This document shows positions 1 to 57,746 of a stretch of 57,746 bases of DNA, one piece after another (positions within the stretch are counted from its first letter, which is position 1; the number at the start of each line of letters is the position of its first letter). Under the pieces are notes generated by a model that was given only the letters and a program-made list of their open reading frames with translations, had not been told where the DNA came from and ran no database searches. The position numbers were made by a program, and so were the translations under genes. This DNA is from Folioceros fuciformis (taxonomy: Eukaryota), in contig JBNGIO010006370.1 in assembly GCA_049999805.1 (NCBI GenBank), forward strand, positions 59,329-117,074, read 5' to 3'.

Positions 1-104
1 CCTGGAGGCGACGGCACGGGAGACACGGGCGGTGGAGGTGGCGGTGGTGGCAGCGGAGTCATGGCCGCCATCGGGGAGCCCGGAGGCCCCGGCCGGCCCA
101 TCAT
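1..104 (-). CDS. Possible 5' end of a Pro-rich protein running off the window (MMGRPGPPGSPMAAMTPLPPPPPPPPVSPVPSPP...)
   Basis: GC-rich open frame from ATG at 104 to the window edge; no recognisable domain. Confidence 0.35.
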   Translation of the reverse strand, partial: MMGRPGPPGSPMAAMTPLPPPPPPPPVSPVPSPP

Positions 105-1322
105 CGTGACCTCAACGGAGCTCAGAGCTCGAGCTTCGCCTGCCGTGGCAACTTGGTCGCGCGCACATACGGCAGCTCGTCCGTTGGCGGCAACTTAGCC
201 AGCAACGAATGCGAGGAATGCCCGTTTCGCGAACCCTACAGTAAAGCAAACAGCTATAGCAAGTAGCAAGGTTTTCCTGTCCTGAGTTTTCATCCCTACG
301 AAACGTCAAGGCATGTTCTCACCAGTCAGCTAGCTGCAGCGATGCCTCGTCGAACGCCTTGCTGCTCAAATCAGTGTTCCAGCCTCCGGAATGGACAGTT
401 CTTTCCATGCACCTGTGCCCGGATTTTTTCTCGTTGGTAGAGGCGGCACGCCACACCTTCACGATCCGTCCATCTTCTAACAAGAAATTTCGCAGAAGAT
501 TCTGAACATCCTCTCTCGCCGACTCATGATCCTCTTGCCGGCAATGCTTTCTTGGAGAGATTCCTCTTGTGTGGATTTCTAGGGAGGACACGGTGATAAG
601 AATCACGCTCCTTTCCTCAGCCAGTAGCAGTAACGGCTTGCAGTTTCCCCGGTAGTATCCTGCAGCAAGAAGTTTTGTGTAGAGCTTCCAAGTTCAGCAA
701 GCTGCACAAGTTGATCTAACAACTCGTCGCCAAGATGCCACGGTATTCAAGCAACTCCCCGCTACGTCGACAAGCTGGTCCAAGACTCACGCAGCATTCA
801 GGAAGTCGCTTGATTCAGGGGCTTTTCGAAATGCCAAATGTTCAAAGCTGTGGCAGCACACCTCGAGGGACATGATTATTCAAGTATGGGCATTCAACCT
901 GTTTTACGTTTTTTCCAGCTGGGGAACACCCTTCCAGCTTCCAGATGGCCGTGCTCGGGACGACCTTGGAGGATTCTACAACGCATGAACGACCCGTAAC
1001 AATGTGAGTTGTTCACACAGAGGGATGGGGTATCGTGGGAACTAAGCCAAAACCAACTTTCCTGAGTTCTACTGCCCTCATCTCTCCGGTGAAGGACATG
1101 TTGGACTTAGTGTTGCGTCCTGCCCAGCCAGGCAGTACCTGAGGCCACTAGAAAAACGAACTTGACAATGTCACTGCGAGGCTCTTCGCACACGATGCCA
1201 ATACGAAGGATCCCGTCTCTCCAGACATTCCTTCCGTGACTGGATTCCGAAAGGGACATTTGTGTCATCCTTCTCTTCATTTCGGATACGAGCTCCAAGA
1301 GCAGAACTTAATACGTATGTTG

Positions 1323-3563
1323 TCACTCTCCGCATGTTGTTTTATCTGCAGCCAAAAAACTGTGCACCCATCCTTGCAAGTCTGTCCACCAGCTCTGGCC
1401 TGGCTGTTTCCACGCTCCGATTGCCTTCCTCCTTGCTTGGATCTCCCGAGCCTCCTTCCACATCCGGGCACCAGCGTATATGTTTGACATGGACACGTAT
1501 GCTGCAGCGTTTTTCTCGTCTCGCTTTAGTGCTTCATCAAACGCCTGGCGTCCCACGTACACGTTGCTCCAGGTTCGGCAAGCACCCAAAAGGGTGTGCC
1601 AGACTGCATCTTGAGGCTGCACAGGCATGGTCTGCACCACCGCTAGTGCATTGTCAAGTTGGCCCGCAAGGGCTAACAGGGCCACCATGCACGAGTAGTG
1701 CTCTGTGGTGGGGGCGATGCCGTAGCATCTGCTCATGGCTTCAAAGAAGTGTTGCCCCTCTGTCACCAGACCCACATGACTGCACACAGTCAGTACACTG
1801 ATGAACGTTATATCATCTGGCTGGATACCATCATCCTCTTGCATTCTGTGAAGCAAATCGAACACCACTTCAGCGTTTGCTTCATGGGCGTATCCAGCAA
1901 TCAGTGCATTCCAGGCGACTAGGCTTCTCTCGGGCAATTCATCGAACACTTTCTGCGCATCAACCATGCTCCCACACTTTGCATACATGTGCATCAAACC
2001 GATGGCTAAGAACACGTCAACTTGATGCCCTTGTTTTCGAATCTCAACATGAAGCTGCCTTCCCAGATGCAAGGCTGCAACGTTTGCGCATGGCTGCAGG
2101 AGGCAAGCAAATGTCACACAATCGGGTGCCACGGTGCCTTCTTGCTGCAAAGCTCTGTAGAGGCCGAGAGCTTCCTGACCCATGCCCTGCTGTGAATACC
2201 CTGCGATCATAGCATTCCAAGTCACCACATCCTTGGTCCCAAGTCGGTCAAACACGGCCTGAGCATCCTCGAGGCTGCCACACTTGGCATACATGTTAAC
2301 CAAACTATTGGCTACGACCACATCAGCCTGAAGGCCTTGCTCTCCGATCTGTGCATGAAGCTGCCTCCCTGTCTCCAATGCCGAGAAACCAATACTCGCG
2401 CATGCCTGCAGAAGGCAAACGAATGTCACACAATCAGGTGAAGCGATGCCTTCTTCCTGCATGGCTTCGTACAGGGAAAGCGCTTTCTCACCCTTGGCCT
2501 GCTGGGAATATCCTGATATCAAGGCATTCCAAATCACCACATCCTTGTCAGGAATCCCGTCAAACACTCTATGAGCTTCTGCCAAGCTGCCGCATTTGGC
2601 ATACATGTGCACCAAGGCATTGCAGACAAACAGACCAGGCTCCACCCCAGCGGTCAACACATGAGCATGCACCTCCAGCCCAGTTTTCAAGTCTGCTTCC
2701 CTCGCACACGCCTGCAAGACTGCCACAAAAACATGGCAATCTGGCCTAACGCTTGACGCCCTCATCTCCTGATACAGGTGGATGGCCTGCTTGGCTTGTC
2801 CGTGCTTAACATGCGCAGAGATGATGGCAGACCACGTGAAGGCATCAGGTTCGGAAACCATGGTGAACACATCCATCGCTTCTTGCAACTTGCCATGAGA
2901 AGCATACATCCTTAGGATGTGGTTGCACAAGAGCGTGTCGGAATCATGTCCCTTCCACACAACCAGACCGTGGGCAAGGCGCCCCAGCACCAAATCCTTC
3001 GTAGCCACACACTCTTTCAGCACGGTGTACAAGAGAGCCTGAGATACAGCACACCCTGCCTGCCCCAGAACTCCCACAGCCTCAACAGCTTCCCGGACCT
3101 TTCCCTGCCGACATAGCTTGCACACAACATCAGCCGTTACGCATGTTCCGATCCCTGTACGCCCCTGATGCTGCACAACATCCAGCGAGTTGCACTTGGA
3201 TGCAGGAACCAACGGCACATCCAGAGCAGGCAGCTCTTGCCAACCCCTCTCCACAGCTTGAAAACATTCTCTTTCGCGGGCTGCTTTGGTTGGAACACCT
3301 CGGCCTCTCCGGGCCTGTTTGTCTCCTAGCTCAAAGCTCCAACACAGATCAGCACCAGAGCTCCTTCTACAAGACAACATGGACTGTCCCGAATGTATCT
3401 CTGTCCCCGACTCCACCAGAGCTGTTGCCAAGAGGGGCCCTCGCGCCCTCTGCGAGAACCACGTGCAACCACGATTCTGAGAAGCACCCCTTGACTCGAA
3501 GGAGTGAAGCCTGTACCCAAGATCCAGCTCCACTACTCCAGTTGCCCTTGTTGCGCAAATCAT
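1323..3563 (-). CDS. PLS-class PPR protein with E domains and WW-type PG box (WKQPGQSWWTD); E+ tail frameshifted, no DYW domain seen
   Basis: Repeated P/L/S motifs (LVHMYAKCGSLAEAHRVFD, DVVTWNAMIAGY, PDCVTFACLL), CSHVGLV, HYSCMVALL, W..LLGACR, AAYVSMSNIYA; intronless; start codon uncertain. Confidence 0.9.
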   Translation of the reverse strand: MICATRATGVVELDLGYRLHSFESRGASQNRGCTWFSQRARGPLLATALVESGTEIHSGQSMLSCRRSSGADLCWSFELGDKQARRGRGVPTKAARERECFQAVERGWQELPALDVPLVPASKCNSLDVVQHQGRTGIGTCVTADVVCKLCRQGKVREAVEAVGVLGQAGCAVSQALLYTVLKECVATKDLVLGRLAHGLVVWKGHDSDTLLCNHILRMYASHGKLQEAMDVFTMVSEPDAFTWSAIISAHVKHGQAKQAIHLYQEMRASSVRPDCHVFVAVLQACAREADLKTGLEVHAHVLTAGVEPGLFVCNALVHMYAKCGSLAEAHRVFDGIPDKDVVIWNALISGYSQQAKGEKALSLYEAMQEEGIASPDCVTFVCLLQACASIGFSALETGRQLHAQIGEQGLQADVVVANSLVNMYAKCGSLEDAQAVFDRLGTKDVVTWNAMIAGYSQQGMGQEALGLYRALQQEGTVAPDCVTFACLLQPCANVAALHLGRQLHVEIRKQGHQVDVFLAIGLMHMYAKCGSMVDAQKVFDELPERSLVAWNALIAGYAHEANAEVVFDLLHRMQEDDGIQPDDITFISVLTVCSHVGLVTEGQHFFEAMSRCYGIAPTTEHYSCMVALLALAGQLDNALAVVQTMPVQPQDAVWHTLLGACRTWSNVYVGRQAFDEALKRDEKNAAAYVSMSNIYAGARMWKEAREIQARRKAIGAWKQPGQSWWTDLQGWVHSFLAADKTTCGE

Positions 3564-3779
3564 ACAGCGCAGAGCACACCCGGGACTCAGCCCTCATGAC
3601 TCTGCTGGGCCGACTTCTTCCTCATGGAAATGCATACCTTGAATCATGTCCCCTGTTTCCACTGGTCTCTCAGGCAGCCCCTCTGGCTCACAGTTGTCAA
3701 CTAGGCTAGCGGCTGGCGGCCTTGGACATTCACGTGGGCTTATTGAGCAGATTCGTATCCTCGCGGGGCTTGAAATCGT

Positions 3780-5190
3780 GACCGCACTGTGCTGGCAGGG
3801 GCGGGTCGGGGAAGCTGTGGTATCTCTGGAATTGTCTGTCGTGTTTCTGCATCCATTTTCTGCACCACACGGAACAACTTCGTGGGGGTCTGATGTTGGG
3901 TCGCAGCCGCGTGCACGCTCTGGTGGGCGCTGAAACCGGTAACGGGACGGACACACTCTGCTGCTACCATGTGTACGCTTCTCACGGGAGGTTGGAGGAG
4001 TCGGCGTATGTGTTCATCGTGTTGGAAAGACTGGACCGGATGCCTTCTCTTGTTCTGCCATCATCTGTGCGCTTTGTCGGCTGGAGTTGCCAATCAGCCC
4101 ATGGAGGTGAGAGCGGAGGTCCGTTGTGAAGGTAGAAGGTAGACGGGCAGCCCTGCAGGTTTGTGCGCGGGGAGGAGACTTCGAGTCCCGGCAGCAGGTG
4201 CATTCTCACGTTTCGGGTCCATGGGTTCGAGCCGAGTTTGTTTACATGGAACCCCCTGGAGGACATGCATGTCAATGAAGTGTGGAAGCTTGGAAGATGC
4301 TCGAAGGGTGTTCGACGGCCTTGCTGAGAAGGGTGTGGTGCATGGAATGTTAGATTGCAGGGTTTGCTCAGCAGGGCATGGACAGGGAGGCCCTTCTACT
4401 GTCCGATGAGATGTGGGAAGGAGAAGGCATAGCTGCATCCACTGCATTGACCTGTGTGTGCCAGCTTGCTGGCGTGTGCGGGTGCGGGTGCGTGTGCGGG
4501 TGCGTGTGCCTGTGTTGGGGTTCGTCATTACGGGCTCAGACTTGTGGACAGTCATTACGTTACGGGCTCCGACTGGTGAACATGTATGCACACACCGGGA
4601 CCTTGTCACATGGAATGCAGCCGTGGCTGCTGGATACAGCCACCAAGGAGACGGGTAGGTGGTCTTCCACTTGCTCCACAGGTGTGATCGAAGATCGTGC
4701 ACGGCATGCATCCCGACGGCATCACATTTCATCTGTTACTAACAGTCTTGCAGCCCTTGAGGTCTGGTGCACAAGGGGCGAGCCTTCTTTCAGGCAATGA
4801 GCAGACAACATGCCTTCACCCCCACTTCAGAACACTACGTGCGCATGCATAGGGGATCTTTCTAGGGCGTGCAGGCCAACTTGATGAGGCACTCGGTGTG
4901 ATAAGAAGCAAGCCTATGCATCCTTGTGATGCAACAGGCTGAACTCCTGCAGAAAGTGGAACATGGTACAAATGGGCCGCCACGCCTTCAATGAAGCAGG
5001 AAGTTGGACCAATAGGTTGAAGCAGCGTACAGTATGTGCTCATGTCAAGCAGTAACAGTGATGCACATGTGTGGAAGGAAGCCCTTTACATGCACAGCTG
5101 CAGAAAGGAAGGCCGGGCCAGGCAGCAGCAGGCCAGAGCTATTTGCACGTCTTCCTGGTCGGCCAACAACATTCGTTCAGAAACTGAAAG
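3780..5190 (+). pseudogene. Fragmented PLS-PPR pseudogene, divergently oriented to the 1323-3563 gene
   Basis: PPR remnants scattered across frames: LCWQGRVGEAV, YASHGRLEESAYVF, KCGSLEDARRVFDGL, RDLVTWNAAVAAGYSHQG, DAHVWKEA; many frameshifts; (GTGCGG/GTGCGT)n expansion near 4473-4509. Confidence 0.75.
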
Positions 5191-8100
5191 AATGTATATC
5201 CTCAAGACTGAGATTAGCTTCTCTTCACTGGTGAGCTCAGCACGTTCGATCCCCATGAAAATTTCTCGTGAACGGCAAGCCCAGTGGCAAGTACGTACAC
5301 CAAAAACGGACATATAAGTTATCCGTTCCAACAAAAATATCCTTGTACGGCGAGTCAGAAGTGTGGAAGCTGCAAATCTCGTAGATATAACAACCCAGCT
5401 TTCCGAGAAACAAAAGCAGCACTCTACAGAAGACTACCGAAAGAAAGAATCCCACTGTGGCACTGGACTGAAGGAGGACTGGTCGACAATCATCGTCAAT
5501 GAGAAGACAGACAGCATCCTGGCATCCCACCGGTGAACGGGTCGGCGAGTGTTTGTTTAACATTAACAAGCGGGATGTCAGAGTGCTTGCCCTCTGAACT
5601 GGTGGATGGGGTATCCAAACAGGTGGACTAGGTGGGCTGACTGGAGTGGCTGGACTAGCTAGTTTGTGCTTCTACTTTGTATGGATGGATGGGCGTCTAA
5701 TAATCAGCTGGTTCTGAGCCGTACATGTCTCACTTCAACGCTCCCCATCCTCCACTGAAAAGGAAGGGTCTTCACTTCATTCTAACACTTGCACATATTT
5801 TGAAAGAAGCTGCTCTCATCTGCAATGTAATCACTGGTAGCATAGGTAGCATAGGCATGATAGTTGAAAGCTATTGAGTATTTAAGAGGAGGTCACTTAG
5901 CTCAAGACCATTATAAGTCCAAGCCAAGCAGCTGGCTAGCTAGGTTCATGAAAATCTTGTCCAGGATATATATTCTGCATAGATTGTGCTTGTTCTAATG
6001 TTTGTTACTCACACTTACATACCTTCCTTGGTATGCATACTACATAGATTCCTCTAAGCCTTTAAATTAATGCAGGAATGGCTTCAACTATGATCATGTT
6101 GGAACATTGTTCCATTCCTTGCCCATGCTTCTCCCTTGGTCTTTGATTCTAGAGTTGATTATTACACTTGTTGTGACCTTAGGATTAATCTAGGGTTTAA
6201 ACCCTGAACTCTAAACCTAGGCTTCCATGAGAGTGAAAGCTTACGGAACCTTCATTGATGACATGTAACACGAACATGTAAGAGTCTAACCTTCATGTTC
6301 TCTTGTCTTAGTACTGAAATGTGAAAGCCTCCTCCTTTGACTCCTTTCAAAGGTAGCTAGCTTTTATGGTATCAGGATGGGATGGGATCCTTAGACTTCA
6401 TCCTCCAGGACAACTTTCTTCCTTAGGGCCACTCATCCAAGGTCATAGTACAATTCAATTCTCTACCGTTCATTTGTTGTTTTGACACTCGAATCTATGT
6501 GCATTCTATACTTTGGAAAGGCCGTTCGCAATGGTTATCTTTACTCCTAACCTAGCCCACCCCACCCCACCCCATGCCAATGGAGATGCGTCTTGCTGAA
6601 CAACTTTACCTGCTTAGGTGGGACATACAAGCTTGGGTTATACGTTCATGATTTAGGAGATGGATGGATGTTGGTTGCTCCATCCCGATGCATACCTGGA
6701 ATCTGCCTGGCCTCAGAGATTCTGGAATGCATGAGAGAGTTCCGTAGATACAGTACTCATGGCTCCAAGAGATTGTCGTAGTGCACACGTCTTTATATAG
6801 AAAGTTTATATGGAGCAAGTGGGCGTCGGTGTAGCCTGAACTTGATCGTAGCTGCCATTGTGGAGTGTGCAAGTTTACGGCGAGGAGTTATGGCTGGCGG
6901 GCCACCACGGAGTAGAAGAAGGTGGCTAGTCGTTTGTGAGGTTGTGGGAGTCGTTTTGTGGTGTCAGGGAAGGGCAGGGGCAGGGACAGGGGCGGGGACG
7001 GGGGCAGGGCCAGGGGAAATGACAGCCCGGACCGGAGGCAGGCCAATGAAGCAAGGAGAGCAATAAATGAGGGCGTTAAGGAGCCGCCATCTTTGGCTGG
7101 CAAAGCCGGAGCAGAGCAGAGCAGAGTAGAGGGTAGAAGTAGGCGTAGCATAGAGGAGGGAATAATGGTGGCAGGAAGGATTCTGCTCCGAGGCAGGCAG
7201 GCTGGCTGGCTGGCTGGCTGGCTCTCTTCTGAAGTTCTGAACACTGCTCTCCTATGGTCTGCCCTTCCTTCCCGTCTGCCATGCCTGCCCGCCATACGAC
7301 GCGACGAGGGCATCGCCTCCTTACTCGTGTCAGACGGGGCTCCATGGTCGTCCGGATCCCGCACCCCATGCGCCTCGCCGCCGCGTGGCGCCTACCCGGC
7401 CCCACCGCCTTACCCGCTCACGGTACGGTACGTTACGTTACGTACACACGCATACTTCCCGTGGATGCCTGAGAAGGAGAGAGGAGGAGTGGTGGACCCA
7501 GCCGGGTTGGCCCGGGTTGCCGCATCCCGGGTAGCGCCCTGTAGCGGGCCGGGTAGGCGGTAGGCCGTCGCCACAAAAGAAAACAAAAAGAGGAGAGGGA
7601 GAGGGACGTCGGCTGGCCTGTCTCCGAGGGAAGCACCTCCGCCGCGTCGCCGGTGCGGGTGCGTCGTATGCCTACCCGCTCCGCCTCGCCTCGCCTCGCG
7701 TCCGCCATCTCTCCTTGTCGCCCTGTGGTACGCCGGCGTCGGGGGCTGCATTCCGTTCCGCCTCCGTCGATCGTCGTTTCCTTGCTTCGGGCCCGATCTG
7801 GTGCGCGATTCCAGTCGTCAGTCCGCGCAATCGGACGTGCCTGATGCCTGATTCTGTGTCTGCTGCTGCCGTAGCTGTCGCCATAGCCGATTGTGGACCG
7901 AGTGTGGCCCGGATCAAGAACTCTCGTCGTCTGTAGCTGGTGGCGGAGCTGGTTGGAGCCTGGAAGTGCATCGACACTGTGTGAGGGGTGCACTGTGTTG
8001 GCTCCGGGAGGCGGGGAGAGGAGGTGGTGTGGTGGAGACAGGTTTAGTGTGAGCTGAAAGAGCTGGAGGAAGGGATGTTGGTGAAGGGGATTATGCGGAG

Positions 8101-8301
8101 TGTGGGTGCATTGGGGAGCGGATGATGGAGTGGAGAAGGTGCCTGTTTGAGCGCCAGAGGTTCAGTAAGGATGCGCGGTAGTAGCAAGTGGTAGGGAATT
8201 TTGGACTCCAGTTGGGGGTGGGTCAATTGCGAGGGGTTATGTTAAGGTAGCCAGCTCTGTAGGAGCTCCTTTGCTCCTTTGTCGATTTTGCGGACACGAG
8301 G

Positions 8302-11300
8302 ATGGCGGCGAAGCATTCCAAGAGGCTACATGTCGAAGTGTGCAACGCCCGTGGCCTCATGCCGAAGGATGGCCAGGGTTCCTCGAATCCCTACGTTGCG
8401 GTAAGCACAGTGTGTGTCCTGGGGGCCGGGCTGAGCTGAGCTGAGGCGAGCCGAGCCGAGCCGAGTTTAGCCTAATTGCGGCACCCGTTGCTCACTCTGC
8501 GTCGTTGGTGCTTTACAGGTGGACTTCGAGGGGAATCGGCAGAAGACGAACGTGAAGACGAAGGAACTGAGTCCCACATGGAACCAGAAGGTGGTGGCTG
8601 ATGTGGCCTGGCTGTTAGTGCGCAATGCCTCGGCATGTTTCTGAAAGTGAGTTGCGCGTGTGATGCAGTTTGTCTTCAACGTCATGGACCCTGGGAACCC
8701 GAACCTAGTGCTCGAGGTAAATGTGTTCAACGAGAGGAAAGTCAACAGGCGAAGTGGGTTCCTGGGGCGGGTTCGGATTCCCATATCTGAGGTCCCTCCT
8801 AGAGGCAGGGAGAGTTTGATGTTCTACCGGTTGGAGAAGAGAAGTTTATTCTCCCACATCAAGGGCGAGATTGGGTGCGTGTCTCTAATGCTTACTGCTG
8901 CCGCTTAGGTCTTTGGCATTCCTAGCTCCTTCGTGTTTGCTTGCCACTTTACACTGGTGTCCCACTGATGCTGCTGCTGCAGGCTTAAAGTCTTCATGGA
9001 TGATAATATGCTAGGGGGGCCTCCCCCTATGGTAGTGGATAAGAAAGCACCTCCCGCTGTGATGGCAGCAGCAGCACCGCCAATGTCCATGCCCCCAGTG
9101 AATGTACCTGTCGTTGTACCATCGATGCCTCCCATGCCGCCCGTGCCTCCTGTACCTGTGGCAGCTGCAAAACCTCCTGAGCCCGTTATCGCCAGACCTC
9201 CGGATGTCCACAAGCCAGTGGTGATGGAGACTACGGTCACGGGGCTTTCTTCCGTGGCGGAGGCAGAGTTCTACGTGAAGGAAACCAACCCAGTGCTGGG
9301 TGGGGTGATCAGTGAGTTCAGGCAGCATCAGCACGCCTATGACCTTGTGGAGGAGATGCCCTTTGTGTTTCTCCGGGTTGTCAGGGCCAGGTCCTTGCCA
9401 GCCAAAGACGTTAATGGCAAGAGCGATCCTGTATGTATACGGCTTGCTACCTCACCTGTCGTGCAATGAGCGATTGCAGTGAAAGGTACGCCCACTTCTC
9501 CTAACCATGGTCGTGTGCCTTTACACTTGCAGTACGTGAAGATAATGGTGGGGAGTCTTCACGCCAGAACCAAAACCATACCGAAGAATTTGAATCCGGA
9601 ATGGAATCAAGTTTTCGCGTTCTCCAAAGGCAACCTTCATGGAGGCTCACTTTTGCTGGAAGTGTGGGATGAGGTATGTGACTTCCCAGGATAAGTGAAA
9701 GCTGAAATCGGTGAGGCATGTGAAAGTTGTGAGGCCGATGGAGGAATGGCGGGATACTGATTTGTTCCCTTGACATCCTTCCCTGCCCACGAAACAGGAT
9801 ACGGTCAGCAGGGATGATTTCATCGGATCAGTAATGCTGAATATATCGGAAATTCCCAGGAGGGTGCCTCCAGAGAGTTCCCTTGCACCACAATGGTACC
9901 CACTGACAGACAAGACAGGAGAAGGAAAAGCGAAAGGTGCTGTTCGCTGCTGCTGTTAACTGAACCTTTTCGGCAGATTCTCAACTCCGCAGTGAGACAA
10001 GTTGAGGTGAAGGCTTGTTCTGAATCATCACAAATGCAGGTGACATCATGCTGTCGGTATGGATGGGCACCCAAGCTGATGAAGCTTTCCAGGAGGCCTG
10101 GCAATCAGATACGGGAGGTCAATCCCACTTTCGTTCCAAAGTGTACATGTCTCCTAAGCTCTGGTACTTACGAGTGACTATCATCGAAGCTCAGGATCTG
10201 CATCCGCATGACAAGGGGCGCTTTCCAGAGGCGGTATGGATGCTGTGCTCGGACTTCTTGAGCCGTTGGTTGGGTGTCCCTCGTGATTGCTCACTCATGC
10301 AATTGGATTGTCCTTGTGCAGATTGTCAAGGTACATATGGGATTTCAAACGTACACAACGAAACCTTCTGTGACCCGGAGTACCAGTCCGTTCTGGAACG
10401 AGGAGCTGATATTCGTTGCAGCAGAGCCTTTTGAGGATGTCCTGCATATTCTGGTGGAAGATTTCCATGGACCCAAGAAGGTCTGGAGCAAGCGCTGATT
10501 AGGTGTGATGTGTAGAGCTGGAGTGGCACCGTCTTACCCACGTTTGTTACGCTGAGACGTGTGTGTTACCCTCCTGGCAGGGGGACATCCTCGGCCAAGT
10601 GAAGATCCCAGTCAGGACTATCGAGAGTCGTCCTGATGCTCGTCTAGTGGCCTCCAGGTTTAGCATGTCAACCGGATTGTGTGATGCGTATCTGGACCGT
10701 ACGTTTCGTGTGCTGTGCAAACACTGAGGTATCCGTGAATGCTTGTGTAGATGGTACGTCTTGGACACAGAGCGTGAGAAGGGGACATACAGAGGACGAG
10801 TTCATCTGAGGCTCTGCTTCGATGGTGGCTACCATGTGATGGACGAAGCCTCGAATCGCAGCAGCTGCATGAGGCCCACCGATAAGCTGTTGTGGAGGCC
10901 TTCCATTGGGGTGTTGGAGCTGGGCATACTCGGTGCGACTGAGCTTCTTCCTATGAAAACAAACATCCATCACAGAGGGAGCACTGATGCATACTGCGTG
11001 GCCAAGTATGGGCAAAAATGGGTGCGAACTCGCACCATCACTGAAAATTTCAATCCCAGATGGAATGAGCAGTACACATGGGAGGTTTATGACCCTTGTA
11101 CCGTGTTGACCGTAGGAGTATTCGACAACAGGTACGTGCTCGATGGTGTGGGAAGTTATGGTGCACCCCGTCTTCAGAAAAAGGCTTTCGAGAACGAGAA
11201 ATCATTTTTCGTCCTGAGAACTAGGATGGTGTCTTGTTCTCGAACACTTGCAAACAAGTATTGTGGTTCACTTGAATTGTTGTTCGACGCAGGCATCTCC

Positions 11301-12601
11301 ACAACGGTTTGCTAGAAAAGGTTGATGGACAGATGGACACCATCATAGGGAAGGTCCGCATTCGTCTGTCTACTTTGGAGAGCGATAGGGTCTACACCAA
11401 TCTCTACCCTCTCCTGTTGCTCACACCACAAGGTGTGAAGAAGCACGGTGAGCTGGAGTTAGCAGTCCGATTTTCTGTGGTATCAGTGGTGAACATGATG
11501 CAGATTTACTTGCAGCCCCCTCTTCCTCGAATGCACTACTACCACCCTCTGGATCCGATTCAGATGGAATTTCTTCGCAACTCTGCAATGAAGATGGTAG
11601 AATCAAGACTGGCACGGTCAGAGCCTCCTCTGCGGCCAGAAGTCATCCAGTTCCTGCTGGACACTGAGTCCAGCATGTGGAGCATGCGCCGGAGCAAGGC
11701 CAACTTTTACAGGATCATGGTAAGTCCTTTACCACCTGCCCTTCCTGCTGGCCGTGTCCATCCAGTCGAGGCAGCTCTAAGTGCACTTATCCTCACCACC
11801 GCGAGGTGCCTTCGTCTCTGCCTGCAGTCGGTGCTATCCAGCGTAATCGCAGTGGGCAAATGGTTTGATGACGTGAGCATGTGGAGGAATCCCATCACAA
11901 CCGGTCGTGTGCACGTCCTGTTCCTTTTCTTGGTGTGGTACCCGGAGCTCCTACTTCCGACCATCTTCCTCTATATGTTTGTCATCGGACTATGGAACTA
12001 CCGCTCCCGCCCTAGCGCCCCCCCTTTCATGGACGCCAAGCTCTCTCAAGGAGATGAGGCGGGCGATCCGGACGAGCTGGAAGAGGAATTCAATCTGCTT
12101 CCAACATCTAAGACTCAGGAAGTAAGGAGTCCCTCACGAGCCCCGACCCATTCTTCCCACGCATGACTCACTAATGAATGCTGCTCTTTCCGTCAGGTGC
12201 TCTTGGGAAGATACGATCGACTCCGGAATGTGTCTAGCCGCATTCAGAACTACATGGGTGACCTGGCCACCCAGGGCGAACGCATCCAGTCTCTTCTCAG
12301 CTGGAGAGATCCCAGGTTCGGATTCTGTTCTGCTTGCTCTCCCCGACGAAGCTTTCATTACAAGGCGTCCTGGGATCCAGCTGACAGAATCGACTTTGGT
12401 TCTTGTGCCAACAGGGCTACAGGCATCTTCGTCCTCTTCTGCCTGATCTCCGCTGTGGTTCTGTACGTCACTCCGTTCAGAGTGGTGGCCGTGCTCCTGG
12501 GGATGTATGCAATGCGGCACCCGAGATTCCGAGAACCTCTGCCTCCAGCGCCTTTGAACTTTTTCCGCAGGCTGCCGTCGCTGTCGGACAGCATCCTGTA
12601 A
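8302..12601 (+). CDS. MCTP family protein (four C2 domains plus PRT_C transmembrane region; FTIP/QUIRKY-like), 14 exons
   Basis: ATG 8302 (MAAKHSKRLHVEVCNARGLMPKDGQGSSNPYV); motifs YDLVEEMPFVFLRVVRAR, MLSVWMGTQADEAF, TDAYCVAKYGQKWVRTRT, WSMRRSKANF, DLATQGERIQSLLSWRDPR, LNFFRRLPSLSDSIL*; 13 GT-AG introns with donors at about 8401, 8591, 8875, 9431, 9674, 9937, 10234, 10481, 10658, 11132, 11720, 12122, 12316. Confidence 0.93.
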
Positions 12602-13404
12602 CTGACAGTACCCGCCTCTATTAGCTAACCCGGACTAGTACACTCTACCTTACCCGGACGCCTACCTTACCCAGCACCATGAGCACACCTGGATTACTTG
12701 TGCCCCTTCGTTCCCTCTCTTTTTTGTACATGCCCATTTTCCTCGGGGTTGCACCGATGTACCGATCCTATCTAACACTATTTTGGGCCGATGCAGTGTG
12801 CTGGGCTACCTCTGTCTGTGCCTTCAGGTGATGAATGCCAATTTCCTGCACATTGTTTGGAATGGGGTACATCTATACTCATATCCCGCAAGTAACTCTT
12901 TTTTCTGGATGCGAGAATGGAATTTTGAACAATCTCTGAAGTAACATTGTTTGGCTCAGCGGATATTAGCTAGAGAAATTTGACATGCAGTGCGAATATG
13001 CATTCCTTCTTGCGCACCACATTCAATCCAAAGGTTCACGAAGGCGAGTTCCTTGGAACAGGCAGTCCAAAGATCCATAAAGGCAAGTTCGTTGGAAGGC
13101 ATGGAATTCCACATCTCTTACCCTAGCATTAGAAGGTGAAACACACACACCTTAAACCTAAGCCTGAAAATGCACTATTCTTAATTGGGGCTTAAGGTGT
13201 GAATTGGTAATTTGCAGGTTTAGGGTTCACACTTGAAACCCAATACCTCAATCACCCAATGCGCTCTTTAGTTATCATTGCCCTATTCTAGCTTATGTAA
13301 TGAGTCATCTTCGATCATCCTAGGCTTATTCAAATCTTAAAAAAAGTGTCAAAGGAACCTATTTTCCAAGGGAAAAATCTCAACATTTCTCTTCTTCCAA
13401 GAGG

Positions 13405-13492
13405 ATGTTTGGTCCTAAAGCGTAGCTGTGTGCTTCAACCTAAAACGTATGTTTGGTCCTAAAGCGTAGCTGTGTGCTTCAACCTAAAACGT
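13405..13492. repeat. Perfect 44-bp tandem duplication
   Basis: ATGTTTGGTCCTAAAGCGTAGCTGTGTGCTTCAACCTAAAACGT at 13405-13448 and 13449-13492. Confidence 0.9.
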
Positions 13493-13499
13493 AGATGCT

Positions 13500-13771
13500 T
13501 GGTGAGCATGAACTAGATACTACCAAATCCGCAACTGAATTGGTTCACTGATAACTAGAACTAGCCTAGTGTGAACTCAACGGGAATAACTATCACCACA
13601 TGAGTTTATCTCATATAGAGCTCGATAACTCAACACTCCCCCTCAAGCTCAACTTAGCATCTGTATGCCTAACATAGCTCGAAATTTCTTCAGCTTCTCT
13701 GCCCCCATTGGCTTAATGAATATGTCGGCTATCCGCTCGTCTGTGTTCACATACACAAGATCAAATACATC
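13500..13771 (-). mobile_element. Ty1/copia 3' fragment: end of RNase H, polypurine tract and start of 3' LTR
   Basis: Minus strand DLVYVNTDERIADIFIKPMGAEKLKKFRAMLGI*, then TTGAGGGGGAG|TGTTGAG at about 13635-13646; left boundary approximate. Confidence 0.7.
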
Positions 13772-14639
13772 AATTAAGCAAATAGATCATGTAGGTGAGA
13801 ACATGTAAGTGTGGTATATGCCACCCTAAAAGCTTGCAGACAATTAGGACAAACAATTTACTGCAAAACTTGAAGATGGTACAAAAAGAACAAACACTTT
13901 GACAACAAAACTTTCAAATGGTACAAAGAGAACAAACTCTTTGACATAAGAAAAACACACTACAAATATATTTGGACTAAAAAATGAGGCCAAACATCCT
14001 CTTGGAGGAAGAGAAATCTTGCGCTTTTTCCCTTGGAAAATAGGTTCCTTCGACACTTTTATTAGAGTACATAGGTTGTCTTGAGATGAATTGCTTATCT
14101 AACGAGATATGTTCATGCTTTAAGGCTATATATGTGTGTAAGGACTACCTATGAGAAATGAACTGATCCAAGACCTAATCTTGGGATTTCCTGTTCTCTA
14201 ACACCCCCCTCCCCCCCCACTTGGTCCACAGACCAATTATTGGTCAAACCAATCCGCAACTTAAAAACTTCATGGGCCAAAGAGCTCTCGAGCATAAACA
14301 CCCCGGCCTACTCCCAACCTAACTTGATTTCACACCAAACTTAACAAAAAAACACTTAGTCACACACCTTGGCAGGGGGTCCCTAAACATTTTTTCGTTT
14401 ACACTAGGTCAGCTGCCTTCCGAGAGAGAGGAGCAAACCAAAGGAGCTAGGAGAGGAGCAAACCAAAGGAACAAGGGCCACAAATAAGCAAGGAAGAAAA
14501 ATCCTTCAGCTATGAACAAAAAACCTTCCACGCTTCCAAGCAAGAGGCCACATGTGTGGACTCTCCAACGGTAGCAAAGTAAGAAGGTGGTCGTGAAAAA
14601 CTTGCGGAAGCATATTTCACAAAGACAACATTTAATTAA

Positions 14640-16195
14640 CAAATAAGAGTTTAAATAGCAAAATTGTAAGGTGTCGGTTGGTTAGTTAACCTAACCCTGA
14701 ATTGTATATTTAATCATGTTAGGGTTTCTACAGCCCAACACTCCCACTAAACCTAAGGTGATTTAATGGTCTTCAGACATTTGCGTCTTGAAGTAAGGGA
14801 CTGGCGGCTTTGCTCTCAGCCCCAAGTCACGAAGAAGGAAGTGCGCAGGCAGCAGTAGCGATGGTGTAGTTCCCCAACACGGACGGAATCCAACAAGACG
14901 AGCAGACCAAGCAGCTCTACTTTAGGAAGAAATCCTCCTAATTGCAGTGCGAGAGTCAACACCAGCTCCACAGCTCGTTTGCCATGGAACCCTGTGATTG
15001 AGTTGATATCCTCATAATCTTCACTGCAGTCTGCTCCCAGTATTACAACCATTGAGGCTGCGTCCAACACTAATGTCGAGGCAGACAAAAGTGACAGCAC
15101 TCCATAGGTTACGACAAAGGCCATAGTGAACAAGCTGCTGGATCAATCAAAGGCGTTGATTGAGACACTGAAGGAAGTGGAGAAACTCCTCACTGCGAAG
15201 AGGGCAGAGGTGGCTATGCTGCTGGACAACTTAAGCAGAAAGCAAGCTGCCATGAGGAACCAAGCTGCAAACCCCAAATCTCCCACTAGAGATAGAGCTC
15301 ATGGTAAGTGTGACTTCTGTGCTTGCGCTAATCGAAGCAAGATATGTGTTTTGTGTGGAAGGCTCCTCTGAAAGGTATAGCTCTCACAACTAACAACTAT
15401 TTGTTCACGACTAAATAGGTAAGCTAAGGCTTCATCCACTGAACCAGACAGTTGAGGACTAACATTGGCAATCTATTTACTGTGCAGGAAGACTTTAAGC
15501 ATGTACCCTAAGCAAGTGACCTTCTGAAGACAGAGAAACACACACATGTTTCATCTAAATGTGTGTGTAGGAAATAGACACATAGACAGGGCAGATTGGT
15601 GACAAATGTTTTTTTTTTCTTTGCACAGACAATCGCCGCTAAGACTGATGTGGATATGCAAACTCACGCAGACCCAAGGCTGCTAGATGCTGAAAGTGTT
15701 TGCTCTTGGTCAGCCCTTTTGTAAAAATGTCTGCAGTATTATCATGTGTGCTCACATACTCCACTTTGATTGCACCTCTCTTAGCCACATCCCTAATGTA
15801 GTGGTGATCCAGCTCGATATGTTTTGTGCGGGCATGGAATCTAGGGTTAGAAATAAGTGCAATGGCACTCATTGTCACACATTAACTTGGTTGGTCCTAG
15901 TTGGGCTTGTTTAACAGATTCCACGAATTGGCGATGTCACTCAGCTTCTTTGCAAGGGTCTTAGGGTTTAGGGTTTCTATGGAGGAAAGAGCCAAGGAGG
16001 CCTGTTTCTTACGGCTCCAGAGGAAAGAATAAAACAGTAAGCTGACAAACTCCTTCTAGTGTTAGCATCCGAAGCCTAGTCAGCATCTGCAAACAAAGTA
16101 AGCTCCATGCTCTATCTCCTACTCGTTGAATATTGCAAGCCATAGTTAATGGTGCCCTTAAGGTATCTGTAGACACGCTTAACTGCTGCCCAATG
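14640..16195 (-). mobile_element. Older host Ty1/copia element, 3' part (RT end, RNase H, extra region, PPT, 3' LTR remnant)
   Basis: HWAAVKRVYRYLKGT ending at 16195; FHARTKHIELDHHYIR and ADIFTKGL in 15639-15878; PPT AGTGGGAG|TGTTGGG at 14741-14748; outer LTR boundary not resolved. Confidence 0.75.
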
Positions 16196-16387
16196 AGCTG
16201 AGATTATAAACAATGCCAAAGAAGCAAGAGCAGAAAGGCAATGGCAATCATTATGTGTAAGAAGACCTACAAATATGTCAAGGGGCATAAGTAGTTGTAA
16301 CTGCTAGTCTATCCCTAACTACCTAAGATGTAACCCTAAGTACATACTAACAATGTATATAATAAGTAATTATTATTTTTCCTAACA
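16196..16387 (-). repeat. 3' LTR
   Basis: Near-identical to 22270-22461; preceded on the minus strand by PPT GAGTGGGAG (16388-16396). Confidence 0.95.
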
Positions 16388-17348
16388 CTCCCACTCATTG
16401 TGTACGTATGTCCTAGCGATACGCCCACCGAACCTGTCCAGAATAGAATAACCCAAAATCGTCCACTCAAGTGTACCAGCAGAACGGGTTCTCTGCACGC
16501 GTACAGCAGTGACAGTCTCGTGCGACATAAAATTCACAGCGCCCAGCCGCAATTCGCATCCCTAATCTCGGCATCGGCTGGACAGAGTTGGAGCATCCAT
16601 TGCTGGTGAAGATGGCGAACGATGGCGCGTCCAGGACTTCTGCTCGTCAACAAGACACCACAGTCTTCAAAGAGGAGATCACAGAGAAACGCCAGCTGCC
16701 ACACACCGCTACGTCGACTCCAGCACCACCTCGAAACACAGTCCAGGGGTTTGCATCAGCTGCAGAGGAGAGACTGCCCGCTCGAGTGGTAGAGTTCCTT
16801 GCACCACGTCCAGTTCAGCCAAAAGCTCCAGAGTGCATCTGTGAGGCCGAAGCTCTCTTGTGCCCTCGACACGGCAAAATTCCAAAACGGCTGCGACAGT
16901 CAGGCTTCGAAGGCAACTCAGCGCTGCTGGTGGCCAGTCTGCAGAATTCCAGGAGTCTGCACCTGAGGAACCTGTTGACGCTCCCACTTTTGCTCACAAG
17001 CGCTTCTCACCGCGCGGTCCTTTGAATGCAGTGAAAGCTCCACCACAGGAGGAGGACGAATACATCATGCTGCCTACGCCTCACAACCCAAGACCCTTCA
17101 CACTGCCTAGAGGAAACCGGACCAGGACTGTGAGGTTGATAACAGACGGCAACGGGATCAATGACCCTCTCACTCCTGACAATTCTGTGTCTGATTTCTA
17201 AGTTATGAAATGCCAACATCTATGTGTGACTCTGTGACACTTGCTGCAGTCAGTTGCTGCAGAGCACTCTATCTTACAAGGTAAGAGGAGTCAAGGACTC
17301 CTATGGCTTCTTTGAATTGCACATGTTTTCCCTTAGGTAGAGCCTTCG

Positions 17349-20300
17349 TTAAAACATTTGCAGCATTCGAATCTGTAGGGATATATTCGAGATGCACCTG
17401 TCCAGAAGATACTGCTTCACGAATGAAATGATGTGCACTTCAATATGTTTTGTTCTCGCATGGAAGACTAGATTTTCAACCAGAGCCAAGGCACTTGTGC
17501 TATCACAGTGAATTGTAGTAGGTTGCACCTGCTCTTGACCCAAATTTTTTTAGTAGCCTTCGGAGCCATACGGCTTCCTTCGCTGCTTGTGTAAGAGCAT
17601 AATACTCTGATTCAGTCGAGGACAACGAAACTGTGGTTTGCTTTTTCGAAGACAAGGTTATGGCACCGCCTGCCAGAAGAAAAACATAAGCCGACACTGA
17701 CTTCCTGGAGTCAGAATTTGCTGCCCAGTCAGCATCACAGTACCCTATCAAAGTAAGTGGCTCTCCTTCATGATGTTGCTTTGTATAATGAATGTCGTGA
17801 CTACTTGTACCCTTCAGGTACCGTAGGATCTTTTTAACGGCAGACCAGTGTGTTCTGCCAGGTTGCTTAAGGAACTGTGAAGTAGTACTAACTGGCAACG
17901 CTATGTCTGGTCTCGTGTTATTGGAGCAGAAAATCAGCGAGCCAACGGCCTGTGCATAAGGTACGTCCTGCATTTCCTGTTTTTCTGAATCAGTCACTGG
18001 TGAATGTTCCAATGTGAGTTTACTACCTGCTTCCATAGGAGTTGCAGCAGGTTTAGCCTCCGTGAGCTCATACTTATGTAGCATATCAAAGATGTATTTT
18101 TCTTGATGGATAACCAGCGTGCCAAAAGCTAACACCACATAGCCTATCTCCTGTTGCAGGAAGTACACATTAGAATCTGCATCACTCTTCTTGAAGCTAA
18201 GGTCACGTAGAAACGCATCAAAGCACTGGTACCAAGCCCTTGGTGACTGTTTTAGACTGTAGATAGTTTTCAATAGTCTACAGACCCAGTCCTCACGTCC
18301 CTTAGCTTCATAACCTTTTGGCTGCTGCATATATATCTCTTCTTCCAGCTTACCATGCAAAAACGCAGTCTTCACATCCATTTGATGGATGAACAAGCTG
18401 AAAAATGCAGACACGGCACGTAGGGACTGTGCCTTAACAACGGGGGAGAAAGTGTCATTATAGTCGAGCCCTAGGACTTGAGAGAAACCCCTAGCCACAA
18501 GGCGAGCTTTGTACCTCGCTATAGTTCCGTCAGCCTTATACTTGAGTTTAAACACCCATTTGCTGCTGACAATCTTCCTCCCCTTAGGCGGGGGACAAAG
18601 CTCCCAAGTCTGATTGTGGATAAGAGAGTCATACTCGGAGGTAATAGCTGCAATCCAATGACGAGAGTCGGGACCTGTGACTACGTCCTGGTAGGATTGA
18701 GGTTCATAGCCAGGTTGGACAATGACATGGACAAATTCTCCCACTATCTCATTCGGGTTCACTCCCACTGCCCGAGGCACTCTCCTAGTACGCCAGTCCT
18801 CAGCCTCATAGGGTTGTTCAAGCCACTTGTCTCGTCCACGATGCACCCTTGCAGACCTTCTAGGCTGAGGAGGCATCACATACTCTACAGGGTCATCAAC
18901 AACAAGTTCAGAATCATCAGCTGGAGGGGATTCAGGCACACCATCGAAGGGATCATCTTCTTCAGCTGAATCTAAAGCAGCAGCAGGTGATCCAGGAGGA
19001 TCCAGTGGAGGAACAGGGAGAGAATCTGGTGGGAGAGCAGGAGGAGGGTCTGGTGGGAGAGCACCTAAATCTGGAGGATCTGTGACATCAGAAGCATCAA
19101 AAATAGGAAAGTCTACAATATCTGTAGGCTTTGACTCATCTGACTCAGTGTAAACAGGATGTTTAGGAGTGGGATAAGTATCTGCATCTGACAAATCAAC
19201 AGGGAGATCAGCAGGAGGTGTAAGGACAGAGCGCTCATCAAACGCCACAGTGCGAGCATGAGACACTTTACGAGAAACTAGATCAAACAGTTTATAACCA
19301 TGAACTCCAGGTGTGTAGCCGATAAACACATGTCTTTTTGACTTGAAAGAAAATTTCTTCCTCAGCTTGTCTGGTATATGTGCATAGGCTATACTACCAA
19401 AGACACGAAGGTGGGAAATATCAGGCTTTACTCCTGTCCACGCTTCAAAAGGAGTTACATGTGATAAGGAAGAAACAGCTGTCCTGTTCTGCAAGTAAGT
19501 AGCAACTTGAACAGCCTCTGCCCAGAAACGTATAGGTAGCCTCCCCTGAAAAAGTAGAGCCCTGGCAGCATCCTGTATTGTTCGATGTCTACGTTCTGCT
19601 CTTCCATTCGTATCAGAATGATAAGGAATAGTTAGCTGCCTTGTGATGCCATGTTCATGACATAAATCTTGAAAAGCCGAGGATAAGTATTCCTTTGCAT
19701 TATCAGATCTTAAACTCTTCAGCTTACGCCTTGTCTGACGTTCAGCATATGCTAGGTATCTTTTAACACTGTCAAACACATCACTTTTATGCTTCAGCAA
19801 CTCAGTGACTGTAAAGTGAGTTTTATCATCTTCAAAGACAACAAAATACTTGGCACCTCCCCAACTTGGTGTGGACATAGGGCCACAAATGTCCGAATGA
19901 ACCAAGTCTAACACTTCTATCTGTCTCCGTGGTTTGCCAGATCCAAAGTGAGATTTAAACTGTTTCCCATGAACACATGCAACACACAACTCCAAATCTG
20001 GTAAGTCAGAATCTGTAAAACCTGTAACCATCTTGTCCTTCAACAAACGTCTCATGGCTTTAATGTTTGGATGTCCAAGCCTGCAGTGCCATCTGAAGGC
20101 AGCGTATGATTTACTAGATGTAGACTCCACTACATGGGCTGATGATGGTTGGACATCTGAGACAAAATCTAGGATATACAAGTCATACAGGGGAGTACCA
20201 CAAGCTATGACATCTGAAGGTGAATTCAGCCTAGTGATAACGCACTCTAAACCTTCAAACAAAATGCTGTACAGACCTGTTTTTCCTAAGGCCATAGTAC

Positions 20301-21537
20301 TAACAAGATTTTTCTTGAGTGCAGGGACATGGAGTACATTCTCTAACTCCCATGTCTTCCCGTTCTTCAGAGTAACTATCACTGTACCTATACCTCTAAT
20401 AGGTATATGAGAATTATCTCCTAGAACAACAGCATGTTGACAAGGTAACTGCCTATAACTTACAAATGACTTCTTAGAAGAGCACATATGATTAGATGCA
20501 CCACTGTCTAAGAACCACTGATTTTTGTCCTTTGACACTGAGGACAGACAAGCCACAAGCAAACCAGGTGTTGTAGCTCTTGCCACATTTGATTCATGCT
20601 GCTTTCCTTTTCCAGCATCATCTCTTTGCTTAGCCCTGCAATCTCTAACCCAGTGACCTGGCTTGTGGCAGTAATTGCACACACCAAGCTTCTTCCCGGG
20701 CTGCTATGAGCTGGAGTTGGAATCAGGTCGGGACGCTTGTCCCCTGCCCCTTCCAAATCCTCCACGCCCACGCCCCCTTCCTCTGCCGCGACCTCTGCCG
20801 CGGCCAGACCAAAGTGCAGTATCACTTTGCTTATGGGATGAGCTCGATGAACCCTTGCCAGTCATATGCTTCCTGTTGGCTTCTCCTTGAAGCAGGGCTC
20901 CAACTAGCTTTTGTACAATCAAGGATGTCGTTGCTGGGGTTGTTGCGGTTGCTGGAGTAACAGTTGCTGTTGCTTGAATACTTGTGCTCCAAGTTTCATA
21001 GCTTGGAGGAAGGGCCAACAAGAACTGTACAGCTGCTCTCCTCTCATCAATGATGACTCCGCATGCTGCAAGTCGTGCTGTTGCTGCCCTGAACTTTGCA
21101 ACAAAGCTTTCAACTGACTCATTTTCTTTCATGCGCAAATTTTGCCAATGGTTGGTGGCGGCTCCCACTGAAATCAAATCCTTTGCTTCATAGGTATCAT
21201 TCAACAATGTCCAGACTTCATGTGCATGCTTGGCCATCTTGATATGAGGAATCATTTCTTGTGAAACTGAACCAACAAGAATTGTCTTTGCTTTTCTATC
21301 CTTATGACTCCATTCAAATGCATCCTTCTGCGTCCACAGTACAGGGTTCGTCCCCCCTGGTGTCATCATACCAGAGGGCTACCCGGCCACCCTTTTTGGA
21401 ATGGTGCCGTCAGTGACTTCCATCATAAGTCTTTCTTCAAGAATTGTACGAACCCTAAATGACCAAGCATCAAAATTGTGTGGAGTAAGGCGATCCTTCT
21501 CCTGTAGGCGATCATAGGTCTGGTCTGCTGTCGCCAT
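17349..21537 (-). pseudogene. copia gag-pol polyprotein, disrupted
   Basis: Gag ATG 21537; in-frame TAG at 21379-21381 and 20704-20706; zinc knuckle CNYCHKPGHWVRDC; protease WFLDSGAS; integrase WHCRLGH..C..C and VHSDICGP; RT RYKARLVARGF and QMDVKTAFLHG, with YVDD segment deleted near 18123; RNase H GYCDADWA with frameshifts near 17545. Confidence 0.9.
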
Positions 21538-21551
21538 TTTACTCAGCTTCC

Positions 21552-22115
21552 TTATGAAGGGAAGGACCTTAGATCAGCAAGCTGCTGTCTGAGATTAGTA
21601 ATATCTGATGCATGGCTCTTCACTTCCAATTCCAGACCTACTGCTGAAACTGACTCAGATTCCCGCTGTTTCTCCAGACGATCTAAATGAGATGTTAGAA
21701 GGTCCACACGTCTGGAAGTCTCCAAGACAGCGGACTTAACATTCAGCAGTGAATTAAGAAGTACATCAAATTGCTTTAAATCAAAGTGCTTCGAATTATC
21801 TTGTACAGGAAAAGGAAGTTGACAACATCTACAAGTAGCAGGTAATTGGGGTAATCGGCAAGATGAATCTGGTGCAAACTGCCTGCCTGGAACTGCAGAT
21901 TGATGCGCTCCCACTTGACTGGAATTATAGGTTTCAAGAAACGTCTGCAGAAACCGTACTCGCTCCTCTTGCTGTGCTTGTGAAAGCACGTTCTTGAAAT
22001 AAAGGTTCTCAAATTGAACTCCGAAATCTTGTATTTCTGATGTTGGTGTCGCAAGACATCGACCCTGCCTACTTGCTGATGTCCAATGATTCCTGCAAAC
22101 ACCTTTCCTCGGCAT
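21552..22115 (-). CDS. Extra 187-aa ORF between PBS and gag of the copia element, predicted coiled-coil, function unknown
   Basis: Intact ATG-started ORF ending about 15 nt before the gag ATG; heptad-like LNSLLNVKSAVLETSRRVDLLTSHLDRLEKQ...ITNLRQQLADL. Confidence 0.5.
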   Translation of the reverse strand: MPRKGVCRNHWTSASRQGRCLATPTSEIQDFGVQFENLYFKNVLSQAQQEERVRFLQTFLETYNSSQVGAHQSAVPGRQFAPDSSCRLPQLPATCRCCQLPFPVQDNSKHFDLKQFDVLLNSLLNVKSAVLETSRRVDLLTSHLDRLEKQRESESVSAVGLELEVKSHASDITNLRQQLADLRSFPS

Positions 22116-22257
22116 CGTGCCGGTTCCGCATTAGCGAATGCCTATTCTGCTCTTTTCTCTAATGAGAATTATCCATAATCCAAGAAACACCATTATCAAG
22201 TCCTCCCCACATTAAATCTAAGAGGAAGTAAAGAGCAGAAAGGCATGGATCAGCATG

Positions 22258-22269
22258 GCTCTGATACCA
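22258..22269 (-). promoter_or_regulatory. Primer binding site complementary to initiator tRNA-Met
   Basis: TGGTATCAGAGC immediately after the 5' LTR on the minus strand. Confidence 0.9.
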
Positions 22270-22461
22270 AGCTGAGATTATAAACAATACCAAAGAAGCA
22301 AGAGCAGAAAGGCAATGGCAATCATTATGTGTAAGAAGACCTACAAATATGTCAAGGGGCATAAGTAGTTATAACTGCTAGTCTATCCCTAACTACCTAA
22401 GATGTAACCCTAAGTACATACTAACAATGTATATAATAAGTAATTATTATTTTTCCTAACA
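22270..22461 (-). repeat. 5' LTR
   Basis: TGTTAGG...TCTCAGCT on the minus strand; matches 16196-16387. Confidence 0.95.
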
Positions 22462-24195
22462 CAATGCAAACGACCATGTTGCTTAAGAAATTGAGAAACC
22501 ATGCTAACCGAGTAGCTGATGACAGGACGAGTCCAGTTAGCCAAAAAGATTAGGCAGCCAACTGCCTCGGCATAAGGGACTGCAGCCATATCAATCAATC
22601 TCAGCTTGACTCTGAGGTGAGTGTTCAGCAGTCAGCTTTACCCCCACTGACGAGGAGTGGTAACAGATCTAGCATCTTGTAGGTTAAAGCACTTGAGAAT
22701 TTCTTTGAAGTACTTGGTCTGAGGTAGAGTGATCTGTCCAACAGTCCTGTCTCACAGAATCTCTATACCAAAATAGAACTGCAGATCCCCTTGATCTGTC
22801 ATCTCAAACTCCTGTCTAAGCATTGCTTTAACCTTGTTGAGTTGTTCTGTACTGTTGCTGAGAAGAACACAATCGTCTCCATAAAAGGCAAGTATGACGA
22901 AGAGAGTTCCAGCAACTAGGATGAACACATTGCTATCAGTAGGAGATTGGAGAAAACCAAGCTTCTTGAGGTATTTCGTTATGCGCTTCTACCAAGCTCT
23001 AGGAAATTGCTTTAAGCCATAGATGGTCTTGAGAAGCTTGCAGACTTTATTGACCAATTTCTTATTGACAAAACCTCAGGTTGCTCCATGTACAGACTTT
23101 CTTCAAGTTCACCATGCAAGAAAGCAATAGAAACGTCCATCTGTTGGACCTCAAGATTGAACTCAGCAGTGAGAGCAAGCAGGATTCTGATCGAAGATGG
23201 CTTAACAACGGGGGAAAAGGTATCTCCATAGTCAATTCTAGGTATTTGACTAAAACCTCGAGCTACCAATCGAGACTTATATCTAACAACAGTACCATCA
23301 GATTTAAGTTTAGTCTTAAATACCCATTTGCAACCGATAGGTTTTTTCCCAAGTGGTAAATCTGCCAACTCCCAAGTGTTGTTCTTTACCAAGGAGGAAT
23401 ATTCCTCATCAATTGAAGCACGCCATTTATCTCCATTAGGGCCATTAATGGCCTCCTCATACGACTGGGGGTCAGGATGAACATCAGGTACATGCAGATT
23501 TGTCACATTTACCAATGATCTTCGAAAGTCTTCTGACTGGTAAAGTGGTTCCTCCCACTAATCCCTAGGTCTCCTTTCTCTAACAGGATACCTTGGCTCA
23601 GGAGGGAGAGGGGCAACAGGATCCTCTTCTTCAGCAGCCTGATCAACTTCACCATCGGAGTTATGATCAGTGCCAAGGTCCTGCTCATCATAGTGTTCTG
23701 ACATATTGTTTTGTACCCTTTCAAGCACAACATTGAAGAGTCCAGGTGCTGGTAATTGATGCCTGAGAAGGTTCAATTCATGATCTTCATCATCCCCCAG
23801 ATCATGTAAGTGATCCACCGACTCCCCGTCTGAATCTGGATATTGACCAATAGGTGCTTGCATATGTATAGGATCAGGTTGATTTAGGTCAACAGAGATA
23901 ACCAGGTTATCCACTAAAGAACATGAGTCTTCTCCTGCAGCATCAGTCTCCAACAGTGAAGTACTGGGACCCGACCTTGGTGAAGTTGGTTCATTAAAGG
24001 TCACACTCCTAGCAAGAACAACACTTCAAGATTTCGGGTCAAACAGCCTGTAAGCTTTGAACACTTCAAAGTATCCCAGAAAGAGAGAAGGCTTATCCCT
24101 GTCATCTAACTTTTGTTGTCTTTGTTTAGGTATATATGCAAAGGCCAAGGACCCAAATACTCGCAGATGTAGCAAACTGGGTTTCTTTTTCTAGA
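22462..24195 (-). mobile_element. Older host Ty1/copia element, integrase C-terminus and RT (degraded)
   Basis: LRVFGSLAFAYIP, PQSYEEA, KPIGCKWVFK, RYKSRLVARGFSQ, QMDVSIAFLHG, ILAFYGDDCV, VPYAEAVGCL; frame rejoins HWAAVKR across the TSD. Confidence 0.85.
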
Positions 24196-27000
24196 AAGCC
24201 TCGTCAAGGGGAGACCCTTCCCCTCCGATGGCCATGCATAAAGCGGTGGATCCCTCTTGCGTGGGAGCTGGGAGACGTAGAGTCTCTACGACCAGGGAGG
24301 GATGACTTCAGACCGAGCCTACCAAACTAGATGGTACAATCCAAGGCCTTGGAGAAGGAACCCCTACCGCTTCTTCGATAGCGATTCCCTCCTCGGCGGA
24401 CTCATGGAGTACACGGAGTACCTCCATATGGTAGAATGTGAAGCTGTCATCCAATTATTGGATGGCATCTGTGACCATTCTTCGAAGGATTCGGTACTCT
24501 AGTCTCCATCGCGTCTTTGGCAAGTCCGTATGCTAAGCAGCACCAGCTCCCACATACCTCCAAAGGTCTTTCAAGGCCACGAAGGTGGCTCAAGCCTCCT
24601 GTGGAAGATGCAATGTGGTGATGGCCTCCACCTTCGTCTTGAGAAGTCCGACCTCGGTGTCTGCACTCCTGTTCTTGAGCTCTCCCACCTTTGTCCGAAG
24701 TTCCCCGTTTTTGTTTGAAGCTTCTTCATTCGCTTTATCAACCAATTGCTCATGTTGGTCCACAGTTCTTCGTGGTTTTGAAGGTTTTCTCGCATGAGGG
24801 TCATCACCGTCCGTAAGGTGCGAACTTCATGTAGGGCTGCCTTCTCCATCGCTTAGGAGTTGCACAATTTTACCCATAGATCCTCTACATGTCATACTAA
24901 CTCCGTTCCCTTCCGGGTAAGCTCCTTCTCTGTGGCGAGGGCTTAGTTCCTCTCTCTTTGATATCGGTCTCGGTCTGCCAGATGCTACTTGCAAGCATGT
25001 GTAGGTTCATTTCCCTCTTCAGCCACACCATCCTCTCCTCTACGTGGGCGACCTCCATGGCTATCCCTTGGTGCTCTGTTAGCTTGTTGCACTCGACCTC
25101 AGCTTCTTCGAGTTGTCGTCCTAGGGTCATAATCTGCTGCTCCCGCTCCAAGCTATGTGCTTCAAGCCCCGAGAGCTACTGCATGCAGTGGTCGTGCTCT
25201 TCTCGGAGCTTGCTAGACTCATCTCAAAGTTCCGAGGCGAGACTTGCAGCTCATTCCTTTAGAGCAGTTAACTACGCTACTAATTCCGTCATTTGCCACA
25301 ACAATGATTCGCCCTCCTAGGCAGCCACCTGCCTAAAAGACTAGGCCAAACCTTCAGCCATGGAGGCCACAATCCCTTGGGTTCCTACGTCGCTCCCTTT
25401 GAGGTGGCTCTAAAGTAAAAATGGTAGTCGGGGGGCAGTTGAGCCCTGCGAAATGACGTCCAAATAGCCCACCTCATTGCAATTAAATTCGTGATACCCC
25501 CTTTGATTAGGATGATAGACCACGGTAGGGTCCTCCATGGTGGGTTGTGCGGCGAGATCTGGCACAACTCCAACCAAGGGTGGACTAGGGGATTGTAGTC
25601 CTCTCCCCTTCTTCCTCCCATGTGGAGATGGCGGCCACTTTTCTACAAGTGTGCAACTAGCTGGACCAACTCCATCTAATCTACCTGCTCCCATTTCATG
25701 GGAGCACCTTGCAGTTTGAAACCAGTTATCCACAGGTTGTCCGGTTCAGGGCTGGTACGAGGAGGAGCTCTACAAGGGAATCCTCTTGGATGTTGTCATT
25801 GAGGGTTGGGCACTCCAACGCTTGGGTGGAGGGGCTTCCTTGGCCGGTGTAGTCGTTGTCTTCTGTTTCTTGGTTGAAGGAGGGTTGGCTGGAGAGATGG
25901 GGACGAAGGGAGGAGCCATCTGAGGGGACTCTGGTTTAGATGCTCTACTAGCCACCTCTTCTTCCGTGGTGTCGGACAGCGAGAGTGGTACTGGGCCATG
26001 GGCAGAGCTTTAGGAATTTGGGTGGCCAGTACCACGACCCTCTTCTTTCGAGTGGAAGTGAGGGCTGGAGTAGCACTAGGAGGGGATGCCCAAGTAGAAG
26101 GGGTGAGCCGAGCCATCTTCATCCTTTTCAAGTCCGTTAAGGCCTTGCAATGACCCTAGACATGGAAAAGGAAAGGAGATAACCCTGAGGTTGGTGGCTT
26201 CTCCTACCTTAACCTCCTAACATTGAATGACGATGAGGCGCGCCACTTCTCTACTTCACAAGTCTTTGATGTTGTGAATCATCTACCCGTTTGTGGTCTT
26301 GAATGATACGTTCATCACAAGTGCTTTGGCGACTTCCTTGACCAAAGCTTTATTCTACTGTGAATTCAAGTAAATCCCTCCACACTTCGAGGCTGGTCAT
26401 TTGTAGACTTCCCACATCATCTGGATGGCCCAAAGAAGAGGGTTGTCTCGAACCTTGATGAACTGCTTTCCCTGCATGCAACGCCAAATGGTCCGAGCTA
26501 ATTCCCAAACCGCTGCAATATACTTGGTGTTCTAGGGGAATAGGAACATACCCAACTCCCACTACTCCATGAGGTCACCAGCAGCCGCCACCCAAGGTGT
26601 GAAATTCGGATACCCTTGAGGTTGTATCTAATCCCTGTTGCTCCGCCAACCGTTGCTGGCTTTGAGAAACTAACCTGGTGCCATCTATGGGGAAGAAGTG
26701 GAGGAAGGAAGGATTGGAGAGAGTGAGGTGAGCAAGGGACTAGGAAACTTGATGCAACTAATGGAGTGGGGCTATCTCATGAAAAGACATAAGAGGAGTC
26801 GGAGTGGTGGTGGACTTCGAAATGGCGCCAAAGGAGGTGCGTCGGTAGCGTAATGTTAGAGTACCTTAGCGTAAGAGCTTACGTTGCTGCTATTGCAACC
26901 ATCCCGAGATGGTTACCCTCTTTTGTCCTCATGATGACAAGTACATCAGGCACTAATCCAATCGTGAGTTGCGTCATTCCGTTCGCCAACTAGCTCAGTT
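24196..27000 (-). mobile_element. Degraded TE-like sequence with coiled-coil and Pro/Lys-rich ORF remnants, truncating the host copia
   Basis: Fragmented minus-strand ORFs (24571-24849, 24897-25151, 25770-25955); abrupt junction with copia integrase at about 24195; no catalytic motif recognised. Confidence 0.35.
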
Positions 27001-28149
27001 TGGACCACTAAGTTTGGCATGCCTTTAACTTTGAGAATCTGCAAGTAATGACTAAAAAGAGATTATTCATACTTAAAAGAAAAGCATAATGAACCTAGGA
27101 CTCACGTTCGACAAAGGGTTCGTCGGAACACTAGGATAATACTCTGGTGTTTTGGTGCTCACAGCAAGCAATGTGAAGCTTTCGAGCAAGAGGCCGTAGG
27201 TAGTGTGACAAATATGATCCATTAGCACAACAACACAGCGCTCTAAGAAGAGAGCGCTATGTATAAGTTGAGAAGTTAACTTCACGAAGGGCCCAATCAT
27301 GGACATCAGCAGAGGATGCCACCACCTGCAAACAAGACATAGATTAGCAGACGTTTGGGTTAAGAAGGGAAGTCGAAGTCACATACACTGTGGCGGATCT
27401 AACAACCCTTCAAATAAGGTCACAAAAAAAATCAACTGTTTGGGCCAAGGAAGGAAGTCACAACGTCTGCGGTGATAGAAGTAACCCTTCCATGCTAGAA
27501 GTACGCGGACAAGGACCCCATTCGCAGCGATGAAAAGAAACCCAGTAGATGTCACAAAGAAGTCTGCATAAGCTGTCACAAGCATATTTGTATGTAGATA
27601 TAAGCTAGGGCTCTCCTTCTTGCCTCTTCATTACCTAAAATAGTTTCCCCCCAGCCCTCCCGTCCATATTTTTCCATATTGGAGGCCTAGCTTGAGCATG
27701 AGCCTCCGTGAGCCATTCCGAACCTCGCGAGAGACTACCAAACCCAAGACTTATGGCTAGTGCTTGCTCAGGATGCAAAGATGGTTCATTGGCCTTAAGA
27801 GGCCAAGGACAGCCCTATCAAGAGTAGATGACCTAGCCTGCAAGGGATGCCAATTGGTGAAACTTAATTGGGTAGCCTTAAAACTTGGCTAGACTTGAAG
27901 GATAGAGCAATGTGGTATGTAGGTACCATGGATCATTAGGATAGGAATGCATGACAAATTGGTTAAAATATTACTTATCACTGATCAACTCAACTACTTT
28001 GTATCTTTGTAGTAGCCAACAATAATGTGAGAGCTCTAGGTTAGAAGCAGCAACTATTTGCCACCGATGACTTTATGGAATTTGACCCATAGTTTCAATT
28101 TGCCTTTTCTAGAAGTAGAGTTACGAGTTTAAGAAGATAGTAAGGACAC

Positions 28150-28530
28150 AGTGATGGATAGATCTTGCATCAAACTATGTATTAGCGAGCAACATTAGAC
28201 AAAGTAGTAGAATGTAGCATAAGAGAAAGTATTGAAAAGTAGTATCAAACAAGGTATTAGAGAGTAGCATTAGTCCCTTAAGGTATTGGGCAGCAACATG
28301 AAACAAGGTACTAGAGAATAGCATTGGATATTGGACAAGGTATCATAGAGTAGCATTAAACCCTTAAGGTATTGAACAGCAACATCACACCAGCTATTAG
28401 AGAATAGCATCAAGGCATGGACAGTATTATTAGACAAGGTATTAGGAATAGTATTGGATATTAGACAAGGCATAAGAGAGTAACATCCAACATAGTATTA
28501 GATAGTAGTATCAAACAAGGTATTGGACAA
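28150..28530. repeat. Degenerate AT-rich tandem repeat, about 24-26-bp unit
   Basis: Recurrent AGTAGCATCAAACAAGGTATTAG/GG variants. Confidence 0.7.
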
Positions 28531-29007
28531 CAAGATCAATGTCATTTAAATGCAATCCAAGCACATACAACATCAAGGGAGGCTAGAGGCCCAAAAAAAA
28601 CGTCTCTCAGTACTAGGGGCCTTGAAGGACTTGAATGCTAAGAAGGCTTGTGTTGTGTGTATAGGAAGTCTTAAAATACACTAAACCCTTATTGATCATC
28701 TTCCACGTTCATCTAGCTCTAGGCTTGGCTTGTTGGTTCCTATATTTTGTACTCGCCTACATGCCCACACACTAGTTTTTGCATAGGAGATGGCCCAGGG
28801 TCGACAACACTTTTTCTGAAAGCTCCCAACAATATCGTTCCAAAAATAAGCTAGAGACGTTGTAATGAAAGGGCGCAGCTGAGCGACTACTGACCAAGCA
28901 TGATCCCGTTTCCTAAAACGCAAGGAGCTCTTAGAAAGGAGATGTTGTGCGAGCGAGGCTAAAGCTACGAGGGAACCAGCGATGGAGAAAAGCGACGACA
29001 TCTCTTC

Positions 29008-31587
29008 TTGCCTTCTTCGAGATGGGTTGGGTTTTCATGGCTATTTCACATGAGATGTAACCTGCGATTTACAGACACGCGTGTCGTGGTGATGAAGCAC
29101 CAAGGATGCACGTTTCTGCAACAGCCCAATGTTTTGTCCGCCAGCCAGGCCCGGGCTATCGATAGCAGGTATGTGGGCAGCCGCATGTGCCAGTTGGGGG
29201 CAACGGCAGGAACGTCCTCAGTGGCTCGGGGAGCAGCAGAGGCTGGGCAGGGGCAGAAGGAGCGGCAGGAGGTTTTGTGGCAAGACCTCTTCTCAGATCC
29301 GTGGCAGTGGTGGGACTACCGGGCGGATGCCAAGAGCCCACAGTATCCGGACTTCAGGCACAAGACCTCGAAGCAGGCACTGTGGCTCAACAATTTGTAC
29401 AAGCCTGAGTGGGTGGATGAGGAGCTGGCCAGGAGGGATGTTGGGTTGTCCAAATTCACATCCAGCATGGTACAGACCTTGAGCAGACACTGCGAGCAGG
29501 GGACGGTGGGCGAGGCTGTGGACATTTTGGAGCTCTTGGTGCAGAGAGGATGCTCTGTAAGCCTGTCCGTTTTCCGGTTGGTTTTGAAAAAATGCGGGAC
29601 TGCGAGGGATGTGAGCGTGGGGAAGCGGGTGCATGCGCTGGCTGTTACAAGTGGGTACGAGTCTAGCGCATTCCTGGCCAACCATATCATCTGTATGTAC
29701 GCTTGCCACGGGGAATTAGAGGAAGCTGTGCAGGTGTTCAGCAAGGTGCTTGTTCCAGATGCTTACATGTGGTCGTCCATGATCATGGCTTTTGGGCGAC
29801 AGGGAAAACCAGCGGAAGCTATCAGATTCTACCTGCGGATGCGAGAATCGGGTGTGGAGCCTGACAACCATATATTTGTGGCAGTTCTCAAGGCTTGTGC
29901 CAATGCGGCGGATTTGGTTTCGGGCAAGCAGGTGCATGCTGATATCGTGACCAGTGGTGTGCGGCCCAATGTCTTCGTTGGTAACAGCCTGGTGAACATG
30001 TATGCAAAATGCGGGAGCCTGGACGATGCACGTGAAGTGTTTGACGCCTTGGAAACTAGGGATTCGGTGACATGGAATGCAATCATCACCGGGTATACAC
30101 AGCAGGGGATGGGTCGGGAAGCTCTGGCACTGTATTCGAGGATGCTGGAGGAGGGCATTGCTCCAGCTGACCAAGCCACATTTGTGTGTCTCCTGAAAGC
30201 GTGTGCAAGTGCCGGGGCTTTACACGAGGGTAGGCAGCTTCATGAATTGATTCAAAAGAGGAGACTGGAAGGTGATCTTGTAGTTGGGAGCTGCCTGATA
30301 GACTTGTATTCTAAGTGGGGGGGTGTAGAGGACGCTCGCAAAGTGTTTGACGGATTGTGCAGCAAAGATGTGGTGGCGTGGACTGCCATGATCACAGGGT
30401 ATGCACAGCAGGGAATGGCTGAGGAAGCCCTGTGCCTTTACAAGAGTATGCTGCAGGAGGGCATCACTTCACCTAATCGTGTCACATTTCTCTCTCTCCT
30501 TCACGCATGTGCCACTGTGGGCGCTGCGCAGCAGGGAATGCAGCTTCATGCTCAGATCCGTGAAAGAGGTCTGGAAACGGATGTGCTGGTGGGCAACTGC
30601 CTGGTGGACATGTATGCAAAATGTGGAAGGTTGGAGGCTGCACGATCCGTCTTTGATGCCTTGCCCGTCAGGGATGTGGTGGCATGGAGCGCTCTGCTCA
30701 ATGGCTATGCTGAGCACAGTGATTGCCACATGGCATTCCAGTGTTTCAGAGAGATGCTTCAGCAAGGCGTGGAGCCTAATGGGACCACCTTCAGTAGTCT
30801 TCTCGTGGCATGTAGTCATGCAGGGCTCGTCCTTGAAGGCCAGCAATTCTTCCGGATGATGGTGGATGACTACTGCATTGTCCCCGATGACCATCACTAC
30901 AACTGCGTGGTTGATCTCCTTGGGCGAGCAGGCCGTTTGGATGAGGCAGAACATATTCTGCTCACCATGCCGCTGGATTGTCATGTAGTGGGATGGACTT
31001 CCCTGCTAAGTGCCTGCAAAAGCTACGGTGATGTGGAACGTGGAGAGCGATGCTTCCAACGCCTGGTAGAAGAAGAACCTGAAGTAGCAACTCCCTACGT
31101 TCTCTTAGGTAGCATGTATGCAAATGCTGCCAGGTGGGAAGACTTAGATCACGTAGAGAGCCTTAGAAAGGGGGCAGGTGCTTGGAAGAAGCCAGCCAAG
31201 GCTTGCATCGAGGTGAAGAACAAGGTGCATGAGTTCACAGTGGGTGACGAAAGGTCTGATGTTGCATCTATGCTGAGGGATGTGAGTACTAAATTGAAAT
31301 TGGGCGGCCATGTGCCAGAAACATGGTTGGTCCCCAAGGTAGCCTCTGAGCAGGAGAAGGAAGACGCTTTGTGTGGACATGCCGAGAAACTGGCTCTGGC
31401 ATATGGTCTGCTCAACACTCCAGATGGTACAACTCTGCTTGTAACTAAAAACCTGCGCATGTGCCATGACTGCCACAGCAGCACCAAGATTATGTCACGT
31501 GTGGAGCATCGAGAAATCGTAGTAAGAGATGTACACCGAGTACATCGCTTTCTGAATGGTGCTTGTTCTTGTGGGGATCGGCACTAA
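29008..31587 (+). CDS. PLS-PPR protein with DYW:KP domain ending GDRH and an N-terminal OSB/PDF-like motif; candidate organellar RNA editing factor
   Basis: PLS triplets; WKKPAKACIEV; LCGHAEKLALAYGL; KNLRMCHDCH; HRFLNGACSCGDRH*; intronless; true start probably ATG 29050 or 29092. Confidence 0.93.
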   Translation: MPSSRWVGFSWLFHMRCNLRFTDTRVVVMKHQGCTFLQQPNVLSASQARAIDSRYVGSRMCQLGATAGTSSVARGAAEAGQGQKERQEVLWQDLFSDPWQWWDYRADAKSPQYPDFRHKTSKQALWLNNLYKPEWVDEELARRDVGLSKFTSSMVQTLSRHCEQGTVGEAVDILELLVQRGCSVSLSVFRLVLKKCGTARDVSVGKRVHALAVTSGYESSAFLANHIICMYACHGELEEAVQVFSKVLVPDAYMWSSMIMAFGRQGKPAEAIRFYLRMRESGVEPDNHIFVAVLKACANAADLVSGKQVHADIVTSGVRPNVFVGNSLVNMYAKCGSLDDAREVFDALETRDSVTWNAIITGYTQQGMGREALALYSRMLEEGIAPADQATFVCLLKACASAGALHEGRQLHELIQKRRLEGDLVVGSCLIDLYSKWGGVEDARKVFDGLCSKDVVAWTAMITGYAQQGMAEEALCLYKSMLQEGITSPNRVTFLSLLHACATVGAAQQGMQLHAQIRERGLETDVLVGNCLVDMYAKCGRLEAARSVFDALPVRDVVAWSALLNGYAEHSDCHMAFQCFREMLQQGVEPNGTTFSSLLVACSHAGLVLEGQQFFRMMVDDYCIVPDDHHYNCVVDLLGRAGRLDEAEHILLTMPLDCHVVGWTSLLSACKSYGDVERGERCFQRLVEEEPEVATPYVLLGSMYANAARWEDLDHVESLRKGAGAWKKPAKACIEVKNKVHEFTVGDERSDVASMLRDVSTKLKLGGHVPETWLVPKVASEQEKEDALCGHAEKLALAYGLLNTPDGTTLLVTKNLRMCHDCHSSTKIMSRVEHREIVVRDVHRVHRFLNGACSCGDRH

Positions 31588-32149
31588 TGCAAGTCAAATA
31601 CCGTCTCCTAAATTCCGTCTTCACAAGTTTAATGCATTAGCCATGTTACGCCCGTCGCTGCAGGGGATCTTTCCTCTTGCGATCTTCGCGGCCATTCTTT
31701 GTTTCTTGCCAAATTCATGTGGATGCCGACAATACGGCTCACACTAATCTGTTGGATCCAATACCGTCCCTAATCCGAAAACTCCGTCTTTGACAGAGGC
31801 CAGTGCTCGTTCTTTATAAGAGCGGAACATGAGGTTCTTGGGAATGAAGAATCGGTCGTGGAGAAGATGAGGAGCTCATAGGAAACTGAGTCGTGGGTCC
31901 ATAGGGAACTGAGTCGTGGTTGCGGATTCATTAGGAACAAGTGGTTGTGACGCGGATGAAGAGAAGAAGTCCATAGGGAACTTAGTCGTGCCGACGGATG
32001 ACAGGAAGAAGTCTTTAGTCCATGCTTTTTGAGTGCCACGTCTAAAACAAAGCGGGAAGTCTTCAAAGAGTTTGATATACATTATTGGAAAAAAAATGGA
32101 AAATCGAATAGGGCTCGCGCCCAAAGATGTTGTTGGAAATGACAAGAGG

Positions 32150-33430
32150 ACTAGGTGCCAAAGAAGGCCTACCAACGCAAAGGCTAATGCCCTTTGCATA
32201 ACAATGGACAAGCGTTGGCAACGCCATTTGCAGAGAGACAGGAGTGGCATTGGCCAATGCCCTTTCCGTAATTACGGAGTGACATTGGCCAGGCAATGCC
32301 CTTTTGCATAGCCACGAAGTGGCATTGGCCAGCCAATGTCCTTTGTAGAGCGATAGAGACACATTGGCCAATGCCCTTTGCAAATGTATTTTCAAAAAAA
32401 TGCCACCATCGATGAAAGAGGAAAAGCCCATTTGCAATGCGACAAAGAGGCGTTGGCAACACCCTTTGCAAAGCGACGAAAATGCGTTGGCAAAAAAAAT
32501 AGGCCTACCAACAATAGGTGCCAAAGAAGCTACTTGATCTTCACTTATCATTGTTGTAGAGAGTGCAAAGGCCAATGCCCTTTGCAGAGCGATGGAAAGG
32601 GCTTGGCCTATGCCATTTGTAGAGCGACGCAGAGGGATTGGCCAACGCCCATTGCAGAATGATGCAAAGAGGTTGACACTATTTGCAAAGCAACATGAAA
32701 GTGTTGGCCAGCGCCCTTGCAAATGCATTTTCAAAAAAGACGACCATCGAGGAAAGAGGAAAACCCCATTTGCAATGTGTCAAAGAGGTGTTGGCCAAAG
32801 CCCTTTGCAAAGTGACGAAAATGCGTTGGCCAAAAAAATAGGCCTATCAACAATAAGTGCCTAAGAAGCTACTTGACCTACACTTGTTGATGTTGTAGAG
32901 AGTGCAAAGGCTAGTGCCCTTTGCAGAGCGATAGAAAGGGGTTGGCCAACACCCTTTGTAGAGTGAGGTAGAGGGGTTGGCTAATGCCCTTTTCAGAGTG
33001 ATGTAGAGGTGTTGGCTAACGCCATTTGCAGAATGATGCGCAGGGATTGACCAATGCCCTTTGTAGAATGACGTAGAGACGTGTTAACCAAAAAATCAGG
33101 CCTACCCATAATAGGAGCCAAAGAAGCCGCTTGACGTGTAGTTGTTGTTGTTCTAGAGAGCACAAAGGCCAATACTCATTGGGGAGCAATAGAGGTGCAT
33201 TGGCCAACGTCCTTTGTAGAGCGATGGAGATGCATTGGCCAATGTCCCTTGTAGAGTAATGGAGATGCATTAGCCAATGTCCTTTGTAGAGTAATGGAGA
33301 TGCATTGGCCAATATCCCTGCAATACACTACAATGAAGATGCATTGGCCTACTCCCTTTGCACAACAACTGAGACGCGTTGGTCAATGCCCTTTGCACAG
33401 TGATGAAGACACATTGGTCAGCAACCTTCG
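32150..33430. repeat. Degenerate minisatellite of about 30-32-bp units with higher-order blocks
   Basis: Many copies of core TTGGCCAA(T/C)GCCCTTTG(C/T)AGAG; 32360-32600 resembles 32700-32940 and 33050-33220. Confidence 0.8.
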
Positions 33431-34292
33431 TAAATGTATTGTGGAGAAAAAGCCACCAGCGAGGAAAGAGAAAAGACTCATCCTTATGACTATGATATAC
33501 TTTGCACACTCCTTGATGAGCCATGAAATGACATTGCTCATGGCCTCATGTTTAAAGAGAATCATACGTAGAGAATACTCATGGACTTCCATAGTCACAC
33601 AATCCTCCATAGAAAGATTTACTTGTCATATAGGAGAATACTTTTGGACTTTCACAATCACACAATCCTCAATTGAAAGATCTGCAAAGGAGAATACTTA
33701 TGGACTTTCACCATCACACAATCCTCCCTCGTCCATGAGGGTGGTTGATGAGCTCTGTCATACATGGACAACCCCATGTGCTTGTGCTTGTGCTTGATGA
33801 TCACTGTAATTGACAAACCCATGTGCTCGCAAATTAAATCCCTAGTGAGATCCATGACAAGCACGTAAATAACACAAACATGTTCCCCTTGTGAATAAAA
33901 GGTATGACAATTATCTGAACAACTTTAATAATAGATAAACTTCTCACCTCTCGAATAAAGATCCAGATACATGAGATGCCATTTGATAGCAGGAAACTTT
34001 GTAACCTTGAAGGCTAGTACTTTGTGTATAGTTTCTATTTCAATAAAAGAATTTCGGACACAAAGTACATGACATATTTTGCATACCAAATATTACGTTA
34101 TGTCTAATGTTGAGTTGTGGAAGGGGAAGAGGTGGCCTTGCGCCGCGAAGCCGAGAGTCCCGCCGTGTTCCCGACGAGGTGACTGGGGAGCAGGGGGCAG
34201 AGCGAGACAGAGAGAGAAAGAGAGAGCGGGGGGCATGCAAGTGAAGCAAACTGGAGGCGCATGCTGAAGAAGCAGGGTCAGAGAGGGTCGGC

Positions 34293-37200
34293 ATGGTGGG
34301 AGCCGCTAATCAGGCGCTCGGAGACGAAGCGCCGTCCTCGTTCCAGCTCCGACTGCAGCGTCATCAGCAGCAGCAGCAACAACACCAACCGCAGCAGCAC
34401 ATGGATGGCGGCGATCGCTCAAGCTACGGCACCGGCGCCGGCGCTGGTGGCAAGGCCAGGTCCAGCGCGGCGCCCAACCGGCGCAAGACGCCCTACGATC
34501 GTCCCTCCCAAGGCCGCCATGCCTCTGCTAGCCCGCACGCCGCCTCGCGAATCAATGGAGCGGCTCCAGGTCTGCCGTCGTCATCCTCCTGGCTCGGCGC
34601 AGGTCTCGTCGGCACCGCCTCCAAGTTCTTGACCTCCAGCGCCTCCTACCTCTTCTCTTCCGTTTTCGGGCGCCGCGAGAATTCCGGCACTCCGTTGGCT
34701 CTGCCCCAAGGCGGCGACACTACTCCAGGTACTGCTCCGAGAGCGTTGATTCACGACCCGCCTTCCTTTTTCCCGTCTGCCCGTCTGCGCAGTTGCCTGG
34801 TCTTGCTGCGGGAATGGCTAGGTCAACGACCCGGCGCCTCGTTCAGCCGTGACCTAGGTCGGGGGTCTTGGTCTCTGCGGCGGGGCAGCTGTGGCGTGCT
34901 GCGGGGAGTCTGGCTGGCCCTCTTCGACACAGTCTGCTGACTGGGTTGTGTCCCTGGCAAGACTGCACTCTGACTGAGGGGGCTTTGTTGTTATGTGACA
35001 GTCGAGCGGGAAGACAATGGCGAACACGTTGTACAAGTCTCGCAATCCAAATCTATGGTAGGTCGTCGTTGCTTGTTCGTTATGTTAGTCTCAGTTTTGG
35101 TTCTGGAGCTGCGACCTAGGTTACGCCGATTTGGAGGCGCGGCGTGGATGCTTGTCCATCCTCAGCAAGAATGGTGGTCATCCTGTCCCTGTCCCCTTTC
35201 AGGAGATCGGCGACGGGCAGGGAAGACCGTCACACCAGCCGCACATCGCGGAAACATCAAGGACGCCTGAATCGTTATGGAGAAAACCCACACTTACCAG
35301 GTGAGCTGGCGTCCATTCCCCAGGCAGTCCAATGTAGTTGCTTTAGGTCTCGTGCGAGTAAGTCGTGAGCTTGTGGGTTAGGTCTCCACCCTTCGTCCCA
35401 GCTCTCATGCCTGGGGTTTTTTTTTTTTTCTTTCCCAATGGACCGACAGCGAGGAGTATCTCCACCTGTCTCGATTACTCCAGTCAAGGATTGTTGACAA
35501 TGGGGCTGGTGAGGATCACGTGAGTGACGGCCATGAGATGAAGGGCACGGCAGATGGGTCTGAAAATCTGCTCGAATACGGGACACCAGTAGGGACCATG
35601 AGATGGAGGGATGAGCCCTTGAATCATGTTAATGACTCTAGGCAAAATGGCAGTCCGCGTAATGGAGCTGTGCAACCTTTCTTGACTACGCCTGGTGTTC
35701 GTGAGGTGAGCTTTCTGCTCTCTGTCTTTTATTTTATAAACTTGAGAATGAAGTCAAGATTAGAGTCCGTACATCTAATAAGCAATGTACTCGATTGTCT
35801 TCTAGACACTAAATCCTGTCATGTACCTTCCCGCAGTTAAATAATGGATCTGATTCGCCAGTCGATATTGCAAGGGCTTTCATGGGAGACCGTGCAGCAA
35901 GAGCACCTGGCTCTTTGTCACCCGCACAAGCACCGCAATTGGCTGTGGCAAACTCCTCTGATCCAGGCCCCTCTCCCTTACCTGTGAGCACCAGTGTCGT
36001 TGTTAAGAAGTCAGCGACAAATGAGTTTTCTCGTAATATATTCCAGACACCTGCAACTTGGTCTTCCAGACCTGTTGCGGGGCTGTATGGTACTCCATAT
36101 AGCAGGCCAAATCATTTGACTGCCGCAAGAGAGGTAATGTGCTTGCTTTCATATAGTTTGGAGTTGATGTGATAAATGATTGTACCTGTGTGTTTTATCA
36201 TTAATTTGTTTGGGTGCAGCTTCCTACAAGACCATCACCAGATGGCTCAGCGCCTTCAAGGTGGACTCCTATCAGGGCTCCCCTTACTAGTGGCTCGCAG
36301 GTAAGATGTGAATGGCTCTCTGTGTTGTATCATGATTTCTATCTCGGAACTGCTACATATTTATGTTGTATTCGGCAATGGCTTGCATTTGACACTCCAG
36401 AGTTTAAAACGGAGGAGCAATGCTCTGGATGATGGCTGGGCGTCAGTGGGTCCCATCAGAAGAACTAGGCGAAAATGGACTGTGGCACCCTCTGCAACTG
36501 GCTCTGGTCTGTTGAGATCTTTCGGGGACCCGTCAGATGGCGATGAAGGTGAAGCAAGACCGTTGAAGCTGGATTCGGACGATAGGAGCAGCCTTTTTGG
36601 GGAAAGCTCTGGTAGTAGGGGGAAGACTATTGCTGGCAGTAGTGGTTTGAAAAAAATAGACGATCGCAAGGGTGTGTCCAGTGCAGTAGTACCTGCTCAA
36701 TCCACTGAGACCGCTCGTAAAATATTGGAGACGTTGGATCGAATGGTACCATCCCCTGAGCAGAAGAAGTTGGATGAAGAGCTAGCCTGTGTCCGACGAA
36801 AGCCGCCTGGTCGTTTGACTGATGATATGCTTAATGATCGGGCCAGGAGGAGCATGCAGGATCCTGGAGATTTAGATTTAGGGGATCCAGAACTCCAGAA
36901 AGCTGGAGGTTATTTTTCAGGACAAGCGGCACGGAAATCTACACTGAGTGCTGCGAACGGGAAAGGTAAAGGTAAAGCGATTTTGCCTAGTGGGCCTCCT
37001 TCAATGCCTGACGAGGGAGCTGCAAGGGTGGTATCGTTCACGTCTGGTCCTCATGCTGCATCAGACTCTCCAGAAGGCTCTTCAAGGAATTTTAGGTCTT
37101 CTGTCCTGATTGATCCGTCTACTCCTACGGAGCAGGGTGGCTTTCGGATGAGCATTGACTCTGATGTAAGTACTGAATTCTTGAATGCTCTTCATTTCAA

Positions 37201-40200
37201 ACCTGGTTTCGGTTCTTTATGAATTGAAGAATCACAGTCTTCATGTAAATTTGTTAGGTCTGGCTTGGTAATTGTTTGGTTTGGCTTTGCAAATATGGTG
37301 GAGTAGATCATTTACATACTTGATCAGTTGCAGGGGTCAGACTCAGATCGTGAAGGGGCCAGGAATGTGCAAAAGGCAGCTGGAGGTGGAACTGTTCCTT
37401 CAGGTTCTGTTTCCGGTCTGGGAAGGCGATTTGGCGAGACAACGTCATTTGCATTGGATGGCTTGAAAAGTTCCAGCCCCTCTCAGATCCCCACCAGTTC
37501 TGGAATGTCTGGGGCACCTGGTTCCAGTTTGGTCAGAGTTGCAGCTCCGTTCCCCAGTGGAGCAGCGGATTTCCAGAACCCTCAGAGCCCTGATTCGTCC
37601 AAGGGCAAGAGCTCCGGTAGTTTCTCTTTTCAGACCACGCCAATCTTAAATTCTAATCCATACGAGCCCCCTCCAACTCCTAAACCAATCCCATCACCAG
37701 CCATGAATGGGGGAGCAGCAGCAAGCACTATTTCAGAGCTGCCTCTTTTCCAATTCGGTACTGCTACTGCTGAGAAGCCGAGGGTGGTGTTTTCAGCGAT
37801 TCCTGGACCACTTGGACAGCCAGGAGCAGTGGGTGATAACAACAAGCTAAGTCAAACCTTATTCAGGTTGGTTTCTGGATTCACTGCAAGAGTTTTCACT
37901 GTTGTCACGCGAATGATCTAGGTGGAAGTTAATTGCAGACAAGGGGTGTCAAGGGTGTGGTTTTCCTGATGGGTGTCTTGCTTTGTTTTGTGTGCAGCAC
38001 TGCCACATCTAGTGCTTTTCCTTCTCTCGGCCAAGGTCCTTTTGAATCCGTTACGCAAAGTGCAGGTTCGGTCGATACCAGTGTTAGGGCCATTGAAGTT
38101 TCCAATAGCGCAGCCGTTTCTGCACCAACTTTGCAGCAGGGTTCCGCCCCTGTCAGTGACCAAAATGCAACATCTGTACCTGAAAGCAGTCTTGCAACCG
38201 GGGTGTTTGGGGCCTCTAGTGTCAGCACAGGCAGCTTTTGGCTGGGGACCGCATCCTTTGGTGGTGCAAGTTCATCTGGATTAGGGTTAGGAACCAGCAC
38301 GTCAACTATGTTTCAAGGGTTTGGCAAGGATGTGACTTGTTCCTCAGCTGCCACTGTAAGCGCTTTCGGTTCTGCTTCGGGAGTTGCCACAACTCCCATA
38401 GTGCAAAGCTCTGGGTCTGGTTTGTCTCTGTTGAAGCCACCAATGGCATATGCTGCCGGCTCTTCAGGATCAGGGATGCTGGGTAGTTCGTTTCCATTCA
38501 CTGCAAGCTCAACGACCACATCGGCCAGCACACCTTTGTTTGGCGATGCAGTGCAACCGATTACAGCAGAAAAACTTGCCGATGTCAAGGACAGCCAACC
38601 TGTTGTCAGGTTTGTGTGAGTGGCATGCACAATTTGTGGCAACTGTCAGGATAACTGTCATGAAGCTCTTTTACTTTGAGGACTTGTTTAGGGCCATGCT
38701 TTTATGTGCTTTGGAGTTCATTGTTGTTTCGGTGCCCTAACATTGTTGTTTACTTTTGCAGCGGTGTAGGATCAACTGCACTTACTTTCTCTGTATCAGC
38801 CGTTTCGAAGACGGACGCTGGAGAAGCTAAGGCTAGTATGCCCCCTTTAAGTATGTCAGCAGGAGCTTCATCATCAGCAGTACTTCCCCTGAGTTCAACA
38901 ATGAGCAGCTTTCCTGTGGCTGCTAGTGCGTCACCTTTATTCGGAGGTGCCCCATCGGCTGGTGGGTTTGGAGCCCTTAATGCTACCTCTGGCAGTTTTG
39001 GCCAGGGATCGTCGGGTTTTGATTCTAGCACCTCAGTGTTTGGGTCGGGGGGCACGTACACACCAAGCTCTCAAGCCGTGAAAAAGGATATGGCAACTGC
39101 AGCACCATCTACGGCATCAGTTTTTCCCCCTGCAGCACCTTCTATGACATCAGCTTTAGCCCCTGCAGCACCATCTACGGCCTCAGCGTTTGCTCCTGCA
39201 GCACCATCTACGGCATCTCCAGCACCAAACTCTCTCTTTAGTGAGAGTGAACCCAAGACACAAGCACCATTTTCTTTCGGGTCATCTGGGGCAGGATCAT
39301 CTGCTAGCGCATATACTTTCACAGGCAAAGCTACAGCTGCAAACACAGGATTTCCTTCTACTGTGAAGTCCCCTGAGGCAACGGGAACGAGCTCACAGCC
39401 TGCCTTTGGGATGGTGAATACGAGCCCAGCACTTGTTGCCAGTTCTGTTCACGGAGTTTTGTCGGCTGATACAGGTGGTGAGCATACTAGCATGGAAGAG
39501 ATGGCCGAAGAACCTTCTGTCCCTGTATCTGGTCCTGTGTCTATCTTCCAGCAGTCTTCGATGCCTTCCTCTGGTTTTATGTTTGGCCAGCAGGGTACAC
39601 CTTCGGCGCAGCCGCCTCTGTTTGGGCAGCCACCTGCTCCCACAGGTCAAGCTCCTCAATTTGGATCATCGGCATCCTCGGGACAAGGTGCTCTCTTCAG
39701 GTCATCGTCAGCATCTGCAGGACAAACTCCTGTGTTTGGGCAAGTAGCAGGTTCCACAGGACAAGGTCCTGTATTTGGGCAGGCATCGGCTTCCGCAGGA
39801 CAACCTCCTGTGTTTGGGCAACCACCGGCTTCCACTGGACAAGCTCCAGTTTTTGGGCAACCATCAGCTTCCTCTGGACAGACTACTGTATTTGGGCAGA
39901 CTTCCGCTGCGCCCGGGCAAACCCCATTTGGCCAGCCTACTACTCTGACGGGACAAACTCCTTTTGGCCAGACTACTGCTCCTACTGGGCAAAGTCTCTT
40001 TGGCCAAGCTAATGCTCCTACTGGACAACTTCTGTTTGGCCAGGCGCCTGCTCCCATTGGACAAACTCCGTTTGGCAGTGCTCCTCCGGTGCAGCCCTCC
40101 GTGTTTGGCCTGCCAAATTCTTCAGGTCAACCTTCTGTATTTGGTCAGCCCAGTACTTCGGTATTTAGCCAGCCAAGTGCTCTTAGTGGACAGTCAGAAG

Positions 40201-40358
40201 TCTTCTCTTTCTCGGCCCAGTCCAGTTCTTTCGAAGCAGGGGCGCAAAATCCTTTTTCAGCTGGTTTCTCGATGGGAGCTGGTGGCCCGGAGCAGAGGCA
40301 GGGTCGCAAGTTTGTTAAGGCTAGTAAGAGGATCGGTGGTCAAAGGAGAGGCAGGTGA
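34293..40358 (+). CDS. NUP1: Nuclear-basket FG nucleoporin NUP1/NUP136-like (NUP153 counterpart), about 10 exons
   Basis: GAGGK..RRKTPYDRP, LSRLLQSR, SPVDIARAFMG, SVGPIRRTR, STETARKILETLD, many PVFGQ/TPFGQ repeats, basic tail GRKFVKASKR; approximate exons 34293(or 34401)-34728, 35002-35057, 35203-35300, 35450-35705, 35837-36133, 36220-36300, 36401-37165, 37334-37866, 37998-38609, 38762-40358. Confidence 0.82.
39575..40150 (+). repeat. Coding FG-repeat array with 36-39-nt units
   Basis: GQxPxFGQ repeated more than 12 times in the last exon. Confidence 0.85.
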
Positions 40359-42695
40359 TACCCGTGTTTGCTTGCTCAGCTTCTAGGTGTCCGATGTCCT
40401 TGCTTGCTCAGCTTCCGTGTAGCACATTGTGGATCCATTAGGTCTTGGAGGTGGAGGTCTTGGAGCTTGAGCTCTAGGAGGTGCATGCGCTGCCTTAGAT
40501 GGCCCAGGTTGAGTGAAACTTGTCCTTGAAGGCATTCCTCAGGGTTTGTCCTCTGTATACTGTCCCTGCTAAATCGTCAGATGGTCCGGCCAAAGATAAC
40601 GCCCATGCCTAGTCGTGATCAACCAGATCACGGGTGATGCTGGCAGCAACTCCTGAGAATATTTGGACTGCAACGAAGTAATTCAGCCCATATGTGTTCG
40701 CGAGGCAATAGATGGGCGGGCGGCAAATCTGTTGCTGGTAGTAGGAACACCGTATTCGGCCTGTTTTGGCATGTCGTGAGCTGCTTCTCAGGTAAGGCAA
40801 TCTCATCCTCGTTTGCCTTCGTGAGCCAAGCAAATCTGTCTGTCGTAGTGTTTGCTTTCTGAGCTTTCTGGTTGACACATCTCACGGAATTTAGAACTGC
40901 TTGTTTCCAAGTGTCTGGCAGTCCGCATATGTACTCACATTGTCAAAGTCTCGTACTTGATCAGATCATGTGTTTCCTCATCACCGACCAGCTGCGAAAG
41001 CACATGGTCTTTTGCGCAGTGTTATTCGTGTCTGTCTCGTTGTGGCTACACTTTCATTGTCTGCATCCATTCAAGCCCGTTCCGGGGTGTGGATCATGGC
41101 ATCTTTCAGTTGTATGAAGCAGTGGTGTAATGAGTGTGCTTACGAAGCGGAATTGCTTCGACGTTGTATTGGGACATTTACATGTCGACCTGTGTTTAAG
41201 CTTATGAGCAATTGAGTTTTTTGGATACACATTTGTGAACATCTGAATAGGCTGACTATTGAATTGTGACTTGTGCAGATAATCTATTTGTCGCCCCATC
41301 TTAGCTTCCTTAATTTTCCCTTTCGGTTCGAAGGGTGGAAATTAAAGAAAATCGTTACGCGCTACTTGTCAACTGTCTAATGTATTTTCTACATTTAATA
41401 GAATGGCCTCATGAAGTTACAAAGTGCAAGCCTGTCTTAAATTGTGTCCCGGACCGTTCAATGTACTCTGGATCACTAGAGCCCTATGGTCACATTTCTA
41501 GTTGGATGCTGCAGCGATGCTACGCAGTGACACCGTTTGGTGGGAGTGGTTACGATCCGATCGAGCAGAAAAGAAATGAAGTTGAGCTCCACAAGGAAGG
41601 CATCTCCGGGGTGGGAAATAAGGTTGATCTTAGCTACCAAGGCAGATTATCTGTTGGGGAGGGAAATTGAGGATGAGCTTCTCAACCGAAGCATCTCTTG
41701 GGCGGGCATGGTTTCCTGGGAAGTGTGGAAAAGGTTGTAGCTTGGGACCCCAAGCGCTTCAGTCCTCGGTAGTAAAGGTAGTCCAGCGCCTTCGTTCCGG
41801 ATCGGCTGCGCCCGCTTACCAGCCCCGTTCAACTGGTATCAAGGGACATTCACGTGGAACCGGATGGTGGTGCGCGCCGCACTCAACATGGGATTGAAGG
41901 AACGGGTGCGTAAGATGGCTCACATATCCTTTGGGAAGGATGGGCTACCAGTTCAGGTTGTGTGGAACTTGCACTCCGCAACGCAAATGCGTTTCCCGCC
42001 CACACACTTTACCTACACATCGAAAACCCCACATTCGGCATCGCCCGCACTTGGTTGCACAGTAGCTAGCATTCACAGGGTTAGCATCGCCCGCGAGCAG
42101 CGACGGGTATGCAAGACTCGCCATCTTCTCCATCGCGGATCGGCAATATAGATCCTCTTTGTAGTCTCTTACAGCCGGAAGTTCTGATGTACCCGGCCAT
42201 GTCAGACAGGGCTTCTTATGGCATGGGAAGGATGATGGCCGTGGGAGGGATGGTAGGGCCATAGGCACCCAGGGCCGTGTGATACATTGAGTGGCAGGCC
42301 CTAATGGCCCTCGCAGATTATAGTAGGCAATCCTGAGCACCTTCCAAGGCCAAAGCTTCGGGACAAGCCGGTCCTTTTCGTGCCTACATTACATGTCCAT
42401 ACATACAGTAGTTGGGCCTAGACACCTATTTCGAACACCACTGCCTGTAAGTGACCAATGGTCCCGATCATATCAGACGGCTTGCTTGCTCACAGCCCGG
42501 CGGCCGCACAACCTCATCCGCCTCTTTGATCATCGGTCTCCCGGTGGTCGCTCGCATCCAGTTTCTTTTGTTTCATTTTCGTTGGAGTGCTTTTCGCATT
42601 GCTAAAGCGTCTGCACTGCGGGCATCTAGGTGTCGTAGGTAATGCAGTGTATCTAGGCGCGCTGTGTAGTTCCTTGTGAGTCTCCATCTTTCAAT

Positions 42696-45600
42696 ATGGG
42701 CGTAGTATGGCATCCGGATCCGGTATGGGCCCAGCAAATTGGTGGCTGTACAGGGATTCTAGCAGGGGCTCCCGCTCATCTCACCGGGGGAAGTGAACAG
42801 GTGCTAAACAACCAAGCTTCCAGGTGGAGGAGTGAAAGGAATCCAACACGTCCCAGAAGATGGAGGACTGGAGATGGATTTTCCAGCGATGGTGGTGGTG
42901 ACCAGGGCGAGGAGCTTTTATTTCGACGATTGTTTCTGGAACCTGCCATGTGGTGGGATAACAGGCGAGGAAGGAAGTGTTCCCGTTCCCCTCACTTTCG
43001 GCGTAAGGGGTCCGGCGAGGTCCTCTGGTTAGACAACATGGAGAAGCCAGCTTTGGTGGATGAGCAGCTTGTTTCTTTGGACGTGCAGGTTGTTCATGGT
43101 GTCTCTGCTCCGCAATCGAGCTTTTCGGATAATCCTGAGACGGGCAGGCGTGCAGGATCGAAAATGTTGAGCACGTTATGTCAGCAGGGGAGGCTCAACG
43201 AGGCCGTGGGAGCTCTGGAAGCTCTGGTGCAGACAGATTTCCCTGTTTCTCCTTCACTCTTTTATAGTGTTATCAAACTGTGTACAGTCAAGAGGGACAT
43301 GGTTGTGGGGCGACGAGTTCATAATCTCACTGTAAGACTCGGGTACGAGTCTAACACGTACTTGGGGAACCATATCGTGCGCATGTATGCCTGTGGAGAT
43401 AGGCTACAGGAGGCCATGGATGTGTTCACCAGGGTGGAGAGACCAGATGCCTTCATGTGGTTTTCCATCATCTCGGCACATGCTAAACATGGGAAGCCTA
43501 ATGAGGCCATACGACTATATCATGAGATGCGGGGCTCAGGTGTGAAAGCAAACGCTCATGTCTTTGTAGCAGTCCTTCAAGCATGTGCATTTGCTGTGGA
43601 CTTAGAAGCTGGCAGACACGTGCACTACGATGTGCTTCATAGCGGCCTTCCGCCTAACGTGTTTGTTGGCAATTGCCTGGTGGACATGTATGCAAAGTGT
43701 GGGGAGCTGGAAGATGCACGCAGAGTCTTTGACCGCATGGCCACAAAGGATGTGGTGACATGGACGTCCCTGATAGCTGGGTATGCAAAGCATGGGCTCG
43801 GCCAGGAGGCGCTTCTTCTGTATGAACAAATGGAGCAGGAGGGCCTGATTGTGGCGAACCATGTGACTTTTTCCTGCCTCCTGAGGGCCTGTGCAATCGC
43901 CGGGGCTTTGCAGAAGGGCAGGGAGCTGCACTTGCAGATCGTGGAAAGAGGACAGCTCAATAACATACTAGTAGGTAACAGTCTGGTGGACATGTATGCA
44001 AAATGCGGGGAATTGGGAGACGCACGCAGGGTGTTCGACAACTTGGCTAGAAAGGATGTGGTGACATGGACAGCCTTAATAGCTGGGTATGCAAATCATG
44101 GGCTTGGGCTAGAGGCGCTTGCTCTGTATGGACGTATGGAGCAAGAGGGTTTGATTGTGGCTGACCATGTTACTTTTGCTTGTCTTCTGAAGGCCTGTGC
44201 AAGCTTAGGTGCCTTACAGAAGGGCAGGCAGCTGCATTCACTCATTGTGGAAAGGGGACAGCTGGATAATGTATTGGTGGGCAATACCTTGGTGGACATG
44301 TATGCGAAATGTGGCGAAATGAAAGAGGCTCGTAGGGTTTTTGACAACATGCTATCAAAAAATGTGGTGACGTGGACGTCCCTAATTGCTGGGTATGCGC
44401 AGCAAGGGCTTGCACAAGAGGCCCTTTTGCTGTATGGACTTATGGAGCACGAAGGCGTGATTGTGGGTGACGAGGTTACTTTTGCTTGCCTTCTGAAGGC
44501 CTGCGCGAGTGCTGGTGCCTTGCAGAAAGGCAGGCAGCTGCACTCACAGATTGTGGAAAGAGGCCAGTTGGACAACATCGTTCTGGCCAACTGCCTGGTG
44601 GACATGTATGGAAAATGTGGTGAACTGAAAACTGCGCGCCAAGTTTTTGACAGCTTGACAACGAAAAATGTGGTGACTTGGAATGCTCTAATTGCAGGGT
44701 ATGCAAACCATGGGCTTGCTCAAGAGGCGCTTGCTCTGCATGAACAAATGGAGAATGGGGGCCTGATTGTTGCTGATCATGTTACTTTCACTTGCCTTCT
44801 GAAGGCCTGTGCAAGTGCTGGTGCCTTACAGAAGGGCAGGGAGCTGCACTCACAGATTGTGGAGAGGGGTCAGCTAGATAACCTGGTGGTGGGCAATTGC
44901 CTTGTGGACATGTATGCAAAATGTGGTGAATTGGAGGATGCTCGCAGGGTATTTGAGAGCTTAAGCACGAAGGACGTGGTAACATGGACGGCCCTCATTG
45001 CTGGGTATTCACAGCAAGGTCTCGGGCAAGAGGCGCTTGCCCTGTATGGACAAATGGAACAGGAGGGCCTGATTGTGGCAGACCATGTTACGTTTGCTTG
45101 CCTTCTGCAGGCGTGTGCAAATGCTGGTGCCCTACAGAAGGGCAGGCAATTGCACTCACAGATAGTAGAAAGAGGAGAGCTAGATAAAAAACTTATGGGT
45201 GCTTGCCTAGTGGATATGTATGCGAAGTGTGGCGAGCTAGAAGATGCACGCAGAGTCTTTGAAAGCTTGGTTGCAAAGGATGTGGTGACATGGACGGCCC
45301 TGATTGGCGGGTTTGGTGCTTGTGATGAAGGTCATGACGCACTAGCCTGTTTTGAGGAGATGTTAGTCGCTGGTGTTGAGCCCGATGAAGCCACTTTTAC
45401 TTGTGTTCTAGTAGCATGCAGTCATGAGGGACTGGTGAATGAGGGTCGCCAACACTTCGATTCCATGGTCGAACGACATGGCATCACACCCAGTGTTGAG
45501 CACTACAACTGCATGATTGATCTTCTTGGGCGTGCAGGCCACTTAGATGAGGCTGAGACCATGCTATTATCGTGCGAGGTCCAAAACAATCCCGTGGGAT

Positions 45601-46196
45601 TGACATCTTTGTTGAATGCTTGCAAAACTCACGGGGACATTAAGAGAGCAGCGCGGTGTTTTGAAAGTCTCGTTCGGCTGGAGCCTCAGAGTGCATCCGC
45701 ATACGTGCTCATGGCTAACACCTATGCAGATGCAGGAAGATGGGCCGATGTAGACAGGATCGAGGCACAGAGGATGGTAGCAGGAGCCAACAAGAAACCT
45801 GCTGTGGCGGGCATCGAGGTGAATAAGCAGGTACATACATTCCTGGTCGGGCAAATAAGAGATGATCTGGCGCTCAAGGTAGAGACCGCGAATGCTCGAC
45901 TGAAGCAGGAAGGGGGCCATGTACCACAGACAAAGCTGGTGTTGAAGCCACTGTCTGAGAAGGAAAAGGAAGATTCGCTGTGTGGGCATGCCGAGAAGCT
46001 AGCGCTGGCCTTTGGCCTGTTGAACACTCCTGGTGGCACGCCTCTGGTGGTAACCAAGAATCTGCGCATGTGCAGCGACTGCCACAGTTCCACGGAGATC
46101 ATGTCAAGGGTTGAAAGTAGAGACATTGTTGTAAGGGATGGGTACCGTGTGCATCGATTTGCAAATGGTTGTTGCAGCTGTAAGGGCCGACCTTGA
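42696..46196 (+). CDS. PLS-PPR protein with DYW:KP domain ending KGRP and a degenerate N-terminal PDF-like motif
   Basis: Six LVDMY(A/G)KCGE units spaced exactly 306 nt; NKKPAVAGIEV; LCGHAEKLALAFGL; KNLRMCSDCH; HRFANGCCSCKGRP*. Confidence 0.94.
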   Translation: MGVVWHPDPVWAQQIGGCTGILAGAPAHLTGGSEQVLNNQASRWRSERNPTRPRRWRTGDGFSSDGGGDQGEELLFRRLFLEPAMWWDNRRGRKCSRSPHFRRKGSGEVLWLDNMEKPALVDEQLVSLDVQVVHGVSAPQSSFSDNPETGRRAGSKMLSTLCQQGRLNEAVGALEALVQTDFPVSPSLFYSVIKLCTVKRDMVVGRRVHNLTVRLGYESNTYLGNHIVRMYACGDRLQEAMDVFTRVERPDAFMWFSIISAHAKHGKPNEAIRLYHEMRGSGVKANAHVFVAVLQACAFAVDLEAGRHVHYDVLHSGLPPNVFVGNCLVDMYAKCGELEDARRVFDRMATKDVVTWTSLIAGYAKHGLGQEALLLYEQMEQEGLIVANHVTFSCLLRACAIAGALQKGRELHLQIVERGQLNNILVGNSLVDMYAKCGELGDARRVFDNLARKDVVTWTALIAGYANHGLGLEALALYGRMEQEGLIVADHVTFACLLKACASLGALQKGRQLHSLIVERGQLDNVLVGNTLVDMYAKCGEMKEARRVFDNMLSKNVVTWTSLIAGYAQQGLAQEALLLYGLMEHEGVIVGDEVTFACLLKACASAGALQKGRQLHSQIVERGQLDNIVLANCLVDMYGKCGELKTARQVFDSLTTKNVVTWNALIAGYANHGLAQEALALHEQMENGGLIVADHVTFTCLLKACASAGALQKGRELHSQIVERGQLDNLVVGNCLVDMYAKCGELEDARRVFESLSTKDVVTWTALIAGYSQQGLGQEALALYGQMEQEGLIVADHVTFACLLQACANAGALQKGRQLHSQIVERGELDKKLMGACLVDMYAKCGELEDARRVFESLVAKDVVTWTALIGGFGACDEGHDALACFEEMLVAGVEPDEATFTCVLVACSHEGLVNEGRQHFDSMVERHGITPSVEHYNCMIDLLGRAGHLDEAETMLLSCEVQNNPVGLTSLLNACKTHGDIKRAARCFESLVRLEPQSASAYVLMANTYADAGRWADVDRIEAQRMVAGANKKPAVAGIEVNKQVHTFLVGQIRDDLALKVETANARLKQEGGHVPQTKLVLKPLSEKEKEDSLCGHAEKLALAFGLLNTPGGTPLVVTKNLRMCSDCHSSTEIMSRVESRDIVVRDGYRVHRFANGCCSCKGRP

Positions 46197-47324
46197 GAGC
46201 AAAGAAGAGGTCAGCAGGTAAAAAACCATCTCCACGTGGCAGTGGGTGTATGCAACGTGCCCTCCCTCCTGTGACACACTTAACTTAAGCATTCAGATTA
46301 TGATCCCGGTACTATTATACAAATGATGATCTCTTTTCTAAGCTTTTTCTATTTTACTCATCGATCACCATGTGGTTGTTGTAAGTTCACTACGACGTAA
46401 ATTAGGGTTCAAAGTTCATGTACAATAATATAATTATATCCTTATTATATTTATTAAGCTATTGTAGAACACAATCAGTTTGTATTTTTAAATTTTCCAA
46501 TGTGGAAGAATGGTCCGGCGTAAGATTCTTCCTCTAACGGCTATTACACACTTGTACTACTATTTATCGTGCATTTAAGTTGTGCAATGTCACTCTCCAC
46601 TTGACGCTTATATTATGCATGTCTCCATTGCACCCTCGTTTATATAGTCTTTATTTCGCACTCCTTGAGATACTCTTGTTATCGCCGGCTCTTTTATGAA
46701 GAATGCTTGTCCCTTGTCTTTGTCATCCTGTTGACAATATTGCTGCTTATCGGGGTGCAAGTAGCTTTTATCATCACCACCATGCAAGAGAATCCACCAA
46801 CTTGATACATGAGCTTCTCTTCTCATCACTTGTCCTCGAAGAGAGTTGTACAAGCTCGACATACGACCTTATCATCACATGAAGCCACACAAGCGTGACC
46901 TATTACCTCTATTTATAGAGAGTGGGTGACTATCTACATTCTTCTCTCTTGTTGGGACACAAATTTGGCCTCGGGCTCATATTTCTATGTGTACAGAGTG
47001 AGCCACTGTTTACATGCTTCTCTCCCTCTTGGATAGGGCACAACAACGTTATAAGCTCTATTACAAATTTGATGGAGGGTTTAGGGTTTAGAGCATCATT
47101 AAATATGATAGACATCTTGTGTTTAGCTTATTTCTAGCTACAAGGCAATAGAGAAAAGATATTGTGCTTGTATCATGTTAAGAGATGTATCTTCTTCTCC
47201 ATTCTCTTTGGATTTGTGTTCTTTCTTTCATCAATAGGAATAGATTACTAGCTAGCAATACTACTTGATTTACATACTTTTGTGCACCCTTCTATTTTCA
47301 AAATTCCATTCCAGGCTATTAAGA

Positions 47325-49634
47325 ATGGGTGTGAAAATGAATGACCTCATTGCAGCATTGATATTGTTGCAAATGTTGGGAAATACTATGGGAAGCAGAG
47401 ATGTAACCATGAAGATGATCGTATTTGGAGACTCATTTGTTGATATTGGCAATAATAACTACAGGAACACAATTGGCATTGCTAGAGCAGATTTCCCACC
47501 ATATGGTACTGATTTCATTGGTGGTAGGGCTACAGGAAGGCATTCTAATGGCATGCTTATTGTAGACATGTTGGCTGCTAAATCAAAATTCCATTCTTAC
47601 CCACCTCCATACCTTAATGCAAGTCATACAACTTATATTACAGGTCCTGGAGTCAATTTGGCATCCGCATGTTCTGGGCTCCTAAATAATACTGGTCACC
47701 AATATGGCAAGGTGATTCCGTTATCTGAACAACTTTTATTATTCAAGAGTGATATCTTGACTGCGGTAAGAGCTTCTATTGGATACCACGATAGTATTAC
47801 TCTTGTTAAACAAACCTTGTTCCATATATCAGTAGGGACAAATGATGTAGCAGAACATGTGATGTCAGGCCATAAACTAGATGATGAATTTAGAAATAAC
47901 CTACTTGGTAATTATACATGCTTTCTTCAAAATTTGTATAGTTTGGGTGCTCGATTTTTTTCTCTAACAGATATTCCAGCACTTGGCTGTACCCCTCATA
48001 TGAGAGCAAGATTCAAACCAACAGACAATACAATGTGTGTCTCCTTTTTGAACGAATGGGTTCACAACTTCAACAAGGAGCTTGAAATCAAGCTTGACCA
48101 ATTTCAATTAGAATTTTCAGAGTCGAAGATTCACATTGCACCGTTATTTAATGTAACAAATCATGTATCCCATAATCCTGTCAAACATGGATTTACTAAG
48201 AATGAGGCTTGTTGTGGAGCAGGATTATACAATGGTGAGCATAGATGCAATATTTCTTCAAACATTTGCAATGACACTGGTGATTATGTGTGGTTTGATG
48301 CATTGCATCCAAGTGAGCACACAAACAGATTAATATCAAATGCAATGTGGAAGTGTAAGCATAATGCTTCAAATACCAATTCGTCACGTCTATCAACTAT
48401 TGAACACTTAATTGATCTTATAATTGATTTCATACAACAAATAGATGGTGTTAAGGGCAGCTCTCCATCACCGAGTTTGGCTCCTGATAACAATAATAAA
48501 GGAGACACAATACTTACAAATGCAACTAAAAGTGGAGGTGATATGGCTCCTTCAAATTTGCATGATCCTTCCTTTGATGAAGGGTCTCCAGAGCCGGATC
48601 CGTATTGGTTTGATGAAGGGTCTCCTGTGCCAGATCCGTATGATGATTATAGTGATATATCTCCAAAAGCTTCTCCTTCAAATATGCCCGATCCTGATTA
48701 TGATGATGTACCTCCTAAGCCAGATCCAAATGGTAATTCTCCATCGAAGACACCTTCACAGTATGAGCCTTCGCAAGCTCCTTCTCAGGATAAGTCTCCC
48801 CATCCGCAAGCTCCTTCTCAACATGAGTCTCCACATCCACAAGCTCCTTCTTATGAGAAGCCTCAACATGGTTCTTCAGAGGCTCCTTCTCATGACAAGC
48901 CTCAACATGGTTCTTCAGAGGCTCCTTCTCATGACAAGCCTCAACATGGCTCTTCACAAGATCCTCCTCATGACAAGCCTCAACATGGTTCTTCAGAGGC
49001 TCCTTCTCATGACAAGCCTCAACATGGTTCTTCACAGGCTCCTTCTCAGGACAAGCCTCAACATGATTCTTCACACGCTCCTTCTTATGACAAGCCTCAA
49101 CATGATCCCCAGCAGGATAAGCCTTCACGAGCTCCTGATTGGAATGAGCCTCCACAAGCTCCCCAACGGGATAAGCCTACACAAGCTCCTCATTGGAATG
49201 AGCCTCCACAAGCTCCCCAGCGGGATAAGCCTACACAAGCTCCTCATTGGGATGAGCCTCCACAAGCTCCCCAACAGGATAAGCCTGCACAAGGTCCTCA
49301 TTGGTACGAGCCTCCACAAGATCCCCAGCAGGATAAGCCTGCACAAGCTCCTCATTGGGATGAGCCTCCACGAGATCCGCAGCGGGATAAGCCTGCACAA
49401 GCTCCTCATTGGGATGAGCCTTCAGAGACTCCCTCCCAAGACAAGCCTTTACATAATCCTCCCCCTCTTTTGTCACAAGATCCTTCAAAAAGTTTTCCCT
49501 CTTGTGTAGCACTTAACAATTCAAAAGATTATGGTCTCTTGCGGTATTATGGAAAGGCCAATCCTCGTGCTAAGCCGTTCTTGATTTTAATCATAGTTGC
49601 AATAGTTGAGGTTCTGACTCATTCTCTATTTTAA
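47325..49634 (+). CDS. Intronless secreted GDSL/SGNH esterase-lipase with long Pro-rich repeat C-terminus and hydrophobic tail
   Basis: Signal-like LIAALILLQMLG; FGDSFVDIGNN, DFPPYG, GRHSNG, GVNLASA, GTND, WFDALHPSE; then (APSHDKPQHGSSE)n and (APHWDEPPQAPQQDKPAQ)n; ends FLILIIVAIVEVLTHSLF. Confidence 0.88.
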   Translation: MGVKMNDLIAALILLQMLGNTMGSRDVTMKMIVFGDSFVDIGNNNYRNTIGIARADFPPYGTDFIGGRATGRHSNGMLIVDMLAAKSKFHSYPPPYLNASHTTYITGPGVNLASACSGLLNNTGHQYGKVIPLSEQLLLFKSDILTAVRASIGYHDSITLVKQTLFHISVGTNDVAEHVMSGHKLDDEFRNNLLGNYTCFLQNLYSLGARFFSLTDIPALGCTPHMRARFKPTDNTMCVSFLNEWVHNFNKELEIKLDQFQLEFSESKIHIAPLFNVTNHVSHNPVKHGFTKNEACCGAGLYNGEHRCNISSNICNDTGDYVWFDALHPSEHTNRLISNAMWKCKHNASNTNSSRLSTIEHLIDLIIDFIQQIDGVKGSSPSPSLAPDNNNKGDTILTNATKSGGDMAPSNLHDPSFDEGSPEPDPYWFDEGSPVPDPYDDYSDISPKASPSNMPDPDYDDVPPKPDPNGNSPSKTPSQYEPSQAPSQDKSPHPQAPSQHESPHPQAPSYEKPQHGSSEAPSHDKPQHGSSEAPSHDKPQHGSSQDPPHDKPQHGSSEAPSHDKPQHGSSQAPSQDKPQHDSSHAPSYDKPQHDPQQDKPSRAPDWNEPPQAPQRDKPTQAPHWNEPPQAPQRDKPTQAPHWDEPPQAPQQDKPAQGPHWYEPPQDPQQDKPAQAPHWDEPPRDPQRDKPAQAPHWDEPSETPSQDKPLHNPPPLLSQDPSKSFPSCVALNNSKDYGLLRYYGKANPRAKPFLILIIVAIVEVLTHSLF
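48760..49450 (+). repeat. Coding tandem repeats with 33-, 39- and 54-nt units
   Basis: GCTCCTTCTCATGACAAGCCTCAACATGGTTCTTCAGAG repeated about 6 times; GCTCCTCATTGGGATGAGCCT... repeated about 6 times. Confidence 0.9.
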
Positions 49635-50415
49635 TTATAGTTGCAATAAATGAGGTTGTGAGTCATTCTCTATTTTAATCATAGATGCAATACCTTTAAG
49701 TACTATACCATTGTTTTGAATTCATGCACATGGAACATTGGAGTTCAAAATTCATGGACCCCATCGTTATTTTAAGTTTATTAAGTTATGCATGTTAGTG
49801 TTGGTGGAACACAATCAACAATCTAGGCGCACAAGTCAAGTCACCTGGTTATGGGGATTGGGACTAGTGACCATGTCCCTTGCATTGTCCAGGACACTAT
49901 TATATGTAGACTTTATTACATTAAAAAGGATGTGGAAAGAATCTATCTACTTGAATAGAATGCAAGTGAGAATAATCGATAATAAATAACTATCTTATAA
50001 TTGCTTCCTACATAGAGCATATCAAAATCTTCTTCATTGGCAAATCATTGAGAGTATCATTGCTTGAAGAATAAAATTAGCCTCCCTCTAGCTTGCATCA
50101 AGACTTTGGACGTACAGCCCGAAAGGAACCCGCAAAAGCGTTGTGGGAGCCCTTGGAAAGGGTTGTTTGAGACTTTGGATAGATTTGTGGATACTTAAAT
50201 GACGCTTAAATGAAAGTGTGTGGTAGAAATGGCTGGCCTAAGTACATGTAGCTTTCACACCGAGTGCAGAATTCCATATGGAAAATTTCATACAACTGAA
50301 CTGAAGTAGCCACTGACTTTAGACTTCTTGATGGGCTGATGCCCGGGGCGAGCAGGCAACCGCGATCGCACACTTCTTGTGCCTCTCGGCGTCAGAGAGA
50401 GCGGGTACATGTGTG

Positions 50416-53043
50416 ATGACTACATTTTGGCAACCGGATCCCTTGTGCGCCCAGCAAATCGGTGGGCTCACAGGGATTCTAGGAGGAGCAGCTCCTGGCA
50501 ACCTCATCATAGGGAGGCAATCGCTGGCGAACAACCGGGCCTGTAGGTGCAGCAGGTTAAGGAGCCCAGCACTTTCAATGAAATGGATCTCTGGGGGATG
50601 TGGTGTCTACCAGGAGCCACAGCAGGAGCAGAAACGGGAAGAGGAAGAGGAACAGGAGAAATTGTGGCGGCATTTTTTTCAGGATCCCAGCATGTGGTGG
50701 GATATCAGGCGAGGTAAGAAGGGCTTTTGCTCGCCTGATTTCCGGCATAAGGGGTCCGGCGAGGTCCTGTGGTTAAACAATGTGTTCAAGCCTGCTTGGG
50801 TGGATGAGCAGCTCGTTTCTTTGGATATGCACACGGCTCATGGCACCTCTCTTTCCAAGTCAAGCTCCCCGAATAAGCCTGAGCCTTGCAGGCTTGCAGG
50901 ATTGGAAATGGGCATTGTAACTGATGTGACAGTGAGCACGTTATGTCAGCAGGGGAAGCTTGGTGCGGCCGTTGGGGCCCTTGAATTTTTGGTTCGGACA
51001 GACTACCCTATTCCACAGTTTCTCTTCTACACTGTGCTGAAATTGTGCGCAGCTAAGAAGGATCTGGTTCTGGGGCGACGAGTTCATGATCTCGTTGTCA
51101 AACTTGGGCACGAGTCAAGTGCATACTTGGGGAACCATATCTTGCGCATGTATGTATCTGGGGGAAGGCTGCAAGAGGCCATGGATGTGTTCACCAGGGT
51201 CGGGAAACCAGATGCCTTCATGTGGTTTTCCATAATCTCCGCATATGTTAAACATGGGAAGCCTAGAGAGGCCATACAACTTTACCATGACATGCGCACA
51301 TCAGGCGTGAAGGCAGATTCTCATGTCTTTGTGGCAGCCCTTCACGCTTGTGCATTTGCTGCGGACTTGGAGTCTGGCAGGAAAGTGCACTCTGATGTGT
51401 TGTACAGTGGCATTCCTCCTGACCTGTTCGTTGGCAACTGCCTGGTGGACATGTATGCCAAATGTGGCGAATTGGACGATGCACGCAGGGTTTTTGACAG
51501 CTTGCCCACGAAAGATGTGGTGACCTGGACGGCCCTAATAGCAGGCTATGCTAATCTTGGGCTGGGCCATGAGGCGCTTGCTCTGTATGAACGCATGGAG
51601 CAGGAGAGCCTGATTGTCGGTAACCATGTCACTTTTGCTCTCCTTCTAAAGGCCTGTGCAAGCGCCGGTGCATTACGAAAGGGCAGGGAGTTGCACTGTG
51701 AGATTGTGGAACGAGGCCAGCTGGATAACATACATGTGGGCACTTGCTTGGTGGATATGTATGCAAAGTGTGGCGAACTGGAAGATGCACGAAGGGTTTT
51801 CGACGACATGCCAACAAAAAATGTGGTGACATGGACAGCCCTGATCGCCGGGTACGCACAGCAAGGGCTTGGGCAAGAGGCGCTGGCTCTGTATGGACGA
51901 ATGGAACAGGAGGGCGTGATTCTGGCTGACCACGTCACCTTCGCTTGCCTGCTGCAGGCCTGTGCAAGTGCTGGTGCCCTACAAAAGGGCAGGCAGCTGC
52001 ACTCGCAGATTCTGAAAAGGGGGAAGCTGGATGACAAGCTTGTTGGAGCTTGCTTGGTGGATATGTATGCAAAGTGTGGTGAAATGGAGGATGCACGCCA
52101 GGTTTTCGACAGCTTGGCCACAAAAAATGTGGTGACATGGACGGCCCTGATTGGCGGGTTCGGTGCTTGCGATGAAGGTCACAACGCATTAGCTTGTTTT
52201 GAGGAGATGCTAGTCGCTGGCATTCAGCCTGACGACGCTACATTTACTTGCCTTTTAGCAGCATGCGGTCACATGGGACTGGTTAATGAGGGTCGCAAGC
52301 ACTTCGATTCCATGCTTGAACAACATGGCGTCAAACCTACTATGGAGCACTACAATTGCATGATTGATCTTCTTGGTCGTGCAGGCCAATTACATGAGGC
52401 AGAGAACATGCTACTATCATGTGAGAGCCAGATGAATATTGTGGGGTTGACGTCTTTGCTCAATGCCTGCAAGAATCATGGAGATGTAGAGAGGGCAGCG
52501 CGGTGTTTTGAGAGTCTCGTGAGATTGCAACCTCACAGTGCATCCCCATATGTACTCATGGCCAATGCCTATGCAGATGCTGGAAGGTGGGCCGATGTAG
52601 ACAGGGTTGAAACACTGAGAATGGCAGCAGGAGCCAATAAGAAACCTGCAGTGGCCGGCATCGAGGTGAAGGAGCAGGTGCACACATTTGTGGTGGGGGA
52701 GAGGACAGATGACATTGCTCTCAAGTTAGAGAGCACTAATGCGCGTCTGAAGCAGGAAGGAGGACACGAACCAAACACAAAGTTGGTGCTGAAGCCACTG
52801 TCTGAGAAGGAAAAGGAGGATGCTCTTTGCGGGCATGCTGAGAAGCTAGCTTTGGCGTTTGGTCTCTTAAACACTCCTAGTGGCATACCTCTGGTGGTAA
52901 CCAAGAATCTGCGCATGTGCAGTGACTGCCACAGCTCCACCGAGATCATGTCCAGGGTTGAAAATAGAGACATTGTCGTGAGGGATGGATACCGTGTGCA
53001 TCGATTCGCAGATGGACGTTGCAGTTGCAAGAATCGACCATGA
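50416..53043 (+). CDS. PLS-PPR protein with DYW:KP domain ending KNRP and an N-terminal PDF-like motif; paralog of 42696-46196
   Basis: ATG 50416 (MTTFWQPDPLCAQQIGGLTGIL) parallels MGVVWHPDPVWAQQIGGCTGIL; three LVDMYAKCGE units; HAEKLA; CSDCH; CSCKNRP*. Confidence 0.94.
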   Translation: MTTFWQPDPLCAQQIGGLTGILGGAAPGNLIIGRQSLANNRACRCSRLRSPALSMKWISGGCGVYQEPQQEQKREEEEEQEKLWRHFFQDPSMWWDIRRGKKGFCSPDFRHKGSGEVLWLNNVFKPAWVDEQLVSLDMHTAHGTSLSKSSSPNKPEPCRLAGLEMGIVTDVTVSTLCQQGKLGAAVGALEFLVRTDYPIPQFLFYTVLKLCAAKKDLVLGRRVHDLVVKLGHESSAYLGNHILRMYVSGGRLQEAMDVFTRVGKPDAFMWFSIISAYVKHGKPREAIQLYHDMRTSGVKADSHVFVAALHACAFAADLESGRKVHSDVLYSGIPPDLFVGNCLVDMYAKCGELDDARRVFDSLPTKDVVTWTALIAGYANLGLGHEALALYERMEQESLIVGNHVTFALLLKACASAGALRKGRELHCEIVERGQLDNIHVGTCLVDMYAKCGELEDARRVFDDMPTKNVVTWTALIAGYAQQGLGQEALALYGRMEQEGVILADHVTFACLLQACASAGALQKGRQLHSQILKRGKLDDKLVGACLVDMYAKCGEMEDARQVFDSLATKNVVTWTALIGGFGACDEGHNALACFEEMLVAGIQPDDATFTCLLAACGHMGLVNEGRKHFDSMLEQHGVKPTMEHYNCMIDLLGRAGQLHEAENMLLSCESQMNIVGLTSLLNACKNHGDVERAARCFESLVRLQPHSASPYVLMANAYADAGRWADVDRVETLRMAAGANKKPAVAGIEVKEQVHTFVVGERTDDIALKLESTNARLKQEGGHEPNTKLVLKPLSEKEKEDALCGHAEKLALAFGLLNTPSGIPLVVTKNLRMCSDCHSSTEIMSRVENRDIVVRDGYRVHRFADGRCSCKNRP

Positions 53044-53857
53044 AATGATGAGGAGGAACTCAGAATTTTGCTCTAGTCCCCTGTAACACACGATTTGTAC
53101 TTCGGTCCTTCAATGTAGGTTCATGACTCGTTACCGGATGGGACCCAGGTAATCGCCATGTCTGCAAAGGCCCGGCTCGTTATTGCCGGGCTGCCCAGAT
53201 TTGCCTGCAAGTTGTGAGTTCGTAAGAGATTGCCCGAGCCATCACCAACAGTCCTATCGTTGTCCATCTCCACGATGATCCCAGGACCGAAAACGAACTT
53301 CCTGACCGCGGCGATTGGTACGTTCAGACAGCCAAGCAATAGGATCAGAGGTTGATGTGACTGGTTCACTTCAGGCAGTCAGGTTAGTCAAGTCCGATAT
53401 TGCTGAGTTGTTAGGTTTCAGACTGCCAGGCAATTTGATGGTGATGCGATTGTTATGAATGAAAGAAAGTTCGGGGTTGGTGTCGGAGGCAAGTCATCCG
53501 TGTCCGGACAGGCGGACAGCCTATGAGAAAGTGTCCGCTGGTAGCTGCTGGGATTGTGGAGGGCTTTGCCAGGCAAGCGCCAGGGTTAGCTGGCTGCCAG
53601 CAAGTCCTGCACTCTCCCTGCTCGACCAGCTTCGTTCCCGCCCCTTGAGGCCCTTAAGGCACCATGGCGGCCTCCCCGAATTCCATGCACAGCTGCTCGC
53701 AGTTCTTCGCTTCCATGCCCTCTCCTTGCTTTTATCACATCTCCTGCTACATTACTTCAGCAACCGCGTCTTTCGCTCCTCTCGCATTCGGCACCTGCCA
53801 TACCAGAGCTGCTCCTCCTCCTTCGCCGGCGGCAAGTCTCACACATTTCGGGAAGAA

Positions 53858-54846
53858 ATGGCGGCGTACGACGTCCCGTGCATCGGCATTATCCTCCTGC
53901 TGGCACTCACGGCGGCACAATCGCAAGCCAGGGTTCCATCCAGCTCCGACGAGCATCCTGGAAGGCGAGAGCTGAAGGCCTTGGTGCCGAAGCAGCCCCT
54001 GGTCCTGGAGTACCATGGCGGGAAGGTGCTCGGGGAAGGCGCTGGCATTAACGTCTACTTCTTGTGGTACGGCGCCTTCTCGAGGGGCCAAAAGAACATC
54101 CTCAACGGTTTCATCAAGTCCATCGAGCTTAGCGGGGGAAGGAACCCAAGCCCAAGCGTGACCAGCTGGTGGAAGCTGACTGCCGGGTACAAGGATAACA
54201 GAGGCAACGCCGTCCCCGCGGCCGTGAAGCTGGCAGGACAGGCAACAGACACTGGCTCCATCGGCAAGAATCTGAAGAGGGCGGACCTGGAATCATTGGT
54301 GCAGCAGGCTCTGGACTCCAAGAAGCTCCCGGTGGACGCGCATGGCCTCTACTTCCTCCTCACCGCAGCCGACATAGCAGTGGAGGACTTCTGCACAAGT
54401 TCGTGCGGCAGACACTCCGTGCTCCAGGGATCCGCCAAGCTCCCCTTTGCCTGGGTGGGGAACTCAGGCATTCAATGCCCCGGGATGTGCGCCTGGCCCT
54501 TCGCCCCCCCGGCCTTCCCCGGCGCCCCCGCCACCGCCCCGGCCAAGGCCCCCAACGGTGACGTCGGCATCGACGGCATGGTGATTAACGTCGCTTCCAT
54601 GCTGGCCGGCGCCAGCACCAATCCCTTCGGCAACGCTTTCTACCAGGGCGACGCCCTGGCGCCCTTGGAAGCTGCCACAGCCTGCACCGGCAACTACGGC
54701 GCCAACTCCTTCCCCGGCTACCCGGCGACCTCCGCACCGACGCCACCACCGGAGGCAACTTCAACGTGTATGGCCACAGGAGGAGACGGTACCTGGTACC
54801 AGCGCTGTGGAATCCTGCCACCTCCACCTGCGCCGTGTCCGCCTAA
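53858..54846 (+). CDS. EXORDIUM/PHI-1 family secreted protein with a 1-nt frameshift near 54722
   Basis: Signal peptide; LEYHGGKVL, YFLWYG, SVTSWW, FC..SCGRH, WVGNS..QCPGMCAWPF, PNGDVGIDGM, PLEAATAC; canonical end GDLRTDATTGGNFNVYG..RYLVPALWNPATSTC* lies in the shifted frame. Confidence 0.88.
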
Positions 54847-55010
54847 AGACGCCTTGCCTTTCGGCGACTTTCAACTCCAATTTTGTTAGTGGGACGAGAG
54901 TGTAAATGTCCTTTCAGGCACTAGGCCTGCAAAAGGACTATTCTTTTTGTGTACACATTGTGCACGCACTCGTAAATAAATTGCAGTCTGCTACATATGG
55001 CATGCCAAAG

Positions 55011-55435
55011 CGGACATTCTCTCACATTTTATAATTTTTTTCTTGACATTCTTTCATATTTTATAACTTTTTTTGGGACATACTCTCACATTTTGTAACT
55101 TTCTTATAGACATTCTCTCACATTTTATAACTTTCTTCTGGACATTCTCTCACATCTTGCAACTTTTGGATATTCTCTCACATCTTATAATTTTCTCAAT
55201 GGACATTCTCTCTTATCTTGTAACTTTCTTCTGGACATCTTGCAACTTTTGGATATTCTCTCACATCTTGTAANNNNNNNNNNNNNNNNNNNNNNNNNNN
55301 NNNNNNNNNNNNNNNNNNNNNNNNNNNNNNNNNNNNNNNNNNNNNNNNNNNNNNNNNNNNNNNNNNNNNNNNNTCTTCTGGACATCTTGCATCTTTTGAA
55401 CATTCTCTCACATTTTGTAACTTTCTTCTTGAATA
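55011..55435. repeat. About 32-bp tandem repeat spanning a 100-N assembly gap (55274-55373)
   Basis: GGACATTCTCTCACATTTTATAACTTTCTTCT variants on both sides of the Ns. Confidence 0.85.
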
Positions 55436-56800
55436 TCAAGGGATATATGTGCCCTCTTTTTCGAGTTGCGCTTTGGTAAACAAACCAACTTAAAGGGGAC
55501 ATAGCATTCGGAAATAGAAGCACACATGCAGCCTCATGAAGGGGAAAATATATGGGAATATGGATACCGTATATGTATTAATATGTATAAAAAAATCGGG
55601 GGAGGGGGTGGCAGAGGTGGTGGTGTATGTATATGGAAAATGGAAGATAGGAGCACGAGAGATGGGGATAGAGGAGCGAAACACGAGACAGGAGCCTCCG
55701 GAGCAAAGAGGAGATCCAAGCAGCCTCACATGCCAGAGCAAATCAGAAGTGCTGGTTGGGGTGGGATTAGGTGTCGAGGCATTAGCGTTAATCGACGGTG
55801 GCGGGGTTGGATTGCCCAGCAATATTTTTGCCAAGCCTATTACCAAACCTAAATTCAAACCTTCCCAACCCTATGGTCCATACTAGACCTAAACTTTTCC
55901 AGGCTTGGGACCAAACGAACGTATACCCACTCTAATAACCAAACTAATTATTTACCAGTCAATATTTAGAAAAAGAAAATCAAACCATATCATTATTCAC
56001 CCTTTTTAATCAAACAAACCACTACCCCAAACTTTGGAGGTTCACACCATCTAAGGGGACTGGCTAGCCTGATAGTAGTAAAGGCTTCCGCCCATATGGT
56101 TTTCTTCCGTAGCTGAGCCCTCTCTACTCCAACTTTGGCCCCCCAATTGAGGAGGACAAGGAGGACTATATCCTTATCTTGAGCAAGTACCCAAACATGA
56201 GATTATCTGCTAGATGCAAGTCCCCATAGTTTGCTTGAGGGGAAGAGGTTGCCAATGCAGTCACTATAGATTGCAGAAGACCCTCCAAAGCCTCTATTTT
56301 CATGGAACTATGTCATCATCAACCCTTTAGGCTGGATGACAAAGGGATACACAATAGGGTAATAGGCAAGGGCCACATATACTTTCCATGTTGGATTATT
56401 GTATTTTTATCTCCCTTGCTCTTGAAACCACTACTATGATCATGGGCAAGGAGTTTTTGACGCTTATTAATAAATATGCAAAAGTTTCTTGCATTTACAA
56501 GAATAGGCTTCTCCTCCTTTCCTTCCTTCCTAATTCTAGAAGTGCCCCATTCTATCTAAGTTATCTATCTACACTTAAAGCTAAAGTTTATCCTTAATAT
56601 AAAATGATAGAATATTATTTTATCAAAAGAAAAAAATCAAATAATGATACGAAGTAACTACAAAATAAAACTAGTCTTTCTATATAATATTTATTATACA
56701 TATATATATATATATAATTGAATAAATATAGTGTAATTTTTAGGGTTGTGCAGTATATACGACAATGATTTAACAATTAATTATCTTTGTAGCTTACTTA

Positions 56801-57232
56801 TTAAGGTCTAATTGGACAAAAATCTGGAAGTTCTGTGGAATATGATAGTTGACAATTAAGTCTTCGGCAAATGGCTCTTCTCCTTCTTTCACAATATATT
56901 CCTAAACACTCTAACCTTGCAATTTCCAAGCAAATAACACATTCGTGAATTTTATCCTCTGTAATAGGTCCTACAGACTTGCATTCAGACGATCCTCTGA
57001 AGTAAAGAGGACTGGTCCATGTCATGCTGTAAGGTTCTCCATGAGCAAAGTATTCTGCCCCTTTTTCCACCAATATCTGAGCACCAGCATTTATCACTCC
57101 AATGTAACGGTCAAGTAACCATAACTTCTCTATCTCAGGGCCACATATGTAATTGCTGTCTTCTGGTGGTAGTTCTGGGGCACATTGTAGGGACCTTATT
57201 TGTAATAGTAACAACACAAAGATAATGATCAT
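56801..57232 (-). CDS. Small secreted Cys-rich protein, single Gnk2/DUF26-like domain
   Basis: Signal MIIIFVLLLLQIRSLQC; ECx13CxxCLEIA...C..RRRA......C.L.YS pattern resembles the DUF26 C-terminal half. Confidence 0.55.
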   Translation of the reverse strand: MIIIFVLLLLQIRSLQCAPELPPEDSNYICGPEIEKLWLLDRYIGVINAGAQILVEKGAEYFAHGEPYSMTWTSPLYFRGSSECKSVGPITEDKIHECVICLEIARLECLGIYCERRRRAICRRLNCQLSYSTELPDFCPIRP

Positions 57233-57746
57233 TGGATAATTTGGGAGCTTAATTTTTCTTCTTATGACACTTTAAAGATTCCAACAAGTAAGGACTCGAT
57301 GTAGCAAAATATAAGAAAATATGTACTTATCAATGCGAGGCGGGGCACAAACTATTATGTTAGGAAAGTATACTCTTGAAGTCGAATTGGCTTGTTTGAT
57401 AAGCCTAGAAAGTTCGAGAAGCAGAAGAAAATGTTCAAATATGAAAACAACACGTCATTGGTGTCTTACAGTAGGAGTCTATTTATGTGTACAAATATCT
57501 TCTCATTAATGCATAAATTATTGATAAACATTGATGAATGTAAGACCCAATTCGTGCTACAAAATGTGCTTGTTGGAACACGAAAGAATAAGATATGCTA
57601 AATGTGATCATATTCTGAAATTGACACAGTTTGGTCAAATTTTAGAATTTTAAAAATTCCATATTCAATTTACACGTATTTCTAGAAAAATGATTTGATG
57701 CACTTGTCACATGTTGTAGTACTGTGGAATTTAACAAAAATTGATG

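What the first reader, a model, noticed from the sequence alone, without database searches (positions are those of the whole stretch)
29275..29430. OSB-type PDF ssDNA-binding module fused to a DYW:KP PPR editing protein
Seen: between the presumed transit peptide and the first PPR lies LWQDLFSDPWQWWDYRADAKSPQYPDFRHKTSKQALWLNNLYKPEWVDEEL. Known: the PDF motif of plant organellar ssDNA-binding OSB proteins has the pattern W..FF..P..WWD.R..K......PDF.HK....ALWL.....P.WV...L and mediates ssDNA binding. Inference: this is a PDF-PLS-E-DYW:KP architecture joining a single-stranded nucleic-acid-binding module to a sequence-specific editing enzyme. It could tether editing to nucleoids or nascent transcripts, unfold RNA, or allow action on ssDNA. 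I do not know of a description of this fusion but cannot check the literature.
Basis: partly seen in the sequence, partly recalled or inferred. Interest (0 to 1): 0.9.

Follow-up and report, generated by a model that had tools for sequence, protein, structure and literature searches.

The report
OSB-type PDF motif on PPR editing factors
A plant organelle RNA-editing protein of the type linked to U-to-C editing carries, ahead of its RNA-reading repeats, a genuine copy of the 50-residue motif that organellar OSB proteins use to bind single-stranded DNA, and this pairing recurs in related genes but was not found described in the papers searched.

Summary
Window 29275-29430 encodes the quoted peptide (plus one Ala). 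It sits inside one intron-free ORF (29050-31587, 845 aa) that is presequence, then PDF motif, then PLS-type PPR array, E motifs and a DYW:KP domain of the hornwort "DRH" kind.

A profile built only from 21 motif copies of 15 angiosperm proteins named OSB1/2/3 hits it at 61.7 bits (E 1e-16 at Z=50,000).

The fusion is not a one-off:
- Two "GRP"-type DYW:KP paralogs in the same window carry the motif at the same place.
- 17-18 of the 150 best database representatives of the motif are also PPR proteins. One has a canonical DYW ending, and several have no E or DYW domain.
- So the motif goes with PPR arrays in general, not with U-to-C chemistry in particular.

PPR-linked copies keep the same conserved columns as OSB-linked ones, and paralog dN/dS is 0.15-0.28.

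The likely role is inferred, not shown: an accessory, sequence-unspecific binder of single-stranded nucleic acid retained in the mature protein.

Ten full-text searches found no description of a PDF-PPR fusion. The two key hornwort PPR papers and the original OSB paper were not held.

The parts
29050..31587 (+). Intron-free gene for an 845-aa PDF-PPR(PLS)-E-DYW:KP protein, DRH variant; the stop codon is included
   Evidence: ORF; Pfam; upstream in-frame stop. Contigs of run X1 lie colinear on 28859-31761 with 0 differences and no gaps.
29050..29274 (+). N-terminal 75 residues, presumed organellar presequence (inferred)
   Evidence: Cannot be aligned among the three paralogs. The first 50 residues hold 7 R+K against 2 D+E. 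No Pfam match. No targeting predictor was available.
29275..29433 (+). OSB-type PDF motif, residues 76-128
   Evidence: HMM from named OSB motifs: 60.8-bit domain at residues 76-128. Six-frame scan: 56 bits at 29275-29433. 15 of the 16 most conserved columns are kept; K21 is replaced by A.
29470..31185 (+). PLS-type PPR array with E motifs, residues about 141-712; boundaries approximate
   Evidence: Pfam PPR/PPR_2/PPR_1/PPR_3 and E_motif. The start was read off the alignment and the end from the KKPAKA box at residue 713.
31186..31584 (+). DYW:KP-type deaminase-like domain, residues 713-845, ending DRH
   Evidence: Pfam DYW_deaminase 6.5e-34. Alignment with a canonical DYW: KKPAKA in place of the PG box, a 4-residue gap where the PG type has GHPH, HAE, CHDCH, end DRH. 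Closest solved chain 9kfx, E 1.7e-91.
42696..46196 (+). Paralog, 1166 aa, PDF-PPR-E-DYW:KP ending GRP
   Evidence: ORF; Pfam (DYW_deaminase 1.4e-32); DYW alignment.
42918..43088 (+). Weaker PDF motif of the 42696 paralog (W4>F, D28>H, W46>L)
   Evidence: HMM 44.1 bits, E 3.5e-11; six-frame scan 39 bits; column table.
50416..53043 (+). Paralog, 875 aa, PDF-PPR-E-DYW:KP ending NRP (GRP type)
   Evidence: ORF; Pfam (DYW_deaminase 6.6e-34); DYW alignment.
50659..50829 (+). PDF motif of the 50416 paralog
   Evidence: HMM 63.7 bits, E 2.6e-17; six-frame scan 58.2 bits.

Best explanation
Shown: the gene at 29050-31587 encodes a nuclear, intron-free PPR editing factor of the hornwort DRH subtype of DYW:KP. 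The KP type is the one that designed-protein work links to U-to-C editing. Between a variable presequence and the first PPR-like repeat it carries one true homolog of the PDF motif of plant OSB proteins. The same architecture occurs in two GRP-type paralogs 13-21 kb downstream and in many other PPR proteins in public data. Inferred: the motif stays in the mature protein and acts as an accessory binder of single-stranded nucleic acid without sequence preference. PPR arrays read RNA with their N-terminal repeats on the 5' side of the target (established knowledge). The motif ends only about 13 residues before the first repeat, so it would most simply contact the RNA just 5' of the PPR footprint. 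That would raise affinity or on-rate, or keep the site single-stranded, much as separate helper proteins do in seed plants. Neither binding nor RNA-versus-DNA preference was tested here.
For: Homology:
- The HMM of 21 motif copies from 15 named OSB1/2/3 proteins hits the three window proteins at 61.7, 63.7 and 44.1 bits (E 1.1e-16, 2.6e-17, 3.5e-11 at Z=50,000). The fourth PPR gene in the window gets no hit, even at E 1000.
- Direct phmmer hits include P0037, named OSB3 (3.3e-24), and P0126, named OSB2-like (3.2e-13).
- Many hits have an N-terminal SSB fold plus C-terminal motif copies: 27 of 131 scanned and 6 of 10 at E<=0.01.

The motif is retained and constrained:
- It is an island of conservation between N-termini that cannot be aligned and a variable linker.
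- The 25 PPR-linked copies keep the same key columns as the 460 other copies: W4, P11, W14, D16, R18, K21, P27, D28, F29, K32, L38, W39, P44, W46, V47, L51.
- NG86 dN/dS over 51 codons is 0.28 (42696 vs 50416) and 0.15 (29050 vs 50416).
- Contigs from runs of two other coded organisms cover the motif together with the downstream repeats at about 92% identity: X2, 29302-29613 with 24 differences; X7, 29264-30014 with 59 differences.

The fusion is recurrent:
- 17 of 150 representatives by blastp and 18 of 150 by phmmer with the motif masked also have PPR arrays.
- These carry 1-3 N-terminal motif copies.

Biochemical precedent (passages only):
- The PDF motif of OSB1 is sufficient for ssDNA binding, while its OB fold is not (PMC6963530; PMC6451138).
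- A 2026 survey models hornwort editosomes as mainly PPR plus ORRM proteins (PMC13386178).
Against: - Nothing here measures binding.
- Recombinant OSB1 and OSB2 are reported to prefer ssDNA over dsDNA or RNA (PMC4166229 passages). This favours a DNA ligand over RNA.
- This copy lacks the Lys kept in 98% of other copies (column 21 is Ala). Its net charge of -3 is the lowest of the 25 PPR-linked copies (median +2).
- The 42696 paralog has lost three conserved positions, so the motif may be dispensable in some copies.
- The presequence cleavage site is unknown.
- No structural model could be made.
Confidence: 0.5

Rival explanations
1. Nucleoid tether. The motif binds single-stranded organellar DNA (transcription bubbles, R-loops, replication or recombination intermediates). 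This concentrates PPR factors at nucleoids, so RNA processing and editing happen on nascent transcripts.
For: OSB1 and OSB2 prefer ssDNA over RNA (PMC4166229 passages). The PDF motif is the ssDNA-binding part of OSBs (PMC6963530; PMC6451138). The motif also sits on PPR proteins without an editing domain, which fits a general localisation role.
Against: There are no localisation or binding data. A single motif copy may bind only weakly: OSB3, which has an extra copy, needs longer ssDNA (PMC6451138 passages). This copy is net acidic and lacks the conserved K21.
Confidence: 0.25
2. Protein-protein or oligomerisation module. The motif recruits a partner or pairs PPR proteins rather than binding nucleic acid.
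For: The motif occurs in quite different contexts. One example is a protein with a kinesin motor and three copies (P0055). Another is arrays of 9-13 copies (P0002, P0003). Many invariant residues are aromatic or proline, which could serve either role.
Against: The only biochemistry reported for the motif is ssDNA binding (passages). No partner is suggested by any result here.
Confidence: 0.12
3. No function in the mature protein. The motif is an evolutionary relic, or it is cut off with the presequence.
For: The motif lies close to the N-terminus (residues 76-128). One paralog copy is degraded (44 bits against 62-64).
Against: OSB-like column conservation in 25 PPR-linked copies. dN/dS of 0.15-0.28. 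PPR-linked copies score 59-75 bits against the OSB profile. Presequences do not keep such patterns (general knowledge).
Confidence: 0.06
4. The motif lets the DYW:KP enzyme act on single-stranded DNA instead of, or as well as, RNA.
For: Only the ssDNA preference of OSB proteins.
Against: The motif is also on PPR proteins without any deaminase domain. PPR arrays are RNA readers (general knowledge). No result here points to DNA editing.
Confidence: 0.03

Closest known systems
[quoted passage not shown]
   Same: The ~50-residue motif is homologous, with profile E 1e-16. It keeps 15 of the 16 most conserved columns. The protein appears to be organelle-targeted (inferred).
   Different: There is no SSB-like OB fold. 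The motif is N-terminal and single, whereas OSBs carry 1-5 C-terminal copies (passages). The rest of the protein is a PPR-E-DYW editing factor. It is therefore not an OSB family member.
Hornwort PPR-DYW:KP proteins, DRH and GRP variants (candidate U-to-C editing factors)
   Same: PLS array, E motifs and a DYW-type domain with KPA in place of the PG box. HAE, CxDCH, no xHP insert, and C-terminal DRH (29050) or GRP/NRP (42696, 50416). Criteria were taken from PMC9478123 passages.
   Different: The papers that could be read describe these proteins from the PPR array onward. The designer KP proteins have no natural N-terminus. No passage read mentions an N-terminal PDF motif.
PPR proteins with other accessory domains (RRM, SMR, LAGLIDADG, NYN, CBS, SAP; MORF-PPR and RRM-PPR fusions)
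   Same: A PPR array joined to a second nucleic-acid-related module (lists in PMC9459714, and PMC13386178; passages).
   Different: The PDF motif is in neither list. It has no Pfam model, so domain-based surveys would not see it.
Synthetic PPR-DYW protein, PDB 9kfx/9kfy, and the DYW domains 7o4e and 7w86
   Same: Closest solved relatives of the C-terminal 245 residues (E 1.7e-91, 6.2e-30, 1.8e-30).
   Different: In the printed 9kfx alignment the chain is PG-type (EPG box, HSE, extra 4 residues). No solved chain matches the PDF motif by sequence.

Membership tests
PDF motif (as in OSB proteins) | About 50 residues with the conserved W..P..WWD.R..K...PDF.HK...LW...P.WV...L pattern | tested here: met
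   W4, P11, W14, D16, R18, P27, D28, F29, K32, L38, W39, P44, W46, V47 and L51 are present. Only K21 is replaced (Ala).
PDF motif (as in OSB proteins) | Significant match to a profile built only from motifs of proteins named OSB | tested here: met
   21 copies from 15 named OSB1/2/3 proteins; 61.7 bits, E 1.1e-16 at Z=50,000.
PDF motif (as in OSB proteins) | Binds single-stranded DNA | not testable with these tools
   Known only from passages about OSB1/OSB2.
OSB protein family | SSB-like OB-fold domain N-terminal to the PDF motif(s) | tested here: not met
   no SSB match in the 845-aa protein. The motif is followed by PPR repeats. The protein is not filed as an OSB.
PPR-DYW:KP editing factors | PLS-type PPR array followed by E motifs and a DYW deaminase-like domain | tested here: met
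   PPR families, E_motif 2.9e-10, DYW_deaminase 6.5e-34. The same holds for both paralogs.
PPR-DYW:KP editing factors | The PG box region differs from the canonical type (KPA.. instead of ..PG..) | tested here: met
   KKPAKACIEV and KKPAVAGIEV against KEPGRTWIEV in the canonical P0093. The criterion that the PG box differs comes from PMC9478123. The label 'KPAxA' is recalled.
PPR-DYW:KP editing factors | Active site HAE...CxDCH, with Ala conserved in KP where the PG type has Ser | tested here: met
   HAEK and CHDCH/CSDCH. Criterion from PMC9478123 discussion passage.
PPR-DYW:KP editing factors | The xHP residues are absent, and the C-terminal triplet is DRH or GRP in hornworts | tested here: met
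   a 4-residue gap opposite GHPH; ends DRH, GRP and NRP. Criteria from PMC9478123 passages.
PPR-DYW:KP editing factors | Conserved active-site lysine (Lys88) | tested here: met
   the K of TKNLRMC is kept in all three proteins. It is position 88 when 133 residues are counted back from the C-terminus (my count). Criterion from PMC11845758 passages.
PPR-DYW:KP editing factors | U-to-C editing activity at a defined organellar site | not testable with these tools
   No organelle genome or transcriptome of the source organism was available.

The most novel reading that the evidence does not exclude
The PDF motif anchors a whole class of PPR proteins, U-to-C editing factors among them, to single-stranded DNA in organellar nucleoids. 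RNA editing and processing in hornworts, and probably other seedless plants, would then be physically coupled to transcription or to DNA replication and recombination. In the boldest form, the deaminase-like domain would also reach ssDNA.
Probability: 0.15. Interest if true: 0.85.

Novelty: new variant of a known kind. Interest (0 to 1): 0.62.

Why it matters
PPR-DYW:KP proteins are the only enzymes linked so far to U-to-C RNA editing. That link rests on designed proteins that lack the natural N-terminus (PMC9478123 passages). A conserved extra nucleic-acid-binding module on the natural proteins gives a concrete, testable candidate for how hornwort factors find or hold their substrates; a 2026 survey models hornwort editosomes as mainly PPR plus ORRM proteins (PMC13386178 passages). 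Adding the module to synthetic editors is an obvious test of whether it improves them. The finding also widens the PDF motif from a signature of one DNA-maintenance family to a portable module. Here it is seen on PPR arrays and, in one database protein, next to a kinesin motor. That reopens the question of whether the motif binds RNA as well as ssDNA. Because the motif has no Pfam model, domain surveys of PPR and OSB families would miss these fusions. The 2026 OSB survey kept only proteins with both an OB fold and a PDF (PMC13393729 passages).

Tried and rejected
Searches and tools that gave nothing:
- The whole genome of the window is not held.
- The search for homologous proteins on residues 60-135 found nothing among shorter proteins (16 candidates) or near-length proteins (87 candidates). 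That search depends on shared words, and the exhaustive search did find relatives.
As a result the organisms of the PPR-linked representatives could not be named.
- The ESM Atlas gave no usable hit for residues 66-139.
- PDB by sequence: a single query gave only a chance hit at E 1.4. The A2 profile matched only the PPR part of 9kfx. No solved PDF motif was found.

Expression:
- No RNA holder is listed.
- Run X1 is only guessed to be RNA. Its contigs cover 28859-31761 and 31870-32038. The stretches 27000-28858 and 32039-33500 have no cover in X1.

Analyses that stayed inconclusive:
- Ortholog differences inside against outside the motif: only 17 of the 24 differences of X2 record 9 were printed. 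Two of those lie in the motif and both are synonymous by my reading. This is too incomplete to count.
- FastTree of 485 motif copies: the PPR-linked copies fall in several places (11 changes of state). One clade of 13 (support 89) holds 11 PPR-linked copies, including all three from the window. A 55-column tree cannot settle whether there was one fusion event or several.
- dS between 29050 and 42696 is saturated.

Ideas considered and dropped:
- The fusion is a gene-model artefact. Rejected because it is one continuous ORF three times over in this window.
- The fourth PPR gene (1323-3563) holds a relic motif. There is no hit even at E 1000.

Papers not held: Gerke 2020, Gutmann 2020 and Zaegel 2006. 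Supplementary files were not consulted.
Full report
**1. Observation**

It forms residues 76-127 of one uninterrupted ORF, 29050-31587, 845 aa. 29050 is the first in-frame ATG after a stop 31 codons upstream.

Pfam finds PPR repeats, an E motif (2.9e-10) and a DYW deaminase domain (6.5e-34). It finds nothing in the first 157 residues. The described layout is therefore real: variable N-terminus, then the motif, then the PPR array.

**2. Is it an OSB-type PDF motif?**

A phmmer search with the 74-residue stretch against 1.84 billion cluster representatives gave 640 hits at E<=1e-3, 180 at <=1e-10 and 20 at <=1e-30.

- Most of the 150 listed hits are proteins of 250-500 aa with 2-4 C-terminal copies of the motif.
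- Pfam finds an N-terminal SSB fold in 6 of 10 sampled hits at E<=0.01. Two of these, P0043 and P0068, score above the curated cut-off. It finds SSB in 27 of a further 131 at E<=1e-3.
- P0043 is a fern protein whose relatives are named OSB1, OSB2 or OSB3 by their sources.
- Two such named proteins were direct hits of the window motif: P0037, OSB3 (3.3e-24), and P0126, OSB2-like (3.2e-13).

I took 21 motif copies from 15 proteins named OSB1/2/3, built a 58-position HMM and searched the window's four PPR proteins.

| Protein | Score (bits) | E-value at Z=50,000 |
|---|---|---|
| 29050 | 61.7 | 1.1e-16 |
| 50416 | 63.7 | 2.6e-17 |
| 42696 | 44.1 | 3.5e-11 |
| 1323-3563 (minus strand) | no hit | none up to E 1000 |

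A six-frame scan of the whole window with this HMM finds exactly three sites: 29275-29433, 42918-43088 and 50659-50829. Homology to the OSB PDF motif is established. Membership of the OSB protein family is not, because there is no OB fold.

**3. What kind of PPR protein is it?**

I aligned the C-termini of the three window proteins with a canonical DYW protein from the hit list, P0093, which has HSE and ends DYW. The window proteins differ from it as follows:

- KKPAKA or KKPAVA in place of the PG box.
- A 4-residue gap where the canonical protein has GHPH.
- HAE instead of HSE.
- An intact CxDCH.
- The conserved lysine of TKNLRMC, which is position 88 by my count of 133 residues from the end.
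- C-termini DRH (29050), GRP (42696) and NRP (50416).

[quoted passage not shown] They also state that Ala in HAE is conserved in KP, that xHP is missing in most KP proteins, and that hornwort KP proteins fall into DRH and GRP variants. PMC11845758 passages describe the essential Lys88.

All sequence criteria are met. The DRH/GRP endings indicate a hornwort source (inference). The closest solved chain is the synthetic PG-type PPR-DYW 9kfx, E 1.7e-91.

**4. The fusion is a family trait and is not tied to KP**

- In the window, all three KP-type genes carry the motif. The one PG-type, E-only PPR gene (1323-3563) does not. That is a sample of four.
- Among the 150 best representatives of the motif, 17 also match the PPR array of this protein by blastp at 1e-5. 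With the motif masked, 18 match by phmmer at 1e-3.
- Pfam confirms PPR in 7 of 9 selected long hits and in 9 of the other 131.
- These proteins have one to three N-terminal copies: P0009 has three; P0117, P0129 and P0051 have two.
- They include a canonical DYW:PG protein (P0093) and PPR arrays with no recognisable E or DYW domain (P0009, P0104, P0144).
- Several short fragments counted as "other" show the motif followed by what looks like the start of a PPR repeat. The counts are therefore lower bounds.
- The organisms of these representatives could not be learned.

**5. Constraint**

The three paralogs cannot be aligned before the motif and vary in the linker after it, yet they align well across the motif.

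On the HMM columns, the 25 PPR-linked copies keep the same strongly conserved positions as the 460 other copies. The 29050 copy departs only at column 21, where it has Ala while 98% of other copies have Lys. It is also the most acidic PPR-linked copy, with net charge -3 against a median of +2. The 42696 copy has lost three conserved positions.

dN/dS over 51 codons is 0.28 (42696 vs 50416; dS 0.72) and 0.15 (29050 vs 50416; dS 2.4, near saturation).

Contigs of run X1 lie on 28859-31761 with no difference and no gap. Contigs from runs of other coded organisms cover the motif and the downstream repeats in one piece at about 92% identity. No run is on record as RNA, so transcription is not shown.

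**6. Mechanism**

Shown: the architecture, the homology and the conservation.

From the literature (passages only):
- The PDF motif is the ssDNA-binding part of OSBs, and in OSB1 it is sufficient for binding (PMC6963530; PMC6451138).
- An extra copy goes with a need for longer ssDNA.
- OSB1 and OSB2 prefer ssDNA to dsDNA or RNA (PMC4166229).

Inferred: the motif is part of the mature protein and binds single-stranded nucleic acid without sequence preference. In the 29050 protein it ends about 13 residues before the first PPR-like repeat. PPR arrays bind RNA with the N-terminus toward the 5' end (established knowledge). The simplest model is therefore an extra, unspecific grip on the RNA just 5' of the PPR footprint.

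The main rival is binding to nucleoid ssDNA, which would couple PPR action to nascent transcripts. The reported ssDNA preference of OSBs supports that rival. Other rivals are a protein-interaction role, a relic, and DNA editing. The motif's presence on PPR proteins without a deaminase domain argues that its role concerns PPR function in general, not U-to-C chemistry.

**7. Novelty**

Ten full-text searches found no paper that describes a PDF motif on a PPR protein.

- The 2026 OSB family survey kept only proteins with both an OB fold and a PDF, and never mentions PPR (PMC13393729 passages).
- The 2026 kingdom-wide survey of editing factors, with 22 hornwort genomes, lists MORF, RRM and OZ fusions with PPR. 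The words PDF and OSB occur 0 times (PMC13386178).
- The moss PPR overview lists RRM, LAGLIDADG, SMR, NYN, CBS and SAP only (PMC9459714).
- The hornwort genome paper has no mention of OSB (PMC7027989).
- The one paper holding both OSB and PPR as whole words is unrelated to this question (PMC8297867).

Gerke 2020, Gutmann 2020 and Zaegel 2006 were not held, and supplements were closed. A prior mention there cannot be excluded. The motif has no Pfam model, which would explain why domain surveys overlooked it.

**8. Verdict**

This is a real, conserved and recurrent domain architecture that joins two known modules. As far as the held library shows, it is undescribed. I class it as a new variant of a known kind. 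It is of clear interest to people working on organelle RNA editing and on synthetic PPR editors, but its function is still inferred.

Noticed in passing
window 42696-46196 and 50416-53043 (+), with 47325-49634 between them: Two GRP-type PDF-PPR-DYW:KP paralogs sit on either side of a GDSL-lipase gene whose product has a long Pro/Gln/His-rich repeated tail. The 1166-aa paralog has extra PLS blocks compared with the 875-aa one.
   Followed up: partly
window 1323-3563 (-): A fourth PPR gene (746 aa) has an E motif and a PG-type box (QPGQSWW) but ends soon after it. It has no DYW domain and no PDF motif.
   Followed up: partly
window 17503-20487 (-) and 20704-21369 (-): Copia-type retrotransposon. 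The pol ORF has integrase and RVT_2 reverse transcriptase domains, with a gag-like ORF upstream of it.
   Followed up: partly
window 32253-33317: Degenerate tandem repeats with a 35-bp period (75-88% matches) lie just downstream of the 29050 gene. They produce spurious ORFs on both strands.
   Followed up: no
database protein P0055 (1526 aa), not in the window: Three PDF motifs (residues 192-395) lie directly ahead of a kinesin motor domain (458-765). Either the motif is used outside organellar nucleic-acid proteins, or this is a fused gene model.
   Followed up: no
database proteins P0002, P0003, P0005, not in the window: Proteins with 9-13 tandem PDF motifs, far more than the 1-5 copies described for OSBs in the passages read.
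   Followed up: no
window 36332-40358 (+): A run of Ser/Gly/Ala/Phe-Gly-rich ORFs with repeated 'FGQ' units and no Pfam match, reminiscent of FG-repeat proteins.
   Followed up: no
window 11333-12166 (+), 53459-54889 (+), 55274-55373: An ORF with a PRT_C domain (6.5e-16), a Phi_1/EXORDIUM-like gene (1.7e-80) and an assembly gap of 100 N.
   Followed up: no

Follow-up and report, generated by a model that had tools for sequence, protein, structure and literature searches.

A homologue of the OSB PDF motif at the N-terminus of three Folioceros fuciformis PPR proteins of the DYW:KP class and of PPR proteins from mosses, lycophytes and ferns

The usual description of a PPR editing factor comprises a targeting peptide followed by a PPR array and E/DYW domains. 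In a 57,746 nt stretch of Folioceros fuciformis DNA (GCA_049999805.1, contig JBNGIO010006370.1, positions 59,329 to 117,074, forward strand; hereafter the window), three PPR genes carry ahead of the array a 54-residue module that resembles the PDF motif, otherwise known as a small DNA-binding motif of organelle DNA-maintenance proteins. An original prediction held that this module is shared by three DYW:KP paralogues and lacking in a fourth PPR gene, that the fusion is older than the split between the DRH and GRP types, and that the module may routinely serve reverse (U-to-C) editing factors as an accessory domain. The locus thus raises the question of what the module is, and whether it belongs to reverse editing.

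The three genes are referred to here by the C-terminal residues of their products, DRH, GRP and NRP (Table 1). In each of them the motif, PPR, E_motif and DYW_deaminase lie within one uninterrupted ORF, and the Pfam families PF01535, PF13041, PF20431 and PF14432 were all found in the three proteins. The order of parts is a presequence (~73–81 residues, predicted to be disordered), one PDF motif, a flexible linker of 15–40 residues, a PLS PPR array, E motifs and the DYW:KP domain. The C-termini show KKPA and HAEKLA, in contrast to the PGxxWIEV, HSE and DYW of four database proteins considered below (P0126, P0238, P0270, P0301). Three features are given as DYW:KP hallmarks in PMC9478123: KP where the first box otherwise has PG, a changed active-site region and a C-terminal triplet that is not DYW. 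The catalytic lysine of this class is reported as Lys88 (PMC11845758). Judged by these sequence features the three proteins belong to the DYW:KP class and are candidate U-to-C editing factors, the NRP gene being a GRP-subgroup variant, paralogous to the GRP gene and in tandem with it. ATGs also occur inside the motif at 42948 (GRP gene) and 50692 (NRP gene), and could in principle yield proteins in which the motif is incomplete. Contigs identical to the window were present in one sequencing run; as some of these pieces extend into non-coding flanks and depth between the genes is low, the run is probably DNA and not RNA. Three other runs contained diverged relatives only.

Table 1. Coordinates in the window of the PPR genes, PDF motif copies and deaminase domains
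Feature	Coordinates	Strand	Evidence and remarks
PLS-PPR-E-DYW:KP gene ending DRH, intronless	29050..31587	+	Pfam PPR, E_motif, DYW_deaminase; KKPA, HAE; putative CDS, counted from first ATG of ORF 28963-31587
PDF motif copy, DRH gene	29272..29433	+	P-D-F intact; OSB-only profile E 1.6e-18, profile positions 1-50 of 50
DYW:KP deaminase domain, DRH gene	31171..31584	+	tblastn; Pfam PF14432
PLS-PPR-E-DYW:KP gene ending GRP, intronless, 1166 aa	42696..46196	+	ORF list, Pfam, C-terminus
PDF motif copy, GRP gene, partly eroded	42915..43076	+	OSB-only profile E 2e-12
DYW:KP deaminase domain, GRP gene	45774..46193	+	tblastn; Pfam
PLS-PPR-E-DYW:KP gene ending NRP, intronless	50416..53043	+	ORF list, Pfam, C-terminus
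PDF motif copy, NRP gene	50659..50820	+	P-D-F intact; OSB-only profile E 1.5e-18
DYW:KP deaminase domain, NRP gene	52621..53040	+	tblastn; Pfam
Comparison gene, PLS-PPR of E+ type	1323..3563 (ORF 1323-3593)	-	Pfam PPR + E_motif only

Of the 1772 ORF pieces that the window gives in six frames, all of which were searched with a profile of the three copies, only those carrying these copies were matched (E 2.5e-36 to 6.4e-34); the next-best match was at the level of noise (E 0.015). This confirms the predicted distribution. The search gave no match in the fourth PPR gene, which the original prediction had called 'WW type' in what we take to be the PG/WW/KP naming. This gene, in which Pfam found no DYW_deaminase, stops ~25 residues into a PG-type DYW domain (PGQSWW), and no DYW sequence follows downstream in any frame. 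With a PLS array and E motifs, and a truncation where the DYW domain begins, it is assigned by sequence to the E+ subgroup. As to position, the interval first proposed for the GRP copy (42915-43075) stood, whereas that for the NRP copy (50660-50820) was in the wrong frame and contained a stop, the correct one being 50659-50820. The three copies share 23 invariant columns; the NRP copy is 67% and the DRH copy 44% identical to that of GRP. The presequences are 42% identical between GRP and NRP and 17–27% against DRH, compared with 67% and 44–54% for the motif in the same comparisons, so that the flanks do diverge more than the motif (17–42% versus 44–67%), as had been proposed. The P-D-F signature within the ~50-residue unit is present in two of the three copies (NRP and DRH). 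The GRP copy reads P-H-F and has three family-conserved residues substituted (W3 to F, D27 to H and W47 to L).

The resemblance to OSB proteins goes beyond this signature. A profile built exclusively from OSB motifs (131 motifs from 45 proteins, OSB-named or with an SSB domain) found all window copies at full length, with the E values given in Table 1, the next window match being at 0.036; conversely, a profile of the PPR-linked motifs found OSB1, OSB2 and OSB3, and 24 among the 120 matches listed for it bear these or organellar ssDNA-binding names. As each profile finds the other group, the module is strictly PDF-like, and these comparisons make it a genuine homologue of the PDF motif in OSB proteins. 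The PDF profile (A1) retrieved 725 cluster representatives at E<=1e-3, of which 222 remain when the threshold is tightened to E<=1e-10, and at least 10 of its best 150 matches have OSB architecture, a Pfam SSB domain followed by C-terminal motif copies. OSB and PPR-linked motifs share the consensus lW..lF..P..WwDnR..K...p...PDFkhK.tg..LWl....P.WV...L, and its conserved positions, mostly aromatic and basic, are kept in the window copies except for the three lost from GRP. The DRH, GRP and NRP proteins themselves are not OSB proteins, as Pfam finds no SSB domain in them and PPR repeats come after the motif instead; what they have in common with OSB proteins is the motif alone, present as one N-terminal copy on a PPR editor, unlike the one to five copies placed C-terminal to an OB/SSB-like domain in OSB proteins. 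Pfam holds no model for the PDF motif, and even a protein with 13 motif copies gives no Pfam family. In a word-indexed search, the motif region of NRP returned five candidates, none significant, a result that reflects the word index and not absence.

Outside the window, motif and PPR body were found together in 44 retrieved proteins, and in 43 of these the motif comes before the PPR body; one protein, P0252, has an additional second motif pair mid-protein. The named sources are Sphagnum compactum, S. jensenii, Diphasiastrum complanatum (25 among the 120 matches listed for the PPR-motif profile), Adiantum, Ceratopteris and Pteridium transcriptome ORFs, and no seed-plant PPR protein with the motif appears among the best 150 and best 120 matches listed for the two profile searches. 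These unannotated proteins resemble the window genes in having N-terminal motifs of the same lineage and a PLS-class array; unlike them, most have either no DYW domain or DYW:PG, and those of Diphasiastrum and Pteridium often have two to three motif copies. The motif precedes a canonical PG-box/HSE/DYW C-terminus in four proteins, P0126 of Sphagnum compactum and P0238, P0270 and P0301 of Diphasiastrum, and no DYW domain was detected in 38 PDF-PPR proteins or fragments, including many PLS/E proteins of Diphasiastrum, Adiantum, Ceratopteris and Pteridium. An intact motif is present in 2 of 29 HAE-type (KP) database proteins, or 2 of 11 when the N-terminus is informative; many N-termini of the motif-less ones may be truncated gene calls. 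Both carriers, P0144 and P0162, end in GRP, and with them four of the five GRP-subgroup proteins with an informative N-terminus (the two in the window, P0144 and P0162, not P0166) have the motif; the corresponding figure for database DRH-type proteins is 0 of 4 with an intact copy. A clear vestige was detected in P0170 (12.5 bits versus a shuffle maximum of 5.9) and a marginal one in P0169. From its sequence distribution the module is not KP-specific, since the C-terminus may be E only, DYW:PG or DYW:KP. The N-terminal PDF-PPR fusion is old, widespread in mosses, lycophytes and ferns, and not special to reverse editing. The original prediction had named an equal frequency of the motif in PG- or WW-type PPR proteins as a result that would count against it, and the four DYW:PG proteins bear this out in presence only, not in frequency.

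PPR-linked motifs carry an extra conserved K44 and D49 (KP.WVD), which sets them apart from OSB motifs as a lineage of their own. In a first FastTree of 279 motifs, one clade (support 0.83) took in 18 of the 23 PPR-linked motifs, while the copies from Sphagnum and P0043 fell outside it; this tree was superseded by a larger set and an AU test. The larger tree has 81 PPR-linked and 83 OSB-type tips and shows 4 label changes, and a tree holding the PPR-linked motifs together scored 61.9 lnL above the free quick search (p-AU 0.931). A single distinct sub-lineage is thus not rejected, on an inference of single origin built on about 54 alignment columns. Because one PPR-linked lineage fits and a vestige is present in a DAH-ending KP protein, the proposal that the fusion predates the DRH/GRP split is supported at the sequence level.

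Selection could be measured for the GRP/NRP pair only, close tandem paralogues with dS of about 0.65-0.85 (~0.7), since against the DRH gene synonymous sites were saturated or estimators failed. With GRP and NRP so closely related, the three copies in the window cannot count as independent of one another. Omega for the motif was 0.32 (bootstrap 95% interval 0.13–0.70, excluding 1), comparable to the PPR array (0.23), and 0.63 in the flanks (presequence 0.57, linker 0.78). These values indicate that the motif is under purifying selection, in agreement with the prediction on this point; the contrast with the flanks fell short of significance (permutation p 0.084).

AlphaFold2 predicted residues 71–140 of the NRP protein, which span the motif, with pLDDT 92–96, as a helix, three short strands and a helix. 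As confidence is low on both sides, the motif in this model looks like an independent alpha/beta mini-domain on a flexible tether. Searching PDB sequences with this motif's profile gave weak, chance-level rows only (best E 0.014), Foldseek with the motif model had a best E of 3.7, and VIA-align found nothing at Z>=2 among 48,161 chains. A solved analogue was therefore not found by Foldseek or VIA-align, from which novelty of the fold does not follow.

As for the role of the module, we lean towards its being an accessory binder of single-stranded nucleic acid, acquired in an old single fusion, that helps PLS-class editing factors generally and does not determine the direction of editing. A PDF unit would have been fused once, long ago, to a PLS-PPR gene; PPR gene duplication would have spread the fusion, with two to three copies arising in some lineages, and the module would often have been lost or eroded afterwards. 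As a mini-domain whose conserved residues are largely aromatic and basic, it may bind single-stranded nucleic acid independently of sequence. Structural work has shown that a PPR array binds RNA in parallel, with its N-terminus towards the 5' end, so a module tethered upstream of the array could add affinity for RNA 5' of the PPR footprint. Against this helper role stand the 27 of 29 KP-type proteins without an intact copy (many N-termini being possibly truncated gene calls), the loss from the GRP copy of three conserved residues including the D of P-D-F, and the fact that omega of the motif does not differ significantly from that of the flanks. Moreover, binding to RNA is an extrapolation, as recombinant AtOSB1 and AtOSB2 favour ssDNA over dsDNA or RNA according to the portion of PMC4166229 covered. 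That preference would suit a module that tethers the editor to the organelle nucleoid through ssDNA, beside nascent transcripts and without contact to the target RNA, as would the flexible linker parting it from the PPR array and the two to three OSB-like copies in Diphasiastrum and Pteridium proteins. We regard such a tether as unlikely; the PPR-linked motifs form a diverged lineage of their own, marked by additional conserved residues, so that their ligand may have changed. A surface for protein-protein interaction or assembly, such as dimerisation or helper recruitment, which might replace helpers missing in these lineages, appears distinctly unlikely. All named PDF-PPR fusions among the matches listed come from non-seed plants, and hornwort and moss editosomes have been proposed to consist mainly of PPR and ORRM proteins (PMC13386178, in the part consulted), but the aromatic and basic conserved positions suit nucleic-acid contacts at least equally well, and the absence of seed-plant PPR proteins holds only among the matches listed.

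The erosion of the GRP copy, the frequent lack of the motif in KP relatives and the vestiges in P0170 and P0169 would also be expected of a functionless, decaying relic carried along by PPR gene duplication. We consider this very unlikely in view of an omega whose bootstrap interval excludes 1, the 23 invariant columns across paralogues with saturated synonymous sites, the high-confidence predicted fold and the retention of the motif across mosses, lycophytes and ferns. Least probable, and already contradicted as stated, is the originally proposed standard accessory of DYW:KP proteins needed for reverse editing. It accords with the motif in all three window KP genes and not in the E+ gene, and with its frequency in the GRP subgroup, P0144 and P0162 included. 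The four PG-box proteins, the 38 without a detected DYW domain, the rarity of intact copies among HAE-type proteins and their absence from the four informative database DRH-type proteins all speak against it, as do synthetic KP proteins, which edit U-to-C in E. coli without such a module (PMC9478123, as far as covered). A stronger form of the helper role, in which the N-terminal PDF motif is an ancestral, single-origin helper that clamps single-stranded nucleic acid and makes editing by PLS-class editors of non-seed land plants more efficient, we hold to be improbable.

The module combines features of two known systems. Like the PDF motif of OSB proteins it has ~50 residues, the same conserved pattern and mutual, highly significant profile matches. 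In their PLS array, E motifs, KP box, HAE and DRH/GRP endings the window genes resemble the hornwort DYW:KP DRH and GRP subgroups (Gerke et al. 2020 and Gutmann et al. 2020, cited in the part of PMC9478123 covered), with the difference that one gene here ends in NRP. The N-terminal PDF motif further distinguishes them from the accounts of DYW:KP proteins and from the designer KP proteins in the covered part of that paper, where it goes unmentioned and was omitted by the designers. No published description of a PDF-PPR architecture was found in the literature covered. Having no Pfam model, and sitting in proteins without an SSB domain, the module would be missed by Pfam-based architecture surveys and by OSB surveys that demand an OB fold (PMC13393729).

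The tempting over-reading is thereby corrected: the PDF module is no marker of reverse editing. Many hornwort-type, moss, lycophyte and fern editors instead have at their N-terminus a further conserved, confidently folded module that is kin to a ssDNA-binding motif. GRP-type designer PPR-DYW:KP editors reach only about 22–26% editing in E. coli, according to the available part of PMC9478123; if the clamp reading were true, natural GRP-type U-to-C editors would use the module, and adding it would improve designer DYW:KP editors. More generally, if the module aids RNA capture or sub-organellar placement, it would bear on the design of synthetic C-to-U and U-to-C editors and on editing in lineages with thousands of sites.

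The stretch is plant nuclear DNA, and its gene content includes four PLS-class PPR genes. The deaminase domains of three of them, here called DRH, GRP and NRP after their C-terminal triplets, combine a KP box (KKPA) with the active-site HAE and the endings DRH, GRP and NRP. The two hornwort DYW:KP subgroups bear the names DRH and GRP (PMC9478123), so the window is most likely of hornwort origin and the NRP gene a variant within the GRP subgroup. The three ORFs translate free of stops and are undisturbed by the 100 N in the window, presumably one assembly gap. No deaminase was found downstream of the fourth PPR gene in any frame. The Phi_1 and C2/PRT_C genes are ordinary plant genes on the flanks of the PPR cluster, retroelement sequences separate the C2/PRT_C gene from the DRH gene, and the repeats ending the ORF run at 34245-40358 bear a putative resemblance to FG-repeat nucleoporins.

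Features of the window, in order of position
Feature	Position	Strand	Remarks
Fourth PPR gene	1323-3563	-	Pfam PPR and E motifs only; stops ~25 residues into PG-type box
Multiple-C2-domain protein	8969-12166	+	exons; PRT_C end (Pfam)
Ty1/copia-type retroelement	17503-21378	-	1066-aa ORF with GAG-pre-integrase, integrase core, SH3-like domain, RVT_2 (Pfam)
Gag-like ORF	20704-21378		upstream of the 1066-aa ORF
Second reverse-transcriptase/integrase-like piece	23012-24025	-	broken
DRH gene	29050-31587	+	uninterrupted single ORF; Pfam PPR, E motif, DYW-family deaminase
PDF motif of DRH gene	29272-29433	+	third copy
ORF run	34245-40358	+	no Pfam match; ends in long short-repeat array rich in glycine, glutamine, phenylalanine ('...FGQ...')
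GRP gene	42696-46196	+	uninterrupted single ORF; Pfam PPR, E motif, DYW-family deaminase
PDF motif of GRP gene	42915-43076	+
GDSL-lipase ORF	47256-49634	+	Pfam Lipase_GDSL; between GRP and NRP genes; long tandem-repeat C-terminal tail rich in proline, glutamine, histidine
NRP gene	50416-53043	+	uninterrupted single ORF; Pfam PPR, E motif, DYW-family deaminase
PDF motif of NRP gene	50659-50820	+	corrected frame
EXORDIUM/Phi_1 family gene	53459-54889	+	Pfam, E 1.7e-80

The 54-residue stretches between presequence and PPR array in the three proteins share 23 invariant columns. Scanned with a profile of these copies, the full set of 1772 ORF pieces from six-frame translation of the window gave matches to the three of them only (E ~1e-34 to 1e-36), the best further match (E 0.015) being noise, and none in the fourth PPR gene. 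The module thus recurs in all three DYW:KP paralogues and is missing from the fourth gene, as the original prediction had it; its translation of the GRP copy was right, and its NRP interval did contain the motif, with the frame off by one base.

No Pfam model covers the module. Searched against 1.84 billion cluster representatives, the three-sequence profile matched 725 proteins at E<=1e-3, of which 222 passed E<=1e-10. Among the 150 matches listed, 10 had a Pfam SSB domain with motif copies C-terminal to it, the architecture of organellar ssDNA-binding (OSB) proteins; 12 had PPR repeats (E<=1e-8), 126 had no Pfam family (E<=1e-8), one of these carrying 13 motif copies, and the remaining two had DUF4927 and a kinesin motor domain. 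At least 24 matches to a profile of 19 PPR-linked motifs were named OSB1, OSB2, OSB3 or organellar single-stranded DNA-binding protein by their sources. Moreover, an OSB-only profile (131 motif instances from 45 OSB-named or SSB-domain proteins, PPR proteins and window sequences excluded) matched the three window copies full-length (E 1.5e-18, 1.6e-18 and 2e-12; next window match, E 0.036). As the family-wide conserved positions are also kept, although the GRP copy has W3, the D of P-D-F and W47 replaced, sequence comparison identifies the module as a true PDF motif, in agreement with the name "PDF-like" first given to it. The DRH, GRP and NRP proteins share this motif with OSB proteins but are not OSB proteins themselves, because they lack an OB/SSB-like domain.

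With the KP deaminase region as query, 62 DYW proteins were returned, and an intact motif was present in 2 of 29 HAE proteins (P0144 and P0162, both ending GRP) and in none of 29 HSE proteins, mostly from angiosperms. Eleven KP-type proteins had an informative N-terminus (>=44 residues preceding the first PPR): two carried an intact motif, one a clear vestige (P0170; 12.5 bits, where 450 shuffles reached 5.9 at most), one a marginal match and seven nothing, although gene calls with missing N-termini may hide copies. The motif was absent from all 14 PG-type control N-termini. By eye, and with no profile score, the N-terminus of the DRH-type P0163 has stretches that look like the two ends of the motif, without its middle. 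Counting the window, the motif occurred in 4/5 informative N-termini of the GRP subgroup and 1/5 of the DRH type, a difference that at such small numbers is a lead, not a result.

The motif was found together with a PLS-PPR body in 44 retrieved proteins, from sources including two Sphagnum species, Diphasiastrum complanatum, Adiantum, Ceratopteris and Pteridium aquilinum transcriptome ORFs. Two were GRP proteins, four had a PG box, HSE and DYW ending (Sphagnum compactum P0126; Diphasiastrum P0238, P0270 and P0301), and in 38 no DYW domain was detected, several of these being short fragments and several stopping in or just past the E region. This distribution, with the intact motif in so few HAE proteins, speaks against the proposed role as an accessory of reverse editing factors; on these sequences, the motif is not special to DYW:KP factors. 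Diphasiastrum complanatum contributed at least 25 of the 120 matches listed to the PPR-motif profile, mostly with 2-3 motif copies, and no seed-plant PPR protein with the motif was among the matches listed. In lycophyte and fern PDF-PPR proteins (P0233-P0301 from D. complanatum, P0231, P0007) the PPR array is usually preceded by 2-3 motifs in tandem, an arrangement shared with OSB proteins, whereas the window proteins have one copy each. P0252, with a second motif pair mid-protein, is probably two PDF-PPR units merged in one gene model.

The origin of the fusion was addressed with a tree of 164 motifs, of which 83 were OSB-type and 81 PPR-linked, the window's three among the latter; membership of the PPR-linked group had been fixed from protein architecture ahead of the tree. 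The label changed only 4 times over the tree, and the best tree holding all PPR-linked motifs together lay 61.9 log-likelihood units above the unconstrained quick search (p-AU 0.931). PPR-linked motifs also have two additional conserved residues in common (KP.WVD). A single old fusion would be expected to leave such a pattern, although ~54 columns fall short of proof of one origin. The DRH/GRP split is therefore younger than the fusion, as originally predicted, and so, probably, is the KP type.

Selection was estimated by the Nei-Gojobori method on the tandem pair GRP/NRP (dS ~0.65-0.85), comparisons with the DRH gene being saturated. Omega was 0.57 for the presequence, 0.32 for the motif, 0.78 for the linker, 0.23 for the first 200 PPR residues and 0.11 for E + DYW. 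The motif is under purifying selection, as had been predicted, about as strong as that on the PPR array (bootstrap 95% interval 0.13-0.70); stronger constraint than on the pooled flanks (0.38-1.03) was not significant (permutation p 0.084).

AlphaFold2 modelling of NRP residues 1-330, with an alignment of 24 PDF-PPR relatives, gave pLDDT 92-96 for residues 71-140, predicted as a helix, three short strands and a helix. The ~60 residues before the module had pLDDT <50, and the linker (residues 141-160) ~51-58, followed by PPR helices. Modelled alone, the motif took the same fold (mean pLDDT 84.7). No solved structure resembled the model (Foldseek; all-against-representatives alignment) or the motif by sequence. 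The module is thus predicted to fold on its own and to be joined to the end of the PPR array by a flexible tether.

The N-terminal end of a PPR array faces the 5' side of bound RNA in PPR-RNA complex structures, and the tether would place the module there. The conserved positions are largely aromatic and basic, which, with a predicted tethered domain, favours a helper that would bind single-stranded nucleic acid independently of sequence and assist PLS-class factors generally. In the main variant of this reading, the module would tether the protein to nucleoid ssDNA; a protein-interaction surface is a lesser alternative. So is a decaying relic, which is weakened by the omega of 0.32 and by retention over mosses, lycophytes and ferns.

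No published link of the PDF motif to PPR proteins or RNA editing was found in the main texts searched, although an earlier mention is possible, and a 2026 survey of editing-factor domain fusions mentions neither OSB nor PDF. Inclusion in the 2026 OSB survey needed both an OB fold and a PDF motif, so that PPR fusions would go unreported there (PMC13393729). Both the motif and the protein family are known; of the architecture that joins them we found no description. The module itself is real, conserved and was correctly named. Its proposed link to reverse editing does not hold, and of more interest is how widespread and how old the PDF-PPR architecture is.
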